A stretch of 64,000 bases of DNA from an uncultured virus (IMG/VR IMGVR_UViG_3300017780_003486) (Duplodnaviria > Heunggongvirae > Uroviricota > Caudoviricetes). The notes beneath the pieces are model-generated. The model saw nothing but the letters and a program-made list of their open reading frames with translations. It searched no databases and was not told the origin of the DNA. A program made the position numbers and the translations under genes. Shown piece after piece: positions 1-64,000 of this stretch (position 1 is the stretch's first letter; each line of letters begins with the position of its first letter). The stretch lies in the IMG/VR virus record IMGVR_UViG_3300017780_003486. One strand, 5' to 3'.

Positions 1-1780
1 GGCGTCTGATCCACTGGTCGGTCATACCCGAGCCCAGCGGGCCGGGACGGACAAGCGCGGTGAGGGCGATCAGGTCTTCGATATGATCGAGCTTCCCGCC
101 AACGTCGTTACGGAGACGGCGAACGAGACCGGCAAGTGCGGAGTCCGGCACGAACTGGAAGACGCCCGAGAACTGATGGTTGTTCAGTATCTCGAACGCA
201 TCGGGATCATCGAGCGGGATACGCTCGAAGAACGCCGACCGCTCTTTCGACTTCCCGATGAGCTCAAGGACCCGTTCGAACGTCGATAGCTGAGTAAGGC
301 CGAGCATATCGATCTTGAGGAGGTTGAGCGTCTCGGCATCGTACTTGTCGCACATCGCTACGCCGTTGCGCTTATCGACCGCAACGAAGTCGGCAACCGC
401 GTCCTGAGTGAGAACGACGCCCGCCGCGTGCTGACCGGCGTTCGACGGGTGGTCCTCTAGGCGTCCCGCGACAACCGCATGAGGGAAGTCGCGAAGGAGT
501 CGCTGACCAACGTCGGTGTCGTTAAGCGTATCGATGATCGTGGACGAGGCGCGGGAGTCGCCCATCGACCGTTTGATCACCGTGTTCGAGACCTCGTTGA
601 TCTGCCAGCTCGGGATACGAAGCGCCATCCCGATGGTCTTGAGGGCCGACTTACTCTGATGCATCGACACGGACCCGAGACGAGCGACGTGATCCGCGCC
701 GTACTTCTTCGAGATATACTCGATTGCGATGTGACGGTTAGCGTCGGAGAAATCGAGATCGATGTCGGGAAGATCGGAGCGAGTCCGGTCGATGAAGCGC
801 TCGAAAATCAGCCCATATGGAATGGGGTCCACGGACGTGATGCCGAGCAGGTAGCACGCGAGCGATCCGCAGGAGGAACCGCGCGCCGGGCCGACGACCA
901 TCTTCGTTCGGGAGAACTGCATCAGGTCGGCGATGATGAAGAAGTAGTCCTCGAACTTCTTCTCGTCGATCATCGCAAGCTCCTTATCGAGCCGTTCGCG
1001 ATAGACCTTATCCTTGAGGTCCACGCCGAGCTTCTTCGCGCCTTCTTCGCACATCGTGCGGAGGGTCTTCGGCTTCTTCGGCGTGAGCAGAGTAGCCTGA
1101 CGGAGACGCGCAACCGATCCCTTCATAACGGCGTCCCGGTTTCGAAGAGCGCTCTTCCGGTCTTCTTCGTCGGCGAACCAGACGGACTTCGCCCATTCGT
1201 CATCCGAGAGAATATGTTGGGGATACGTCTGCGTTGAAGCGCGCATCCCGATGGCGATCCGGTAGAACTCGACATCTTCCCGGCGCGTGTAGAGGTTATC
1301 GCCGGTAGCGATAAAGCGGAGCCCGAGCTTCTTCGCCGAACGATAGAGGCCGATGGGGGTCGAAGGAGCGAGGCTAACGTAAAGGAGCGGGGCCTTCTTC
1401 TTCCCGATGTGCTCGATCAGCGTCCGCTCTCCGGTGATCTTCGGAAGCGGAACCGCGAGCGCTTGCGGATACGTCAGGCCGCCTTGGGCGGTCGCCAATT
1501 CCACCACGGCGTGAAGCTCGCGCAGTTCGTCCTTCGCGAAGAACGTCCAATAATCGACGATTGGCTTTTTCGCGCCGAGTTCCGGGACAACCGGAAGCTC
1601 GACACCGTAGACGGGGCGAAGACCCTTCTTCTCGACGAGCTTCGTCCAGCGAGCGAAGCCGAACGTCGACATACGGTCCGATATGGGCGCGACCTTCCAA
1701 CCGATCTCGACGAGACGGTCGGCGACTTCTTCGAGATGACCAACGGCCGTCTTGAAGCTAAAGCCGGTACGGATACGCAT
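1..1780 (-). CDS. dnaE: DNA polymerase III alpha subunit (DnaE-type, N-terminal PHP domain); 3' end truncated by window edge
   Basis: Not in the ORF track because it runs off the edge. Read manually from ATG at 1780 (TAATG overlap with upstream stop): MRIRTGFSFK...ISDRMSTFG...VYGVE (PHP), VGPARGSSCGSL, FERFIDRTRSDLPDIDLDF, QHAAGVV, KIDMLGL. Confidence 0.95.
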   Translation of the reverse strand, partial: MRIRTGFSFKTAVGHLEEVADRLVEIGWKVAPISDRMSTFGFARWTKLVEKKGLRPVYGVELPVVPELGAKKPIVDYWTFFAKDELRELHAVVELATAQGGLTYPQALAVPLPKITGERTLIEHIGKKKAPLLYVSLAPSTPIGLYRSAKKLGLRFIATGDNLYTRREDVEFYRIAIGMRASTQTYPQHILSDDEWAKSVWFADEEDRKSALRNRDAVMKGSVARLRQATLLTPKKPKTLRTMCEEGAKKLGVDLKDKVYRERLDKELAMIDEKKFEDYFFIIADLMQFSRTKMVVGPARGSSCGSLACYLLGITSVDPIPYGLIFERFIDRTRSDLPDIDLDFSDANRHIAIEYISKKYGADHVARLGSVSMHQSKSALKTIGMALRIPSWQINEVSNTVIKRSMGDSRASSTIIDTLNDTDVGQRLLRDFPHAVVAGRLEDHPSNAGQHAAGVVLTQDAVADFVAVDKRNGVAMCDKYDAETLNLLKIDMLGLTQLSTFERVLELIGKSKERSAFFERIPLDDPDAFEILNNHQFSGVFQFVPDSALAGLVRRLRNDVGGKLDHIEDLIALTALVRPGPLGSGMTDQWIRR

Positions 1781-2358
1781 TAGAGTTCTCCCCTCTTCGC
1801 GAGTTCTACACAACAACGGGATAGGGCTTCAACGTCGGCCTTCGCCCTATGCGCTCCCGAGAACGTCTTCCCGAAGAGGAGTTCGTGGAGCGCACCGAGG
1901 CCGAGGCGATAGCCCTTAAGGTGAACGGTCTGCTCGATGGAGCAGATCACCGGAGGCCATTCGATCCGAAGCGAAAGACGTTCGGCCTCGATATCGAGCA
2001 TATCGCGGTCGAAGGAAGCATTCTGCGCGATAACGAGCGGGGCCGACTCGATCAGGGAGAAGATTTTCTCGGACACGCCCTTGAACAGCGGGGCGTTCTT
2101 CAGCATTTCGTTCGTTATCCCGGTGATATCGGTGATCGTCTTCTTACTCTTGAAGTCGACCGGCATCGGGGAGAGCGGCTTCGCGGGCTTGATCAGCGTA
2201 TGATACTCATCGAGCTTGCGACCCGAGTTCAGATCGATGGTCTCGCCGTAGAACTCGATGACTTCCGGGAGCCGGTCGAGCGGCATGGACCGGTTCTCGA
2301 TCAGGCCGGTGGTCTCCGTATCGTAAACGAAGGCGAGGCGTTCTACCTTCCTCGTCAC
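1780..2358 (-). CDS. DEDDh 3'-5' exonuclease (Pol III epsilon-like)
   Basis: YDTETTG, AQNASFD, AHRAKAD motifs; probable GTG start at 2358 inside track ORF 1780..2478; coupled to dnaE. Confidence 0.9.
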   Translation of the reverse strand: MTRKVERLAFVYDTETTGLIENRSMPLDRLPEVIEFYGETIDLNSGRKLDEYHTLIKPAKPLSPMPVDFKSKKTITDITGITNEMLKNAPLFKGVSEKIFSLIESAPLVIAQNASFDRDMLDIEAERLSLRIEWPPVICSIEQTVHLKGYRLGLGALHELLFGKTFSGAHRAKADVEALSRCCVELAKRGEL

Positions 2359-2368
2359 CGGCTTCTTC

Positions 2369-2614
2369 TTAGCCGGGACCGCGCGGGTTCCGCTCTTCTT
2401 CGAGCTTGTCGATGAGGACCTGGACCGCGCGGGCTTCGCCGCTCGCGTCGATGAGCTTGCTCCTGAGGTCGCTTTCATATTCCTTCAGCCCCTTCAATTC
2501 TCTCGTAAGGCAGTTCATACAGGAGACCTCCGTCAGTTCGGAAGTCGTCTGTCCGCTTCTAGCCCCGGCTTTACAGAGCGAGTCGCCTCGATAGTGGATC
2601 GCTCTCCTACCCAT
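2369..2614 (-). CDS. hypothetical protein (small, Cys/His-containing)
   Basis: 81 aa ORF tiling the operon. Confidence 0.55.
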   Translation of the reverse strand: MGRRAIHYRGDSLCKAGARSGQTTSELTEVSCMNCLTRELKGLKEYESDLRSKLIDASGEARAVQVLIDKLEEERNPRGPG

Positions 2615-3131
2615 TCGGGTTCTCCTTCGGTATCGAATGGACCTGAAGGCAGAGGATACCGATGCCGCGATACGCTTCGCATACGTCGGCGCGATCTTCG
2701 AGCGCGAGTGCGATATAGTCGCTCGCCTTCGTATAGGAAGCGCCGTAACGCTTCCGAAGCTCCTTGATCACGAGTGCCGGCTTAAGGATCGGGGACGGAA
2801 CCGTGACCTCGTCGTTGGGGCGCATGAGAAGGAGGTCGAAAGAAATCGACCCCATCCGCGCGAGGGTAGCTTCGGTCAGGTCGCGCCATTTCTCCGGCCG
2901 GGAGGTCACGCCCCAGATTTCGAACGCGACGAGTTCAAGGGCGGCGATAAGATCGAGCATCGCGCCGAGCGGCCGGTCATCGACCGACTTCGCGTTGTAG
3001 AGGTCCCACTCCTCCGGCTTGGCGGCCCCGCCGTCTATGCGCGTTGGCATAAACTGCTCGCGCCACTTCGCGTCGACCAACGTATCGTCGATATCGACGA
3101 GAACGATCTTCGGTCCGTTATGCTTATTCAT
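2607..3131 (-). CDS. HAD-superfamily phosphatase (PNKP phosphatase-like)
   Basis: VLVDIDDTL motif I, VTSRP motif II, LLMRP, LEDR motif IV. Confidence 0.85.
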   Translation of the reverse strand: MNKHNGPKIVLVDIDDTLVDAKWREQFMPTRIDGGAAKPEEWDLYNAKSVDDRPLGAMLDLIAALELVAFEIWGVTSRPEKWRDLTEATLARMGSISFDLLLMRPNDEVTVPSPILKPALVIKELRKRYGASYTKASDYIALALEDRADVCEAYRGIGILCLQVHSIPKENPNG

Positions 3132-3136
3132 CTTCG

Positions 3137-3484
3137 TTACTCCTTTTCTTCGCCGTCGCGAACGTGCTCGCTATGGCCGTCCTTCGTCTTCTCCCAACGA
3201 CGGGAGAGGTTCTTCGCGTGCTTCGCTCGCCACGCCGCTACGATCTCCTTTCCGGAGTACCCGGCTCGGCTCGCACCGTCGAGAGCGAGGAAGATCACGT
3301 CGATGTACTCGACGATGTCGTTCGGCTTCTCTTCGATCTCGATGAGTTCCTTCCGGATATGATTGACGATCCCGGTCGTCGTAATTTCGTCTCCGAAGAC
3401 CCTCCGCGACCAGAGTGCCTTATCGTCGATGAAGCCAGCGAGGTCGGCTCCGGGGTCTTTGAAGATGAACGATTTATCTTTCAC
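3137..3484 (-). CDS. DUF550-like dATP/dGTP pyrophosphohydrolase (MazG-like fold)
   Basis: WSRRVFG...HIRKELIEIEEKPNDIVEYIDVIFLALDGASRAG...AKHAKNLSRRW pattern. Confidence 0.8.
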   Translation of the reverse strand: MKDKSFIFKDPGADLAGFIDDKALWSRRVFGDEITTTGIVNHIRKELIEIEEKPNDIVEYIDVIFLALDGASRAGYSGKEIVAAWRAKHAKNLSRRWEKTKDGHSEHVRDGEEKE

Positions 3485-3593
3485 GGCGGACCTCCTGTTG
3501 ATTGAAAACGATAACGACGGCGACGTAAGCCGTAGCGAGTAGGAACACGGCGATGGCCGCGATAGCGGCAGCTTTCATAACGACCTCCTTCGG

Positions 3594-3797
3594 TCAAGAT
3601 TGGTTAAGCGATGGTCCGACGCAGTAATAGATCAGCTCCACGCGAGCCTTCGCCATATCTCCGGCCTCGTCGGCCATCTCCTTGACCCGCTTTTCGCAGG
3701 CGTCTAGAGACTCGACGGCCTCTTCAATCGGCTCACTGAAGGCGAAGTCGGGACCGCCGCCGATAGCGAAGCCGACGACTAGAAGGAGCCACATCAC
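3594..3797 (-). CDS. hypothetical protein with N-terminal hydrophobic/signal segment
   Basis: 67 aa ORF overlapping neighbour. Confidence 0.5.
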   Translation of the reverse strand: MMWLLLVVGFAIGGGPDFAFSEPIEEAVESLDACEKRVKEMADEAGDMAKARVELIYYCVGPSLNQS

Positions 3798-4021
3798 GCC
3801 TTTCCTTTCTTCTTCGGGGCCGGGAGCCGTTCGAGGATCACGTCAACGGGCGTGAACATATCGTCTACCGGAGCCTTCCAAATACGACGAACCACGACAC
3901 AGGTTCTCGGAAAGCGCGGGTCGCCTCCGATCTCGACGTGATCGCCGACCGCCGGGCACTCGCTGAAGGTCCGCGACACGTGTACGACATCGTCGAGTAG
4001 CATCGTAACTCTAAGGCTCAT
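3794..4021 (-). CDS. hypothetical protein
   Basis: 75 aa, ATGA overlap. Confidence 0.55.
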   Translation of the reverse strand: MSLRVTMLLDDVVHVSRTFSECPAVGDHVEIGGDPRFPRTCVVVRRIWKAPVDDMFTPVDVILERLPAPKKKGKA

Positions 4022-4431
4022 GATCGGCCTCCTCTTCTTCTCTCTTCCTCGTCGACAAGCTCGAACAGCGTCCCTTGTTCGCGAGGCGTGAGGATCGCCG
4101 CAGGGTTCATAAGAGGCGAGGCTTTGCGAAGCCGCGTCTCGATACCGTCGAGCCAGTTCCGTGTCTCCGGAGGCATCTTCGCGTCCTTAAGGAATGCGAC
4201 CGCTTCCGGTATCGTTTTCGTCGGGGCTCCACGCATCCAGCCGGGAGCGGAAGAAGCCCCGCCCCGGATAACCGGAGCGGAGCCGCGACCGACTAGAACG
4301 GTCTCCCACGTCTCGTTGGCCTCGCGAAGAAGACGGTTCGCAATCACGAGAGCGGAGAAGACTTCGCCCGACTGATCGGATTGCGTTCGCGCCATTATCT
4401 TCGCGAGGCGACGACGATCAAGGTTAGGCAC
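4018..4431 (-). CDS. hypothetical protein (N-terminus weakly DUF2786-like)
   Basis: Probable GTG start at 4431; RLAKIMARTQSDQSGEVFSAL. Confidence 0.5.
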   Translation of the reverse strand: MPNLDRRRLAKIMARTQSDQSGEVFSALVIANRLLREANETWETVLVGRGSAPVIRGGASSAPGWMRGAPTKTIPEAVAFLKDAKMPPETRNWLDGIETRLRKASPLMNPAAILTPREQGTLFELVDEEERRRGGRS

Positions 4432-5119
4432 GATGGTCGCCTTCTCCGAGCCTCGCCTTCGCATCTTCGTAGTTCGCAAACCCGGCCGCAGCAGCGGCCT
4501 GATCGAAGGCGACCGTTCGGTCGAGACCGGTCTTCTTGATCTTCGCCTTCGCGACCGACTCGATGCTCGAAAGCGTCGGAGCCGTCTTCGCCGTCGTCGA
4601 CGTGTCGACCGGAACACCGGCATAGATGTATTCGTAGCGCTGTCTTCCGCTATCGAGTGTCGACTCCCAGCGACGCTTCGAGATGACGAAGCGCGTTCCA
4701 TCGGCGTCGTCATACTCGATCATCTCGGCAAGCTCTTCGTGGTCGGCGTCCCAGCGAACGCCGGTGACGCGATAGAGCGTCCCTTTATAGTGACGATGGG
4801 TCGGAGCCCATACGGGCTCCTTCGCCTCGTCGAGCGCGACGATGACCCGGTTCTTGAGCGTCTCGGTCAGCTTCGCGTTCTGATCGATGAGCTTCTCCAG
4901 CGTCGTGATCGCGTCGTGATAGAGCGTCGCGAGCGCTTGGTTCGGATTGACGATACCGTAGTCGGGCGGGTCCTTCCGGAGTTCGGCCGTAGCGATATCG
5001 CCGTGATACTTCCGCTTCTCCTTCAGCTCGTCGAGAAGCCTCGGGTTCCCGATGATGCTCGTCTGGCCGGGGACTACAGCCCGGCTATGACGCTGCGCGA
5101 GTTCGGCTTCGGTTCTCAT
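4424..5119 (-). CDS. DUF1653-like domain protein
   Basis: THRHYKGTLYRV...EMIEY pattern. Confidence 0.6.
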   Translation of the reverse strand: MRTEAELAQRHSRAVVPGQTSIIGNPRLLDELKEKRKYHGDIATAELRKDPPDYGIVNPNQALATLYHDAITTLEKLIDQNAKLTETLKNRVIVALDEAKEPVWAPTHRHYKGTLYRVTGVRWDADHEELAEMIEYDDADGTRFVISKRRWESTLDSGRQRYEYIYAGVPVDTSTTAKTAPTLSSIESVAKAKIKKTGLDRTVAFDQAAAAAGFANYEDAKARLGEGDHRA

Positions 5120-5709
5120 TTCTCGGTCTCCTTTTCGTTCTTCGTTTTCGAGTGCGCGATGAGCATCAGATACGGGCCGACCGGGCTTTCGAAGATACGG
5201 CCGCGAAGGATCGCCTGAACGTCGTCCTTCGAGAGCATAGCGCTCCCTTCTTTCGCGCGTTCTACGTTCACGTTCGAAAGGTCTTCTTCGCCGAAGATGC
5301 TCGACATACCGTCGCCGAATTCAACGTAAACTCCCCACTCACCCTTGGTCTTTTCGGCGACCGGTCCGACGCCGTCAAGGTTGGCATCGATCAAGTCCCG
5401 CGAGGCCGCCCAATCGGCGTCGCATTCGCGCGAGAGCATCGCGTAGACGGCGAGGTCATCGAGCGAGTCCTGATGACCGCCGCGTTTGATGTTCTGCGAG
5501 TAGCGCGTCAGCTTCGATACGAGGTGGAAGACGAGATGAAGACGGTTCCAGTCCTCCTCCGTTTCGAGCGAGAGCCCGGCCGGGAAGAGACCTTGCATGA
5601 TCTTCCCGACGTGCTTGTAATTATCGCCATAGAGCGGCTTACGTTCGCGATAGATGTCGGCGATCTCGACGAGGAAATCGGCCGCGTTCTTCTTCGGTGC
5701 ATCGGACAT
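5116..5709 (-). CDS. DUF6378/Nmad-like nucleotide-modification-associated helical protein
   Basis: IYRERKPLYGD...KLTRY...HQDSLDDLAVYA pattern. Confidence 0.65.
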   Translation of the reverse strand: MSDAPKKNAADFLVEIADIYRERKPLYGDNYKHVGKIMQGLFPAGLSLETEEDWNRLHLVFHLVSKLTRYSQNIKRGGHQDSLDDLAVYAMLSRECDADWAASRDLIDANLDGVGPVAEKTKGEWGVYVEFGDGMSSIFGEEDLSNVNVERAKEGSAMLSKDDVQAILRGRIFESPVGPYLMLIAHSKTKNEKETEK

Positions 5710-5711
5710 GA

Positions 5712-6395
5712 TCAGTACGCCTTTCCGCCTTCGAGTTTCCGGTTCTCCAATCGATGATCGGGACGCTTCGCGTTGAAGGCCGCCTTCTCTTCGACCGCGC
5801 CGATCAGATCGAGTCCGCGCGAAGCCGCAAGATCGAACGCCGTTCGAACGGCCTTCGCGAGATAGAAGACGATCATGGAGTCCGAAGTCCCAAGGGTTCC
5901 GGACGGAACAACGACGTAGTTGTAGGCGTTCGAAAGCCGTCGATGGATTTCCGCGAACGGATCGCTGTTCGGCCCGCTCGGGAGTTCTCCCCCGGCATCG
6001 GAGAAGATGGACGCGACGTGGCGACCGAACAGTTCGGTTTCGCCGGGCCGGAGGCTACCGACGAAGTCACCCAAGCGGATGAGCATATCGCCGATCTCGA
6101 CCTCGACGCCTTTCCGGAGCGGGAGTTTATCGTCCATCAGGTTCTTCCGGTCAGCCTCGACGGCCTCCGAGACTTCGGAGTGCATGAGGGCGATCAACTG
6201 ACCTTGGTTCCTCTCCTTCCGGAGCCCGGTCTGAGGATCGGTCCACCAACCGGCTTTGACCTGTGCCGCGTGACACCACGCGGCGAAGAAAGCGAAGCCG
6301 TCCGCGATCTTCGACCGCTCGGATTTTCCTAGCGAACGACCGCTAGCAGCGACATTGCAGAGACGAAAGGCGTCTCTCATTGTTTCGATATTCAT
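5712..6395 (-). CDS. MazG-like NTP pyrophosphohydrolase
   Basis: IALMHSEVSEAVEADRK...EVEIGDMLIRLGD; EEKAAFNAKR. Confidence 0.85.
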   Translation of the reverse strand: MNIETMRDAFRLCNVAASGRSLGKSERSKIADGFAFFAAWCHAAQVKAGWWTDPQTGLRKERNQGQLIALMHSEVSEAVEADRKNLMDDKLPLRKGVEVEIGDMLIRLGDFVGSLRPGETELFGRHVASIFSDAGGELPSGPNSDPFAEIHRRLSNAYNYVVVPSGTLGTSDSMIVFYLAKAVRTAFDLAASRGLDLIGAVEEKAAFNAKRPDHRLENRKLEGGKAY

Positions 6396-6414
6396 AGGGC
6401 CTCTCCTCGTTGAA

Positions 6415-6669
6415 TTAGAACGGCTTGTATTTACGCTTCGCGACCATACGCTTGATCGTCTGCGGAGCGTGTTCGGGGAAGTGACGGAACGTAACCGTCA
6501 CTCCCTTCATCGCTCGTATCCGATCCGCGCACGTCTTGCGGAGCCGGATCGATCCGAAGTAGAACGTATTTTCGTAGACCTTCTCGTCGTATTCGTATGT
6601 CCCTTCGATGTTCCTCCCTTCGCGTTTCTCGACGACGACCACGTCCATAACATAGATGCTATCGGCCAT
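6415..6669 (-). CDS. hypothetical protein
   Basis: Start MADSIY overlapping upstream stop. Confidence 0.55.
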   Translation of the reverse strand: MADSIYVMDVVVVEKREGRNIEGTYEYDEKVYENTFYFGSIRLRKTCADRIRAMKGVTVTFRHFPEHAPQTIKRMVAKRKYKPF

Positions 6670-7291
6670 CGTGCACCGCCGGAGTCGGCTTGATATAGTT
6701 CCCGAGCTGAAGGTCGACATCGAGATACGGCCCGACCTCATCGAGTAGGGTTTCCGTCCAGAAGTCCTCCCAACGATTGCCTTCCGGCATCGACCTATTG
6801 ACGTGCTTCGCTTCCGCTTCGAGCTTCGGATACCACTCGCGGAGCTTCTTAACGAGACCCGCCGTTCCCTCGTCTTCGAGCCGATGAAGCGAGACCTTCG
6901 CCCCTCCGTTCGTCTCGACGGCGGAAGCGACGTACTCGCTTTGGGTCGCCGTCCAGTCGTGATGCTTCCTCTTCTGCGAGGATCGAGCCGCTACCCACGC
7001 TCGGACGAAGCGAACGAAACCACCGTCCGCTTTCCCGTTGAACCAACTCGTCGGCTGGTTCGCCAACTTCCGCCCGAAGAAGTAGGCCGAGACGAGGCGA
7101 GCGTGCGGATGGCGGATCGTAATGATCACGCGGCCCTTCCGATATTCCGAAGGAACCACCGGAGAATGACGCGGCATCTCGACGACGAAGAGCCCACTCG
7201 CAGAGAGTGAGCTTTCGGCCGACCGCGTTCCGGTCTTCGTCGGCGTGAGGATCGCTACGCCGCCTTTCTTCGCGTCTCTTGAGAGGATCAT
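6659..7291 (-). CDS. sulfotransferase-like protein (Sulfotransfer_2-like)
   Basis: TPTKTGTRS resembles the 5'-PSB loop; IRHPHARLVSAY resembles the 3'-PB motif; HW...Q, RLED, HVN. Confidence 0.7.
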   Translation of the reverse strand: MILSRDAKKGGVAILTPTKTGTRSAESSLSASGLFVVEMPRHSPVVPSEYRKGRVIITIRHPHARLVSAYFFGRKLANQPTSWFNGKADGGFVRFVRAWVAARSSQKRKHHDWTATQSEYVASAVETNGGAKVSLHRLEDEGTAGLVKKLREWYPKLEAEAKHVNRSMPEGNRWEDFWTETLLDEVGPYLDVDLQLGNYIKPTPAVHDGR

Positions 7292-7734
7292 GGAAGAGGC
7301 TCCTTCAGGCTCGCCTGTTCGCCGTACAGCTTCGTCATCTTCTCACGCTTCCGTTCGAGGGCGACGCGAAGCTCGTCGATGCTAATGACGCCTTTCTCGA
7401 CGAGTAGAAGGACGATGTAGAAGAGGTCGCCGACCTCCTGCACCCAGCGGTCGCGCGGTGGGAGGTTCCCTTTCGCGATCCACTTTTCATACGAGTCGCT
7501 TCCGGGAGGGAAGCGAAGCCATTTCACGCGCTCCACGATGATCTCGGCGGCCTCTTCCGAGAGGATATCGCGAAGGTCGCCCATGTCGCCGCTTGAAGGC
7601 GCGTCAATCGATTGACGAACGGCCTTCTCGATCAGCTCCACGTCCTCAACGGATAGCGAGAGGTTCCCGCCGCGATACGATCCTATCGAAGAGAGGAGCG
7701 CTTCGGCTTTGGTCTTTTCGGCTTCGGTCATCAT
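7288..7734 (-). CDS. second MazG-like pyrophosphohydrolase
   Basis: LSEEAAEII...VQEVGDL...KREK; start MMTEAEK at 7734. Confidence 0.65.
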   Translation of the reverse strand: MMTEAEKTKAEALLSSIGSYRGGNLSLSVEDVELIEKAVRQSIDAPSSGDMGDLRDILSEEAAEIIVERVKWLRFPPGSDSYEKWIAKGNLPPRDRWVQEVGDLFYIVLLLVEKGVISIDELRVALERKREKMTKLYGEQASLKEPLP

Positions 7735-7928
7735 GTCCACGTCCTCTTCCCGGTTCCCGGATCGAAGTCCGAGCAGATTTCGCAAACCGGGAGAGGTCCG
7801 GGGCCGCCCCGGTAGGGAACGGCCTCGCCGTAGACCGGCTCGCATACGAAGTCGCAGCATCGGCAGAGCGGCTTCCGGCCGAGTACCTTCTGGATGAACC
7901 AGTGCTTGAGGATGGTCAGAACGCGCAT
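7731..7928 (-). CDS. small Cys-rich hypothetical protein
   Basis: CRCC...CEIC; ATG overlaps thyX stop. Confidence 0.5.
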   Translation of the reverse strand: MRVLTILKHWFIQKVLGRKPLCRCCDFVCEPVYGEAVPYRGGPGPLPVCEICSDFDPGTGKRTWT

Positions 7929-8680
7929 CAGCCCCTCCTGATCTGGTCGACGAGCTTGAGGAGTTCGGTTGCGAGCATCGGCTCGCGGTCGCGGAGGACG
8001 GCGAGCTTCGCGTCCATATCCGCGAGCACCTTGTCTCGTGTCTGGGCGAGGAAGATCGAGGCCCACGGGTGGACCTTGAGGACCGCATCGCGCATCGCGA
8101 GCGCGACTTCGCGGAACTCGCCGAGGTTCCGGGGCGAGATACGCGAGGCGAAGACTTCGGAGAGCGTGCGGAGGTTCACCTTGACGACGATGTTCGTCTT
8201 GATATTCGTCGGGAGAATACCGCGCGCTTCCTCGACGGTCGCGCCGTTGGCGATCATCGAACGATACGCGGTGTCGATAACGTCGATAGCGTTATCCCAG
8301 ATATCCCCGGCGGCGATGTTCTTCCCAGAGTCCGGGTCGGAAAAGCGAACGGGCTTCGCGACAGCGGTAGCATCGACCTGGAGTATCTGCATCGTCTGCT
8401 GGGCGTAGCTCGCGTGTCGGGTTCTCACGAGCTGATGTGTGAAGGCCCGCGTAACGTCTTCGAGAAGGAAGACGTAATCGACGAACTCCCACGACGAGCG
8501 GATGGTATTCGCCATGTAGTTCAGTTCTTCGATCTTCTTCGAGACCGGCCACTCGGCGATCTCGTTGATGCCTTCGGGCGACATCTTGATCCGGGTGTTC
8601 TTCGTGAAGATCATGAGGTTAGCGGCGTACCAGCGATCAGAGTGGCCGCTACCGGTGTAGTCAAGGATCGAAACTCGCAT
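7928..8680 (-). CDS. thyX: flavin-dependent thymidylate synthase
   Basis: VTRAFTHQLVRTRHASYAQQT, EEARGILP, NLRTL motifs. Confidence 0.9.
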   Translation of the reverse strand: MRVSILDYTGSGHSDRWYAANLMIFTKNTRIKMSPEGINEIAEWPVSKKIEELNYMANTIRSSWEFVDYVFLLEDVTRAFTHQLVRTRHASYAQQTMQILQVDATAVAKPVRFSDPDSGKNIAAGDIWDNAIDVIDTAYRSMIANGATVEEARGILPTNIKTNIVVKVNLRTLSEVFASRISPRNLGEFREVALAMRDAVLKVHPWASIFLAQTRDKVLADMDAKLAVLRDREPMLATELLKLVDQIRRG

Positions 8681-8717
8681 CTGTATATTCCCTATTCACA
8701 TAGTTTTTACGAAGGTC

Positions 8718-8836
8718 GGCCCCGGAGGTTCGGGTCACCGCTCGGGGGAACGGCTTCTAAGCCTCCGGGGCCTTCCTCTCTTCGCTTCCTATCACGGCTC
8801 GGTTCTCTACGGACCGTGAGTCTAGCGGAAGCGAAG
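8718..8836 (-). promoter_or_regulatory. tandem pair of long interrupted hairpins upstream of thyX
   Basis: Inverted repeats 8718-8728/8762-8772 (11 bp) and 8780-8789/8827-8836 (10 bp), each with an inner stem. Confidence 0.6.
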
Positions 8837-8842
8837 CGAGGT

Positions 8843-9367
8843 CTATTTCTTGGTCACGCCGCCGCAATGGCGGCACTTCGAACGAAGCGGATGGTTAGCA
8901 ACGCCGCACGACTTACACTTCCACTGATCGTTGCCGCCGAAATTAAAGGCGGGGTCGTCGGCTTCGACGGCGACTTCGGGGAGAGGAAGCCAGCCGACGA
9001 AATCGGCTTCCGATCCACCGCGATCAAAGACAGAGTCGTTGGCGTAATCGACCCACGGCTGACGCGGGCGATATTCGGGATCGTAGCGAACGACCTCGCA
9101 ACGAAGTAGCGTGGTTGTATAGCCAGAATGCAACCAGAGCTGGATATAGCTTCCGTCCTTCGGGACGGTCTTCATCGGATTGAGAACGACCGGGCCGAAC
9201 GCTTCGCGCGGGATGCGGAGCGCGGAGTATCCGGTATCCCGGTCCAACCATTCTCCGACGCTGATCGATCTTCCTTCGTGGTTCTCGACCTCGACGAATG
9301 TCGAGTCCATATTGTCCTTCGGTCCCGAAAAGACGATATCGATGAAAGGAATAGCTTTCGAGCTCAT
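8843..9367 (-). CDS. hypothetical protein with C-terminal RanBP2-type zinc finger
   Basis: WKCKSCGVANHPLRSKCRHC fits W-x-C-x2-C-x3-N-x6-C-x2-C. Confidence 0.65.
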   Translation of the reverse strand: MSSKAIPFIDIVFSGPKDNMDSTFVEVENHEGRSISVGEWLDRDTGYSALRIPREAFGPVVLNPMKTVPKDGSYIQLWLHSGYTTTLLRCEVVRYDPEYRPRQPWVDYANDSVFDRGGSEADFVGWLPLPEVAVEADDPAFNFGGNDQWKCKSCGVANHPLRSKCRHCGGVTKK

Positions 9368-10305
9368 CGGTCGATCTCCATCTTCTGCGCCGCGTATCCC
9401 ATATGCGGGGAGTCCATAAGTCTCTCGATCACGTGAACGTCGTTGACGACATCGTCGAGAAGGAGACTCGGACGCCACGTCGCGAAGCGTCCTAGAGAGA
9501 ACGAACGGCCTTGGACGGTCGATGCCCAGAAGATGAACTTGCGTCGCTCTTCTTCGTCCACGGGCTTGATCTTCGCGTAGCTCTGCTCGGCGATTTCGAC
9601 ATCGCGAAACTGAGAGCGGGACACGCCAAGTAGAGCGGCGGCCGAGTCGACAACCGTTTCGGCCTCGCCTTCTAGGAGTCGGAGTTCGTTCGGCATCTCG
9701 ACGATAAGCCGGTTCCCGGTAATCGATACCCGAGAGAACGAAAGGTCAGGCGAAGGGATCGCGAGCGAGACGTATGCATCGCAGTCATCGATGGTCGCCG
9801 ATACGTTCGTGCCCGAGACGTATCCGAAGGACGGATGAGGAACCGGATAGGCGAGTTTCCTCATGAGAGCCGGCATGGGGATGGTACTCACGACCGGCCA
9901 ATCGCCGGAAGGGAAGCCGTAGTCGCGACCGAACTCGAACGCGACACCGCTCTTGAGAAGCGAAAGATATAGAAGCTTGATATAGTTCGACGGCGCTATC
10001 CAGCGTTCGACGATCTCGGTATTCAGACCGATGCTCCGGTCGCTCCGATACTCGCCGATGTTCTTCGCGGAATATGCGAGAGAGTCGGCGACCGGGTTTC
10101 GCCACGGCGCATACGACTTGATCACGCGTACCTTTTTGAAAGGTATCCCCGTGACCTCGCCGACGAGCGGCGACCGGAAGCGAAGGAGCGCGCTGTGGTT
10201 ATTCGGTAGTTCCCTCTGCGACTCGACGACGACAACGCGATCCCTCCGGCTAAGAAGAGACGCGGCTAGAAGACCGGCGAGACCGGCCCCGACTATCGTG
10301 ATCAT
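9364..10305 (-). CDS. FAD/NAD(P)-binding oxidoreductase
   Basis: ITIVGAGLAGL Rossmann motif, VSTIPM, SLGRFATW. Confidence 0.85.
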   Translation of the reverse strand: MITIVGAGLAGLLAASLLSRRDRVVVVESQRELPNNHSALLRFRSPLVGEVTGIPFKKVRVIKSYAPWRNPVADSLAYSAKNIGEYRSDRSIGLNTEIVERWIAPSNYIKLLYLSLLKSGVAFEFGRDYGFPSGDWPVVSTIPMPALMRKLAYPVPHPSFGYVSGTNVSATIDDCDAYVSLAIPSPDLSFSRVSITGNRLIVEMPNELRLLEGEAETVVDSAAALLGVSRSQFRDVEIAEQSYAKIKPVDEEERRKFIFWASTVQGRSFSLGRFATWRPSLLLDDVVNDVHVIERLMDSPHMGYAAQKMEIDR

Positions 10306-10477
10306 GATTGACGTGTCCTGCGGCACATAGAATTAGAAGAGCCGGGAGTTAATACCGGGAGCCTCACGAAAGAAAGTAGAAAATAGAAATCGAACCTTTT
10401 CCCTATTTTCTCCTAATTAAATAGGATACTTAGAGCGGCCTCCCTTTTGAGAGAAAGAAAGGAAGGAAGAAAGCCTT

Positions 10478-11305
10478 ATGGCATCGATAACAAACGATTG
10501 GATCGAAACTATGACCAAACACATTCGCAAGATACTGGTGATGGGACTACCCGGCGCTGGTAAGACGACTTTCTCCAAAGCTTTGGCGAAGCGGCTCGGC
10601 GCTGTTCACTTCAACGCCGACGAGGTTCGCGCGGCGGTGAATAAGGACCTCGGCTTTAGCGTAGAGGATCGTATCGAGCAGGCCCGGAGGATGGGCTTCC
10701 TCGCCGATACCGTCGCCGCGTCCGGGACGTTTGCTATCGCCGACTTCGTATGCCCGACCGACGAGACGCGCGAAGCCTTCTTCGAAGGCGGGCAGGGGTT
10801 CACCATCCTTATCGACCGGATCGAGGCCGGTCGCTTCGAAGATACAAACCGGCTTTTTGTCAGGCCCGCCGAACCGGAGTTCATCGTCAACGCTGCCGGC
10901 ACTCCCGAGTTCTGGGCGGAGCGCTTTGCGGAAATCATCGTCCCCCGGTTCGACTTCAACGCGCCGACCGCGTTCCTGCTCGGCCGCTACCAGCCGTGGC
11001 ACGATGGACACAAGGCCCTCTTCGAAGAGGCCCTGGAGCGCGTCGGTCAGGTCGTGATCGCCGTTCGCTCCACCTACGACCCGACGCCGGGGAGTAAGGA
11101 CCCGTTTGAGTTCGACGAGGTGGCGGCTCGGATTAAGACCGCGCTTCGCGGATACGAGGGGCGATTCGAGGTCATGCCGGTGCCGAACGTGACGAACATC
11201 TTCTACGGTCGCGATGTCGGATACTCCATCGAACGGATCGATCTCGACGAAGCGACGAAGGCGATCTCGGCAACGGCGGTCCGGAAGAAGCTCTCCGGCG
11301 AGTAA
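10478..11305 (+). CDS. adenylylsulfate (APS) kinase-like domain fused to a HIGH-type nucleotidyltransferase domain
   Basis: GLPGAGKT P-loop and NADEVR...DLGFSVEDRIEQARR (CysC-like); GRYQPWHDGH and ISATAVR (cytidylyltransferase-like). Confidence 0.8.
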   Translation: MASITNDWIETMTKHIRKILVMGLPGAGKTTFSKALAKRLGAVHFNADEVRAAVNKDLGFSVEDRIEQARRMGFLADTVAASGTFAIADFVCPTDETREAFFEGGQGFTILIDRIEAGRFEDTNRLFVRPAEPEFIVNAAGTPEFWAERFAEIIVPRFDFNAPTAFLLGRYQPWHDGHKALFEEALERVGQVVIAVRSTYDPTPGSKDPFEFDEVAARIKTALRGYEGRFEVMPVPNVTNIFYGRDVGYSIERIDLDEATKAISATAVRKKLSGE

Positions 11306-11380
11306 CGATCTCGGCGACGAAGAGAAGAAACGTGAGCGGGCGATCTTGCCCGCTCTTTCCACGTCTGGAAGGAGACGATC

Positions 11381-11920
11381 ATGACTAATCCGAATATCGA
11401 CGAGAGCGGGAAGTTCAAGAGCGGCGAATACGACTGGTGCCCTCCGGGCTTCGTCCCGCTGAAGCTCACCGATACGAGAGCACAGGACCTTCTTGCGCGC
11501 TACGCGATCCGCCGTCAGGTGGTCGATGTCGATTTCTCGAACGCGCTCCTCTCCCGGCTCTTCGCCGAAGGCTACGCGATCCCGGAGTCGGTTACGGAGA
11601 CGGCCGGAACCGGAGTCGAGATGATCGCCGAGGAACGTCGTCGTCAGATCGATGGGGAAGGCTTCAGCGCCGAACGCGACGACGAATACACAAACGGCGA
11701 ACTCGTCCGGGCCGCTACGACATACGCTCTCGCGTCGGCCGGGTACGATAAGGAGCTTCGACCGAGCGATCAATCGACGCTCTTCGCGAGCCTCAAGGAA
11801 ATGTGGCCGTGGTATCCGCTCTGGTTCAAGCCGAAGTCGGCGCTCCACGACCTCGCGCGGGCCGGGGCTCTTATCGCGGCTGAGATCGATAGGCGCGTTC
11901 GCGCGGGAGTTCCGAAATGA
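11381..11920 (+). CDS. conserved phage hypothetical protein
   Basis: ERRRQIDGEG...DDEYTNGEL..AA..YA...WPW...LARAGALIAAEIDR, a recurrent phage domain. Confidence 0.7.
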   Translation: MTNPNIDESGKFKSGEYDWCPPGFVPLKLTDTRAQDLLARYAIRRQVVDVDFSNALLSRLFAEGYAIPESVTETAGTGVEMIAEERRRQIDGEGFSAERDDEYTNGELVRAATTYALASAGYDKELRPSDQSTLFASLKEMWPWYPLWFKPKSALHDLARAGALIAAEIDRRVRAGVPK

Positions 11921-12174
11921 GCCTCAAGAACAAAGCGAAGGCGTTCGCCTTCATATCGCTATCGGGGATCGTTCCGGGATCGCTCGTTTATCTCGGACAC
12001 GGACTAGCCCCGGCCCTCGTCGTCGGAGGGACCGTTGGCGGTTTCGCCTTCGGTTTCGTCGCGGGTATTTCGCTCGCGGTGATTATCATCGCGGAGCCGG
12101 ATCGTTTTCCCGACGCGCTCCAGCAAATGGGACAAGCGATCCTCAATCGGAGGACCGGGAGGACCGGCCGATGA
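11917..12174 (+). CDS. membrane protein
   Basis: Two hydrophobic segments, ATGA overlaps. Confidence 0.6.
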   Translation: MSLKNKAKAFAFISLSGIVPGSLVYLGHGLAPALVVGGTVGGFAFGFVAGISLAVIIIAEPDRFPDALQQMGQAILNRRTGRTGR

Positions 12175-12617
12175 AGCCGAGCGAGGTCCTCATCGTCAAC
12201 CCGATGGCGAAAACCACGGCTTGGGTTCGAAGCGACCTTGACGGGAAGCGTCGAGACTTCAAGTCGTGGTACGAGTTCCTATCGTGGTTCGACGAGAAGT
12301 ATCACGGCGAGTTCATCCTTCCACCGAAGACGACGGACAAATACATCGATGTCCTCGTCGACACCCTCGCCGATAGCCCACGGAAGACGAGGCGTGCGGC
12401 GAAGGATAAGGAGCCGAAGAAGGAGAAGGCCGCGAAGAGTTCCTTTGGTTCCGGGAGCATATCGGTGGAGGTCAAGGGAGTTCGATACGGGACGCTCGCG
12501 ACGGCGTTCAAGAAGCTCGGGCTTCCTATGAGTGACCGGAAGGTCGTTCGCCGGGAGCTGATCGCGAAGAAGGTCTACGAGTACGGCGGACATTCGTTCA
12601 AGTTGATGGAGGACTAG
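12171..12617 (+). CDS. basic putative DNA-binding protein
   Basis: Start MKPSEV; C-terminal SVEVKGVRYGTLATAFKKLGL domain shared with two other ORFs in the window. Confidence 0.6.
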   Translation: MKPSEVLIVNPMAKTTAWVRSDLDGKRRDFKSWYEFLSWFDEKYHGEFILPPKTTDKYIDVLVDTLADSPRKTRRAAKDKEPKKEKAAKSSFGSGSISVEVKGVRYGTLATAFKKLGLPMSDRKVVRRELIAKKVYEYGGHSFKLMED

Positions 12618-12917
12618 ATGACCGAGCAGCATAAAGCATCCGAAGACGCTGGCCGTGAGAAGCGACGGCTGGAGATCGCGCCTCTGATCGAAGAGGCACG
12701 GAAGTCCGGGGCGTGGCTTCATATTCCGTATCAGGATGTATGGAGGTCGCCCGACGAACTTGAGAAGGACAACGCCGAAGGTCGCTTCCTCTTCGATGCG
12801 AAGACGATCCGGATCAGGCCCGTGAAGGATTATCTCGATCAACTCGACGCCTCAATTCTTCGGATGACGGAGTATCGCGCTTCGATCCTGAAGAGAAGCG
12901 GTGGAGGAACGATATGA
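12618..12917 (+). CDS. hypothetical protein
   Basis: 99 aa with GGAGG RBS. Confidence 0.6.
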   Translation: MTEQHKASEDAGREKRRLEIAPLIEEARKSGAWLHIPYQDVWRSPDELEKDNAEGRFLFDAKTIRIRPVKDYLDQLDASILRMTEYRASILKRSGGGTI

Positions 12918-13393
12918 GCGGCGTCGAAATGGAGCCCGGTGATATCGGCCTCGCCGTTATCGGCGGAACGATCCCTCCCGATAGCGAGCCCGTCTACGAA
13001 CTCGGTTGGGCGTCCGGAACTCCTCACTGCGAGGTCTGTGGTCGCTTCGCTCTCTACCTCCTTCCCGGCGAGAGGATCGATACGACACGCGACCGACTTC
13101 GTGTCGCTTCGGTCCCCGGCGTCCCGTACTCCGCTGCCTACTGCGAAGACTGCCTTGGGGCCGGGGCCCACCCTTACTGGATACTCGTCGCGAACGTCGC
13201 GGCTTGCGGCGGGATCGGACACGTCCACGATGGCGTAATCGAGATGGTTAAGAGGACGCTCGATCATCTCGGGAAGACGATGGAAGAGTTCAAGTGTGAC
13301 GTGGAAGCGGATATCGCGAACCTCGACTCGTATATGGCGAATGATCGGGCTTCCGAAGAACTCGGAAAGCTAGACGATGATCTCGGGTTCTGA
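12914..13393 (+). CDS. hypothetical Zn-binding protein
   Basis: CEVC...CEDC. Confidence 0.55.
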   Translation: MSGVEMEPGDIGLAVIGGTIPPDSEPVYELGWASGTPHCEVCGRFALYLLPGERIDTTRDRLRVASVPGVPYSAAYCEDCLGAGAHPYWILVANVAACGGIGHVHDGVIEMVKRTLDHLGKTMEEFKCDVEADIANLDSYMANDRASEELGKLDDDLGF

Positions 13394-13606
13394 AAGGAGA
13401 ACGGCGATGAAGAAACGCTTCTGCATAAGGACGATGATCGAAGGCCGCGAGTGCTTCTATCAATGCGACGACTGCCGGGCGTCGAATTTGTACATCTATA
13501 TCGCGCTGTCCTTCGCCATCGGGGGACTCGCGGCAGTCGTAATGAGTTTCACGGTCGGCGGATAAAGACCCCCTAGTGGGTCGGAGTAACTAGGAGAGTA
13601 TGAGCT

Positions 13607-16078
13607 ATGGCTTCGAAGAAAAAGACAGCCGCCCCGAGGAAGGCGCGGACGAAGAAGGAAGAAGCGGCGAAGGAGAATACAGGCGCGCAGACCGGTCGGA
13701 AGATCGAGTCATCGGAAGACGAGGAACCGAACGGCGAGCTTCCACCGCCGCCGACGAACGACGGAACCTATCAGCGCATTCCGGCGCTGGCCGCCTATAT
13801 CGAACGTATCGGCGCGGTCGAACATAACTTCCGTCGCTACATCGTTCGCGAGCATCGCGGAGGGAGTCACTACTACGTCGAAAAGTCGATCGTGAAGATC
13901 AACAACGACGGAACGATCTATTGCTCGCGGAAGGAGTACGAACCGACCGAGGCCGAAGCGAAGGCGATCCAAGAGGCGTTCGTCAAGCTCGACGTTCCGA
14001 AGTCCATCGGGGCGAAGCTCCCGGTTGCTCAGGCGTATGCGAACTCGCTCAAGGGTCAGAGCTTCCTCTTCCATAAGCGGAAGGACGGGCTCGTTCATAT
14101 GATCCAAGAACGCTGGATCAAGCCGGACGGGTCGAAGGTCTATATCCCGTGGTCGTTCTGGTCGGACGGGAAATGGCGGCGGATGGAACCGGACGGAGAC
14201 CTCCCGTTCTGGAAACCGGTCGTCGACCGGAAGAAGGGACGGAAGATGATCCACGAAGGGGCGAAGGCCGCCTTCATTATCGACCGGCTCGTAAACGATC
14301 CCGACTATGCCGACGAGCTTGCCGCCCACCCGTGGTGCGACGTGATCAAGCAGTACGAGCATTGGGGGATGATCGGCGGCGCTCTCGCTCCTCACCGCGC
14401 GGACTATGCCGAGCTAAAGGCGGAGAAGCCGACCGAGACCGTCTATGCCTGCGACCGCGACTATGCCGGCGAGAGCGCTCTACAGGAGGTCTCCAAGCAC
14501 TGCGGTCTATCGCTCAAGGGGATCATGTACGGCGACTCGTTCCCCGAAGGATGGGATATGGGCGATCCGATCCCCGAGACGCTTTATAAGGGGAAGGGAG
14601 AACGTCGGCGCTACATCGGTCGCGGCCTTCGTGATCTCATGTCTCCAGCGACTCGCGCAACGGAGGTCGTAGCAAATCCTTCCGGGAAGGGACGCGGGAT
14701 CGCGGTCCTTACGAGACGCTTCCGCGAGGAATGGCTTCACGCTATTCGTCCGGAGGTGTTCGTCCATCGCGACTGGCCTCACGAAATGTGGATCGCTCCG
14801 GAGTTCAATAGCAAGGTGCGCCCGTTCTCCGATGTAGACGACACCGCGCGGCTCCTTAAGGCCGATGCGGCGAGTAAGTCGGCGATCCTCAAGTATGACC
14901 CTTCGGAGAAGGCTGGCGTCTACGGCTCGGGCGACGAGGGCCGCTACATCAATACACATCGGCCTTCGCAGATCGAAGCGGAGAAAGGCGATGTCGGTCC
15001 GTTCATCGACTATATGGAACACCTTGTTCCGGGAGAGAAGGACCGCCACGAACTTATGCGATGGTGCGCGACCCTCATAGCCCGGCCCGACATCCGGATG
15101 AAGTACGCCGTCGTCCTTATCTCGGAAATGCAAGGCGTAGGGAAATCGACGCTCGGGGAGAAGATACTCGCTCCGCTCGTCGGCGCGACGAATGTGAGCT
15201 ATCCGAGCGAACAGGAGATCGTCGAGTCCAACTTCAACTACTGGCTCGCCCACAAGCGTCTCGCCGTCGTCCACGAAATATACGCGGGTCACTCTTCGAG
15301 GGCGTATAACAAGCTCAAGTCGGTTATCGCCGATAAGAACATCACGGTTCAGAAGAAGTATATGAGCGACTACCAGATCGAGAATTGGATGCACATATAC
15401 GCCTGCTCGAACTCGAAGCGCGCTATCCAGCTTACCGGAGACGACCGCCGTTGGTTCGTTCCCCGCGTAACCGAAGAGAAGAAGCCCGCCGACTACTGGC
15501 TTGCCTTCAACCGTTGGCTCGACGAGGAAGGCGGCCTCGGCATCATCAAGTACTGGGCGAAGGAGTTCCTCAAGACGACGGAGCCGGTTGGAGGATCGGA
15601 GGAAGCGCCGTGGAGTAGCCTTAAGGAAGAGGTGGTCGAAGAAGGCTATTCGCCGGGTCAGGCGCTCGTATCGCGGACACTCGACCGGGTTAAGTCGATC
15701 CTAGAGTCGGACGAGGAAGAGGATGTAGCGATCCGCAAGCGCTGGGAAGAGAACGAGATGCTCAGGGACGGGAAGGTCATTATGGTCGACCTCCAGTTCA
15801 CGAAGCTGATCACCGATGTCATCTATCAGGGCCGCCATAGCGACCGTCTCGAAAAGGCTATGACGATTAGGAAGGTCGCGAAGAATAAGAAGTGGCTTAT
15901 CGGGAGCGGCGTTATCTCCACCGGCATGAACGCTTGGGGAAGCGGTCTTCAGACGGGGAGGCTTATCACGAACTCTCAGACGCTCGCCGAAACGTCCCCG
16001 GCCGATATCGGAGGGAAGCGCGTCGAAGAGTCGAAGCGGATGAGGCCGCTCGATCTTAACTTCATGAAGGAGGTGTAG
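13607..16078 (+). CDS. primase-helicase (C-terminal DUF5906/SF3-like helicase)
   Basis: HEGAK and CDRDYAG TOPRIM-like motifs; SEMQGVGKS Walker A; VVHE; CSN; DDRRWF. Confidence 0.85.
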   Translation: MASKKKTAAPRKARTKKEEAAKENTGAQTGRKIESSEDEEPNGELPPPPTNDGTYQRIPALAAYIERIGAVEHNFRRYIVREHRGGSHYYVEKSIVKINNDGTIYCSRKEYEPTEAEAKAIQEAFVKLDVPKSIGAKLPVAQAYANSLKGQSFLFHKRKDGLVHMIQERWIKPDGSKVYIPWSFWSDGKWRRMEPDGDLPFWKPVVDRKKGRKMIHEGAKAAFIIDRLVNDPDYADELAAHPWCDVIKQYEHWGMIGGALAPHRADYAELKAEKPTETVYACDRDYAGESALQEVSKHCGLSLKGIMYGDSFPEGWDMGDPIPETLYKGKGERRRYIGRGLRDLMSPATRATEVVANPSGKGRGIAVLTRRFREEWLHAIRPEVFVHRDWPHEMWIAPEFNSKVRPFSDVDDTARLLKADAASKSAILKYDPSEKAGVYGSGDEGRYINTHRPSQIEAEKGDVGPFIDYMEHLVPGEKDRHELMRWCATLIARPDIRMKYAVVLISEMQGVGKSTLGEKILAPLVGATNVSYPSEQEIVESNFNYWLAHKRLAVVHEIYAGHSSRAYNKLKSVIADKNITVQKKYMSDYQIENWMHIYACSNSKRAIQLTGDDRRWFVPRVTEEKKPADYWLAFNRWLDEEGGLGIIKYWAKEFLKTTEPVGGSEEAPWSSLKEEVVEEGYSPGQALVSRTLDRVKSILESDEEEDVAIRKRWEENEMLRDGKVIMVDLQFTKLITDVIYQGRHSDRLEKAMTIRKVAKNKKWLIGSGVISTGMNAWGSGLQTGRLITNSQTLAETSPADIGGKRVEESKRMRPLDLNFMKEV

Positions 16079-16081
16079 GCT

Positions 16082-16483
16082 ATGGCTAGGAAACCGAAGA
16101 CCATCCGTCAACGCTGCGAGGAGCTTCTATCCAAGCTCGCGGTCCCGAAGAACCGGACCGATGTGCTACTCGCGTTCGTCCTCGCGGAGATGGAGAAGGT
16201 CGAGAAGCGGCGGAAGAAGGAGCGGCCGAAAGCGGACGGAACGCTTCGCCGAAGAACGACGGCCTATCTAGACCGGGTTCTTGCACGGCATAGCGATCAC
16301 GCGACGGAGAAGGACACCGACTCACTCGTCGAGTTCGTTCTATCGGAGATCGGCCGGAGCGGGGACCTTAAAGGCGACGACTCGCTCCCGCTCGTGATCT
16401 ACTTCAAGGAAGCGAAGGACCGTCAGGCGTTCATCGAGCTTGTTCGTCTAGCTAACCCGAAGATGATTGCGAGACCGGTATGA
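16082..16483 (+). CDS. hypothetical protein
   Basis: 133 aa with strong RBS. Confidence 0.6.
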   Translation: MARKPKTIRQRCEELLSKLAVPKNRTDVLLAFVLAEMEKVEKRRKKERPKADGTLRRRTTAYLDRVLARHSDHATEKDTDSLVEFVLSEIGRSGDLKGDDSLPLVIYFKEAKDRQAFIELVRLANPKMIARPV

Positions 16484-16734
16484 ATAGGAACACCGAGAAA
16501 GTTCGGCTCGCATCGGTATCGAAGAGAGCGCGGAAGCTCTTCGAACGGATCGAGAGCGGTCGCTTCTATCGCGCGTATGGCGAAGGAAACCCGAAGGCGA
16601 TGACGGAACTACTCGATGCCGGGCTAATCAAGCGTTACCCGAAGGTCGTCGTGATCGCCTCCGCGATGGTCCCTCACAACTATGAGGCGAGCTACGTCGA
16701 GTCCTACGGGAAGAAGAAGCGGAGGGTCATATGA
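16480..16734 (+). CDS. hypothetical protein
   Basis: ATGA-coupled. Confidence 0.55.
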   Translation: MNRNTEKVRLASVSKRARKLFERIESGRFYRAYGEGNPKAMTELLDAGLIKRYPKVVVIASAMVPHNYEASYVESYGKKKRRVI

Positions 16735-16937
16735 AGAAGGAAGCGAAGACCGCGAAGTGGTCGAAAGTAGACGCGATGATGGAAGAGACGAGGGCAGTCG
16801 GGGCCTACGTTAAGGGAGCCGAGGCCGATCTTCAGCTCGCCGGGTTCATGGCGATCTTCCATCCGAACTACGGAGAAGAGAGAACGCGGAAGATCGTCAA
16901 CGAAGCGCGCGAACGGGATCGGAGGAACGGGCGATGA
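16731..16937 (+). CDS. hypothetical protein
   Basis: ATGA-coupled. Confidence 0.55.
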   Translation: MKKEAKTAKWSKVDAMMEETRAVGAYVKGAEADLQLAGFMAIFHPNYGEERTRKIVNEARERDRRNGR

Positions 16938-17086
16938 AGAAGACGACTTGGAACTGGATCGCCTTCGGAGCGGTCCTGACCGTCGAGACGATATGCGTGA
17001 TCCTCGGCCTCGCGAACCTCTCGTCTCTCGTCGGTGGGTTCGGCCTCGCCGTCCTCCTGATCGCCGCTATCGAAAGGTGGTGAGCT

Positions 17087-17275
17087 ATGGCGAAGAAGGC
17101 GAAGGACTTCATCGCGCTCGGAAAAGGTGCGGTCGTCGTCGTCCATTGTAGGAACGGCGAGAGTGCCGTATTCGAGGGCGTAGCGATAGCGATAAGCCGG
17201 AGCGATGGCGAGATACGGGCTATGTTCAACCTCAAGGCCGAACCGGTCTTCAGAACGAAGGGAAAGAAGCGATGA
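17087..17275 (+). CDS. hypothetical protein
   Basis: RBS and coupling to next gene. Confidence 0.5.
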   Translation: MAKKAKDFIALGKGAVVVVHCRNGESAVFEGVAIAISRSDGEIRAMFNLKAEPVFRTKGKKR

Positions 17276-17640
17276 GATACCAAGGCTGGAACCTCGAAGA
17301 AGCGTCTCGCGTATGCGCGATGATCGAGTTGATCGCCCCGAAGTACGGAGCGCACGTGGCGCTTACGGGAGGAGCGCTCTACAAAACCGGACTTCGAAAG
17401 GACGCCGACATTCTGTTCTATCGGATACGGCAGGCCGAAAGGATCGAGCTTCGCGGTCTCTTCGAAGCACTCGAAGAAGTCGGAATTCACATCGGTCTCG
17501 ACTATGGCTGGGTCGTCAAGGCGATATACGAGAGGAAGAAAGGCGAAGAGCCGTTCGCAATCGACTTCTTCCTCCCTGAGCGGGATTACGAAGTCTATCC
17601 GGCGAAGGACCTCTTGGACGAGTGGGAGTATGGATTATGA
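17272..17640 (+). CDS. minimal nucleotidyltransferase-like protein
   Basis: ALTGGALYK...KDADI resembles the GS/GG...DxD motif of the Pol beta-like superfamily. Confidence 0.55.
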   Translation: MRYQGWNLEEASRVCAMIELIAPKYGAHVALTGGALYKTGLRKDADILFYRIRQAERIELRGLFEALEEVGIHIGLDYGWVVKAIYERKKGEEPFAIDFFLPERDYEVYPAKDLLDEWEYGL

Positions 17641-17885
17641 GCGACGAATTCAAGTGGACGACGTACCACGAAGGGAAGTTCGGCTTCCATCACGCGCTTC
17701 ACGTGAGGATCGGGAAGGAGCTTGCCCGGACTTGGCGGGTAACGCGAGGATCGCGCGGCTGGGCCGCTTCCTTCGAATGGCTCGGGACCGGTCTTCATAT
17801 CGGGATCGAACGGGGAACCGTCGATGAAGCGAAGGCGGCCGTAGAGGTCGCGGCAAAGGCTCTCGGACATAGGAGTTACCCGTGA
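17637..17885 (+). CDS. hypothetical protein
   Basis: ATGA-coupled MSDEFKW. Confidence 0.5.
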   Translation: MSDEFKWTTYHEGKFGFHHALHVRIGKELARTWRVTRGSRGWAASFEWLGTGLHIGIERGTVDEAKAAVEVAAKALGHRSYP

Positions 17886-18057
17886 AGCTCGCTAAGGCAC
17901 TACACCTCGCCGACGTATGGAGAAGCCTACGGCCGAGTATCCGAAGCGAAGCGGCGACGGCGGCTATCGTTCTCGCCGACGAGCTTCTTCGCGAACGCGG
18001 GCGGCCGATGATCGCGGAAGATATCGAAACGACAATCGTTCGAAAGGAGAAGACGAA

Positions 18058-18297
18058 ATGACCGACATCAAGCTGAACTGGATCGAGAGGAACGGCCCGC
18101 CGCGCTTCATCGCGAAGGTGAAGATCGGCGACCGGCTCCGCTTCTGGATCGTGAGGAAAACCATCCCCGGATGGTTCGTCGCGTTCGGGAAGTATGACGA
18201 GTCGATGGTCGTCGGCCACGGCATCGCGACGAAGGAAGAGGCGTTCGCGAAGGCGGAAGCGACGGCGGCTCTCTTCGGACATAAGGCGGAGGAGTAG
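18058..18297 (+). CDS. hypothetical protein
   Basis: AAGGAG RBS, MTDIKL. Confidence 0.55.
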   Translation: MTDIKLNWIERNGPPRFIAKVKIGDRLRFWIVRKTIPGWFVAFGKYDESMVVGHGIATKEEAFAKAEATAALFGHKAEE

Positions 18298-18301
18298 GGC
18301 G

Positions 18302-18601
18302 ATGACGTACTTCCCGATCATGCTGTCCGGCTACGGCTCGGAAAACTACGCGAAGATCGTCGGGCCGATCTATACGAACATCCCGCTCGCGATGATCGAA
18401 CCGCGCGAGGATCGAGCGAAGCGGAACTATAGTCAGACGCTCGCGCAGCTTGCGAAGCGCGGCGGGCTAACGGCTTGTGAAGCGGTCGCCGTTCTCGAAG
18501 ATCGGGAGTATCGGACGATGACGCTTCAGGCCGCTTGTACACGGCTTGCGGAACTCGTCTCGATATGGGAGACGGCGCGGATGAAGGACGGCGAGCGATG
18601 A
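18302..18601 (+). CDS. hypothetical protein
   Basis: GGAGG RBS; NYSQTLAQLAKRGGL. Confidence 0.6.
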   Translation: MTYFPIMLSGYGSENYAKIVGPIYTNIPLAMIEPREDRAKRNYSQTLAQLAKRGGLTACEAVAVLEDREYRTMTLQAACTRLAELVSIWETARMKDGER

Positions 18602-18885
18602 AGGAGACCATCGAAGCCCGTCTCCTCAAAGGCGTATGCCGAGCGCGCTGCTCTCACGCGTCGTGCCGGATCGAGAAGGAGGCCGCGAAGGAGATCGCCG
18701 AACTACGGAAGACTATCGAGCGCGGGTCCTACATCCTCATCTCATCGGAGATCGTCGATACACTTCGGCTCGCGCTTAAGGATATCGCGACGAAGAAAGC
18801 GGACCCGGTAACGGTCGCGAAGAAAACGCTTGCGGAGATCGAGAAGAAGGCGCGGCCGTTCGTCGTCGGGAGGAAGCGGAAATGA
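18598..18885 (+). CDS. hypothetical protein
   Basis: ATGA-coupled. Confidence 0.5.
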   Translation: MKETIEARLLKGVCRARCSHASCRIEKEAAKEIAELRKTIERGSYILISSEIVDTLRLALKDIATKKADPVTVAKKTLAEIEKKARPFVVGRKRK

Positions 18886-19073
18886 GTACCCGGCTTGAAG
18901 ACCTCGAACGGATCGCGGCGGACCACGGGTCGAGGCTCGCGCTCCTTCTAGGAGAGAAGGCGGCCGAGGAAGCGATGCGAGACTTCTACGATGGCGATGA
19001 AGGGAGAGAGCTTCTTCGCCTTCGCGGTGAGCGGCCCGAGTATCTTCGCGTGATCGATGGAGGGAAGAGATGA
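18882..19073 (+). CDS. hypothetical protein
   Basis: ATGA-coupled; ends in LRVIDGG. Confidence 0.5.
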   Translation: MSTRLEDLERIAADHGSRLALLLGEKAAEEAMRDFYDGDEGRELLRLRGERPEYLRVIDGGKR

Positions 19074-19351
19074 TATGCGCCTACTGCGAAGCGCCGATAG
19101 GTTCGGCTCCTACGATGCTAAAGATCGGGAACGGTGAAACCGAGACCTTCCATGATCTGCTATGCCTCTCCGGCCACGTTCGTAGGGTCATCGAAAAGAG
19201 GCCCGCGATACCAAGCGCGGTGATTATCCGCACGCTCGTCGCCGGGTATCGAGACGCCGACGAAGGCGAAGCGGCTCGTATTCGAGAGCGGATCGAGGTC
19301 GAGCTAGACCGTATCGGCGCGGAGGAGAGGGCCGGCACCGAGGGGCGATGA
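19070..19351 (+). CDS. hypothetical Zn-finger-like protein
   Basis: CAYC...FHDLLC. Confidence 0.5.
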   Translation: MICAYCEAPIGSAPTMLKIGNGETETFHDLLCLSGHVRRVIEKRPAIPSAVIIRTLVAGYRDADEGEAARIRERIEVELDRIGAEERAGTEGR

Positions 19352-19743
19352 GTAAAGCTATCGGGGCGAAGAGCCCTAGATATAGCGAACGATTTTGAAG
19401 GGGCTTTCCGGGGCTTTCGACCCCCTTTCTCGGAAAGGGCTCCCGGAGGCCCGGAGGGCTCGGCGGAAAAACCGGACGAAATCGGCGAGAGAAAGAAAGA
19501 AAGGAAGAATGGTAAAACGCAAGCGGGCAAGGAATAAACGCAGGTCGCTCAGGAAAGAGAAAAGATTTTTTACCCCCTTTTCTAAGACTTAGAGCTACAG
19601 ATGAAGAAAGTAGTAAAGGGGAGGGGGTTTCTATTTTTCGCTCTAGAACTCTTTTCTCTTTCCTGTGACCCGGTCTAGACCGACCCCCTATCCGTAGTAG
19701 TAGCTTCCGGCTCTCTAGATACGGGCCGCTTACGGCGTACCCG

Positions 19744-19756
19744 TGCGGTAGCCGTG
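19744..19756 (+). promoter_or_regulatory. ops-like element (TGCGGTAGCCGTG) directly upstream of the RfaH/NusG paralog
   Basis: Core GCGGTAGC matches the RfaH ops element GGCGGTAGnnTG; abuts the GGAGG RBS. Confidence 0.55.
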
Positions 19757-19766
19757 GAGGACTTCG

Positions 19767-20300
19767 ATGCCAAAGGCGTGGTACGTGGCGGCAACGAAGT
19801 ATCAGCAGGAAAGACTTGCGGACATCGAGCTTCGTAAGCAAGGCTTCGAAACCTTCGCCCCTCGTATCCGCGTCCGTGAGCGGATCGGAGTCGGCGGGAA
19901 GAACGAGCGAGACCGCTACGTCATCCGCTACTACTTCCCCGGCTACATCTTCGTGCGGTTCGATAAGGACCGAGAGCGCTGGCAGTCAATCCACTATACG
20001 CGCGGCGTCTCCCGGCTCTTCACGTGCGGCGAGGTTCCGACGCGGATACGTGGTGGCGTGATCGAGCGTATGATCGCGGAAGCGGTTCGAGACGACTTCG
20101 CTATAGACGATAAGCTCAACGAGATCGTGTTCGAGGCCGGGCAGGCGGTCAAGATCACGGCGGGACCGTTCGCCGGTCTCTCGGGTGTCGTCAAGGCGAG
20201 TTCGCACGAAAAGATATCGGTCCTCCTTGAAGCGAGGACAAACTTGCGGATGAAGATCAAGCCTTTGGACTTCGCTCCCGACGCGATAGAGGCGGCCTGA
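19767..20300 (+). CDS. NusG/RfaH-family transcription antiterminator
   Basis: NGN domain WYVAATK..QE...FPGYIFVRF and KOW motif GQAVKITAGPFAGLSG. Confidence 0.9.
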   Translation: MPKAWYVAATKYQQERLADIELRKQGFETFAPRIRVRERIGVGGKNERDRYVIRYYFPGYIFVRFDKDRERWQSIHYTRGVSRLFTCGEVPTRIRGGVIERMIAEAVRDDFAIDDKLNEIVFEAGQAVKITAGPFAGLSGVVKASSHEKISVLLEARTNLRMKIKPLDFAPDAIEAA

Positions 20301-20401
20301 CCCGCCTAGACCGGGAGTAAGCAGCCGGTGGTCCCCGCGTCACGCGCGCGTTCGCTATATACCAGCGTGAAGAGTCCGGGCCTCAAGTAGAGCTATCCAC
20401 G

Positions 20402-20577
20402 TAGCCATCCACGTATCGCGGTCTCGCTCATCGCGGACCTGAGTAGAGCCATCCCACGTCTCCGTGATCTCGGAGACAGGTTAGCCATCCACGTATCGCG
20501 GTCTCGCTCATCGCGGACCTGAGTAGAGCCATCCCACGTCTCCGTGATCTCGGAGACAGGTTAGCCATCCACGTATC
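20402..20577 (+). repeat. exact 80-bp tandem direct repeat (2 full copies plus a partial third)
   Basis: 20402-20481 is identical to 20482-20561; 20562-20577 restarts the unit; sub-motif AGCYATCC(C)ACGT occurs six times from about 20391. Confidence 0.9.
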
Positions 20578-20589
20578 CGGGAGAAGAAT

Positions 20590-21216
20590 GTGGCAGCGAA
20601 GAAGAAGAGCGCGAAAGGGAAGCCGCTCTCTCGCGAGAGGAAAGCGGCTATCGCGGCGGAAGAGGTTAAGCCCCCTTCGGCCCCCGGTCCGAAAGGCCCG
20701 GTCGATACGACGACGCCGATCACGGGGACGAAGCATCAGCTCTCTCAGACGAGCTTCACGCGAGAGATCGCGGCCGAGGTCTGCGAGCGTATGGCGCGAG
20801 GCGAGAGTCTTCGGGCGATATGCCGATCCCCTCATATGCCGGATGAGAGTACCGTTCGGCTATGGGCGGTGAACGATATCGACGGCTTCAAGGCTCGATA
20901 CGCTTCGGCCCGCGAGGCGCAGATGGAAGCGCTGGCGGAAGACCTCATCGAGATCAGCGACGATAAGAAGGAAGACGTAAACCGCGACCGGCTCCGGATC
21001 GATACCCGTAAGTGGATCATGGCGCGCGTCTCCCCGAAGAAGTTCGGCGACCGCGTTACGAACGAAGTCGTCGGCGATGGCGGCGGACCGGTCAAGGTGG
21101 ACGTAGCAGGGATGTCCGATGAAAAGCTCGCCTCACTCGAAGCCCTACTCCTTGACGTTACCGGAGGAGCCGCTAGACCTTCTTCGGAAGGTGAGAGCGG
21201 AGAGGGAACGTCGTAG
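20590..21216 (+). CDS. terS: terminase small subunit
   Basis: VCERMARGESLRAIC...TVRLW...LRIDTRKWIMARVSPKKFGD, Sf6-like TerS pattern. Confidence 0.9.
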   Translation: MAAKKKSAKGKPLSRERKAAIAAEEVKPPSAPGPKGPVDTTTPITGTKHQLSQTSFTREIAAEVCERMARGESLRAICRSPHMPDESTVRLWAVNDIDGFKARYASAREAQMEALAEDLIEISDDKKEDVNRDRLRIDTRKWIMARVSPKKFGDRVTNEVVGDGGGPVKVDVAGMSDEKLASLEALLLDVTGGAARPSSEGESGEGTS

Positions 21217-22636
21217 GTTCGAGAACGATCTTGCCGGCATCCGCAATCGCTGTAAGACGCTTGCCGGTTTCGTCAAGGAGGCGTGGAAGGTACTAGAGCC
21301 CGACACGGTTCTCGTATGGAACTGGCATCTCGACGCGATATGCGCGCACCTCGAAGCCGTGACGTGGGGCGAGATCAACCGGCTCCTGATCAACGTACCT
21401 CCCGGCTCATCGAAGTCGCTTATCGTTTCGGTTCTATGGCAGGCGTGGGAATGGACCTTCCCTCAGTTCCGTTCGTATCGCTACCTGACGACGGCGTTCA
21501 ACGAAGACCCGGTCAAGCGCGATGCTCGCAAGTGCCGGGACCTCATCTCATCGGAATGGTATCGGAAGCTCTGGCCGGAGGTTCGGCTTATCCGCTCGGG
21601 AGAGACGAGCTTCGCGAACAACTTCACGGGGAACCGCGAGGGCGTACCGTTCGGATCGCTTACCTCACAGCGCGGCGACCGTCTGATCATCGACGATCCT
21701 CACTCGGTCAAGACGGCAGAGTCGGATGCGGAGAGGAGGACGACAACGAGGAACTTCCGAGAGGGAGCGATCAATCGTCTTAACGACCAGAAGCGTTCGG
21801 CTATCGTCGTCGTTATGCAGCGGCTACACGAAGACGATATCTCAGGGACGATCCTGAAGCTGAAGATGGGCTACGTTCACCTTATGCTTCCGATGGAGTT
21901 CGAGGTCGAGCGGCGTTGCCATACGGAGATCGGCTTCATCGATCCTCGCGAAAGGGAAGGCGACCTTCTCGATCCCGTCCGCTTTCCTCGTGACGTGGTC
22001 GACCAGCTCAAGAAGGACATGACCTCGTATGCCTATGCCGGTCAGTACCAAGAGCGACCGGTTCCGCGCGAAGGCGGTCTCTTCAAGCGAGAGTGGTTCG
22101 CCGGGAAGTTCATTAGAACGGCCCCTCCCGGAGTTCGCTGGGTAAGGCACTGGGACCTCGCGGCCACGAAGAAGGATACGGCGGCCTTCACGGCGGGAGT
22201 CAAGTTGGGGATGACGCCTGACGGTCAGTTCGTGGTCGGCCACGTCGTTAGGACGCAGGACGAAGGGAACGCGGTCAGGAAGCTGATCAAGTCAACGGCC
22301 GAACTCGATGGGGTCGAGACGAAGATCAGTCTGCCGCAGGACCCTGGTCAAGCGGGCAAGGTTCAGAAGCAAGACCTCGTCAGCTTCCTCGCCGGTTATC
22401 GGGTACACGCCGAACCGGAGACCGGCGATAAGGCGACGAGGGCGGAACCGTTCTCTTCTCAGTGCGAGGCGGGCAACGTCTTCATCGTCCAAGGCGAGTG
22501 GAACGCGAACTACATCGACGAGCTTTGCCTATTCCCCGGCGGATCGTACAAGGACCAAGTCGACGCAAGCTCTGGAGCGTTCGGCCAGCTCGTCGGGAAG
22601 AAGCTCAGCTATGGGATGCTTGGCGTAGTAGACTAG
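21119..22636 (+). CDS. terL: terminase large subunit (true start may be downstream)
   Basis: INVPPGSSKS Walker A, LIIDDP Walker B, MQRLHEDD, WDLAA, DQVDA. Confidence 0.95.
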   Translation: MKSSPHSKPYSLTLPEEPLDLLRKVRAERERRRFENDLAGIRNRCKTLAGFVKEAWKVLEPDTVLVWNWHLDAICAHLEAVTWGEINRLLINVPPGSSKSLIVSVLWQAWEWTFPQFRSYRYLTTAFNEDPVKRDARKCRDLISSEWYRKLWPEVRLIRSGETSFANNFTGNREGVPFGSLTSQRGDRLIIDDPHSVKTAESDAERRTTTRNFREGAINRLNDQKRSAIVVVMQRLHEDDISGTILKLKMGYVHLMLPMEFEVERRCHTEIGFIDPREREGDLLDPVRFPRDVVDQLKKDMTSYAYAGQYQERPVPREGGLFKREWFAGKFIRTAPPGVRWVRHWDLAATKKDTAAFTAGVKLGMTPDGQFVVGHVVRTQDEGNAVRKLIKSTAELDGVETKISLPQDPGQAGKVQKQDLVSFLAGYRVHAEPETGDKATRAEPFSSQCEAGNVFIVQGEWNANYIDELCLFPGGSYKDQVDASSGAFGQLVGKKLSYGMLGVVD

Positions 22637-22649
22637 AAGGAGACGAACC

Positions 22650-22805
22650 GTGTTCATCGCCATCGTCTTCTTCCTTCTTCTCCTATCGGTCGTCGTCAAT
22701 CCCCACTGGGATCACTCGCGCGATCTAGGCCACGGTCCTTCCGGGGCTCTCTTCGCTCTCGCTCTCGTTCTTCTCATCGTATTCCTCGTAACGGGGCGCA
22801 TATAA
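22650..22805 (+). CDS. small two-helix membrane protein, DUF3309-like
   Basis: Below track cutoff; AAGGAG RBS, GTG start; PHWDHSRDLGHGPSG...VTGRI. Confidence 0.6.
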   Translation: MFIAIVFFLLLLSVVVNPHWDHSRDLGHGPSGALFALALVLLIVFLVTGRI

Positions 22806-22806
22806 C

Positions 22807-24699
22807 ATGGCTTGGTTCGACACCCTCAAGAGCTTCGTTTCCGGTCTCGGTACGGCGCAGAAGGACAAGACCCTTGGTCTATCCTACGAGATGCGCTCGA
22901 TCTCGGACGCCGAACTCAATGCGATGCATCGATGCGACTGGCTCGCGCGGAAGATCGTCGACATCATCCCGAACGATATGACCCGCGAGTGGAGGAACTG
23001 GCAGGCCGAGGCCAAGATCATTGAGGCCATCGAGGCCGTCGAGAAGGCTCCGCTCGTCTCTGTTCAGCTCAAGGTGAACGAAGCGATGCGCAAGGCCCGG
23101 CTCCTTCGCGGCTCGGCGATCTACATCGGCCTTCGTGGGGCGAAGACGGAAGAGCCCGTCGAACTCGACAAGATCAAGGCTGGCGATCTCCAGTACCTGA
23201 ACGTCCTCAATCGTTCCGAGGTATCGGCCGGGGAGATCGTTCGCGACGTGACTTCCGAGTTCTATGGTCAGCCGTCGTATTACGAGATGAACGGCGCGAC
23301 CGGCACGACCGTTCGTATCCATCCGTCGCGCATCGTTCGTTTTGTCGGGGCCGACATCCTCGATCAGCAATTCGCTAACGACGGATGGGGTGACTCGATC
23401 CTCCAAGTCGTGTACGACGCCGTTCAGAACTCGTCTTCGATCCAACAGCACGTCGCCTCGATGGTACCCGAGGCCAAGGTCGACGTGATCTACATCCCTC
23501 AGCTTTCGGAGTTCCTCAAGAACCCGACGACCGAACGGCAGCTGACGAGTCGCTTCGCCTACGCGAACCAGATCAAGAGCAACTTCAATATGGTCCTGCT
23601 CGAAGGTAACGGAACCGATGCCGGAGAGAAGTGGGAGCAGAAGGAGCTTTCGTTCACTCAGCTTCCGGAGATCATGCAGATATTCCTTCAGGTCGCTTCG
23701 GGAGCGGCCGATATCCCGGTCACTCGTCTACTCGGTCAATCGCCTGCGGGTATGAACGCCACCGGAGACTCGGATACGCGGAACTACTACGACAACATTA
23801 GCTCTCGTCAGAGGACGGAGCTTGGTCCGCGTCTCAACTATCTCGATGAGATCATCATTCGTTCGGCTCTCGGGTCTCGGCCTCCCGAGGTCCACTACAC
23901 GTGGGCTCCACTCTGGGGTCTGAGCGAGACGGAGCGCGCGACGAACTTCAAGACGAAGGTGGATGCGGTTCGAGGTATCGCTGGTTCCGGCGGAATGAAC
24001 CCGTCGCTCGTTCCTCTCGAAGCCCTGAGCGATGCTCTCGTCAATATGCTCGTCGAAGATGGATCGCTTCCCGGTATCGGCGAAGCCGTCGAGAAATACG
24101 GATCGCTCGCGAAGCAGATGGAAGAGGACGACGAGGATGACGTTATCGCGTCGGCCACGCCACCAGCTGCGGAGGAACCGGAAGCCGCGACGACGGGAGA
24201 GGAAGACCCGCCCGAAGAAGACGACAACGTGATCAAGCTTCCGAAGAGAGCGGCGACGGGCGACGCCGAACCGAAGACGCTCTATGTCCGTCGCGATGTC
24301 GTGAACGCCGAAGAGATCACCGCTTGGGCGAAGAGTCAAGGCCTGACGGAGATCGTCGAAGACCTCCACGTCACGGTCGTTTACTCGCAGGCTCCGCTCG
24401 ATTGGATCAAAGCGGGTAACGCCAGCGATTGGGACGGTAAGGCTGAGATCACGATACCGGAAGGCGGGCCGCGCGTTGTCGAACCTCTCGGCAATATGTC
24501 GGCCGTCCTCCTCTTCGCCTCGTCGAGTCTCTGTTGGCGTCACGAAGAGATCGTCCGCGCGGGAGCGAGTCACGGCTATCCGGAGTACGTCCCGCATATC
24601 TCGTTGACCAAAGCTCCGGTCGACGAGAGCCTGACCATCGAACCGTATCGAGGGAAGATCATCCTCGGCCCGGAGATTTTCGAAGAGATCAAGCCTTAA
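22807..24699 (+). CDS. portal protein (DUF1073-like) with C-terminal Acb1-like 2H phosphoesterase domain
   Basis: WLARKIVDIIPNDMTREW, IHPSR, AADIPVTRLLGQSPAGMNATG; after an acidic linker, LHVTVVYS and PHISL. Confidence 0.9.
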   Translation: MAWFDTLKSFVSGLGTAQKDKTLGLSYEMRSISDAELNAMHRCDWLARKIVDIIPNDMTREWRNWQAEAKIIEAIEAVEKAPLVSVQLKVNEAMRKARLLRGSAIYIGLRGAKTEEPVELDKIKAGDLQYLNVLNRSEVSAGEIVRDVTSEFYGQPSYYEMNGATGTTVRIHPSRIVRFVGADILDQQFANDGWGDSILQVVYDAVQNSSSIQQHVASMVPEAKVDVIYIPQLSEFLKNPTTERQLTSRFAYANQIKSNFNMVLLEGNGTDAGEKWEQKELSFTQLPEIMQIFLQVASGAADIPVTRLLGQSPAGMNATGDSDTRNYYDNISSRQRTELGPRLNYLDEIIIRSALGSRPPEVHYTWAPLWGLSETERATNFKTKVDAVRGIAGSGGMNPSLVPLEALSDALVNMLVEDGSLPGIGEAVEKYGSLAKQMEEDDEDDVIASATPPAAEEPEAATTGEEDPPEEDDNVIKLPKRAATGDAEPKTLYVRRDVVNAEEITAWAKSQGLTEIVEDLHVTVVYSQAPLDWIKAGNASDWDGKAEITIPEGGPRVVEPLGNMSAVLLFASSSLCWRHEEIVRAGASHGYPEYVPHISLTKAPVDESLTIEPYRGKIILGPEIFEEIKP

Positions 24700-24717
24700 C
24701 GAAATGGAGTTCTCGAT

Positions 24718-26328
24718 ATGGGGACGATCAAGGAACTAGCGGACGTTGCCTTTCGTGACTACACGACGGAAGGCGTTCCATCGAGCGGGATGTTCGAGCC
24801 TCCGAAGGTGCTCGTTCGCGAAATCTTCGACGAGATCGACGAGATGGTGACCGTCGCCACGACGGATCACTACGTTAGCTTCGGTCCGAATATGCGGTAT
24901 GACGGAAGCGGTCAGGCCATCGAGGTCGACATCCTCGCCGTCCGTTACGATGGCTTCCCGAAGGCTGCTCAGGTTCCGGGGAAGAGGCGCGTCGGGACTA
25001 CGATCAACTCGACCATCGATCACGTCGGATCGGACGAGCAGTCGACGATCAAGGTCAAGTATTCCGACGACTTCGGCGGAACATGGGACGGCGAGCAAGT
25101 CGTTCTCGGCGGGGCCGGTCTCGACTGCTACACGAACTCCGTCGGAGTCGGACCGGACGGCGTTATCCACGTCATCGGCCGTGATCGCGAGTCTCTCAAG
25201 AAGGTCCATACGACCTCGCGCGATTGGGAGACGTGGACGCCATACGAGTTCCTCGACCTCGACAACTTCTCCGGCTACGACGAGCTTTTCACACTGGAGG
25301 GCTTCCGCTTCTGGGGAAAGATGAACCCTGACCCCAGCGGCCTCGGCCTGTACGGCGGTGGCTACTGGACCGATGGGACGACGTATCAGGAATACTACGT
25401 CACGTCGGACCTCGCCGGGACCAACTGGGAGTTCAGTCTCATCAACGAGACGACCGATCCCCCAGCCTACAACGAGTCGGCCATCTTCGCGCCGACCGCG
25501 ACGGATCGTATCTGTATCTCGCGCCGTCAGGGAACGGCGACGCCGACCGTCTTCATCTCGTCGGACTCTGGAACGACGTGGACCGAACTCGGTGCGATGG
25601 ACATTCCGAAGTCGGGCGGCTGGCTCCCGCAAGAGCTTCATATGGAGACGATCAACGGCGTCGAATATCTCCTACTCGTTATGGGCAATCGTCGCCCGAG
25701 TGCGGCCGGAGCTTATGACGAGCCGTTCCCCGGTCCCGGCGTTTCGATCTGGTTTTGCGAAGTCGGCCTCGCGCTTACGTCGCTCACGAACTGGAAGATG
25801 GGTCACGCTCATACGTGGACCTTCGACTCGTCGAACACGACCGACAGCTATTGCTCGATGGTCACCGACTGGAAGACGGGAACTCACCTTCTCTTCTCCT
25901 ACGACCAGACCTCGCTGACTCAAGCGCGGACGTTCTGTTGGAGAGCCGATAACATCCTCGTCGGCCCGCGTACTCCGGCGACCCGCGATCCTGTGTTTTC
26001 GTCGGAACTCGGTCAAGCCGCGTATCTCGACCGGCGCGATATCGTCGGCGGAACGGCCACGGTCCTCGGCGCGGCGGTCAAGACGATCACGCCGAACGAA
26101 CACGGAGCCTGCTTCGTCGCGACTTCGACGAACGCGATCAACCTTCCTCTCGCGGCGGACGTTCCGCCCGAGTTCTTCGTCCATGTCAAGGCGCGCGGCG
26201 CTACTTCGTCGCTCGTCAGGGCGGGGTCCGATACCATCGATGGAGGTACGAGCGCTATCACGCTGACCGATGGCGCGCGAGCGTACAAGGTGCGGAGAGT
26301 GAACTCGACCTCTTGGGAACTCTTCTAG
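24718..26328 (+). CDS. virion appendage protein with BNR/Asp-box (sialidase-like propeller) repeats
   Basis: SDDFGGTW, SRDWETW, SSDSGTTW Asp-boxes. Confidence 0.7.
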   Translation: MGTIKELADVAFRDYTTEGVPSSGMFEPPKVLVREIFDEIDEMVTVATTDHYVSFGPNMRYDGSGQAIEVDILAVRYDGFPKAAQVPGKRRVGTTINSTIDHVGSDEQSTIKVKYSDDFGGTWDGEQVVLGGAGLDCYTNSVGVGPDGVIHVIGRDRESLKKVHTTSRDWETWTPYEFLDLDNFSGYDELFTLEGFRFWGKMNPDPSGLGLYGGGYWTDGTTYQEYYVTSDLAGTNWEFSLINETTDPPAYNESAIFAPTATDRICISRRQGTATPTVFISSDSGTTWTELGAMDIPKSGGWLPQELHMETINGVEYLLLVMGNRRPSAAGAYDEPFPGPGVSIWFCEVGLALTSLTNWKMGHAHTWTFDSSNTTDSYCSMVTDWKTGTHLLFSYDQTSLTQARTFCWRADNILVGPRTPATRDPVFSSELGQAAYLDRRDIVGGTATVLGAAVKTITPNEHGACFVATSTNAINLPLAADVPPEFFVHVKARGATSSLVRAGSDTIDGGTSAITLTDGARAYKVRRVNSTSWELF

Positions 26329-26339
26329 GGAGATAGATC

Positions 26340-27044
26340 GTGACCGTTCCTTCAGTTCCTCTCATGTCGACGCTTCCGCGTCCGACGCTCAATCTCGACT
26401 TCGCGAAGTCGTGGACCTATCCGCCACGGCTTTCGTTCGCGCGCTCCGGGACGGCGACGTACCGCGACGCACTCGGAGATACGAAGACGGCTCAGGCGAA
26501 CTCGCCTCGCGTCGGCGTCCATCCTTCGAACAACAACCTTCGTAACGGTCTCGTCCTCACGACCGGTGAGACCGCAAGTTATTCGTCGTTTTCCGAAGTC
26601 TCGAAGCTCGGCGAAGGAACGATCCTCTGGGTTGGCACGCTGGAGTCGATAGCCGTCACATCGATCCTCTGGGGGATCAACAACGGGGCTTCGACCGACT
26701 TCATCCGTATGCGTATCGACTCGGCGACACTCGGGCGTCTTCGTCTCTCGGCTACGGTCGGGAGCGTCGCTCAGTTCACGTCGGATGTCCGGAACCCAAT
26801 CGCCGTCGATACGCGATACGCTATCGCGACGGCGTGGTCGGGCCTTCAGATGCAGACGGTGATCAACGACAACGAGCAGATCACATCGACGCTCTTGAGT
26901 ACGATCCCGGCTATGTCGGTCCTTTCCATCGGATCGGTCGTGACGGGTCTCAGCGGAGCGGTTATGCAAGGCGTTGTCGAGCGTCTTCGCTACTGGCCGA
27001 CTGCGCTTAACCTCCAACAGCTGCGCGCGATCACGCGGCTCTAG
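26340..27044 (+). CDS. head spike/fibre-like protein with LamG/ConA-like domain
   Basis: LNLDFAK...FARSGTATY...PRV, LRYWPTAL pattern. Confidence 0.6.
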   Translation: MTVPSVPLMSTLPRPTLNLDFAKSWTYPPRLSFARSGTATYRDALGDTKTAQANSPRVGVHPSNNNLRNGLVLTTGETASYSSFSEVSKLGEGTILWVGTLESIAVTSILWGINNGASTDFIRMRIDSATLGRLRLSATVGSVAQFTSDVRNPIAVDTRYAIATAWSGLQMQTVINDNEQITSTLLSTIPAMSVLSIGSVVTGLSGAVMQGVVERLRYWPTALNLQQLRAITRL

Positions 27045-27053
27045 GAGGAGCGG

Positions 27054-27227
27054 ATGAAGACGATCATGCCGCCCCTCTCGGCCTATCGGTCGAAGCCTTT
27101 CGACTTCGTTCTCAAGAGCGGGATTTCCTATCCCGCCTTCAACCTTCGACCACCGAAAGTGATCGAGCCTCGCATCTGGCTACGTCGTAAGCCGGTCGAG
27201 AAGACGGAAGAAAGGAGACCCGTATGA
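27054..27227 (+). CDS. small hypothetical protein
   Basis: GGAGGAG RBS, 57 aa, stop overlaps next ATG. Confidence 0.4.
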   Translation: MKTIMPPLSAYRSKPFDFVLKSGISYPAFNLRPPKVIEPRIWLRRKPVEKTEERRPV

Positions 27228-28468
27228 AGAAGAACTTCACCGACCGCCTTACGCTCGATGAGCAAGGCAGTCGGAAGACAAAAGACGGATACCTCGTAAC
27301 GTCGGCGAGGGTCGCGAGGGGCGGAAACGTCCAGACGTACCTCGGCTCAGAGTTCGGGATCGCAGACAAGGAGTTCATCCGCGTCTATCGACCCGAGAGC
27401 GAGGTCTTCAAGACGGACGCCATCGCCTCATACGCAGGCGTCCCTGCGACCCTCGGCCATCCTCCGAAGCTCGTCGATGCGGCGACTTGGAAGGAACACG
27501 CCGTGGGCGAGACCGGGGAAGACGTTCTTCGAGACGGTCAGTTCGTTCGTATCCCTCTTATGCTCCGGGACGCGAAGGCTATCAAGGCTCTGGAGAACGG
27601 AACCCGCGAACTCTCGATGGGCTACGACGCAACGGTCACGTTCGCCGATGGCGTTACGCCCTCCGGCGAGTCGTTCGATGCGATCATGTCGGACTTCAAA
27701 ATGAACCACGTCGCGCTCGTCGATAAGGCGCGAGGCGGAAGCGAGCTTCGTATCGAAGACGGTACGATGAGTTGGGGTGCGAGCCCCGTTCAAACTGCGA
27801 AAACCACCACCTCAACCAAGGACGGAAGGAACTCTCAAATGACCACTCGTACTGTTCTCGTCGACGGCCTCAGCGTCGAGACGACGGAAGCCGGAGCCGT
27901 TGCGATCAACAAGCTGATCGGCGACGCCGCCATCCAGCGTCAGACGTTCGAAGACGCCAAGAAGGCGTGGGACGCCGACCGCGCGAAGCTCATCGCCGAC
28001 CACGCGGCCGTCGTCGCCGCGAAGGATGGCGTGATCGCTCAGAAGGACAAGGACCTGGCCGCGAAGGATGCCGAGATCGACTCGACCAAGTCGAAGATCG
28101 TCTCCGACGCCGAGATCGACCGCCGCGTTGCGGCTCGCGCCGACCTGATCGCCGTCGCTTCGGCCATCGCGAAGGATGCGAAGTTCGATGGCCTCTCGGA
28201 CTCCGATGTCCGGAAGCTCGTCGTCACGACGGTCCTCGGTGACGCGGCCGTGAAGGACAAGCCGGCAGCCTACATCGACGCGCGCTTCGATATCCTCGTC
28301 GAAGACGCGAAGAAGAACGGCGGCGCCACCGCGCCGACGAACGACGGCATCGATCACTTCCGTTCGGTCCGTCAGGACGGCGCGAACGCGGTGGGCGACG
28401 CCGACAAGGTGCGCCTGGCCGCCGAGAAGGAAGAGCGCGATGCGTGGAAGGGAACCAAGGCGGCCTAA
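27224..28468 (+). CDS. prohead protease/scaffold (DUF2213-like)
   Basis: VYRPESEVF, TLGHP, ELSMGY, NHVALVDKARGG; coiled-coil C-terminus. Confidence 0.9.
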   Translation: MKKNFTDRLTLDEQGSRKTKDGYLVTSARVARGGNVQTYLGSEFGIADKEFIRVYRPESEVFKTDAIASYAGVPATLGHPPKLVDAATWKEHAVGETGEDVLRDGQFVRIPLMLRDAKAIKALENGTRELSMGYDATVTFADGVTPSGESFDAIMSDFKMNHVALVDKARGGSELRIEDGTMSWGASPVQTAKTTTSTKDGRNSQMTTRTVLVDGLSVETTEAGAVAINKLIGDAAIQRQTFEDAKKAWDADRAKLIADHAAVVAAKDGVIAQKDKDLAAKDAEIDSTKSKIVSDAEIDRRVAARADLIAVASAIAKDAKFDGLSDSDVRKLVVTTVLGDAAVKDKPAAYIDARFDILVEDAKKNGGATAPTNDGIDHFRSVRQDGANAVGDADKVRLAAEKEERDAWKGTKAA

Positions 28469-28542
28469 CCGGGAAGCGCCACCCGACACGACTCGATCAA
28501 CGTCAATAGTTCAACGTCTATAGGCCCAAAGGAGAAATACTC

Positions 28543-29286
28543 ATGGCCACTGTCCAGTCGAGCTACAGCGACACCCAGCGCGCGGGACTTCCCGGCATGG
28601 TCGCGAACTCCGAGACCCAGAACCTGATCACGCGCACGAACTCGTCGGCTACCGCAATCGCTTTCGGTATGCCGGTCATTCGCAGCGGCGATCACGACTG
28701 CGTTCTCGCCTCCGCCGAAACCCTCGAAGCGGCTGGCGCGAACGGCGGCACGGCTCCGGCCGGTGCGACGATCACCGCCGCTCCGACCGTGTCGGCAGGC
28801 GCCAAGCTCGGCGTCTACCACATCACCTGCGTCCTCGGCGGTTCCGCCACGGCTTCGAAGTGGGAAGTCGAAGACCCGGACGGCGTGATCGTCGGTATCG
28901 CTACCGGCAACACCGCCTTCAGCGACGGCGGCCTGGCCTTCACGATCACGGACTCGGGAACCGACCCCGTGGTCGGCGAAGAGTTCATCATCACGGTCAC
29001 GGCCACGTCCGGAACCGACGACCTCGATGTTCTCGGCATCGCCGTTCGCGATCCGAGCCTCGATGTCGGCGCTTCGGACACCTACGTTCAGTACGCGAAC
29101 GTGGCGATCCTCACCGAAGGCGTCGTCTGGGTCACGGCGGGTGAAACCGTCGAGTCCGGAGACGATGTCTTCTGGAACCCGTCGACCAGCCGCTTCACCG
29201 ACACCGACACCCACGTCCGGATGCCGGGCTGGAAGTTCGACGGCGCCAGCACCAACGGCTCCATCGTGAAGATCGCCCGCCGCTAA
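28543..29286 (+). CDS. capsid decoration/cement protein
   Basis: Between protease and MCP; IAFGMPV, EGVVWV motifs. Confidence 0.75.
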   Translation: MATVQSSYSDTQRAGLPGMVANSETQNLITRTNSSATAIAFGMPVIRSGDHDCVLASAETLEAAGANGGTAPAGATITAAPTVSAGAKLGVYHITCVLGGSATASKWEVEDPDGVIVGIATGNTAFSDGGLAFTITDSGTDPVVGEEFIITVTATSGTDDLDVLGIAVRDPSLDVGASDTYVQYANVAILTEGVVWVTAGETVESGDDVFWNPSTSRFTDTDTHVRMPGWKFDGASTNGSIVKIARR

Positions 29287-29364
29287 CGCGGCGGCGATTT
29301 TCTTTTCCCGACTGTCTTAACCAACGTCCGCTGAGGCGGCGTTCAAGCAAAAGGATAACGAACC

Positions 29365-30336
29365 ATGCGAGTGAATTTGTTCGACGCCCAGCAGGCGCTC
29401 GGCTTTCTGGTCTCCCAGACGGCCAGCATCGAGGCGGAGGTCTACAAGACCAAGTACCCCGATTACGACTATGCGGCCCTGATCCCGGTCGACTCGTCGG
29501 CCAACGAATGGGCGAAGGTCATCACCTTCTTCTCGATGGACATGGTCGGCGCTGCCCAGTGGCAGTCCGGCGCGGCCTTCGACGTTCCGTTCGCCGACGT
29601 GGAACGGAGCAAGTTCGATCACTCGATCTTCATGGCCGGCATCGGCTACCAGTACAACCTGGAGGAGATCAACACGGCGCGTCTGGTTCCGGGAACGAAC
29701 CTGACGACCGACAAGGCCGACGCCGCGCGTCAGGCTTACGCCCAGTTCATGTACGGCGTCGCCTTCACCGGCAACACCGAGAAGGGAATGAAGGGCCTCC
29801 TGAACTACACCGGCGTGACCGCGACGGACGCGCCGTCCGAGGGCGACATCAACGGCGGGACCAACTCGCCGTACTGGACGCACAAGACCTCGGCGCAGAT
29901 CATCTCCGACTTCAACAGCGTTCTCTCCGGTATCTACACCGGATCGAACACGGTCGAGATGGCCGACACCGTTCTCCTGCCCGACTCCGCGCTCCTCATG
30001 CTCGGATCGACGCCGCTGAACGACACGTCGGACACGACGATCCTCGACTTCATCCAGTCGAAGAACATCTACACACTGACGACCGGTCAGCGTCTGACGA
30101 TCCGTGGCCAGCGCGCCCTCGCCACGCTCGGCTCCGCCGGCACCGGTCGTATGGTCGCCTACAAGCGCGATCCGCGCGTCGTGAAGCTCCACCTTCCGAT
30201 GCCGCATCGCTTCCTGCCGGTCTGGCAGAACGGTCCGATGAACTTCGTCATCCCCGGTATCTTCCGCACGGGCGGCGTCGAGGTTCGCCGTCCCGGCGCG
30301 ATCCGCTATCTCGACAAGGTGATGGCGGCTCCGTAA
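29365..30336 (+). CDS. major capsid protein (DUF2184-like, HK97 fold)
   Basis: YQYNLEEI, KGLLNY, RTGGVEVRRP; position and codon bias. Confidence 0.9.
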   Translation: MRVNLFDAQQALGFLVSQTASIEAEVYKTKYPDYDYAALIPVDSSANEWAKVITFFSMDMVGAAQWQSGAAFDVPFADVERSKFDHSIFMAGIGYQYNLEEINTARLVPGTNLTTDKADAARQAYAQFMYGVAFTGNTEKGMKGLLNYTGVTATDAPSEGDINGGTNSPYWTHKTSAQIISDFNSVLSGIYTGSNTVEMADTVLLPDSALLMLGSTPLNDTSDTTILDFIQSKNIYTLTTGQRLTIRGQRALATLGSAGTGRMVAYKRDPRVVKLHLPMPHRFLPVWQNGPMNFVIPGIFRTGGVEVRRPGAIRYLDKVMAAP

Positions 30337-30367
30337 GAGTCGACCACGCCGACTGACTGAAGAAGAC

Positions 30368-30403
30368 GCGGCCCCTTGGCTCTCGTAGCCTTGGGGCCGT
30401 TTT
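30368..30403 (+). terminator. intrinsic terminator after MCP
   Basis: GCGGCCCC...GGGGCCGT stem followed by a T run. Confidence 0.7.
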
Positions 30404-30428
30404 CTACAAACCGTTCTGGAGGACGAAC

Positions 30429-30965
30429 ATGGAAAAAATCATCGAGACGGCGCGCGTCGTCGTTACAAATCTTACGGAGAACCCGCGCGGTATCAACGCG
30501 GTCGGAGGTCTCGTCACAATCGGCTCTGGCGCCGTATCGAACGAAATCACGATGACGTTTCCGGAGATCGCGTCAACAAGATCGAGCGGCCTCATCGTCG
30601 ATGTCGTCGGCGAAAGCGATCCGATCTTCCGGGGCTCGCCGAAAGTCCGACGGACGAAGCTCGGCGAAGAGGTCATGGAGCTTCGCGCTACCGTCGCCGA
30701 TCTTCAACGGAAGCTCGCCGGGGCGAACAGCGAAGGTGGATCGAGTTCGGTCACGCCTTCGTCTCCGGTCGCTCCGGTCACGCCTCCACCCGTGAGCGGC
30801 AATACGGTATCGAAGACCGCAATCGAAGTTCTCGCGATGGCCGAAGACAAAGGCGTGCCGTATGCGGACTTCAAGGCGGAAGCTCAGAAGCTCCTCGGCG
30901 ACGATACGCCGAACAAGAAGGTCGACATCATCGCGGCCCTCGAAGACCTCGTCAACAAGTCCTAG
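30429..30965 (+). CDS. hypothetical virion-associated protein
   Basis: GGAGG RBS, post-MCP position. Confidence 0.6.
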   Translation: MEKIIETARVVVTNLTENPRGINAVGGLVTIGSGAVSNEITMTFPEIASTRSSGLIVDVVGESDPIFRGSPKVRRTKLGEEVMELRATVADLQRKLAGANSEGGSSSVTPSSPVAPVTPPPVSGNTVSKTAIEVLAMAEDKGVPYADFKAEAQKLLGDDTPNKKVDIIAALEDLVNKS

Positions 30966-30982
30966 TTCGATAGGAGGGCCTC

Positions 30983-31471
30983 ATGGCTGGATACGGAACC
31001 GACGAAGGTTTCAGCGCCTACGTCGCGGAGAACGGCTACACGCTTCCCGATCCGCTTGGCTCGATCACGGCAGCTCGTCAGCGTGGTAGCGCTTACATCG
31101 ACTCTGTCTATGGGAGCCGGTTCACCGGAAGCCCGTCGGGCGGTATCGAACAAGAACGCGCTTGGCCTCGTACCGACGCGGAGGACATCTATGAGAACGA
31201 AATCAGTTCTTCGTCGATACCTTCGCGCGTTGTCCACGCCAGCTATGAGGCCGCCTTCCTCGAACTCGTGACGCCGGGAAGTCTCTCGGCTCTCGTTACG
31301 GAAAACGAAAAGGTCAAGCGCCTGAAGGCGGGTAGCGTCGAGATCGAGTTTGCCGAAAGCTCCGCTCTTGACGCCGTCTCCGGCGCTTCCCCGCTATCGA
31401 CGAAGATCGATGGGCTTCTCTATCCGCTCATCGGTACTTCGCTTCAGCTTCCAGCGATCTTGGTGGTGTAG
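30983..31471 (+). CDS. head-tail adaptor (DnaT-like domain family)
   Basis: QERAWPRT...IPSRVVHASYEAA...KAGSVEIEF. Confidence 0.8.
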   Translation: MAGYGTDEGFSAYVAENGYTLPDPLGSITAARQRGSAYIDSVYGSRFTGSPSGGIEQERAWPRTDAEDIYENEISSSSIPSRVVHASYEAAFLELVTPGSLSALVTENEKVKRLKAGSVEIEFAESSALDAVSGASPLSTKIDGLLYPLIGTSLQLPAILVV

Positions 31472-31473
31472 AT

Positions 31474-31839
31474 ATGGCCTCTCCGCTTCAGGGTTCAATC
31501 GCCGCTAAGATCGGCTCGGCGTTCTCTTCGCTCTTCTACGCCGCGACACTCGTTAGGACAACGAACGAAGTCCCGAGCGGTCAGCCGTCTTGGGACAAGT
31601 CCGGTACTCCGACGACGACGAATTACACGTGCAAAGGGATCGTCGAAGAATACTCCGACTATGCGAAGGCGAACTCGCTCGTCAACGCTGAAGATCGGAA
31701 GGTTCTGATCCTCGCGACCTCGCTCGCGGTAACGCCGACCGATCAAGACAAGGTGACGATTGGCGGGAAGACCTATCGCGTCATCGAGGTGAAGACCGAT
31801 CCCGCGACGGCCGTTTGGGAACTTCGCTGTCGAGTCTAG
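31474..31839 (+). CDS. head closure/stopper protein
   Basis: Position, size, DKVTIGGKTYRV...DPA. Confidence 0.7.
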   Translation: MASPLQGSIAAKIGSAFSSLFYAATLVRTTNEVPSGQPSWDKSGTPTTTNYTCKGIVEEYSDYAKANSLVNAEDRKVLILATSLAVTPTDQDKVTIGGKTYRVIEVKTDPATAVWELRCRV

Positions 31840-31854
31840 GAGGAGAGAAGAGCG

Positions 31855-32886
31855 ATGGCACGAAAGACGATATCGGCCGCGAACCGTCTCCGCGCTCTGA
31901 TCGAGCGCTTCGAGCCGTCTATGCGCGATGCCTTCAACGCTTCTATCGCCGATATCAGATCGAAGGCCGAACTCAATCGCCTCGCGGATAGTATCGAACG
32001 CGGCGACGTAGAAGCGGCCATGAGAGCGCTCCACATCGACTCTTCGGCCTTCCGCGAGGTCGATGAGGCGATCCGCAGGACGTTTATTGGAGGAGGATCG
32101 CAAGCGACTGACGCTCTCAATTCGTTGCGCGATCCGACCGGAGGTAGGCTCGTCATTCGCTTCGATGCGCGCCTTCCGCGCGCCGAGGCTTGGCTATCCG
32201 ATCATTCGAGCGGATCGATCACGCGTCTGGTCGAAGACCAACGCCTCGCGGTTCGTCAGGCGTTGACCGAAGGTCTCACGCTCGGGAACAATCCCCGGAC
32301 TACGGCTCTCGATATCGTCGGGCGGATCAATCCGGTTTCGGGAAGACGCGAAGGCGGGATCATCGGGATAACGTCGGCACAAGAGCGATACGTCGCGACT
32401 GCCCGGCGCGAACTCCTTTCTGGCGATACGTCTCTACTAAGGAACTATCTCGACAGGAACCGGCGCGACAAGAAGTTTGACGGTCTTGTCCGCAAGGCTA
32501 TCGAAGAAGAGAGGAAGATAGATCGAAAGACCGTTGAGAAGATGGTCGACCGATATTCCGATAGGCTCCTTCAGCTTCGCGGCGAAACGGTAGCGAGAAC
32601 GGAAACGATGGCCGCGCTTAACGCCTCTCAGGAAGAGGCGATGAAGCAAGCTATCGATACGGGAGCCGTCGCGAAAGAGAACGTCGTCAAGGTATGGAAG
32701 CCGAGCCCTCGGATGAAAGGCTCGCGCGATAACCATCAGGCGATGAGAGGAGAGACGGTTGGGATCAACGAGACGTTCAGCAACGGCTTGAAGTTCCCCG
32801 GTGATCCGAGCGGCCCGATTGGCGAGACGGCTAACTGCCGTTGCACGATGATCACGAAGATCGATTATACAGCCGGTCTCACTTAG
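31855..32886 (+). CDS. minor head protein (Mu gpF/SPP1 gp7-like)
   Basis: VARTET, RDNH, FPGDP...NCRC. Confidence 0.85.
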   Translation: MARKTISAANRLRALIERFEPSMRDAFNASIADIRSKAELNRLADSIERGDVEAAMRALHIDSSAFREVDEAIRRTFIGGGSQATDALNSLRDPTGGRLVIRFDARLPRAEAWLSDHSSGSITRLVEDQRLAVRQALTEGLTLGNNPRTTALDIVGRINPVSGRREGGIIGITSAQERYVATARRELLSGDTSLLRNYLDRNRRDKKFDGLVRKAIEEERKIDRKTVEKMVDRYSDRLLQLRGETVARTETMAALNASQEEAMKQAIDTGAVAKENVVKVWKPSPRMKGSRDNHQAMRGETVGINETFSNGLKFPGDPSGPIGETANCRCTMITKIDYTAGLT

Positions 32887-32895
32887 GAGGAGTAC

Positions 32896-33330
32896 ATGGC
32901 CGGTAAACGACGGAGTTTCGCCGCTCAGGTTGACGAGTTCGTCCTCAAGACCCAAGCTCGGTACGAAGCCGTTATGAAGACGGCCGTTGCGAACGTAGTT
33001 GAGGACATATCGGATCGAACTCCGGTCGATACCGGCTTCCTTCGCGCTTCGCTAACGGTGACGACGGAAGAGCCGACTCCCGCGAGCCGAAGGAAGGGAG
33101 ACGGATACGTTGCGCCGCCTTATGCGCTCGTCATCAACGAACTTCGCGCCGGTCAAACGATCTATGCGGCGTTCGCCGCTAACTACGCCGGGTTTGTCGA
33201 GTACGGGACGCGAAATATGAAAGGCGCTGGAATGGTTAGACTGGCCGCTCAGGCGTGGCCGCGTCACGTCGCGAACGCTATCGCTACCGCGAAAGCCGCC
33301 GTCGCTCGAAATACGAGGAAGAGAAAATGA
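32896..33330 (+). CDS. HK97 gp10-like tail completion protein
   Basis: TPVDTGFLRAS, YAGFVEYG. Confidence 0.85.
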   Translation: MAGKRRSFAAQVDEFVLKTQARYEAVMKTAVANVVEDISDRTPVDTGFLRASLTVTTEEPTPASRRKGDGYVAPPYALVINELRAGQTIYAAFAANYAGFVEYGTRNMKGAGMVRLAAQAWPRHVANAIATAKAAVARNTRKRK

Positions 33331-33749
33331 CCTTCGAAGAGAACATCCAGACAGCGCTCTTCACTCGGGTCGAGTCGCTTTCGATATCGCCTTCCGTACC
33401 GGTGTCGATGCCGAACATCGACTTCCCTTCTTCCGGCGAGGTCCCCGAAACGTACATCCGCGTGAACCACCTTCCGAACGACAATCAGCGCTTCGCGGCG
33501 AAGAACGGCGGAACGAACCGCTTCCTCGGCATCCTTCAGTTGACGGTAGTCACTCCGCTCGGCAAAGGCGAAGCGCTTGCGGTCAGGATCGCGGGAGCGA
33601 TAGCTGATCACTTCTCCTCCGGTCTCGCGCTCTATAGCGAGGGGGTCAAGGTCACGATCATGGACCGGCCCAGCATAGCTCCGGGTTTCAAGTCCGACGA
33701 CGTTTCGTGGGACGTTCCGGTGTCGATCAAATACGACGCCTTCGCGTAA
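33327..33749 (+). CDS. tail terminator-like protein
   Basis: GILQLTVVTPLGKG; position before tail tube. Confidence 0.75.
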   Translation: MTFEENIQTALFTRVESLSISPSVPVSMPNIDFPSSGEVPETYIRVNHLPNDNQRFAAKNGGTNRFLGILQLTVVTPLGKGEALAVRIAGAIADHFSSGLALYSEGVKVTIMDRPSIAPGFKSDDVSWDVPVSIKYDAFA

Positions 33750-33819
33750 GTAGTTCCCCGGAATAGCCGGGATCATCCGCCCCGTTCGGGGCTTCCAAGC
33801 CATTAGAAGGAGACCCCAT

Positions 33820-34626
33820 ATGGCCGTTTCAAAGACCAGCGGAACCCGGTTCTTCATCGGACCGGACGTGAACCCGGACACCATCCGAGCGATGTCGGAC
33901 AACAACGCCGTCGACTTCTTCGAAGCCATCGACTCCGGAGACTGGGTCGAGGTCGAAGAGATCGAGAGCTTCGGCGAGCTGGGCGACAACACGGAGGTCG
34001 CGACGTTCTCGAACGTCAAGGATCGCCGCGTTCGCAAGTTCAAGACGACGCGCGATGCCGGCACGATGGCCATCGTCGTCGGTCGCGACCCGCTCGATCC
34101 GGGTCAGATCGCGATGGAGGATGCGGAAAAGACCGATCTGAATTACGCCTTCAAGATCATCTATGCCGACCGTCGCGACGAAGACCACACCGACTCCGTT
34201 GAATACTTCGGCGGCGTCGTCCTCTCGCGACCGGTCAACCTCGGCGGCAATCAGGACATCACGAAGCGGACATTCAACCTCGCCGTCAACTCCGCGATCT
34301 ATGTCGTCGCTTCCGAGTCGTCCATCGCTCCGACGATCCTCGAACTGCCCTCGATCATCGGCGCTTCTGTCCAGGTGGGCGTCGAACTCGAAGTGCTCGA
34401 AGGCACGTGGACCGGTTCGCCCACGTCGTTCCTCTATCAGTGGAAGCACGACGTTAGCGGCAACGGGACGTTCAGCAACGTCTCGGCCGGTGGTACGTCG
34501 AAGCTCTACACGCCCGTCGTGGGCGACATCGGCGATGCCCTCCAGTGCGAGGTTCGCGCCGTCAACTCGGCCGGTACGTCTTCGATTGCGAAGACCGTCG
34601 CCGTTGGTCCGATCCTCGCCGCCTAG
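33820..34626 (+). CDS. major tail tube protein with C-terminal Ig-like domain
   Basis: FGELGD...KTTRDAG...DPGQ; GTWTGSPTSFLYQW Ig-like tail. Confidence 0.85.
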   Translation: MAVSKTSGTRFFIGPDVNPDTIRAMSDNNAVDFFEAIDSGDWVEVEEIESFGELGDNTEVATFSNVKDRRVRKFKTTRDAGTMAIVVGRDPLDPGQIAMEDAEKTDLNYAFKIIYADRRDEDHTDSVEYFGGVVLSRPVNLGGNQDITKRTFNLAVNSAIYVVASESSIAPTILELPSIIGASVQVGVELEVLEGTWTGSPTSFLYQWKHDVSGNGTFSNVSAGGTSKLYTPVVGDIGDALQCEVRAVNSAGTSSIAKTVAVGPILAA

Positions 34627-34660
34627 TACGCGGTCCGAGATCGGATAAGGGAGAACTAAA

Positions 34661-34706
34661 AGGAGGAGGTCACCGATTGAGCCGGGTGACTTCCTCCTTC
34701 GTCTTT
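34661..34706 (+). terminator. probable terminator/hairpin after tail tube gene
   Basis: AGGAGGAGGTCACC...GGTGACTTCTCCT followed by TCGTCTTT. Confidence 0.5.
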
Positions 34707-34740
34707 CAACGAGGCTCTATCGATACAGGGAACCGCAGTT

Positions 34741-35193
34741 ATGGAAGAGAACACGGGAACGGTTGCGACCTTCGACATCGACGATCTGAACTCCGTCGAC
34801 GAAGGAAAGATGATGGTCCTCGCCGGGGACCGGCCGACCGGATGGGAATGGACCTTTGCCGGGCCGGGTCATCCGATGGGGATCGCCCAGACGAACCGGA
34901 TCGCTCGCGAAGAGCTTTCCCGTCAGCGTTCGCAGGAGCAGGCTCGCGTCAACAACAAGAAGTACAAGGCCGAAGAAAAGAGCCCCGACGATCTGCTCGA
35001 AGAGAACGTCAACTTCATCCTCGAACGTCTCCTCGGATGGTCCGACGTCAATATGAACGGCAAGCCGTTCCCGTTCTCGCGAGAGAACGCGCGCTCGATC
35101 CTGAAGGATAAGCGGAAGGCGACGATCCTCAATCAGTGCATCGAGTTCATCCTCAACGACAACTCTTTTACGAAGCGCTCGGCGAAGCCCTGA
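34741..35193 (+). CDS. tail assembly chaperone (gpG-like)
   Basis: Position between tube and tape measure; GWSDV...PFSRENA. Confidence 0.8.
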   Translation: MEENTGTVATFDIDDLNSVDEGKMMVLAGDRPTGWEWTFAGPGHPMGIAQTNRIAREELSRQRSQEQARVNNKKYKAEEKSPDDLLEENVNFILERLLGWSDVNMNGKPFPFSRENARSILKDKRKATILNQCIEFILNDNSFTKRSAKP

Positions 35194-35681
35194 TCGAATA
35201 CGCTGAGCGCTGGTTCTATCTCAACGAGTACGATGACGCCGGTAAGACCCGGCGTGATCGTCTCATCGCCAGACTGTCGAAAGCCGAGAAAAGGAACGAA
35301 GGAACGAAGGCGGCCGATATAGCCGAAGAGCTTCGTTTGCCATCGTTCCCTACGGCTTTGGATTACATCTGGTCGTCTTACATAAGGATGCGGAGGCGAA
35401 AGAGTCCGGGGTTCGCTTCCCATAATCCTTTGGGCTGGGACGACTTCAAGGCGTTTTCGGAAGTCACCGGTATGCGGTTCTCCGCTTGGGAGATATCGCT
35501 TCTGGAGGAGATCGATGACGCCTTCCTGAAGCCGGAACCTCCCGTAACGATCCCCGATAGCGGCGACAAGAAAGTGCGAGCGGTCTCGTCGGCTCTCGAC
35601 GGAGAGGGCGTCAAGAGCATCCTCGGATCGGTCGGCACTCGTCGAGTCGTCGTAAGAACTGGAAAGGTCGGAACGACATGA
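35166..35681 (+). CDS. tail assembly chaperone frameshift extension (gpGT-like)
   Basis: Overlapping ORF in the -1 frame lacking a good start; candidate slip at TCT TTT A (35164-35170). Confidence 0.65.
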   Translation, partial: FYEALGEALIEYAERWFYLNEYDDAGKTRRDRLIARLSKAEKRNEGTKAADIAEELRLPSFPTALDYIWSSYIRMRRRKSPGFASHNPLGWDDFKAFSEVTGMRFSAWEISLLEEIDDAFLKPEPPVTIPDSGDKKVRAVSSALDGEGVKSILGSVGTRRVVVRTGKVGTT

Positions 35682-38287
35682 GCAACGATATCGCATCGCT
35701 GGGGCTTGAAGTAGATACCTCCCCGATGGTCCGCGCTCGCGATGAGTTCGGTCGTTTCGTCAAGGGAGCGAGTGCTGCCGAGCGCGCGGCTCAGGCGTGG
35801 GGGATGACTACGTCTGCGGCCGCGCGTCAGGTATCGACTTCGGTAGCGGCTACTGCTCGCACGCGCGACGAGTTCGGCCGCTTCGTGAAGACCGTTTCGG
35901 ACGGAAGCGCGAACGTCGCTCGCGCCTCCGCCGCGACCATGGCCGGTATGAACCGCGCCTCGATGGCGACCTACGCTGGGATGTCGAAAGGAGCCGTCGA
36001 CTATTCCTCAATCGTAGCGCTTATGGCTTCGAAGCTCGCGAACGACAATAAGTCAGTCGGAGCTTCGTTCGCAGAACTCGCTACTTCGACGACCGCTAGT
36101 ACCGTTCGCTTCGGCGGCGTTACGAAGATCGCCGAAGATGCGGGGCGAGGTCTAGGCGGATCGATCCGTGGCCTTCTTGGTCTTCTAGGCCCGCTCGCGG
36201 CAGCCTTCACGCTTGCCGGAGCCGCTATGGCCGTCTGGCGTGCCGGTATGAAGGCGGCCGACCTCGGCGAACAGGCGGAGCAGCTCAACGTATCGACCGA
36301 AGCTCTTCAGGCGTATCGATACGAAGCGGCTCAGGCGGGGATCGCCGATGGCCAACTCGATCAGGCTCTCATCCGTCTGACCGCTTCTCTCGGAGCGGCC
36401 TACAAGGGCGGCGAAGAGCAGATCAAGATGTTCGATAAGCTCGGCGTCAAGGTCCTCGACGCGAACGGCGAACTGCGTTCGACACAGGACATCCTGCCGG
36501 AACTTGCCGCCGGTCTGAAGAACGTCGGCTCAGAGACTCAGCGGAACGCGATCCTGACGGAACTCTTCGGACGTTCCGGTGCGCGTATGGCGACCATGCT
36601 CGACGCATGGGCAACCGGAAACGAGGCGGTCATCGCTTCGGCGAAGAAGGCCGGAGCGGTACTCGATAAGGAGGTCATCAAGGCGTGGGACGATCTGAGC
36701 GATGCGATGACGCGAGCGGGAGCCGTTACGGACACCGCTTTCGCGAAGCTCGGTGCGCCTATCGCGACTTGGGCTTTGGAGAAGGTCGAGTCGATCCTCA
36801 AGTCGATCATCTCGAACCTTGATCGTCTGAAGAAGTTCGAAGCGACTACTTCTTCGAGAGCCGCCGAGTCTGACGTGACGGTCCTCGAAGAACGCCTGAA
36901 GGCTCTCGACTCGAACCCGAGTCAGTTCGGTGTTGCGAACTCTCGTAAGGCTCTAACCGCTCAGATCGAAGCGGCGAAGGCTCGCGTTGCCGAAGCGAAG
37001 GCGCAAGAGCGTCAGGTCGTCATGCAAGCCGACGAAGAGGCAGCCCGTTCGGTGAAACTCCCGGCTATGGTTCCTCCTCCGACGCAGGCGATCCCGAAGT
37101 CGAGCGGCGGAAAGGAAGACCCGTATGCGAAGCTGATCTCCGGAGCGCAAGCGTATATCGCTCAGAAGAACGCCGAGACTCAAGCTCTCGGCATGAACGG
37201 CCAAGCGGCGGCGCTCCTGATCCACACTCAGGAACTCCTGAATAAGGCCATGGAGGGCGGGATTAAGTTGACCGCCGGTCAACGCGCCCAGCTCGAACAA
37301 CTCGCGGCGAAGATGGCGGAAGCCGATACCGCCTTCAAGTCGTCCGAGTTCATGAAGAACTCGGCGACCAAGTCGCAGGAGTTCGTGAAGGAGCAGGAGC
37401 TTGAGCGTCAGGCCATCGGTATGTCGGCCGAAGCCGCTGCTCGTATGCGGTTCGAGCAGGAGATGCTTAATCAGGCTCAGTCCGCGAACATCGTCTTGAC
37501 TCAGGCGCAGAGGGAAGAGATCGGTCGTATGGCCGGTGAGATGGCCTCGGCGCAGGAGAAGACTCGTCAGGCGAAGGAGATGTACGAGTTCGCAAAGGGC
37601 ACGTTTAAGGGGATGATGTCCGACATCAACCAAGGCGTCCGGGAAGGAGCCGGAGTTTGGAATATCCTCGGGAACGCCGCGATGAACGTCCTCGGGAAGA
37701 TAAGCGATAAGCTGATGGAGATGGCCGCGAACGAACTTTTCGAAGCGGCGTTCCCGAGTAAGGGAGGCGGCGGAATGGGAGGCGGCATCATGGATATCGT
37801 CGGCGGCCTCTTCGGCGGCGGCGGAATGGGCGGAACGTCTTCCGGCATCATGGACGGTATCATGGGGATGATGAACTTCTTCCCGACGTTCGCTAAAGGC
37901 GGCGTCTTTGACCGAAGCCGTATCGTTCCATTCGCCCACGGCGGTATCATCGATAAGCCGACGCTCTTCCCGTTCGCTAAAGGGACTGGCGTCATGGGCG
38001 AAGCCGGACCGGAAGCGATCATGCCTCTTCGGCGTGGTCGTAACGGAGCCCTTGGAGTCGTCTCAAACGGAAGCGCGGGGAACGGCAAGGCGGGCGGCGA
38101 GATCGTCGTTAGGGTCGAGCTGAACAACGACGTTCTGACTTCCAAGATCGATAACCGAAGCACGGCTATCGTTAAGAAGGCAGCGCCGGGGATAGAGGCG
38201 CGCGCCGTAGAGAGATCGGGCGAGCAAGTGATCCCGATCATGAGCCGAGATAAGGAAGAAGGCCACGGAGACTGGAGAACGCAGTAA
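35678..38287 (+). CDS. tape measure protein
   Basis: 869 aa Ala-rich helical; RDEFGRFVK twice; FAKGG...MGEAGPEAIMPL. Confidence 0.95.
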   Translation: MSNDIASLGLEVDTSPMVRARDEFGRFVKGASAAERAAQAWGMTTSAAARQVSTSVAATARTRDEFGRFVKTVSDGSANVARASAATMAGMNRASMATYAGMSKGAVDYSSIVALMASKLANDNKSVGASFAELATSTTASTVRFGGVTKIAEDAGRGLGGSIRGLLGLLGPLAAAFTLAGAAMAVWRAGMKAADLGEQAEQLNVSTEALQAYRYEAAQAGIADGQLDQALIRLTASLGAAYKGGEEQIKMFDKLGVKVLDANGELRSTQDILPELAAGLKNVGSETQRNAILTELFGRSGARMATMLDAWATGNEAVIASAKKAGAVLDKEVIKAWDDLSDAMTRAGAVTDTAFAKLGAPIATWALEKVESILKSIISNLDRLKKFEATTSSRAAESDVTVLEERLKALDSNPSQFGVANSRKALTAQIEAAKARVAEAKAQERQVVMQADEEAARSVKLPAMVPPPTQAIPKSSGGKEDPYAKLISGAQAYIAQKNAETQALGMNGQAAALLIHTQELLNKAMEGGIKLTAGQRAQLEQLAAKMAEADTAFKSSEFMKNSATKSQEFVKEQELERQAIGMSAEAAARMRFEQEMLNQAQSANIVLTQAQREEIGRMAGEMASAQEKTRQAKEMYEFAKGTFKGMMSDINQGVREGAGVWNILGNAAMNVLGKISDKLMEMAANELFEAAFPSKGGGGMGGGIMDIVGGLFGGGGMGGTSSGIMDGIMGMMNFFPTFAKGGVFDRSRIVPFAHGGIIDKPTLFPFAKGTGVMGEAGPEAIMPLRRGRNGALGVVSNGSAGNGKAGGEIVVRVELNNDVLTSKIDNRSTAIVKKAAPGIEARAVERSGEQVIPIMSRDKEEGHGDWRTQ

Positions 38288-38985
38288 TGGTTAACATAAT
38301 CTCGTGGCCGGAAATCCTTTGCCCCAACCGGATCGAGGTCAGCCCGGTTCCTATGACCCGATCCGGTGGGCCTACTCTCGCGGGCATCCAAGAGAGCGTC
38401 ATGACGGACGTTGGTTGGTGGTCGATATCGTATAACGGACTCGGGTTGTACGATACCGCCACCCGCCGAATGTTCAACGCCATCAGGGTAACGACCGGAG
38501 GTCGGCGAGGCGTTCTCTCCATCCCGGTCTGGTCGCACGACTCGGCCGAATGGCCAAGCGACTCGACGTTCGGCCGTTACTTCACGACCCATTCGGATGG
38601 CAGTCCGTTCTCCGACTCGTCGCGTTATTCGCAACCGGCGCTCGGTATCGTAATGGCCGAAGCCGCAGCGATAGGCGACACGGTCGTGAAGCTCCGCGTC
38701 GGTATCGGTCCGGAAGAACTCGCCGGAGTTCGATGGAGCTACAACAGCGCGCTTTACGAGAACGGTCTACCGACGCTTGTCGAAGACGACGTTTGGACGC
38801 TTCCGATCTTCCCGGCGATCAGGGCTCCTATCCCGGCCGGGGCCGATCTTGAAACGAGCGTCCCGACTTGTCTCGTTCATCTCGCTTCGGATCGAGAGAT
38901 GGATGGATCGTTTAGCTCGGGTCACTACGACACGAAGACCGTTTCGTTCGTGGAGGCTCACGATTACTGGAGCAACATCGCTTAA
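38287..38985 (+). CDS. distal tail protein-like
   Basis: First gene after tape measure. Confidence 0.6.
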   Translation: MVNIISWPEILCPNRIEVSPVPMTRSGGPTLAGIQESVMTDVGWWSISYNGLGLYDTATRRMFNAIRVTTGGRRGVLSIPVWSHDSAEWPSDSTFGRYFTTHSDGSPFSDSSRYSQPALGIVMAEAAAIGDTVVKLRVGIGPEELAGVRWSYNSALYENGLPTLVEDDVWTLPIFPAIRAPIPAGADLETSVPTCLVHLASDREMDGSFSSGHYDTKTVSFVEAHDYWSNIA

Positions 38986-39000
38986 AGGAGAGCCGCTCAA

Positions 39001-39579
39001 ATGGCGACTTCCTACAGGATACTCGTCCAGATAGACTGGCCGAACACCGACTTGGTCACGAGACTGTGGAATGGATCGGGGCCGATCCTCGACGCGAACT
39101 TGAACGTCTTCAAAGGCGTCGGTATCATCCAAGGTCTCGATATGCTCGAAGCCGCGATGAACGGAGAGGCTTCGACTCTGAACTTCACGCTATCGGGAGT
39201 AAGCGCGGCGGACTCCCAGCCGGTCTGGCTACTCTACAGCAACGACCAGATGATAGGGGCCGACGTCCAGTTCCTGATCCAAGCCTGCGACGACAACATG
39301 CATCGACCCGTAGGCGACCCGGAGACGATCTTCCGAGGGACTATCGACAACGTCATCTTCCGGCACGTCGTAACGGAAGACGATACCCAAGAGGCAACGG
39401 TGATGGTCGAGATCGTAAACCGGTTTGCGATGCGGCGACTCGTTCACGGCGGCGTCTATTCGAACACCGATCAAATCGCGGTCTCTCGGGTCCTTAACCC
39501 GACCGCCGATCCCGACCTCATCTGTAATCGTGTTCATACAGTCGAAGACGTAACGGTTACTTGGCCGAGGTGGAACTAG
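39001..39579 (+). CDS. tail tip protein
   Basis: RLWNGSG...FKGVG; siphovirus tip synteny. Confidence 0.6.
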   Translation: MATSYRILVQIDWPNTDLVTRLWNGSGPILDANLNVFKGVGIIQGLDMLEAAMNGEASTLNFTLSGVSAADSQPVWLLYSNDQMIGADVQFLIQACDDNMHRPVGDPETIFRGTIDNVIFRHVVTEDDTQEATVMVEIVNRFAMRRLVHGGVYSNTDQIAVSRVLNPTADPDLICNRVHTVEDVTVTWPRWN

Positions 39580-39581
39580 CT

Positions 39582-40001
39582 ATGACCGAAGACAGGCTTC
39601 ATCGATTGAACGACTGGCGACCGCGACTCATAGCGCTCGTCGAAGATCGCCGCGACCGGCCTTACCAATACGGCGAGACCGATTGCGCTTGCTTCGCTCT
39701 CGACGCCATCGAGACGATTACAGGGGTTCGACATTTCGACGGAGTAGAGCGACCGCGGAATTGGATAGGGGCGGCAAAGTTTATGATGTCGCGCGGCTGG
39801 TCCGGTATCGACGAAATGATGGACTCGATACTCGAACCGGTTGATCCAAAGGAAACGGTCATAGGCGATCTCGTCGCCTTTCGTTCGAACGCAGAGCTTC
39901 ATCTAGCGGTTCGCGCCGGAGACTCGGCGCTGACTCCCGGCGACAACGGACTGATGACAATCGACCGCGAACGATGGTCGCTCGGATGGAAGATAGGATA
40001 G
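39582..40001 (+). CDS. NlpC/P60-like tail tip protein
   Basis: YGETDCACFA...GDLV...HLAV. Confidence 0.7.
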   Translation: MTEDRLHRLNDWRPRLIALVEDRRDRPYQYGETDCACFALDAIETITGVRHFDGVERPRNWIGAAKFMMSRGWSGIDEMMDSILEPVDPKETVIGDLVAFRSNAELHLAVRAGDSALTPGDNGLMTIDRERWSLGWKIG

Positions 40002-40008
40002 GGACCTC

Positions 40009-42465
40009 ATGCCGATTGCAACGTCGACCCTGATCACAATGGCGATCTCGCTCGCCATCTCGGCGGCGATGATGGTCGTCAAGCTTCTCTTCGCCCAACC
40101 GGCTCCGGCTCCTATCAGGAATACGTCGGCGGTTCCGAAGCAGGCTGACGGGAAGCACAACCTCAAGCAAGCCGTACCGTCACGGCGCGTTATCCTCGGA
40201 ACGGCGAAAGTCGCCGGAGATTATCTCGCTCTTATGGAGCGTCAGGGGATCGCGTTCCACGTACTAGTGAACTGCTCGCATAAGATCGACGGCATCGACG
40301 CCCACTACCTCCACGACGAACTCGCTACCTTTCCTCCGGGCGGGGGAACGATTACGTCCCCGGCTCATTTCGAGAACTACGTCGCGATGTACTTTCGTCT
40401 CGGCGAAGATGCCGAGACCGCCTACCCACAGCTGGTCGATCTGTTCGCTCCGTACTGGACTGACGATCATCGCGGAGACGGCCTCGCGACGGTCAACATC
40501 GCATACGTTTCCTGTCCGCAGGAAAAGTATATGACGATTTTCCCGCAACAGATGCCGATACATACGAACGTCGTTCGTGGCGCGCTCGTCTTCGATCCTC
40601 GCGAAGAGTCCCACGATCCGGAAGACCGCTCGACTTGGACGTTCTCCCGGAACCTCGCGCTTCTTCGCTTCCATCATATCACTCATCCTTCGGGCGGGCG
40701 GCGGTCGATATCCGATATGTACCTTCCCGATTGGATACATGCGGCGAACGTATGCGACGAGACGGTTCTCAACCGCGAAGGCGATCCCGAATACCGCTAT
40801 CATGGTGGTATGGAGTATCGTTACGAAAACGATCCGGTGGAAGTAGGCCGCAAGCTCGATCAGGCCGCCGAGTTGGTTCTATACGAACGATCCGACGGCC
40901 TGATCGGCGTTCACGCCGGAGAGTTTTACGATCCGACGGTTCGCGTCACGGCGAAGGACTTGAAGGAGGTCAACTACGACGCGAACGCGCGCTCATCGAC
41001 GAACATCCTAGCCGTTCGTGGCCGCTGGACCGATCCCGGTACGGTCTACAACGAAGCCGACGCCGCGATTTGGGGAGACCCATATATCGGAGACGGTACG
41101 GAACGAACGAAGAGTGTCGATAATACGGCGGTTCAGACTCACAATCATATCCAGCGACTCCAGAAGCTGGCGATGATCAGGGCGAACGCGCCGAGGATAG
41201 CGCTGAAGATCGCCTACAATCCGACGACTTCGATCCGAGAGATTGTCCGCGAGCGCTTCGTGAGGGTTCATTATCCCGAACTCGAACTCGACGAGGCCGT
41301 GATCGAGATAACCGGCAGACCGAAAAGGAGTTTGGTCGAGCAAACGATAACGCTCGAAGGTATCCTCATCCCCGAAGACCTCTATGACTTCGACGGGGAG
41401 ACGGAGGAAGGCGAATACTCAGGCGCATCGCTTCCTATAGTTCCGGAAGGTATTCCGGTCCCGGAAGACTTCGTCGTGAGTATCGCGAGAGCAAACGTGA
41501 ACGGACAGCCGCAAGTCTACGCGGTCGCCGAGTGGGACTTCGTTTCGACCTCGCTGATCTATGAGTTCGAGTGGCAGTATGCGGACGCAAGGGAGCCTCC
41601 TCAATCGACGGTCTCGAAGACCGGCGAGCTCACCGTTCAGAGTCTCTATCTCGCGAACGATGAGGAGTATCGCTTTCGTCTTCGTACTTGGTCAAACGGC
41701 GCTCCTTCCGAGTGGACCGATTACGTCACGAACGAGATCGCTCCGAACTTCTACAACAAGGCGGCCGTTTTCGATGGGTCGACGACGTACCTTCAGAGAT
41801 CGGCCGACTTCACCGGGATGGGAGACGCGAAGACCGGGACGTTCAGCGTGTGGATCAGGATGCTCGGCGGTGACGGAACCGATCAAGTCATCTTCTCTAC
41901 GAACAACCCGACCTCTTCTCCGCGTTTCTCGATCTATCGAAACTCTTCCGACCTGATCAGTGTTCGGGCTCGTAACGCCGCCGGAACCGTGATCCTGAGC
42001 GTCAACAGTACGACGACGCTGACGGCTGACGGTCTCTTCCATCATCTGCTCGTATCGTTCGACCTCTCTACGTCGGACGTTCGAATATATCTCGACGATA
42101 CCAACTTCACGGCGGTTCCGACGACGTTGACGAACGACACTATCGACTATACGACCGGCGACTGGTTCGTCGGCTCCGATAGCGGAGGAGCCGATAAGCT
42201 GAACGCCTACGTCACCGACCTTTGGTTCGACGTTCCATACATCCCGTTCGGGACGACGGCGAACCGAAGGAAGTTCATCAACATCGACGACAACCCGAAG
42301 TACCTTGGACCGAGCGGAGACCTCCCGACCGGGGCTCTTCCGCTCGTCTATCTGGCGATCAAGCCGGAGGACGCGAACGCAGTTCCGTTCGTGACCAATC
42401 GAGGTTCCGGAGGAGGTATGACGATAACCGGATCGCTCGGCATGACGACCGGTCCGGGAGTCTAA
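40009..42465 (+). CDS. central tail fibre/hub protein with FN3 and C-terminal LamG-like domains
   Basis: RRVILG...GD, VRGALVFDPR, AANVCDE; FHHLLVS...IYLD. Confidence 0.8.
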   Translation: MPIATSTLITMAISLAISAAMMVVKLLFAQPAPAPIRNTSAVPKQADGKHNLKQAVPSRRVILGTAKVAGDYLALMERQGIAFHVLVNCSHKIDGIDAHYLHDELATFPPGGGTITSPAHFENYVAMYFRLGEDAETAYPQLVDLFAPYWTDDHRGDGLATVNIAYVSCPQEKYMTIFPQQMPIHTNVVRGALVFDPREESHDPEDRSTWTFSRNLALLRFHHITHPSGGRRSISDMYLPDWIHAANVCDETVLNREGDPEYRYHGGMEYRYENDPVEVGRKLDQAAELVLYERSDGLIGVHAGEFYDPTVRVTAKDLKEVNYDANARSSTNILAVRGRWTDPGTVYNEADAAIWGDPYIGDGTERTKSVDNTAVQTHNHIQRLQKLAMIRANAPRIALKIAYNPTTSIREIVRERFVRVHYPELELDEAVIEITGRPKRSLVEQTITLEGILIPEDLYDFDGETEEGEYSGASLPIVPEGIPVPEDFVVSIARANVNGQPQVYAVAEWDFVSTSLIYEFEWQYADAREPPQSTVSKTGELTVQSLYLANDEEYRFRLRTWSNGAPSEWTDYVTNEIAPNFYNKAAVFDGSTTYLQRSADFTGMGDAKTGTFSVWIRMLGGDGTDQVIFSTNNPTSSPRFSIYRNSSDLISVRARNAAGTVILSVNSTTTLTADGLFHHLLVSFDLSTSDVRIYLDDTNFTAVPTTLTNDTIDYTTGDWFVGSDSGGADKLNAYVTDLWFDVPYIPFGTTANRRKFINIDDNPKYLGPSGDLPTGALPLVYLAIKPEDANAVPFVTNRGSGGGMTITGSLGMTTGPGV

Positions 42466-42483
42466 AAAAAGGAGAACGAGGCC

Positions 42484-42828
42484 GTGCCCGAATGGATCAA
42501 AGAAATCGTACTGACCATTATGGGCTCGGCCTCGATTGCGGCCGGTGTCGGCTGGTACTTCAAATCGAAACGAGAAGACCGGATAGACGAGAGGAACCGG
42601 CAAGAGGCCGAAAAGAAAGCGTTGAAGGACAATGTCGAAAAACTCCAATCCAAAGTGGAGGCCCTTCTTATGGACGCCATAGCCCGAGAGAAAGAGAGCA
42701 ACATCCAAATGACGGATCGTATGCAGATGGACGAAAAGCTCCACGAAATCCTTTCCGCCGCCACGACGGCGCTGAAGGAAAGCGCCGTAGCTCTTGCCGG
42801 CCGGGAGAAGAACGATGCTCGCTCTTAA
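42484..42828 (+). CDS. membrane-anchored coiled-coil protein (lysis cassette)
   Basis: N-terminal TM helix plus coiled coil. Confidence 0.55.
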   Translation: MPEWIKEIVLTIMGSASIAAGVGWYFKSKREDRIDERNRQEAEKKALKDNVEKLQSKVEALLMDAIAREKESNIQMTDRMQMDEKLHEILSAATTALKESAVALAGREKNDARS

Positions 42829-43084
42829 CGAAGGCGAGATGAGAATAGTCAGGATGGAGCGTGAACTCGCCAAGCTCCAGACGGAAGCCATTCCTAATCA
42901 GATAGCAGCCAATCTGATGAGGGACTCGCTCAAACAGACCCTCGGGACGGCGGCCGTATTGGCTAACGCCGCGAAGAAGGTCATCGAAGAGGTCTCGGTT
43001 GACCTCGACGAGAGTGTCCTTATGCTGGCGAGCGATCTGACGGGAGGAACATCCGATGACGATAGAAGGGGGCGTGATCGATAA
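42815..43084 (+). CDS. hypothetical protein
   Basis: Start MLALNEG. Confidence 0.45.
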   Translation: MLALNEGEMRIVRMERELAKLQTEAIPNQIAANLMRDSLKQTLGTAAVLANAAKKVIEEVSVDLDESVLMLASDLTGGTSDDDRRGRDR

Positions 43085-43448
43085 GCTCGTGGCGGCTACC
43101 GCAGGTATGACGGCAGCCGTTTATTTTCTCGCCATGCTAGTCGCTTGGTATCGGGTTTTTGAAGCGAGGGTTCCGGCTCATAGCTACGCTCGTCGAATAA
43201 CCCTGAACCGGGCAATAGCGTGGTCTGCCCTCTTCGTACTCTTCTCTATGATCGTTTCGATTAAGACGGGGAAGAGTTCGTGGGGCGATCCGATGATCGA
43301 CATATCGCTGATCGCGGCGAACACCCTGATACTTCTTTCGAGTCTCGCCTCGGTCAAGGTGATCACGATGGCGTCCTTCGGGAATAGCGTCCTGATCGTC
43401 TTCGGTTTGGTATCCGCCCTATCCGGGCTTTTGATTTTGGCCGCCTGA
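43056..43448 (+). CDS. 4-TM membrane protein, holin candidate
   Basis: Four hydrophobic segments directly before endolysin. Confidence 0.55.
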   Translation: MTIEGGVIDKLVAATAGMTAAVYFLAMLVAWYRVFEARVPAHSYARRITLNRAIAWSALFVLFSMIVSIKTGKSSWGDPMIDISLIAANTLILLSSLASVKVITMASFGNSVLIVFGLVSALSGLLILAA

Positions 43449-43469
43449 CGCGGCCTTGGAGGAAGATCG

Positions 43470-44267
43470 ATGATCGACAGGGAAAAGTTCTTTCGTATCG
43501 TCAACCGGACGCTCTTCAACGGGAAGATGAACGCTTCCCAGAAGGAAGGGATGATCCGGATCATCGACGAGTGGGAACGTCAGAAGCTGACCGACAAGCG
43601 GCTTCTCGCGTACATGCTCGGAACGACGAAGCACGAAACGGCTTCGACGATGCAGCCGGTGATCGAGGCGTACTGGCTGAGCGAGGAATGGCGTCGGGAC
43701 AACCTTCGCTACTATCCGTACTATGGGCGCGGACTTCCCCAGCTCACGTGGGAACGGAACTATCGAAAGATGACGGAGCTTCTTCGTCATAAGTTCCGCC
43801 ATATCCCGGACTTCGACCTCGTAAAGCATCCGGAGCAGGCGTTGATCCCGGAGGTCGCCATCGCGGTCATGTTCGAAGGTATGCTCAGGGGCGAAAGCAT
43901 GCGCGGCGACTATACGGGGAAAGCGCTCGAAGACTACTTCACGCCGACCTCATCGAGCTGGGTCGCCGCTCGATACGTCGTCAACGGAACGGATCGAGCC
44001 GAAGAGATCGCCGATATTTCGCGAGCGTTCTTCGCGGCACTCGATGGGAAGGAAGAGCTTCCGGCGCGGCTTCTCTACTACGGCCTCAAAGGCGAGGACG
44101 TTAAGGACCTTCAGCGCGCTCTTATCGCGAAGGGCTTCAACCCGAAAGGCGTTGACGGCGACTTCGGAAACGGTACGAAGGAAGCGGTCAAGGCTTTCCA
44201 GCGTTCGGTCGGCATCGGCGATGACGGCGTCGTCGGCGACACAACCCGTCGCTATCTCGCGGCGTAG
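43470..44267 (+). CDS. endolysin (GH19-like lysozyme fold plus C-terminal PG-binding domain)
   Basis: AYMLGTTKHET, YYGRGLPQLTW..NY; VKDLQRAL...DGDFGNGT..AVKAFQ...DGVVG. Confidence 0.9.
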   Translation: MIDREKFFRIVNRTLFNGKMNASQKEGMIRIIDEWERQKLTDKRLLAYMLGTTKHETASTMQPVIEAYWLSEEWRRDNLRYYPYYGRGLPQLTWERNYRKMTELLRHKFRHIPDFDLVKHPEQALIPEVAIAVMFEGMLRGESMRGDYTGKALEDYFTPTSSSWVAARYVVNGTDRAEEIADISRAFFAALDGKEELPARLLYYGLKGEDVKDLQRALIAKGFNPKGVDGDFGNGTKEAVKAFQRSVGIGDDGVVGDTTRRYLAA

Positions 44268-44282
44268 AAGGGGAACGAAGAA

Positions 44283-44819
44283 ATGCAGAAGACGTTTGGG
44301 CTCAATGAGCAGCAGTGGAAGATCATCGGCAAGGCTATCTTCGGAAGCACCGGACTCATCGCTTGGTTCTTGACGAAGAAGCTCGGCCTTTCCGACGAGG
44401 AAACGAAGATGTATCTCGACGCCCTCGTCGTGATTACTCCGGTCCTCGCAACCGTATGGCTCGCGGCCGGGCAGACGAGTTCGGAGCAGGTCAAGAACGT
44501 CGCGAACATGCCGGTCGAAGAGAAGGTCAAGGCCATCGCGAACATTCCTCCGAAGGCGTTCGCTCAGATCGCGGAAGCCCTTCCGAATGAAGCGAAGGTC
44601 GAAGCGATCCTCGCGATGCCTCCCGAAGCGACGGCGGCGGCGGTAGCGAACCTATCGCTTCAGGATCAAGCGAACATCGTCGCGTCCCTACCGGACGCGG
44701 CGGTCGTTACGGCTGCCGGAGCTATGCCGGGAGTCGAAGTCAAAGTAGGTCACGGCGCTTCGGACAGTGCGAAGTCAGCCGCGATGGACGACAGCGTGCC
44801 GGGCGTCTTCCCGGTCTGA
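44283..44819 (+). CDS. membrane protein (holin/spanin-region)
   Basis: Two N-terminal TM segments, repetitive helical tail. Confidence 0.55.
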   Translation: MQKTFGLNEQQWKIIGKAIFGSTGLIAWFLTKKLGLSDEETKMYLDALVVITPVLATVWLAAGQTSSEQVKNVANMPVEEKVKAIANIPPKAFAQIAEALPNEAKVEAILAMPPEATAAAVANLSLQDQANIVASLPDAAVVTAAGAMPGVEVKVGHGASDSAKSAAMDDSVPGVFPV

Positions 44820-44836
44820 ACGAAGGAAACGAAACG

Positions 44837-45268
44837 ATGAAAAACTATTTCTCCGGTCTCGCGGCGGCGGTACTTCTCGGCGCGTTCTTCTTTCTCGGGG
44901 CCTGCTCGGGTGATCAGACGAAGGGGCCGACATACCCGGTTGTCGGAACGGTCGATCAGACGGCGATGGAGCAAGCCGCGTTCGCGACCCGCTCGACGTA
45001 CTCGGGTCTCCTTCGCTTCGCCGCTCAGTATGCGGCGCTTCCGCGCTGCTCGGCGGCGCAGAAACTGCCGTGTTCCGATCAGGCGGCGGTGGTAACGCTC
45101 CGCAAGTACGATACGGCGGCCGATATCGCGACGAAGAGCGCGGCCGATATCGCGCGGAGTCCGACGCGAACGTCGTTGGCTCTCGCGAACGCCGTGGCCG
45201 ATGCCCAGCGAGCCGTGGCGGGTTTCCGCGCCGTCGTTGAGGTCCTCAATCCGAACGCGCCGAAGTAA
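44837..45268 (+). CDS. lipoprotein
   Basis: Lipobox LGAC after signal peptide. Confidence 0.7.
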   Translation: MKNYFSGLAAAVLLGAFFFLGACSGDQTKGPTYPVVGTVDQTAMEQAAFATRSTYSGLLRFAAQYAALPRCSAAQKLPCSDQAAVVTLRKYDTAADIATKSAADIARSPTRTSLALANAVADAQRAVAGFRAVVEVLNPNAPK

Positions 45269-45301
45269 GCGCGACGATCAAACCCCTGAAGGAGTCAATC
45301 A

Positions 45302-45499
45302 ATGCTCAAGCTTCTAACCGACTTCGTTCCGCTCATCCCGGAGCTGATTAAGACCGGCCTCGCGACTTACGAGACGTACACGAAGGTCCAGACGATCATC
45401 GACGAGAACAGGAAGCCCAGCGAGCCTGAGTGGGACACCCTTGAAGCTCAGATCAAGAGCGACAAGGCCGCGCTTCACGACACGTCTCGCGATATCTGA
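45302..45499 (+). CDS. hypothetical protein, last late gene
   Basis: AAGGAG RBS. Confidence 0.6.
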   Translation: MLKLLTDFVPLIPELIKTGLATYETYTKVQTIIDENRKPSEPEWDTLEAQIKSDKAALHDTSRDI

Positions 45500-45987
45500 T
45501 CGACGCGAGTTAGAGCGTAGGGAAAACGGCACCGCTCCTCCCGGCAGAGCCTCCTTACGCTCGGGGCTCCTTTCCCCCTCCCGTCCCCTGTTCCGGGTCC
45601 GGGGAGAGGAGCCCCACTTTCTGTCTAACCGGTTAGGTGGTTCCGGGCTCCCGGACCGTCCCGGCCCCGCCCCGGTTCCCCGTTCCGGGGCTCCCGGAGG
45701 CCCGTGCGCTGGGTAGGTAAATCCTGACGCTGAGGGGCCTTCCCCGTTCCGGGAGCTACGGAGAGCCCTCCCGGCCGGGAAGCCCTCTGGCGGGGCTCCT
45801 AGAGCCCTTAAAAGGCCCCTCCCGGAAAAAGCCCGGAAACGGGCCGAAATCGCCCCGGAAAAGTGGGCCGCCCCGGCCGGGCCTATTCGAGTCGCCCCGG
45901 AGAGGCCGCTAGGGAGGCCGCTAGGGGCCTTTCCCGGACCCGTCCGCTACTCCCGGACCTTCCCCGGCCCGTCGCCCCGTAGGAACG

Positions 45988-46044
45988 AAAAAAGGCCCCT
46001 ACCGAAGCTCCCAGAACGGGAGCCCCGGAGGGGCCTTTTCTTTT
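45988..46044. terminator. bidirectional terminator-like hairpin between convergent arms
   Basis: AAAAAAGGCCCCT...AGGGGCCTTTTCTTTT with inner GCTCCC/GGGAGC stem. Confidence 0.7.
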
Positions 46045-46064
46045 AGCGGTTCGGCCGGGTCGGA

Positions 46065-47690
46065 TCAGTCCCAGCGGTCGAGACGGTACGTCACGCGGAG
46101 GTCTCCGATCCGGACGGCGATGACGAGATTAATCGCCGACTGACGTTGCTTACGAAGATCGATCCCGCAGGCGGTCGCCTCCTTCGCTCCGTGAAGCGTA
46201 GCCTTCGAAGAAAACGCTTCGATGGTCGAGCGAACCGGATGGAGTTCGCTTCGAACGTGCTCGGGGAAGATCACGTTGCCGCTCCCTTCCCGTTTCACGA
46301 CATCGCGCGCTCCATCGATAACGAGGATAGCGCCTTCGCCGTGTTGCGGCTGAGGCGAGTTCCCCCAGAGGTTCGGTAGAGCGACGACCGCGCTGACCGA
46401 TGCCCAGCCCGGCGAAAGGTTCCAATACTGCGGTCGTGATCCACTGTTGTAGACGTACCACGAGAACGGGTTCCTCTCTTCCTCGCGATCCCATCGGATG
46501 AGCGGAGGCGCGTCCGGGTATAGCGCCGTCGTCATACCGATGAAGTTGCATCGCGCATTCGGGATAAGAACAGAGATCGTCTCGGTCTTCGGAAGAACCT
46601 CGCGAGCGAACTTCTCCCACGTGATCGGTACGGACCCGATGCTCGCGACTGTCGGTTCTTCGCTCTTCGACAGGTGAGAGAAGATGCCGCCTTCTTTCTT
46701 CGTCTCCTTCGCCTTGGGCTCCCAGAGCTTGGGAACCTCTTCGATCCGCGCGAAACGCCTTTCGAGTGAACGCGCGATCCCGAGGCGTTCGGCGATCTTC
46801 TCCGCCGCCTCGATGTTCCCGGCCGTCGGCGCGGCCTTCGGCCTCTGATAGTCGAGACCTCCGACCTTCGCGTTGAACCGCTTCCGTGCCTCTTCGACGG
46901 AGAGGCCGCGTTCGATGTCCTCGATCAGCGATCCCGTGACCGATGCTCTCGGATGAAGATAACCTTCCGGAGCGACGGAGAGAGCGGCCCAGACGAAGTT
47001 GGAGCGGAGCCTTCGGTTCTTCGTCGCGAGATACCGGCTCTGAAGATCGTAGAGCCAGCGGATCGGCGCAACGAACTTTTCCGACCTGTCGAGATAGCCG
47101 CCTTCGAGGATGTCGAGAACGAGCTTGATCTTCTTCGGATCGAACTCGCCTAGCGCACGCTCTAGCGTCCGGAAGCTCTCGCGCTTCTCGGCCATCTTCT
47201 GACGAGCGGTCAGGAGCGGGCTTCGAAAGATCGAGTGAGCGACGACGGAGAAGTGCGACCACATTCCCGTCGTCGGCGTCCCGAGAACCGCTTCGCTCGT
47301 ATAGAACGGCCCCTTGATCGGAGACGACTCGACGCGGAACTTCAGCGATGCGACCGCATCGAGATAGAACGGCGGAACGGTAGCCGGTTCCCATACGGCC
47401 GACTCGATGTTCCCTTCCTCGCCGATCACAACGAGACCGCCGAAGCGATGAAGGAAGTTTCGGCAGGCCGAGCAATTATGAACCGCCCGCTCTCCTCCTT
47501 CCTGCGGGATGTTCGAGAGGTACAGGCCGTTCAGATTGAAGTCGCCCGCATCGGTCTCGAATAGCGGACGCTTCGATACCTCCGCGAAGCGATCCTTCAC
47601 GGACTTGAGAAGCGCGGCGTAGTCCGCTTCGTGGTCGTGGACCGGTTCGCTACGAACGCTCGCCTTCGGGGTCGCCTTTTTCTTCGCCAT
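46065..47690 (-). CDS. large hypothetical phage protein
   Basis: Long ORF, start MAKKKAT; HNCSACRNF. Confidence 0.75.
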   Translation of the reverse strand: MAKKKATPKASVRSEPVHDHEADYAALLKSVKDRFAEVSKRPLFETDAGDFNLNGLYLSNIPQEGGERAVHNCSACRNFLHRFGGLVVIGEEGNIESAVWEPATVPPFYLDAVASLKFRVESSPIKGPFYTSEAVLGTPTTGMWSHFSVVAHSIFRSPLLTARQKMAEKRESFRTLERALGEFDPKKIKLVLDILEGGYLDRSEKFVAPIRWLYDLQSRYLATKNRRLRSNFVWAALSVAPEGYLHPRASVTGSLIEDIERGLSVEEARKRFNAKVGGLDYQRPKAAPTAGNIEAAEKIAERLGIARSLERRFARIEEVPKLWEPKAKETKKEGGIFSHLSKSEEPTVASIGSVPITWEKFAREVLPKTETISVLIPNARCNFIGMTTALYPDAPPLIRWDREEERNPFSWYVYNSGSRPQYWNLSPGWASVSAVVALPNLWGNSPQPQHGEGAILVIDGARDVVKREGSGNVIFPEHVRSELHPVRSTIEAFSSKATLHGAKEATACGIDLRKQRQSAINLVIAVRIGDLRVTYRLDRWD

Positions 47691-48036
47691 TTTTCCTGTT
47701 CCTTTCGACATAGGGTACGTCCTTCCTGTTCTTACTCTTCGTTCCCCAACGGAGATTGCCGCCCGTGTTGACGAACGTATCCCCGTTGAGGTGTCTCACG
47801 ACGTGTTCTTCGCTAGGTCGTCTTCGGCCTAGCAGTCGCTGAACGACGTGGTGAAGATACTCGCGCCTATGACCGCTCCTCCAAGAGCGGACGTAAAGAC
47901 ACTTCCTTGCCGCGTGGATGTACCACGGGCCGAGCGCGACGATCTTCGCGTATAGGCTTGCATCGACCGTCGCGTATTCGTCGCCGTTCTTATCGAGATA
48001 GAGCCTGACCTCATTCGGCGTTTCGGATTGGTTCAA
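47650..48036 (-). CDS. HNH endonuclease
   Basis: LHHVV...VRHLNGDTFVNTGGNLRWGT..KN; probable TTG start with GGAG RBS. Confidence 0.8.
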   Translation of the reverse strand: MNQSETPNEVRLYLDKNGDEYATVDASLYAKIVALGPWYIHAARKCLYVRSWRSGHRREYLHHVVQRLLGRRRPSEEHVVRHLNGDTFVNTGGNLRWGTKSKNRKDVPYVERNRKNGEEKGDPEGERS

Positions 48037-48229
48037 AGTCGCTCTCCGGGAAACGATGCCATTCGAGACCGAGCCACTTCGTCTTTGCGCCTCGCGTATC
48101 GACGAGGTCTTCATCGTCGAACATCGCTTCTACCCGACCCGTCGGGACTCCTACGTCGTTCCGGATCAGCGCGGTCTTCCCGCGAAGCTCTTCGATGTCT
48201 CCGATGTAGACGGCGGCCCTGACGCTCAT
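48011..48229 (-). CDS. hypothetical protein
   Basis: ATGA-coupled MSVRAAV. Confidence 0.5.
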   Translation of the reverse strand: MSVRAAVYIGDIEELRGKTALIRNDVGVPTGRVEAMFDDEDLVDTRGAKTKWLGLEWHRFPESDFEPIRNAE

Positions 48230-48477
48230 TTCGTTTTCCCTTCGAGCTTGACGACGAGTTCTTCGGTTTTCGTCGGCTCCTTGACGGTCATGATCAGGGC
48301 GGAGGTCATTCCCTGTGTCTCCTTCCAATCGAAGGTAACGTCGAACGTCGACCGGTCGCCGTATCCGAGACGATCCTTAACGATGGTCTCGATATCTTCC
48401 GCCGCGATCCGGAAGGTCTTCGTCGTTGACGACCAGACCGTTACGCCCACGTCGAGCTTGTTCGTATCCTTAGCCAT
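48226..48477 (-). CDS. hypothetical protein
   Basis: RBS, operon tiling. Confidence 0.55.
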   Translation of the reverse strand: MAKDTNKLDVGVTVWSSTTKTFRIAAEDIETIVKDRLGYGDRSTFDVTFDWKETQGMTSALIMTVKEPTKTEELVVKLEGKTK

Positions 48478-48778
48478 TTGCTCTCTCCTTCGTCGTCTTG
48501 GTCAGATGATCGAGTATGACGGCGGCCGCAAGCTTCCACGCGGCCTCTTGACTTTCGCCGAACGCTACCCGGCGATCACCCGGCGTTCGGATTTCATAAA
48601 TCACGTGCCCGGTAACGAACCGATATTCGTTCCTTACGATGCGAAGGTCCGAGCACCAGAAGAGGACGGCGCGCTTATAGTCGGCGCGATCCCAGAACGG
48701 ATCGCCCGAGACGATCTTCTCAAACCGGTGATAGGCCATACCGAGTTCCGGCCCGGTCAGGAAATCGCGGCGGCTCAT
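48470..48778 (-). CDS. hypothetical protein
   Basis: Operon tiling. Confidence 0.5.
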   Translation of the reverse strand: MSRRDFLTGPELGMAYHRFEKIVSGDPFWDRADYKRAVLFWCSDLRIVRNEYRFVTGHVIYEIRTPGDRRVAFGESQEAAWKLAAAVILDHLTKTTKERANG

Positions 48779-48957
48779 TTCGGATACCCTACCCACGTCG
48801 GGGCCTCCGGCCATTCCTCGACGATCTTCGCGAGAGCTTCGCGGGCCTCGCGATCCCCAAGGAGAGCGGCGCAGCGAAGACAGTCCGAGCCGCAGTCGTT
48901 CGTCGTCGGGTCCTTCGGGTCATCGAGAGGACGTTCGCACGTTCTACAGGTCTTCAT
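48775..48957 (-). CDS. small Cys-rich protein
   Basis: CRTC...DCGSDCLRC. Confidence 0.5.
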   Translation of the reverse strand: MKTCRTCERPLDDPKDPTTNDCGSDCLRCAALLGDREAREALAKIVEEWPEAPTWVGYPK

Positions 48958-50438
48958 ACAAGCCACTCCCTATAGCTGTCTCCGGTTACGATAGAGGCGA
49001 GGTCGAGACGATTGCGAAGCGTCTTGATCAGCTTATCGTCAACGGTTCCCGGAACTCGGAGGTCGACGTAGCCGACGCTTCGCGTCTTGTTCACCGCTTG
49101 CGGACGCTCTTCGCTCTGAACGCGATCTTCGAGCTTCTGCGTATTCCCGAAATAGATCGTTAGATCGGCGACCGCCCACATTCTTCCCATACCTCCGGCC
49201 GCAGCCGTCGCGACCATATGCCGGCAGGCCGGATCGTTCTGAAACATCCGCTCTTCCGCTTCGCGCGTCTTCCGGTTCCCACCCCAGAAGCGGGCGACCG
49301 GAGTTCCGAAGCGATTGGATATCGCCTTGACCACGCTATGGACGTTGAAGTCGTAGGCTACCCAAATCACGGCCTTCCCGTCATACTCTTCGAGGATGTC
49401 GAGCAGTTCGCGGGTCCGGTACTCGGGGACCTCGTATATAGCGCCGTCGTCCGATTTCGTATGGCCACAGAGAACCTGATGGAGACGAAGCATTTCCGTC
49501 AGGACCTGAGAGACCGTCACGAAGTTCATCTCGTCGAGACGCGCGATAGCGAAGTCCTTCAGCTCCTGATAGATGCGCTTCTGTTCCGGATGCCACTCGA
49601 CATCGCGGAAGGAATACATCTTCGCCGGTAGGTCGTAGCAGTCTTCGAGAAGAACGCGATGGGAATGAGGGGCGATCTTCTCGTGGACCTCTTCAACGTC
49701 GCGATAACTGACGATCCTTGGACGCTCCATCTGTCTGACTCGACCCGAAGCGTGATCCCAGAAGCCTCGGTTGACGCTCATCTTCCCCATGATCGCGTAG
49801 CGCGCCTTCATCCCGTGGAAGGATTTGAAGCCGAGTATCGACTCGTCGAGAAAGCGGAACTGCATATAGGCGTCGAGAGGCGAGCGCGGTGTCGGAAGGC
49901 CGGAGAGAATACGGCGATAGTCGAAACGCGGCCCGAGTTCGTCAACGATGAACTTCGCCCGATCCGCGTCCGGTCCTTTGATCTTCGTCGACTCGTCGAT
50001 GAGCCCATACGACTTCCGTTGATAGGCGAACTTCAGAGCGAGTTCGCGAGCCCGGTCGACACCGGACATCGCTTCGACGTTCATAAGAAGAGCGCGCGGC
50101 CGGTTCGTCTCGTACATGAAGTCATCGAGTTCGCGAGCCCTCGTCTTCTTCCCACGATCTGAGGCCGACCACGTGTAGGTGAGGAGCCTCCTTCGAAGAT
50201 CGTCGGATAGATGATCATCGAAGGCCGTGTTCCACGTATGATAGACGCCAGCCGGAGCGATACCAAAGAAGTCGTTAGCGTCTCCGTCGAGTTCGATCTG
50301 GCCGAAGTCGGCGAGCGAGAGCGGCGTCTTCCCGGTTCTCATCGCCATGAGGAGAGCGAAGGACGCTCTACCTCTCATCTTCTTGAGTCCTTCCTTCTGG
50401 TGAGACCAGAGCGGGACCTTCGGAACATAAACCGCCAT
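48954..50438 (-). CDS. SF2 (SNF2-like) helicase
   Basis: MRTGKT, IDEST, LSGLPTP, QSEERP motifs. Confidence 0.9.
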   Translation of the reverse strand: MAVYVPKVPLWSHQKEGLKKMRGRASFALLMAMRTGKTPLSLADFGQIELDGDANDFFGIAPAGVYHTWNTAFDDHLSDDLRRRLLTYTWSASDRGKKTRARELDDFMYETNRPRALLMNVEAMSGVDRARELALKFAYQRKSYGLIDESTKIKGPDADRAKFIVDELGPRFDYRRILSGLPTPRSPLDAYMQFRFLDESILGFKSFHGMKARYAIMGKMSVNRGFWDHASGRVRQMERPRIVSYRDVEEVHEKIAPHSHRVLLEDCYDLPAKMYSFRDVEWHPEQKRIYQELKDFAIARLDEMNFVTVSQVLTEMLRLHQVLCGHTKSDDGAIYEVPEYRTRELLDILEEYDGKAVIWVAYDFNVHSVVKAISNRFGTPVARFWGGNRKTREAEERMFQNDPACRHMVATAAAGGMGRMWAVADLTIYFGNTQKLEDRVQSEERPQAVNKTRSVGYVDLRVPGTVDDKLIKTLRNRLDLASIVTGDSYREWLV

Positions 50439-50439
50439 A

Positions 50440-50808
50440 TCAGAGTCCCCTTTCTTCGTCGTGACGCTCAAGCTCTTCTATGGCCGCGTCGTTGGCGCGC
50501 TTTCTACAGGGCCGGCAGACGAGATAAATCGGACCTCGTACTCCCTCTTCATAATCGCGGGTCTCGCAAAGATCGTCGAACGGGAGATTACACCAGTCGC
50601 AGTTTCCCTTCCGTCCTTCGAGTCGTGCTTCGCGTTCCGCCGCAAGGCATTCGGAGCAGAGGTCGTTCAGCTCGGCTCCCATCGAGTCCGTCTCTCCCTG
50701 AACGCGAGCGACGGCCGGTCTATCCGGGTGAATGTCGCAGGTCGCGCCTTCGGGGAGATTATGTCGATGTCCCGGCATCGTACTCGTCGGGCCTATTACG
50801 TCGGCCAT
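50440..50808 (-). CDS. Zn-binding hypothetical protein
   Basis: CDIH...CSEC...CDWC...CRPC. Confidence 0.65.
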   Translation of the reverse strand: MADVIGPTSTMPGHRHNLPEGATCDIHPDRPAVARVQGETDSMGAELNDLCSECLAAEREARLEGRKGNCDWCNLPFDDLCETRDYEEGVRGPIYLVCRPCRKRANDAAIEELERHDEERGL

Positions 50809-50809
50809 G

Positions 50810-51034
50810 TCAGTTATCCTTCCTATCGATCTCGATCACTTCCTCGGCTTCCTCGTTGAGACGAAGTTCGAGCGCGTCGGCGATGAGTTCGTTTGCGCTC
50901 TCTTCTTCGATGTTCGCGATTGTTGCTATATGGGTATCCGCTTGAACGATCAATACCCAATCGCTCCCTTTCACGTGGGCCTCGATGATCCTCGTCAGCT
51001 CGACGATCTCGTCGTGGGTCAATCCGATGCTCAT
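50810..51034 (-). CDS. hypothetical acidic protein
   Basis: ATGA-coupled. Confidence 0.5.
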   Translation of the reverse strand: MSIGLTHDEIVELTRIIEAHVKGSDWVLIVQADTHIATIANIEEESANELIADALELRLNEEAEEVIEIDRKDN

Positions 51035-51336
51035 CCGATACGATCCTCCAACCAGAATTGCGTCGGAACGGGACCGGCCCTTTCCGACTTCCGAAGAACG
51101 AACGGCTCGCCGTTCTCGTCGATCTTACGGGAGAGCGACCGCATAGTCCCCATGATCGACTGTCTCGCGTGGAACGGAGGAGCTTCCCCGTAGACCTTCG
51201 CGATAAGCTGAACCGACGATAGGCGACGATCCGTTTCGGCCTTTAGCGCGTCGAGTGCCTTAGCCTCTCCCGGCGAGTACGGGATGACCGGGGCCTTCGT
51301 CTTCGTCGCCGTCTTCTTCTTAGCTGCGGTCGGCAT
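51031..51336 (-). CDS. putative winged-helix DNA-binding protein
   Basis: Basic; helix-turn-helix-wing-like pattern. Confidence 0.45.
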   Translation of the reverse strand: MPTAAKKKTATKTKAPVIPYSPGEAKALDALKAETDRRLSSVQLIAKVYGEAPPFHARQSIMGTMRSLSRKIDENGEPFVLRKSERAGPVPTQFWLEDRIG

Positions 51337-51595
51337 TGCCGTTCTCCTTCGATGAAAGGATTTCGATTGCGCGCGCCTTACGACGCCTGAACTCGAACTG
51401 CTCGGGGGTCGGGATGTCGTTCGCTAGACATACCGCGATCCCTTCTTCCGTGACCGTCGTCGATCCGTCTTCGTTCTCGACGATGAAGCCGCCAACGCGA
51501 AGCCTCGTCGCGACCTCGCGGAACTTCGATAGATCGGCCTTCGGGTTTTCCGAAACGACGGCGAGTGTCTTTAGCATCGCGTCTGCCATACTCAT
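51320..51595 (-). CDS. hypothetical protein
   Basis: Operon tiling. Confidence 0.5.
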   Translation of the reverse strand: MSMADAMLKTLAVVSENPKADLSKFREVATRLRVGGFIVENEDGSTTVTEEGIAVCLANDIPTPEQFEFRRRKARAIEILSSKENGNADRS

Positions 51596-52851
51596 AGCGC
51601 GTTCTCCTTCTTCCTAGCGGTTATCCGTACTTCTCTCGTCGCCCAGCCTAGCGACTCGTCGCCGCGAAGGTGGTTCTTGATCTTCGTCGAGAAACTACCG
51701 CACGTCTCGCACGTCCGGTGATCGAGGTCTTCGGAATAAGTCCACCGATGGATGCACATCGGTCCTACGTCGGTGAGGTAAGTACGCCAGTGCGATTGGA
51801 CCTCGTGACGTTTCTTCCTCCCGCCGCCAGCGATCTTCCTCGCGACGTAGCGAACGCGGCTCTTGACCCTTGGGAGGTTCAGCGTCACGACGTGCTTTTC
51901 GAAGCCCGGCCTCCCGGTCCCGTTTGCCGAACGTATCCGGGAACCGGTCGCGGTTCGCGGTTCGCTTACGACGATAGGGACCTCCGAGAGCATACAGAGG
52001 ACGGTCGAAATCCAGCGCGTCATCCCGGCGTTCTCCGCAACGTCGGTCGCGAACTGATCGAGGATACTATCGCGACTAACGCCCCGAACTCCGGGAGCCT
52101 CGTTTACCTTGACCATCAGTCTTCGGAACGCATCGCTATAGGCGATAGCCGCGTGCCTCGTAAGATAAGACGGGACGGAGTACGAGAGGCCGACGAAGTC
52201 TTTCGGACCGCTAAAGCCTCTCGGTCCGTTGCCGCGAACGTATCCCCAGACGCTTGCGGAGAGGTCTTCGGCCGATAGCCCTTCCTTTCCGGTAACGTCT
52301 ACTTGCCCGCCGTGGGTCATACGCCACGACTCGATACCGCCGATCACCGACCGGTTGATATCGCCCTGTCCATCGGCGTCGAAGACAATCGCCATCGGGT
52401 GGACGACATATAGCGTCGTGTCGATCCCGCGAGAGTTCCTGATCTCGGCCTGTCCGATGAGCTGAATAGAGAAGGCGTTCGCGTTCTTCCTATCGCGGAC
52501 TAGGAGGAGCGCGGCGATATCCCGAACGCGATCCGATACGGGACGATCCGGGGCCTCGCTCATCGCTATGGAAGCGGCGACCTTCACCCTCGGGTTATAC
52601 TCCATCCATACGACGTCATACGGAAGGATCGTTCCTTGGACGCGAGCGAGAGCGTCTTCCGGAGTAACGACGGAGGCGCGAGCCGAGAGCTCAACGAAGT
52701 CGTCGTCGAGACGGAACTTCTTCGCCTTCATCATCAGGACCCGGTACTCGGCCATCGAGGCTTCGAGCGTCTTCTTCGTCGACCCGGTTACGTCGAGTGC
52801 TTTCGCGAAGCCGTATGTCGATGAGACGAAGCGTTCTGCTAGGTCTTCCAT
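51592..52851 (-). CDS. hypothetical protein (419 aa)
   Basis: RHEVQSHWR...HLRGD C-terminal motif seen in phage proteins. Confidence 0.7.
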   Translation of the reverse strand: MEDLAERFVSSTYGFAKALDVTGSTKKTLEASMAEYRVLMMKAKKFRLDDDFVELSARASVVTPEDALARVQGTILPYDVVWMEYNPRVKVAASIAMSEAPDRPVSDRVRDIAALLLVRDRKNANAFSIQLIGQAEIRNSRGIDTTLYVVHPMAIVFDADGQGDINRSVIGGIESWRMTHGGQVDVTGKEGLSAEDLSASVWGYVRGNGPRGFSGPKDFVGLSYSVPSYLTRHAAIAYSDAFRRLMVKVNEAPGVRGVSRDSILDQFATDVAENAGMTRWISTVLCMLSEVPIVVSEPRTATGSRIRSANGTGRPGFEKHVVTLNLPRVKSRVRYVARKIAGGGRKKRHEVQSHWRTYLTDVGPMCIHRWTYSEDLDHRTCETCGSFSTKIKNHLRGDESLGWATREVRITARKKENAL

Positions 52852-53264
52852 ATCACTCTTCCCTCCTTATACAGATGCGGCTTCTCCGCGATCCTCGCGG
52901 CGATACGCTTTCGAACGATCTCCTCTGCGGAAACCGTCTCCTTCCAGTCACCGAAGAAGCGTGGCGGGATACGACCGCCGAAGCCGGGATCGCGGCTTTC
53001 GTCCGGTTGGTATCCGCGCCTGATCATCTCGCGCTGAAGCGCGGCATACCTCCGCTGGAGATAACGGAGCTTGTCGAAGAAGAAGAGGACGTGCCCCTTC
53101 CCTAGCGTGAAGGTCTTCGGTATCCGCGCGACGACCTCGGCCGGAGTAGCCGTTCGAAGAGAACGTCGAAGCGCGGCGGGAACCATCGGGAGTTCCCGGT
53201 ACTCCGCTATCAGATGTCTTCGATGAAGACGCTTCGGATGGATGCCGGCGTTGATCCGCGTCAT
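52839..53264 (-). CDS. denV: pyrimidine-dimer DNA glycosylase (T4 endonuclease V-like)
   Basis: MTRIN...HLIAEYRELP...FTLGKGHVLFFFDKL..L..RY..L..EMIRRG. Confidence 0.92.
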   Translation of the reverse strand: MTRINAGIHPKRLHRRHLIAEYRELPMVPAALRRSLRTATPAEVVARIPKTFTLGKGHVLFFFDKLRYLQRRYAALQREMIRRGYQPDESRDPGFGGRIPPRFFGDWKETVSAEEIVRKRIAARIAEKPHLYKEGRVIWKT

Positions 53265-53483
53265 CTAACTCCTCCCGATGATAACCGTGTTGATCCGAGC
53301 CTTCGGATCGATGAGGCACTTCTCCTGATCGACATCGAAGAGCCCGACGAGTTCGTGACCGGAGTTCGCCCCGGTCTTAACCCAGAAGTCGCCCCTCATA
53401 TAGAAGGCTTCTCCGATTTTGATTTCCTCGAACCTCCCGGAGCGATGAGGTTCGAGCGTCATTCTAGAAACGTCTTGCGCCAT
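53265..53483 (-). CDS. hypothetical protein
   Basis: Operon tiling. Confidence 0.5.
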   Translation of the reverse strand: MAQDVSRMTLEPHRSGRFEEIKIGEAFYMRGDFWVKTGANSGHELVGLFDVDQEKCLIDPKARINTVIIGRS

Positions 53484-53486
53484 CGG

Positions 53487-53699
53487 TCAGGTCCCCCACA
53501 GCGAGAACAGGTCAGCCATAGCCTCTTCGGCCGACTGCCCAACGATAGGAGCGTTCTGCTCCGTAACGCGAAAAACAGAAGGAAGGTTCAGAATGAACGC
53601 GCCGCGATCCTCTTTCGATAGCAAGTAGAATGTCGTCAACTCCACGCCGCTATCGGCCTTTCGAATTGTTACGGGATACAGGTTTCGCTCTTGTGTCAT
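53487..53699 (-). CDS. hypothetical protein
   Basis: Operon tiling. Confidence 0.5.
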   Translation of the reverse strand: MTQERNLYPVTIRKADSGVELTTFYLLSKEDRGAFILNLPSVFRVTEQNAPIVGQSAEEAMADLFSLWGT

Positions 53700-53702
53700 C
53701 GG

Positions 53703-53954
53703 TCAGGCTCCGTTCTTCCGTTCGCGCTGGATCGCGCCGACGTATGGGACGAGGAGCCTATCGACTTCCTCGCCAAGCGAGGTCGCATCGGAATATAGGA
53801 CTCGAAGAAGCGCTTCCTTCCGTATCCCTTCCGGTTGACTCCTTTCGACGATGAGGATAGCCGACGCGAGTTTATCTGATTGGATAACGAGTTCCGTGAT
53901 TGGATGAAACTTCATACGCTTTCCTTTCCCTGCGGGTGATCGGTACTCGACCAC
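53703..53954 (-). CDS. hypothetical protein
   Basis: Operon tiling; start uncertain. Confidence 0.45.
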   Translation of the reverse strand: MVEYRSPAGKGKRMKFHPITELVIQSDKLASAILIVERSQPEGIRKEALLRVLYSDATSLGEEVDRLLVPYVGAIQRERKNGA

Positions 53955-53976
53955 CCGCGCTTCTAGAGTTCGACGA

Positions 53977-55110
53977 TCAGGCGGCCTTCTTAACGTCGAG
54001 CGCGGTCGCTTCGAGGACCTGCTTCCAGTCGGCCTTGCCCCAGTTCATCATCTGACCACCGGCTTCCTCGAACTCGACCGCGCGGTCGTAGTTCTTCGCC
54101 GTATGAGCCTGATGCGTAACGGCGTTCAGGAGACCCCAAGCGGAGAGGTCACCGCCTTCGATCAGCGACTTGAGGATGCCGGACGACTCTTCGTCCGACA
54201 CGCCGACCTTCTGCGAGAGAACGACGACGGCGGCCTGCGGGTCCTTCTCGACCTTGATGCCGGTCAGCGTCTGAGCGTGTTCGATCTGCTTCCGGAAGCG
54301 GTTCTCGTCGACCGCCGACTTGACCATGTCGCGGACCTTCGAGAGAACGAGCTTGTCGTCGAGCTTCCGGGTCGAGTCCGACCAGAGGTCTTCGTTGTCG
54401 TCGATCTTCCGGCCGACGTGGTTCGCGCGGAAGCGATCCATACCCTTCATCCCGTTGAGGCAGATCAGGCGCCAGATCACCGACGAGACCGAGACCGAGC
54501 CGCAGCCGACTTCGGAGTTCGTGATCAGGACACCGGCCTGAACCACGTCGCCCTTCTTGATCTCGCCCTCGATAGCGGGCGTGACGGCTTGGATGTACAT
54601 CCGCTTGTCCGTGACCTCGCACGAAACGATCTTGACGTTCGGAAGCTCCGCGAGGATCGGAAGCGCAACGTCGGCGATCTCGTGGTTATCGATCCGGCTA
54701 TAGCGGTTCGAGAGGAAGCCGCGAGCGTTCCCGTGGAGAGTGCGGAGCATCCGCTTGTCGGCCTCGCGTTCGAGGTCGTGCTTGAGCCACGAGTTGACGT
54801 TCATCGCCAACAGGTCGGGTTGCTTCTCCAACATCCGGTCGTAATACTTCGCCGGGATGCCGACGTAGGTTCCGAGCTGATTGTGGACGAGATCGAGCAT
54901 CGGGAAGCGCTCGGCCTCCCGCGTTCCGTAGAGTTCGAGAACCGGCCGACGCTTCTTGATCGGCGTCTTCGCGTTACCGATGGGCGGCTCTTCATAGTCG
55001 TCGATCTGCATAGCGAGGCCCTTGCGGGTCTCGACGATGAAATCCTTCCGGGCATCGCGGTTGAACTCGATCTTGCGCGCGAAGTCGGCGAGGCTAATTC
55101 CCTTTTGCAT
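53977..55110 (-). CDS. DUF932-like phage/plasmid protein
   Basis: RGFLSNRY..IDN, ITNSEVGCGS, RLICLNG, WGLLNAVT. Confidence 0.8.
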   Translation of the reverse strand: MQKGISLADFARKIEFNRDARKDFIVETRKGLAMQIDDYEEPPIGNAKTPIKKRRPVLELYGTREAERFPMLDLVHNQLGTYVGIPAKYYDRMLEKQPDLLAMNVNSWLKHDLEREADKRMLRTLHGNARGFLSNRYSRIDNHEIADVALPILAELPNVKIVSCEVTDKRMYIQAVTPAIEGEIKKGDVVQAGVLITNSEVGCGSVSVSSVIWRLICLNGMKGMDRFRANHVGRKIDDNEDLWSDSTRKLDDKLVLSKVRDMVKSAVDENRFRKQIEHAQTLTGIKVEKDPQAAVVVLSQKVGVSDEESSGILKSLIEGGDLSAWGLLNAVTHQAHTAKNYDRAVEFEEAGGQMMNWGKADWKQVLEATALDVKKAA

Positions 55111-55129
55111 TTCGTTCTCCTGCTCTTCC

Positions 55130-55195
55130 TATGGCCTATCTCGTCAGCGCCGGGTGGCCGTATCCGGCGGACGCTCCCGGAGGAGCGTTTCGATT
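55130..55195 (-). ncRNA. type II hammerhead ribozyme with loop I/3'-tail pseudoknot
   Basis: Sense RNA AUC GAAA CGCUCC-UCCG-GGAGCG UC^ CGCCGG-AUACGGCCAC-CCGGCG CUGACGA GAU AGGCCAUA; complete core; predicted GUC cleavage between 55170 and 55169. Confidence 0.92.
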
Positions 55196-55556
55196 ATCCT
55201 TCTTCGTCGCTCGGGAGCGGTTCGATCCGCTTCCAAGCCTGATCGGGACCGCGCGGCGATCCGATATCGGCGATGCGCTTCTCCGATAGAAGCTCGCGAA
55301 TGAGGTCCCACTGGTCTCGATGGACCTCCATACCGTCACAAGCCGAAGCGACTTGGACGATGATCCGTTTCTCGACTTCCTTCTTCGCCATATCGATATC
55401 GTTGAAGAAAGCCGGTTCCTTCTTCGAAGACCAAACGCGGTCTTCGTTCTCTTCGAGAGTGAACCGATACGGACCGACCGGAGTTCGAATGATCCTCCAG
55501 TATATCCGGCCGAAGATTTCGGATCGGTACGCCTTGACGACGCCAGCGTCGTTCAT
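55194..55556 (-). CDS. hypothetical protein
   Basis: GGAGG RBS; stop codon overlaps hammerhead stem II. Confidence 0.55.
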   Translation of the reverse strand: MNDAGVVKAYRSEIFGRIYWRIIRTPVGPYRFTLEENEDRVWSSKKEPAFFNDIDMAKKEVEKRIIVQVASACDGMEVHRDQWDLIRELLSEKRIADIGSPRGPDQAWKRIEPLPSDEEG

Positions 55557-55804
55557 TCAACCCTCCATCCGAACGTCTTCCATCCCGCTTGATGCGGAGT
55601 CCACTCGCGGACCGAAGACGCCGATACGAGCTTGACGTATCGGCGCTCTGGTCCGTATTCGTTCAGCTTCGACGCCTCTTCGATATTCGCCGGGTAAGCC
55701 CGGTCGTGAGAGAGCATATCGAAAGGGAACGTGCCGGCTCCGCTCACTACGAACTCGTAGCGAACGGCCGGGACCGATAGCCGGTCAAGTCTTCGGAGGT
55801 TCAT
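55553..55804 (-). CDS. hypothetical protein
   Basis: GAGTFPFDML..DRAYP...GWKTFGW. Confidence 0.6.
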   Translation of the reverse strand: MNLRRLDRLSVPAVRYEFVVSGAGTFPFDMLSHDRAYPANIEEASKLNEYGPERRYVKLVSASSVREWTPHQAGWKTFGWRVE

Positions 55805-56064
55805 TGGTGCTGATACCTCTTCCGTTCGATGGACGGCCAATGCCGCTGGGCTTCTTCGTACTTCAGTTTCGAGCCCCGGAGCGATACGGCTACAGCAGCG
55901 CTGCCAACCTCCTCTCCATCTTCGTGGTCGACTATCCCTTGATAGGCAACCTGAGTATTCGTCCCATCGTCTTCGACGAGAACGGCTAGGAGTATCCGCC
56001 GCTTCGATCCCCTACCGAGATAGGGGACCGTGGGGCTATGGATACCGATGATCTTGCGGCTCAC
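55801..56064 (-). CDS. hypothetical protein
   Basis: GTGA-coupled. Confidence 0.5.
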   Translation of the reverse strand: MSRKIIGIHSPTVPYLGRGSKRRILLAVLVEDDGTNTQVAYQGIVDHEDGEEVGSAAVAVSLRGSKLKYEEAQRHWPSIERKRYQHQ

Positions 56065-57149
56065 TTCTTGGCCGCCTTCTTCTTCGCCGCTACCTTCTTC
56101 GGAGCGGCCTTCGGAGCGGCCTTCGGAGCGGCCTTCTTTGGGGCCGCCTTCGGGCTCGCCTTCGGACTCGCCTTCTTCGCCGCTACCTTCTTCGGTGTCG
56201 CCTTCGGACTCGCCTTCTTCGGTTCGGCCTTCTTGATGCCGACGTTCGTCACGATCTGCGGTCGCGGCGTCTTCTTCTCCGGCTCCGTCTTCGTCGCGGC
56301 CGGAGGAGTAGCAGCCGGGGCGGCCTTCTCCGGGAGACCGTCGCGGAGCGTAAAGGCGTGTCCCTTCAGGGTCGCCTTCCCATCCTTGATGAGAAGAGCG
56401 CGAAGCGCCTTACGTTCGGAGTCCGCGATGCCGAGAGCCTTCAGCGCGGTCTTGATCGTCCCGTAAGACTTCCCGCCGACCGTCACGGCGATGCTCCCGG
56501 AAATCCCACCGCCTTCCTTCTTCGCTCGCGGCGTCGTCTCGCCGTTCGCTCGCGCGGTCTTATTCGCCTCGCGCTCGGCTTTCCTCTTCGCCTTCGCGTC
56601 TCGTTTCGCTTGTCTCTCGCGCTCGCGAACAACCTGCGCCGCCTTCTTCCGGACCTCGGCCGACTCGGGAGCCGCCTTCTTCCTGACCTCGATGGTCTCG
56701 GCGGTCACGATCGTGATGCTCGCGTCGGCGATCTGCCCGCTAAGGACGTAGAGTTCGGGCGTGTACCAGTCGTTGAACGCTTCGAGGTTATCGAATAACT
56801 GCGACCTCGTACCGGCTTCGGTAACGAGATTGACTTGGACTGGCTTCATCGGGTCCTGCGGCGTGATCTTATCGATAGGCATTTGAAACTCCTTCGCTTT
56901 CGGCATAATCCATTCGCGCTCGGTATTGAGCAGACGCTTCAGTTCTTCGGGGCTCTTCTTCGGTCTGTTCGACCGGAGGAACTTCGGTATGACCCAGACG
57001 CAATCCGGGTGATGGTAGGAACCGGCCGGGGCTCCGCACTCTTCGCAAGCCCTGAGGCCAACGGGAGTATCGGACAAAGTCGGTTCGGAAGCGACGACCG
57101 GAGCCGCCGTCTTCTTAGGTGTCGATGACGATTTCTTCTTGGCGACCAT
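56061..57149 (-). CDS. basic DNA-binding protein with histone H1-like Lys/Ala/Pro tail
   Basis: KAAPK/KASPK repeats; shared GKSYGTIKTALKALG domain; N-terminal CEEC..HHPDC. Confidence 0.75.
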   Translation of the reverse strand: MVAKKKSSSTPKKTAAPVVASEPTLSDTPVGLRACEECGAPAGSYHHPDCVWVIPKFLRSNRPKKSPEELKRLLNTEREWIMPKAKEFQMPIDKITPQDPMKPVQVNLVTEAGTRSQLFDNLEAFNDWYTPELYVLSGQIADASITIVTAETIEVRKKAAPESAEVRKKAAQVVRERERQAKRDAKAKRKAEREANKTARANGETTPRAKKEGGGISGSIAVTVGGKSYGTIKTALKALGIADSERKALRALLIKDGKATLKGHAFTLRDGLPEKAAPAATPPAATKTEPEKKTPRPQIVTNVGIKKAEPKKASPKATPKKVAAKKASPKASPKAAPKKAAPKAAPKAAPKKVAAKKKAAKK

Positions 57150-57219
57150 CGGAGGACTCTCCATCGGTGAAGGAAGACGAGACGAGAAGGACGATGAGGA
57201 CGGCGACGATCCACCGCAT

Positions 57220-57495
57220 CTATGCGATCCTTTCCGGGTACGCCTCGGGGAACGAGGTCATCAGTTGGATGGCCGCCTCGTCGGCGATCTGGATGGCCAT
57301 ATTCCTCCGAAGACGAAGACGAATGTAGTCGTCGTCCGTCAGGAGGTTCTCAAGAGCCCGAGCCTCTTCCTCGCGCTTTTCTTCGCGAAGCTGGATCGCC
57401 TTCCGTCCGATCTCGAAGCGAACGCCGTGACTCGTGAGAGGACGGAGCCGCATCTGCTTGCGGAGTTTTTCGACTTTCTTCTGTAGGGTATTCAT
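57220..57495 (-). CDS. early hypothetical protein (after element copy 1)
   Basis: AGGAG RBS directly after repeat. Confidence 0.65.
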   Translation of the reverse strand: MNTLQKKVEKLRKQMRLRPLTSHGVRFEIGRKAIQLREEKREEEARALENLLTDDDYIRLRLRRNMAIQIADEAAIQLMTSFPEAYPERIA

Positions 57496-57508
57496 CTCTT
57501 CTCCTGCT

Positions 57509-57569
57509 CCAGCGAAAGCGCTGGCGGATCGAGCGGAGCCGAAGCGCCGCTCTCACCGTTAGGGCTTTC
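57509..57569 (-). ncRNA. repeated structured intergenic element, copy 1 (compensatory GAAAGC/GCUUUC variant)
   Basis: 61 nt; cUUCGg loop. Confidence 0.85.
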
Positions 57570-57979
57570 TAGTTCTTCGTATAGACCGCGAGGCGATAAT
57601 AGATCGGGCTGATGCCTTCTACCTCTTCGGTGGTTCGGAAATGGCGCCTGACCTGCGCCTTCGCGAGTTCTTCGGGAGTGAGGTCTTTGACCGCTTCCTC
57701 GGCTTCACGAATGAATGCCGGCGGCGGATGTCCATCGCCCTCTTCCCAGTACGTCGCCAAGAACTTCGCGACGAGCAACCGAAGATCGCTCGGCGGTTCG
57801 ATAACGAGTAGCGACGTGTCGAACCGTTGCGATGCGTGATTGGTCCCGGCCTCTCGTATATAACACGCCGTCTGGTTCCGTCCGGGAACGATGCGAACGA
57901 TTTCCCAGAGCGTTTCTCCGACGCCTTTCCCGCCAGCGAGCTTGACGCGGACCTTATCGCCTATCTTGAATTTCGTCAT
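57569..57979 (-). CDS. early hypothetical protein (SH3/KOW-like N-terminus)
   Basis: FKIGDKVRV; flanked by element copies. Confidence 0.65.
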   Translation of the reverse strand: MTKFKIGDKVRVKLAGGKGVGETLWEIVRIVPGRNQTACYIREAGTNHASQRFDTSLLVIEPPSDLRLLVAKFLATYWEEGDGHPPPAFIREAEEAVKDLTPEELAKAQVRRHFRTTEEVEGISPIYYRLAVYTKN

Positions 57980-57995
57980 CGAGTTCTCTCCTATA

Positions 57996-58056
57996 CCAGC
58001 GGAAGCGCTGGCGGATCAAGCCCCGGATCATCGAGGCTCTCACCGTTAGAGCTTCC
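57996..58056 (-). ncRNA. repeated structured element, copy 2
   Basis: 61 nt; variable stem GAGCCUCG/CGGGGCUU with G-U wobbles. Confidence 0.85.
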
Positions 58057-58682
58057 TAGAGAGCTTCTTCGTTAGCGCGAGGCCGAGCAAGCTCGTGAGC
58101 CTTGAGCCCGATACACCGCTTGCAGTTGACCTCCTCCCACTTAGACCGGACGCGCGCCTTCGACTGCCGGAACGAAAACCGGTTCCCGCTCGATACTGCC
58201 GTGCAGAGCGGACGACCGAAACCGCTACGGCTGAAGTGGATCGGCGCTGGCCGCTTCGGCTTCGTCTTCTTCTCTATCGTATCCTCCTCCGAAGGCCCGA
58301 GCGGCGCTCCCTTCGGTCGGAAGCGCATACCGGAGATATGGCCGCGACTGAAGTTATGACCGTCCTTCGTCCGAAGGAGCCAATCTCTGACGGCACTTTC
58401 GAGGTCGCCGGAAATCCGGATGCCGTAGTCGGGGCCGCGCACGCCGTTGGTCCCCCACTCAAGGCCGTGCGAGGTCTCGTAAGCGAAGGAGCGAACCTGC
58501 CGAACGATGTCGGCGGCGCAGAGATAGAACGTCCGCGTGTACCAGCGGCGACCGTACTTTCCGAAGTCGCCATCCGGGTGGTCCTTCTCCTGCTTCGCGC
58601 GATCCTTAAGGTTGTCGGCCCAGAGGAAGTCCCACGCGGCGGGGATCGCCTTGGCGATGTCGAACGAAAAACGCTTTCCCAT
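58056..58682 (-). CDS. early hypothetical protein
   Basis: 208 aa, AGGAGG RBS; TAG overlaps element. Confidence 0.65.
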   Translation of the reverse strand: MGKRFSFDIAKAIPAAWDFLWADNLKDRAKQEKDHPDGDFGKYGRRWYTRTFYLCAADIVRQVRSFAYETSHGLEWGTNGVRGPDYGIRISGDLESAVRDWLLRTKDGHNFSRGHISGMRFRPKGAPLGPSEEDTIEKKTKPKRPAPIHFSRSGFGRPLCTAVSSGNRFSFRQSKARVRSKWEEVNCKRCIGLKAHELARPRANEEAL

Positions 58683-58694
58683 AATCGTGTCCTC

Positions 58695-58943
58695 CTATCG
58701 AACGGCGGTGGTCGAAAGCGAATAGATCGGCCGCCAGACGACGTGTACTTCGTCCGTCCCGCTCGGGCCGTAGAGGAAGCAAGGGAGTGACGTGTTCTCC
58801 GTCTCCCGTTCGATACGACGAACCGCGTCGATGTGTAAGCGAAGGTAGCGCGCGATCACCGGCAGCGGAGCGCGCATCACAAACGAGAGGTCGTTCTTAT
58901 CGCTCTTCGGGGCGACCGACAGATCGTACAACTGAATGGCCAT
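58695..58943 (-). CDS. early hypothetical protein
   Basis: RBS after element copy 3. Confidence 0.6.
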   Translation of the reverse strand: MAIQLYDLSVAPKSDKNDLSFVMRAPLPVIARYLRLHIDAVRRIERETENTSLPCFLYGPSGTDEVHVVWRPIYSLSTTAVR

Positions 58944-58962
58944 AGGTTACGTCCTTTCTATT

Positions 58963-59023
58963 CCAGCGGAAGCGCTGGCGGATCGAGCCCCGGATCGTCG
59001 GGGCTCTCACCGTTAGAGTTTCC
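58963..59023 (-). ncRNA. repeated structured element, copy 3
   Basis: 61 nt; stem GAGCCCCG/CGGGGCUC. Confidence 0.85.
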
Positions 59024-59995
59024 TCACTTCTTCTCGACTTGGAGGTCGAGGCCGATCTTGTCGCCGGCAACCCGTCCGACGCTGAACGCTTCTCCCTTCT
59101 TCGCGTTCTTCGCGTTCTCGCGAGCGTTCTTCTTGTAGTATTCGCGAGCGGCCTTCTTCGCGTCCTCTTCGCTATAGCCGTGGCTCCGATAGAACGCTTC
59201 GACCCAATCGACGCCTTCGCTTTCGAGGCGTTCGGCGACGAGGCGACGCTCGCGCTCAGACGCCTCGCGGCCTTTCCTCCGGGCCGCCGTCGTTCCGGCC
59301 GGGAGGCCATAGCGAAGATCGGCGTTGAGGTCTTCTTCCGAGCCGTAGACATCCGAGAGGAGGACAAGGCCCGTGCCGGGAGTAGCGCTACCCGTCGCGG
59401 CGGTCGCCTTCCGACGAGCGGCCTCCGCTTCGGCTTCTTCGCGCTCCCGCTTCGCGCGCTGGGCGAAAAGACGTTCAGAGAGACGCGAGACCGCGCCGTC
59501 AAAGAAGAGCGCGTTGTCGGAGGTCCCGTGGTCGTATCCGTGACGCGCGGCCTCGCGCCCAATCGACTTGACGAGATAGTCGTAAAGGGCAATCGTTCCT
59601 TGGATGTTGATCGTCCGCCCGATCAGAACGTGGAAGGTCGACTTCTTGAGCCCGAGATGTCGGCGGCTCTTGAGCGTCCGCTCGACGAGCTTCTCCTGCA
59701 CGAAGTGGATGCAGAAGTTCCCCTTCGCGAGAGCGGCCATAAGCTCGCGCTGCCACTTGTACATCGCGCGCCGATCCGTCTCGGCCTTCTCGCGATCCGT
59801 CATCGCGTCGGCGTTACGCTCCGAAGCCGTGACCTGCGCGAGCGACAAGCCGTAGTCCTGAAGGAGTTCCTGTACCTTCGCCGCAGCGCTCTCGGCTTCG
59901 GCGGCCGACGAGTTCTTATTCTTATCGGCGAGGGCGAGGAGCTTCTTGATACGCTCGATCACTTTCTCGGTCGGCATCTGCTGTTGGTTCGTCAT
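59024..59995 (-). CDS. DUF2786-domain protein
   Basis: IERIKKLLALAD...AEAESAAAKVQELLQDYGL. Confidence 0.8.
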   Translation of the reverse strand: MTNQQQMPTEKVIERIKKLLALADKNKNSSAAEAESAAAKVQELLQDYGLSLAQVTASERNADAMTDREKAETDRRAMYKWQRELMAALAKGNFCIHFVQEKLVERTLKSRRHLGLKKSTFHVLIGRTINIQGTIALYDYLVKSIGREAARHGYDHGTSDNALFFDGAVSRLSERLFAQRAKREREEAEAEAARRKATAATGSATPGTGLVLLSDVYGSEEDLNADLRYGLPAGTTAARRKGREASERERRLVAERLESEGVDWVEAFYRSHGYSEEDAKKAAREYYKKNARENAKNAKKGEAFSVGRVAGDKIGLDLQVEKK

Positions 59996-60010
59996 CTATC
60001 TCTCCTTATC

Positions 60011-60071
60011 CCAGCGGAAGCGCTGGCGGATCAAGCCTCGTACTATCGAGGCTCTCACCGTTAGAGCTTCC
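60011..60071 (-). ncRNA. repeated structured element, copy 4
   Basis: 61 nt; stem GAGCCUCG/CGAGGCUU. Confidence 0.85.
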
Positions 60072-60418
60072 TACGGCGAAGCGTCCCATCCGGCAGCGCG
60101 TTCGGCCGCGCGGATACCGGAAAGGTCGTATGACCGCTCGCGCCTCCGGTCGGCAAGGCCGACGGCACGCTCGACTTCTTCGAGAGGCCATCCGACGTAT
60201 CGAGCGAACCGCTCGCGCGCCTTCGCCTCGTTCATCGTCTTCTTGACCGGCCGTCCTTCGACCTTGCACCAGACGACGAGGCCGAGATGGATCGTCGTCT
60301 TCCTCTTTCCTTTCCTCTCTACCGTGTACTCGACGAAGGAGTACGGGTCGTGGCGCGGTCCCTCGTCGCCGTTCTTGACCGTGATCGAACCGCTCGTCGT
60401 CTTATAGCGTTCATACAT
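60071..60418 (-). CDS. early hypothetical protein
   Basis: Flanked by element copies. Confidence 0.65.
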   Translation of the reverse strand: MYERYKTTSGSITVKNGDEGPRHDPYSFVEYTVERKGKRKTTIHLGLVVWCKVEGRPVKKTMNEAKARERFARYVGWPLEEVERAVGLADRRRERSYDLSGIRAAERAAGWDASP

Positions 60419-60432
60419 TCGTCTCTCCTATC

Positions 60433-60495
60433 CCAGCGGAAGCGCTGGCGGATCGAGCCCCGGATCGCGTCGGGGCTCTCACCGTTAGAGCTTCA
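60433..60495 (-). ncRNA. repeated structured element, copy 5
   Basis: 63 nt; upstream gene stops at the TAA inside CUCUAAC. Confidence 0.85.
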
Positions 60496-60997
60496 CGAGT
60501 TGCGTAGCGAGACAGATGTTTCTCTCGACGATCCCGCAGATCAATTGGAAACCGATCTTAAGGCGCCAGTCGATGCGTCCGCCTTCCCGATCATATGTAG
60601 TGTCGGTGAAGAGGTTCTTGAACGTCTCTTCCGTCCACGACGATTTGTGATCGAGGTTCTGATGCTGTAGTTGCGAATTATAGTACGGCACCACGATAAG
60701 CGCGGAACCGCCCGGCTTCAGAACTCGATTTATTTCCTCGACGACTTTCGTAGCGGTCGAGCCGTCGAGATGTTCGAAGAAGTGATAAGCGACCACTCCC
60801 GCCACTTCTTCGTCTCCGAACGGGATCGTATCTCGTCGAGCATCCCAATCGGGAAGATCGAGGTTGGTCGTTTCGTAGGGAAGGGCCTTTCGACCGGAGC
60901 CGAGGTTGATTATCGGCCCGGATGGAAAAGAAAGGATGGCCGGAACGTCCCGGCTCATCCCCCAGCGAAACAGGTCTTGAAAGCGAACTTCCTTCAT
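60485..60997 (-). CDS. class I SAM-dependent methyltransferase-like protein
   Basis: INLGSG, IPFGDEEV, HFFEHL, EINRVLKPGG. Confidence 0.85.
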   Translation of the reverse strand: MKEVRFQDLFRWGMSRDVPAILSFPSGPIINLGSGRKALPYETTNLDLPDWDARRDTIPFGDEEVAGVVAYHFFEHLDGSTATKVVEEINRVLKPGGSALIVVPYYNSQLQHQNLDHKSSWTEETFKNLFTDTTYDREGGRIDWRLKIGFQLICGIVERNICLATQLVKL

Positions 60998-61000
60998 TGA

Positions 61001-61342
61001 CTAAGCCTCCTTAACGATCTGAAAGGTAACGGAACGCTTGCCGTTCTCGAACACGGCCCGACCGCTCGCCTTCAACGACTTGCGAAACCGGGCACACTGG
61101 GCGGCGGTCCCGAGCTTCAGCGACTTGAAGGCGCTCCAGGCGCTATCGTACTTCTTGCCGCCGACCTTAACGGCGTGGCGGGTGGCCCGCGCCTTCATAA
61201 CCTTGTCCGACGCGGCCTTCTTCGCCGTCTTCTTCGCGACCTTCTTGACCGCGACCTTCTTGACCGCGACCTTCTTCGTGTTCTCGGCCGAAGCCTTGAC
61301 GACGTTGGCGACGACGGCGACGTTGTTCTTCTTGGCGTTCAT
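61001..61342 (-). CDS. small basic histone-like DNA-binding protein
   Basis: KKVAV repeats; GGKKYDSAWSAFKSLKL domain. Confidence 0.7.
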   Translation of the reverse strand: MNAKKNNVAVVANVVKASAENTKKVAVKKVAVKKVAKKTAKKAASDKVMKARATRHAVKVGGKKYDSAWSAFKSLKLGTAAQCARFRKSLKASGRAVFENGKRSVTFQIVKEA

Positions 61343-61392
61343 AGTAGTCTCCTATTTCGAAGTACCCGCTCGTCCTCTCGGGATCGGAGCGT

Positions 61393-61449
61393 CCAGCGGA
61401 AGCGCTGGCGGATCGAGCGGCCGTAGCCGCTCTCACCGTTAGAGCTTCC
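61393..61449 (-). ncRNA. repeated structured element, copy 6
   Basis: 57 nt; stem GAGCGGC/GCCGCUC; followed by an extra CGCUC/GAGCG hairpin. Confidence 0.85.
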
Positions 61450-61544
61450 TAGTAGTTCCGCTCGTCGTTCTCCGGGTCTCCGATAAGCCAGAGGACGAGA
61501 GCTGCCGCGATCCACGGCGAGAGTAGTTGAACAGCGAGCCACAT
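61449..61544 (-). CDS. 31-aa single-TM peptide
   Basis: Below track cutoff; GGAGG RBS; MWLAVQLLSPWIAAALVLWLIGDPENDERNY; TAG overlaps element. Confidence 0.55.
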   Translation of the reverse strand: MWLAVQLLSPWIAAALVLWLIGDPENDERNY

Positions 61545-61556
61545 CAGACGGTCCTC

Positions 61557-61757
61557 CTAGTACCGGGTGCCGTAGTAGAGCCACGGATTGTTGGGGTGGC
61601 GCTTGTTCATCACGCGATGAAACTCACGTACGATGCCGTCACTGACATTCAACTCTCTGACGATCTCGCTCTTGCTGAAGCGAGCCAGAAAGACGTTGGT
61701 GAAGACGTAGATGACCTGAAGGTAGATGGCCTGAGACAGTTCGTTCATAATGTTCAT
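61557..61757 (-). CDS. early hypothetical protein
   Basis: AGGAGG RBS. Confidence 0.55.
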   Translation of the reverse strand: MNIMNELSQAIYLQVIYVFTNVFLARFSKSEIVRELNVSDGIVREFHRVMNKRHPNNPWLYYGTRY

Positions 61758-61761
61758 CCTC

Positions 61762-61899
61762 CTAAGCGATCAGATATCCGTACCGATTGTACCAGCCTCG
61801 TCTCGTCTTGATCGGTCGGCTCCGGGTTCCTTTTCGAGACGCGGCGAATTCACATTCGAGCCGTATCGCGTCACATAGCGCTTTCAGATCGAACGTCAT
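61762..61899 (-). CDS. 45-aa hypothetical peptide
   Basis: ATGA overlap with upstream stop; MTFDLKALC... Confidence 0.45.
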   Translation of the reverse strand: MTFDLKALCDAIRLECEFAASRKGTRSRPIKTRRGWYNRYGYLIA

Positions 61900-62123
61900 C
61901 GCGCGCTCTCCTCTTCGTTAAGGCGACGAACCACCGCGTCGATATCGGCCTGTCGGTCGCCGCTCTTAACGATCTTGAGGTTCTTCCGGCGAACGCCGAG
62001 CCCTTCGTCGTAGAGGTCGTCTGCTTCGTCCGCGACGGTCGCGCGGTCGTAGTCGCCGAAGTGGATCGCCCACGGGCTCTTATCGTCGTCTCGCGTCACG
62101 AGCGTGTAATACGTCTTCGCCAT
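61896..62123 (-). CDS. early hypothetical protein
   Basis: Start MAKTYY after AAGGAG; WAIHFGDYDR. Confidence 0.7.
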   Translation of the reverse strand: MAKTYYTLVTRDDDKSPWAIHFGDYDRATVADEADDLYDEGLGVRRKNLKIVKSGDRQADIDAVVRRLNEEESAR

Positions 62124-62141
62124 CGTCGTCTCCTTCGTTAC

Positions 62142-62202
62142 CCAGCGGAAGCGCTGGCGGATCGAGCGGCACCGAAGCGCCGCTCTCACCGTTAGAGCTT
62201 CC
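62142..62202 (-). ncRNA. repeated structured element, copy 7
   Basis: 61 nt; GAGCGGCGC-UUCG-GUGCCGCUC. Confidence 0.85.
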
Positions 62203-62492
62203 TAGTAGTTGACTTCGTAGTAGCGACGACCATCGCGACCGAGAGAACGAAGGACCTTCGCTTGGTGGAGTGCTTTGACCGCTTCGGTGAGGTCGACCGT
62301 CTCGACGTTGTTAAGTGCCGCTCCGATCCGGTTGATCTGATCGATGTCGATCATCGCGTAATACATAACCCGGAAGACCCGAGCCGCGAGTGCGGTCGAC
62401 GGCGACCAGTTCGCCTTTACCTCTAAGAAGCCGTCGAGCAGTTCGAACGTCTTCGCTTCTTCTTCGGACCGCTTCGAATAATCCTTAGCCAT
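62202..62492 (-). CDS. early hypothetical protein
   Basis: Flanked by element copies. Confidence 0.7.
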   Translation of the reverse strand: MAKDYSKRSEEEAKTFELLDGFLEVKANWSPSTALAARVFRVMYYAMIDIDQINRIGAALNNVETVDLTEAVKALHQAKVLRSLGRDGRRYYEVNY

Positions 62493-62512
62493 CGTCGTCT
62501 CTCCTTCGTTAT

Positions 62513-62569
62513 CCAGCGGAAGCGCTGGCGGATCGAGCGGCCGCAGCCGCTCTCACCGTTAGAGCTTCC
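62513..62569 (-). ncRNA. repeated structured element, copy 8
   Basis: 57 nt. Confidence 0.85.
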
Positions 62570-62823
62570 TAGTTCTCGTCGTTAAGCTCGCTATCGGCGA
62601 ACTCTTCCCAGAGGAAGCGCTCGGCTTCCTCGATGGTCCCGAATGTCCGGTCGTCTCCGGCGAGGCTCACTTCGTAATGAGCGCTGGTCGACCCTTCGTT
62701 CGGCACGCCGATATAGAAGGCGTCGAGGTAGAGGTATCCGGCGAACTCCGCGAAGCCGCTCGTGTACGGCGCGAGGTTCGAGACGTACTTACGCGATGCC
62801 TTGAACTCTTCGAACGTCGTCAT
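62569..62823 (-). CDS. early acidic hypothetical protein
   Basis: Flanked by element copies. Confidence 0.7.
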   Translation of the reverse strand: MTTFEEFKASRKYVSNLAPYTSGFAEFAGYLYLDAFYIGVPNEGSTSAHYEVSLAGDDRTFGTIEEAERFLWEEFADSELNDEN

Positions 62824-62842
62824 GGTCTTTCTCCTTCGTTAC

Positions 62843-62903
62843 CCAGCGGAAGCGCTGGCGGAGACCGACACGACGGATCGTGTCGGCTACCGTTAGAGCT
62901 TCC
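62843..62903 (-). ncRNA. repeated structured element, copy 9 (entirely different central stem)
   Basis: 61 nt; GCCGACACGA-UCCG-UCGUGUCGGU. Confidence 0.85.
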
Positions 62904-62909
62904 TGATCG

Positions 62910-63104
62910 TTAGCGCTTCTTGCCGCCGATGTTCGGCTGCGGGTTGAACTCCTTCGGCTTACGTTCGAACGTCGCGCCCTGATCGTAGTTCTCGACGAGC
63001 TGTTCGGCTTCCTTATGAGCCTTCGCCGAGTAGAGCGACCACATCGGCGTGTGCAGAACCTTCTGAGCATTACGATACGACTTGGATGAAATCCGATAAG
63101 CCAT
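62910..63104 (-). CDS. first gene of the early array, hypothetical
   Basis: AAGGAG RBS after element copy 10. Confidence 0.65.
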   Translation of the reverse strand: MAYRISSKSYRNAQKVLHTPMWSLYSAKAHKEAEQLVENYDQGATFERKPKEFNPQPNIGGKKR

Positions 63105-63125
63105 GTTCTTCTCCTTCTTCGTTAC

Positions 63126-63187
63126 CCAGCGGAAGCGCTGGCGGATCGAGCGTCGTTAGTATCGACGCTCTCACCGTTAGAGCTTCC
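63126..63187 (-). ncRNA. repeated structured element, copy 10 (no upstream ORF seen)
   Basis: 62 nt; stem GAGCGUCG/CGACGCUC. Confidence 0.85.
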
Positions 63188-63194
63188 TCTTTTA

Positions 63195-63232
63195 AGTTAG
63201 TAGCATAACCTCAGTCGCGACGGCTTCATAGA
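63195..63232 (-). promoter_or_regulatory. possible early promoter
   Basis: TATGCT -10-like hexamer at 63202-63207 in an AT-rich patch; weak -35. Confidence 0.3.
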
Positions 63233-64000
63233 GCGCATCGGTTCGTTATGCATCGATCTCTCTTCGCTAAACTCCGCGTCTCGCACTCGGACGGGGAACG
63301 GCCTCCGCGCTTAAGAGCCTCTATCGTTCCGGCGACTAGAGCGACGGGGGAACGATTTCAGGACTTATCTATTCAGCGACTTGGGGCGGGATAGGAAGAG
63401 GCTAGACCCGTCCCGATCCGAACGCCGAGGCCGCTTCTCCTTTCGGCCTACAGAGGAGGACGAGGAAAGGAGAGCAGAGCCATCGGCCCAGAAGGGGCGA
63501 TAGGGTCTAGGGTTCTTTAGCCGGGGCCGCCTAGAGTGCTAATCGAACCTCGCCGTTTTGGCTGCAAGCGGTTCGAAGAGCCTAGCAGGGCGCTTCTAAT
63601 TTTTCCCCGGTTCCCTCCAGCGGCCTCCACGCGACCCTAAGTTACGGAGGGGAACCAGCGAGGCCCGGAGGCCCCGCCCCTCCGACGTTCCCGCCGGAGG
63701 TAGGCTCATTATAGAAAGAAAGAGGAAGGAAGGAAGGCCCGAAAACCGATTTTTTAGGCCCCATATATAGTAGGGGTCCGGGCCGCCCCGGTCCGGGAGC
63801 CCTCCCGGAGCTCAGGAAAGGCCCAAAATCGACAAGGCTAAAAGCCTTACGCCATCGGCATTAAAACGAAACCACGACCAAAACAGGCGTTCTATCGACT
63901 CCCGGCCGGGGATCGGGGCCTAGTAGGGGCCGGGCCGGGGCTCCCGGCCGGGGCTCCCGGAAGGCGTCTAATCGATCCTCCGGCGACCGGGGCGATAACC

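Follow-up and report, generated by a model that had tools for sequence, protein, structure and literature searches.

A covarying RNA element repeated at the gene boundaries of a phage early operon as a candidate site of message cutting and end protection

A structured RNA element of 57-63 nt was found in ten copies, all on one strand (minus, the sense strand of the operon), within the 64-kb stretch of DNA analysed here (the window). It is an uncatalogued RNA with no Rfam 15 family, and covariation in 23 copies from 10 phages demonstrates that it functions in cis as RNA, as the initial annotation had proposed. Because the same kind of gap holds hammerheads in this and related phages, the element most likely marks sites at which the long early mRNA is cut and the resulting ends are protected. 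The early operons of phages are transcribed as long polycistronic messages whose division into stable, separately translated units is, to our knowledge, understood in only a few model phages, for example through the RNase III sites of T7.

The copies were located with a 20-mer from the conserved 3' part, allowing up to three mismatches, which gave 10 matches against 0.01 expected; a search with the 5' motif recovered the identical 10 sites, in agreement with the ten positions listed in the initial annotation (Table 1). Neither the 20-mer search nor the covariance model detected an 11th copy in the 64-kb window. As the genes of the operon are encoded on the minus strand, the element's sense RNA is the reverse complement. 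The source phage is an uncultured freshwater phage, and the copies separate small early genes over 5.7 kb. In nine copies the order was stop codon, element, ribosome-binding site (RBS), and start codon; the remaining copy has no gene upstream. The upstream stop codon began between -3 and +8 relative to element base 1 in eight of the ten, the same eight-in-ten share for which overlapping or abutting stops had been claimed, and at -9 for copy 62843. The start codon followed 1-50 nt past the element, mostly 9-24 nt, and the variable RBS lay outside it, 0-20 nt downstream in most copies. Together, the ten copies delimit blocks of 1, 1, 1, 4, 2, 1, 1, 2, 1, and 5 genes. The genes downstream are mutually unrelated, and the element therefore serves gene boundaries rather than one gene.

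Table 1 Copies of the element and the hammerhead of the same operon.
Feature	Position	Strand	Context	Remarks
Copy 10	63126..63187	-	5' leader before the 64-aa gene 62910-63104	First in transcription order
Copy 9	62843..62903	-	Before gene 62569-62823	Variant lacking the UGA/GAU loop, 10-bp stem
Copy 8	62513..62569	-	Before gene 62202-62492	First G overlapped by the UAG stop of the upstream gene
Copy 7	62142..62202	-	Before the block of four small genes 61449-62123	cUUCGg loop
Copy 6	61393..61449	-	Before gene 61001-61342 and methyltransferase 60485-60997	Unusually long spacer (50 nt) to the start codon
Copy 5	60433..60495	-	Before gene 60071-60418	Methyltransferase ORF crosses the 5' strand of the element and ends at UAA in the joiner
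Copy 4	60011..60071	-	Before DUF2786 gene 59024-59995	
Copy 3	58963..59023	-	Before genes 58695-58943 and 58056-58682	A-C mismatch in P1; G-C at that pair in the sister strain
Copy 2	57996..58056	-	Before gene 57569-57979	Two G-U pairs in the stem
Copy 1	57509..57569	-	Before gene 57220-57495 and four more genes	Last in transcription order; compensatory GAAAGC/GCUUUC in P1
Type II hammerhead ribozyme	55130..55195	-	Next structured slot of the operon: stop UAA 55196-55194, hammerhead, RBS, ATG 55110 of DUF932 gene	Rfam model match

A scan of positions 57000-64000 against Rfam 15 on both strands, with E values up to 10, returned four weak matches, none of which overlapped any copy, consistent with the earlier failure to match the element to a known consensus. 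At the gathering score, the hammerhead was the only match in the whole window, with a full core and 46.7 bits against a gathering score of 37. Hammerheads also adjoin the element in two relatives (G011 and G005), and the argument of the initial annotation that the copies occupy the kind of slot in which phage ribozymes occur proved apt. In a more distant phage (L056), twister-like repeats sit in equivalent gene-boundary slots. The alternation of an uncatalogued covarying RNA with true hammerheads in the same operons, together with these twister-like repeats, suggests that cutting at gene boundaries is a general need met by different RNA modules.

A covariance model search of IMG/VR recovered 13 further copies in nine otherwise unrelated phage contigs, which were combined with the ten of the window. 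In the resulting alignment, 15 of the 23 proposed pairs changed on both sides, distributed over helices P1 (5/6), P2 (1/3), and P3 (9/9); the fourth helix, P4 (CCAGC/GCUGG), was invariant in sequence, with 0/5 covarying pairs and 99% of cells paired. In this alignment 95.9% of cells were paired and 78.0% in its shuffles. Overall, 92.7-95.9% of cells were paired, compared to 73-78% in shuffles, with none of 500 shuffles reaching the observed value, and to 32-52% when the partners were slid as a control. It had been noted that the central stem varies yet keeps pairing, and that G-U wobbles and cUUCGg loops fall on the sense strand; both were seen here, with two cUUCGg loops and with six G-U cells against no A-C cells in P3, a bias consistent with folding of the sense strand. 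About 20 bases (A-CGGUGAG, CGAUCCG, CCAG, and U9) were kept across phages of 52-66% GC, while the helices were otherwise turned over. Within the flanks, described earlier as nearly invariant, the 5' GGAAGC pairs with GCUUCC, which serves in addition as the P4 loop, and copy 57509 carries a compensatory change. The UGA/GAU internal loop of the consensus given earlier is missing at 62843, where UA/CU and a longer stem replace it. Departures from the full architecture occur among the relatives: the copy at 16756 of G003 has no P1, and the G008/G009 lineage has no GCUGG strand.

These pairing data also bear on whether the repeats might be DNA-level recombination or mobility sequences that shuffle gene cassettes and have no function as RNA, which we consider very improbable. 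Stems were exchanged between copies of the sister strain in a manner resembling gene conversion, the element is common to unrelated phages, and gene order around it differs between the window and G005, all as such a sequence would predict. However, the compensatory changes and the P3 bias preserve RNA pairing, orientation strictly follows transcription, a scan of 70 ORFs revealed no integrase or recombinase, and recombination at repeats may be a by-product.

No protein family was common to all ten element-bearing contigs, the best cluster being present in 5/10, as judged by BLAST of limited sensitivity on fragmentary contigs, which directs attention to a host factor or to the RNA alone. A further possibility is that the element is bound by some trans-acting factor besides RNase III, either a repressor of early-gene translation or a different host nuclease, for instance RNase E or RNase P, recognising the core. 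The strong conservation of the core and of CCAGC/GCUGG and the position immediately beside the RBS would suit such a site, but the lack of a shared phage protein, within the limits of those contigs and of BLAST, and the ribozyme neighbours, which favour cleavage, make it quite unlikely.

Structure prediction gave a long, nearly symmetric hairpin of about two helical turns that starts at the upstream stop codon. From the base upward it consists of P1, in which the 5' strand GGAAGC pairs with GCUUCC, the six bases following CCAGC; two Y-U/A-G pairs; CGG/CCG; the 3x3 UGA/GAU loop; and a variable upper stem. This hairpin was the minimum-free-energy fold in nine of the ten window copies and in most copies of the relatives, and it was also the RNAalifold consensus. 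Its two arms were equal in 20/23 copies and 24-27 nt long in 17/23, and the two variants without the GA loop had longer stems that retained 26-nt arms. Since the GCUUCC partner of P1 doubles as the loop of the conserved 3' hairpin P4, two states are available to the RNA: the long symmetric hairpin, or a pair of short ones that may form a pseudoknot. When the 5' strand was blocked in the folding prediction, CCAGC/GCUGG formed instead, in a state predicted to be 2-6 kcal/mol less stable than the long hairpin in most copies. The P1 and P4 strands adjoin with zero linker bases between them.

The initial annotation had suggested a self-cleaving ribozyme, an RNase processing or protection signal, or a protein-binding translational switch. 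A switch in which the element masks the RBS is disfavoured, as predicted RBS accessibility was unchanged with the 5' strand blocked. We also weighed an uncut compact fold that insulates each translation unit by giving the RBS a uniform upstream context or by keeping the stop near the next start. Such a fold would account for the constant position directly upstream of the RBS, for the first copy in a 5' leader, and for an RBS that is largely accessible in the predictions, with mean unpaired probabilities of about 0.4-0.9. Nevertheless, this explanation appears unlikely, because blocking the 5' strand produced no consistent predicted shift in accessibility across 22 copies, and because it leaves both the ribozymes in equivalent slots and the sequence-level conservation unexplained.

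Two known systems are close to the element. Clustered type II hammerheads (Perreault et al., 2011; PMC3088659) are described as flanking phage genes, which implies processing of long transcripts; like the element, they occur several times on one phage transcript, bordering individual genes or short groups of unrelated ones, and in the same slot between stop codon and RBS. A hammerhead cut leaves a hairpin on both new ends, an observation we counted in favour of a 'cut-and-cap' signal, and the two adjacent hairpins of the element would likewise cap both ends. The element lacks the hammerhead core (no CUGANGA, GAAA, or GUC) and an Rfam match. The T7 early transcript, as described in PMC3867540, carries five RNase III processing signals; RNase III prefers about 22 bp, and internal loops lead to single-strand cuts that leave stabilising 3' hairpins. 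Like those signals, the element in its predicted fold recurs between cistrons as a hairpin that spans about two helical turns and contains an internal loop; in both systems one copy precedes the first gene, and the upstream message is predicted to end in a 3' hairpin. The element differs from the T7 signals in carrying its own second pairing partner, GCUGG, from which a 5' hairpin can form, and in a sequence core conserved across unrelated phages; RNase III cleavage is here our proposal.

We therefore advance, tentatively and as plausible rather than probable, an intercistronic 'cut-and-cap' signal in which host RNase III would cut the long hairpin. The newly transcribed element would fold as a single long, near-symmetric hairpin, and a host double-strand-specific endonuclease, most likely RNase III, would cut it, as at the five T7 signals. 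The upstream message would retain the GC-rich upper hairpin as its 3' end, while the freed CCAGC would refold with the conserved GCUGG into the small hairpin P4, which would sit at the new 5' end, or no more than a few bases away, and just before the next RBS. The data show the fold with its covariation, both alternative pairings, the location at gene boundaries, and the ribozymes of equivalent slots; the cleavage itself, its position, and its agent are what we infer. If the scheme is correct, the element would be a compact natural cut-and-cap insulator with built-in refolding, possibly useful for synthetic operons.

Several points count against RNase III. Conservation of roughly 20 bases is a stronger sequence constraint than is known to be required at RNase III sites. 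All of the P4 loop is taken up in pairing with the 5' strand, an arrangement that could be a pseudoknot, an active fold, rather than a precursor; the twister-like repeat of L056 has the same 5'-strand-to-loop pairing and no long hairpin. The G003 copy without P1 and the G008/G009 lineage without GCUGG also fit poorly, and the presence of hammerheads nearby is equally consistent with self-cleavage as the norm for such slots.

A possible, though on balance doubtful, alternative is a small self-cleaving ribozyme of a new class, about 60 nt long with four helices, in which the 5' strand and the loop of the 3' hairpin would form a pseudoknot as in twister and the RNA would cut itself at the gene boundary. 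Its putative active site would comprise the conserved joiner Y-U-N-A, CCAG, and the GA loop. At the gene boundaries of phages the element would stand in for hammerhead and twister ribozymes, and the 3' product of the cut, thanks to the two alternative states, could refold so that a hairpin protects its 5' end. Such a self-cut can be likened to that of the hammerhead 2.3 kb downstream. The slots shared with hammerheads in three phages and with twister-like repeats in L056, the 20 or so conserved bases around freely covarying helices, and the lack of a common phage protein are all in keeping with a ribozyme, and twister-sister, pistol, and hatchet were discovered through this type of association. 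In topology the element parallels Twister type P5 (RF02684): a purine-rich 5' strand is followed by a variable hairpin and then by a 3' hairpin, the loop of which pairs back to that strand. The twister core (UAA, P2, T1, and the CCCAAGC loop) is absent, however, and neither the Twister model nor any other known ribozyme model matched at E up to 10. Furthermore, two copies that are intact elsewhere have other sequences in place of the UGA/GAU loop and P2, which disfavours a catalytic role for that loop; the unlinked junction of P1 and P4 would probably strain the full pseudoknot sterically; the long nested hairpin has the greater predicted stability; and arm length looks conserved, which a peripheral ribozyme stem would not need. 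Were self-cutting correct, the element would represent a new ribozyme class.

The element was also compared with other repeated or operon-associated phage sequences. As a cis RNA of about 60 nt with two stem-loops in an early operon, it recalls put RNAs, described as about 70 nt with two stem-loops (PMC9378689), nascent transcripts that modify RNA polymerase for antitermination. A put-like role is nonetheless highly unlikely, as put occurs once per operon, in HK022 as a single copy after each early promoter (PMC9378689), and the element ten times in 5.7 kb, no terminators were predicted behind the copies, and the ribozyme neighbours would be left unexplained. The SAS/ESAS repeats of Cluster K mycobacteriophages are reported in PMC3203893 as 11-19 repeats in one orientation just upstream of the starts of non-structural genes of different families, and the element resembles them in forming many same-orientation repeats before the starts of unrelated genes. 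The conserved SAS 13-mer includes the RBS, an AGGAG placed 3-7 bp before the start codon, whereas the RBS lies outside the element; RNA pairing of the ESAS inverted repeats was unsupported according to the authors of that account (PMC3203893), in contrast to the strong covariation of the element.

The ten copies of the element (57509-63187) lie in a minus-strand operon of small genes; the 64-kb window comes from a siphovirus-type phage and also codes for DNA polymerase, primase, SNF2 helicase, polynucleotide kinase, terminase, portal, capsid, and tail genes. The count of ten made in the initial annotation was borne out: a 20-mer from the conserved 3' part matched ten places in one orientation with at most three mismatches (0.01 expected), a 15-mer from the 5' part matched the identical ten places, and two covariance models of the element run over the window retrieved no copy beyond these. 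Read 5' to 3' in the sense orientation, the order is GGAAGC, UCUAA, CGG, UGA, a variable stem-loop, GAU, CCG, CCAGC, GCUUCC, and GCUGG; in nine of the ten copies a ribosome-binding site is found 3-8 nt 3' of the element, with the start codon after it. A stop codon at the 5' end had been reported for eight copies and was located there in all eight, starting at -2 or -3 in seven of them and at +8 in the other, in which the methyltransferase ORF terminates at the UAA of the UCUAA joiner. One copy has an upstream stop codon starting at -9, and the first copy, which has no upstream gene, is located in the operon leader. Over the first 5.7 kb of the operon, the copies delimit blocks of 1, 1, 1, 4, 2, 1, 1, 2, 1, and 5 genes. 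The copy at 61393 is separated from the start codon by 50 nt, compared to 13-21 nt elsewhere, and its spacer (61343-61392) contains an extra small hairpin. Immediately upstream of the copy at 62843, a partial second 5' half of the element overlaps the stop codon of gene 62910-63104 and might have been left behind by recombination between copies.

The minimum-free-energy structure was a single long hairpin in nine of the ten window copies, and RNAalifold gave this hairpin independently. From the base upward, it is formed by GGAAGC/GCUUCC (P1), a single-base mismatch, two pairs that CU makes with the AG of CCAGC, a 2x2 loop, CGG/CCG (P2), a 3x3 UGA/GAU loop that could adopt tandem G-A pairs, and the variable upper stem (P3). 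The UGA/GAU loop had been ascribed to the copies in general; it is absent from copy 62843, which has UA/CU in its place and a 10-bp stem, and present in the other window copies. In P1, copy 57509 shows compensatory pairing of GAAAGC with GCUUUC, and copy 58963 has an A-C mismatch that is G-C in the sister strain. In an alternative hairpin, CCAGC(G)/(C)GCUGG (P4), the GCUUCC strand would serve as the loop, and because of this double role P1 and P4 either form a pseudoknot without linker bases or are mutually exclusive. When the first ten bases were barred from pairing, all window copies folded as P2-P3 plus P4; in most copies the long hairpin is more stable than this state by 2-6 kcal/mol.

An alignment of 23 copies (A7), fitted to a model with P1, P2, and P3 and without P4, was evaluated against the structure comprising all four helices. 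Paired cells reached 95.9%, compared to 78.0 ± 1.1% in shuffles (0 of 500 attained the observed value), and sliding the partners by 1-3 columns gave 32-52%. The observation that pairing is kept despite sequence change extends to this larger set, in which 15 of the 23 pairs were altered on both sides, with covarying pairs making up 5/6 in P1, 1/3 in P2, and 9/9 in P3; P4 had 0/5, being 99% paired and invariant in sequence. The pair sets of P1 include GGAAGC/GCUUCC, GGGAGC/GCUCCC, GUGAGU/ACUUGC, GAGGUU/AACCUC, and GGUUGC/GCAACC. The joiner pairs of the long hairpin (Y8-G and U9-A) were always paired and never covarying, and a third joiner pair was formed in 9 of the 23 copies. When the 5' nine bases were compared with the nine after CCAG without an alignment, a helix of at least five pairs was obtained for 11 of the 17 distinct copies; among mismatched combinations the figure was 51 of 270. 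P3 contained six G-U and no A-C cells, and outside P3 the A-C cells were confined to P1 mismatches and the loop-closing column. Conserved across phages were U9, the A before P2, CGGUGAG, CGAUCCG, and CCAG, with GCUGG in 20 of the 23 copies.

Within IMG/VR, the exact element sequence occurs only in a near-identical phage (G001), which has ten copies at the same spacing, some with stems swapped between copies. Divergent relatives were revealed by the loose ends of contigs aligned to the region and were then recovered with a redesigned pattern. A covariance-model search of phage contigs, foreseen in the initial annotation, yielded with two models (R1 and R2) 13 further sense copies in nine contigs (G002-G008, G010, and G011), one or two confident copies each; the copy in G009 was omitted as a near-duplicate of that in G008, and three weaker matches without R2 recovery (G006 54046, G004 22227, and G005 15772) were dropped as doubtful. 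In the relatives, the stop codon of the upstream ORF is positioned between -8 and +8 relative to the first base, the start codon follows 4-48 nt past the element, and the downstream proteins are unrelated, two shared genes excepted. The element-bearing phages have almost no proteins in common with the window phage, only G005 being moderately related, and the largest protein cluster spans 5 of 10 genomes. Exceptions to the common architecture are G005 copy b and window copy 62843, without the P2/GA-loop core and with P1, joiner, CCAGC, and GCUGG kept; G008 and G009, without GCUGG; and G003 copy a, without P1. A metagenome scan with a pattern too strict at the joiner gave 13 loci, all chance matches, and a 3'-half pattern in viral contigs gave 77 stretches, with real loci only from already known contigs, G001 included. 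At least 120 rows came from a genome-contig pattern scan, none with a stem of at least five pairs among those retrieved, and a distant-setting blastn search with the region as query matched none of 50,697 phage records. In a sample of 151 genomes from one order, chosen around a Shinella genome, R2 did not find the element; its single match there, inside a membrane-protein gene, was a false positive.

No Rfam 15 model touched a copy at E values up to 10, nothing resembling a tRNA or tmRNA was found by ARAGORN, and mapping by hand onto HDV-like and hammerhead-variant consensus structures showed the defining strands to be absent. Between 57000 and 64000, a simple scan detected no sigma-70-like promoters, and terminator-like matches were not meaningfully above shuffles. 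Stop-codon read-through or bypassing was rejected, as the copies, at 57-63 nt, do not have lengths divisible by three and the frames differ. Integron attC sites carry a paired inverse-core and core site; the copies have no such pair, and the ORFs scanned included no integrase. A CRISPR-repeat mimic was rejected since no CRISPR-DR model matches the copies, and an anti-Shine-Dalgarno decoy since only some copies have a loop complementary to the true binding site. With the 5' strand blocked as by a terminating ribosome, the predicted accessibility of the ribosome site showed no consistent shift in the 22 copies tested, so a classical RBS-unmasking switch (translational coupling) is unsupported.

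Equivalent slots are occupied by ribozymes. The whole-window Rfam scan at gathering score had a sole match, a type II hammerhead in the same operon as the element, with the last copy 2.3 kb upstream of it. It separates ORF 55194-55556 from the DUF932 gene 53977-55110, in the order UAA stop overlapping the first base, ribozyme, ribosome-binding site, and gene start; its stem I loop can pair with the 3' tail (GGCC with GGCC). The hammerhead of G011 is on the same strand as the element, about 700 nt downstream, with the same ribosome-site spacer after each, and that of G005 follows an element copy by about 430 nt and sits directly before the homologue of window gene 58056-58682. After cleavage of a type II hammerhead, the upstream RNA ends (3') in stem III and the downstream RNA begins (5') with stem I, so each new end carries a hairpin, and P3 and P4 of the element would give the same outcome. 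A different repeat, found in a more distant phage (contig L056) and also in L420, consists of a purine 5' strand, a variable hairpin, the conserved linker AGAACGCGC, and a hairpin with the loop AAAC-YYY-AAGC. Its 5' strand pairs and covaries with the hairpin loop (GGAG/CUCC, AGGG/CCCU, and GAAG/CUUC; GCGG/CCGC in a further phage). One L056 copy aligned to Twister-P5 with 26.4 bits, short of the 37.6-bit cut-off, and the other four gave no match; the repeat is probably a divergent twister family. Three contigs reached via DUF2786/DUF932 homologues (L057, L059, and L060) had no such repeats.

Coordinates of ribozymes, repeats, and accompanying features.
Feature	Location	Strand	Details
Type II hammerhead, window	55130-55195	(-)	Rfam gathering-score scan, 46.7 bits vs cut-off 37; intact core
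Type II hammerhead, phage contig G011	L362 5646-5709	(-)	38.5 bits; UAG stop codon anchor
Type II hammerhead, phage contig G005	L127 1007-1070	(-)	30.1 bits, sub-threshold; complete core; UAG stop codon anchor
L056 repeat, five intercistronic copies	4532-4579, 5910-5957, 7021-7068, 8611-8658, 10585-10606		IMG/VR contig via DUF2786 homologue
Partial element 5' half, window	62906-62920		
Polynucleotide kinase/phosphatase-like genes, window	2607-3131, 5116-5709	(-)	PHROG matches
Repetitive ORFs, window	56061-57164, 61001-61342	(-)	Tandem 12-15-nt periodic repeats
Non-coding region, window	63188-64000		800 nt, GC-rich
Atu_At1 match, phage G011	L364 16561-16672	(-)	72.5 bits; gathering score 60

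We consider it fairly probable that the element is a module for processing at gene boundaries, acting through cleavage of some kind. In prophages, clustered hammerheads flank single genes or short gene blocks, and processing of long phage transcripts has been deduced from them, according to Perreault et al. (2011, PMC3088659). For the element, cutting of the long hairpin by host RNase III would be the leading, still tentative route: the nested fold has the greater stability, every internal loop is symmetric, the arms are equal in 20 of the 23 copies, and 17 of the 23 have arms of 24-27 nt, a length that a longer stem maintains in the two variants without the GA loop. One of the five early RNase III signals of T7 precedes the first gene. 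The element resembles these five signals, for which PMC3867540 describes a length of about 22 bp and single-strand cuts directed by the loop, which leave hairpins at 3' ends. The conserved GCUGG would be the partner capping the new 5' end. That the element is itself a new self-cleaving ribozyme seems somewhat less likely; this reading would fit the occupants of the equivalent slots, a sequence core kept across unrelated phages of 52-66% GC, the lack of any phage protein common to the element-bearing phages, and a twister-like pairing of 5' strand with loop. Non-cleaving readings share the remaining probability.

Hammerhead arrays and T7 RNase III sites are known examples of RNA modules that punctuate phage polycistronic messages. 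Neither Rfam 15 nor a word-based literature search gave a description of this RNA, and a similar candidate could be present in supplements of ribozyme-discovery papers; both the family and the two-state design are new relative to Rfam 15 and to literature searched by words, not by sequence.

DNA of the region was found in freshwater metagenome runs, one of which may be its source, and the window portal protein shares at most 44.6% identity with portals of Rhizobium and Synechococcus phages. Phage G011 has a match to the Rhizobiales sRNA family Atu_At1, a possible host clue. Polynucleotide kinase/phosphatase-type enzymes act on 5'-OH and cyclic-phosphate RNA ends, as left by ribozyme cuts, and two genes of this type were matched in the window. 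Two ORFs of the early operon code for lysine/alanine-rich repetitive proteins, with repeats of the GCCTTCTTC type on the plus strand, and the non-coding region upstream of the operon contains repeated CCGGGGCTCCCGG-type motifs and hairpins.
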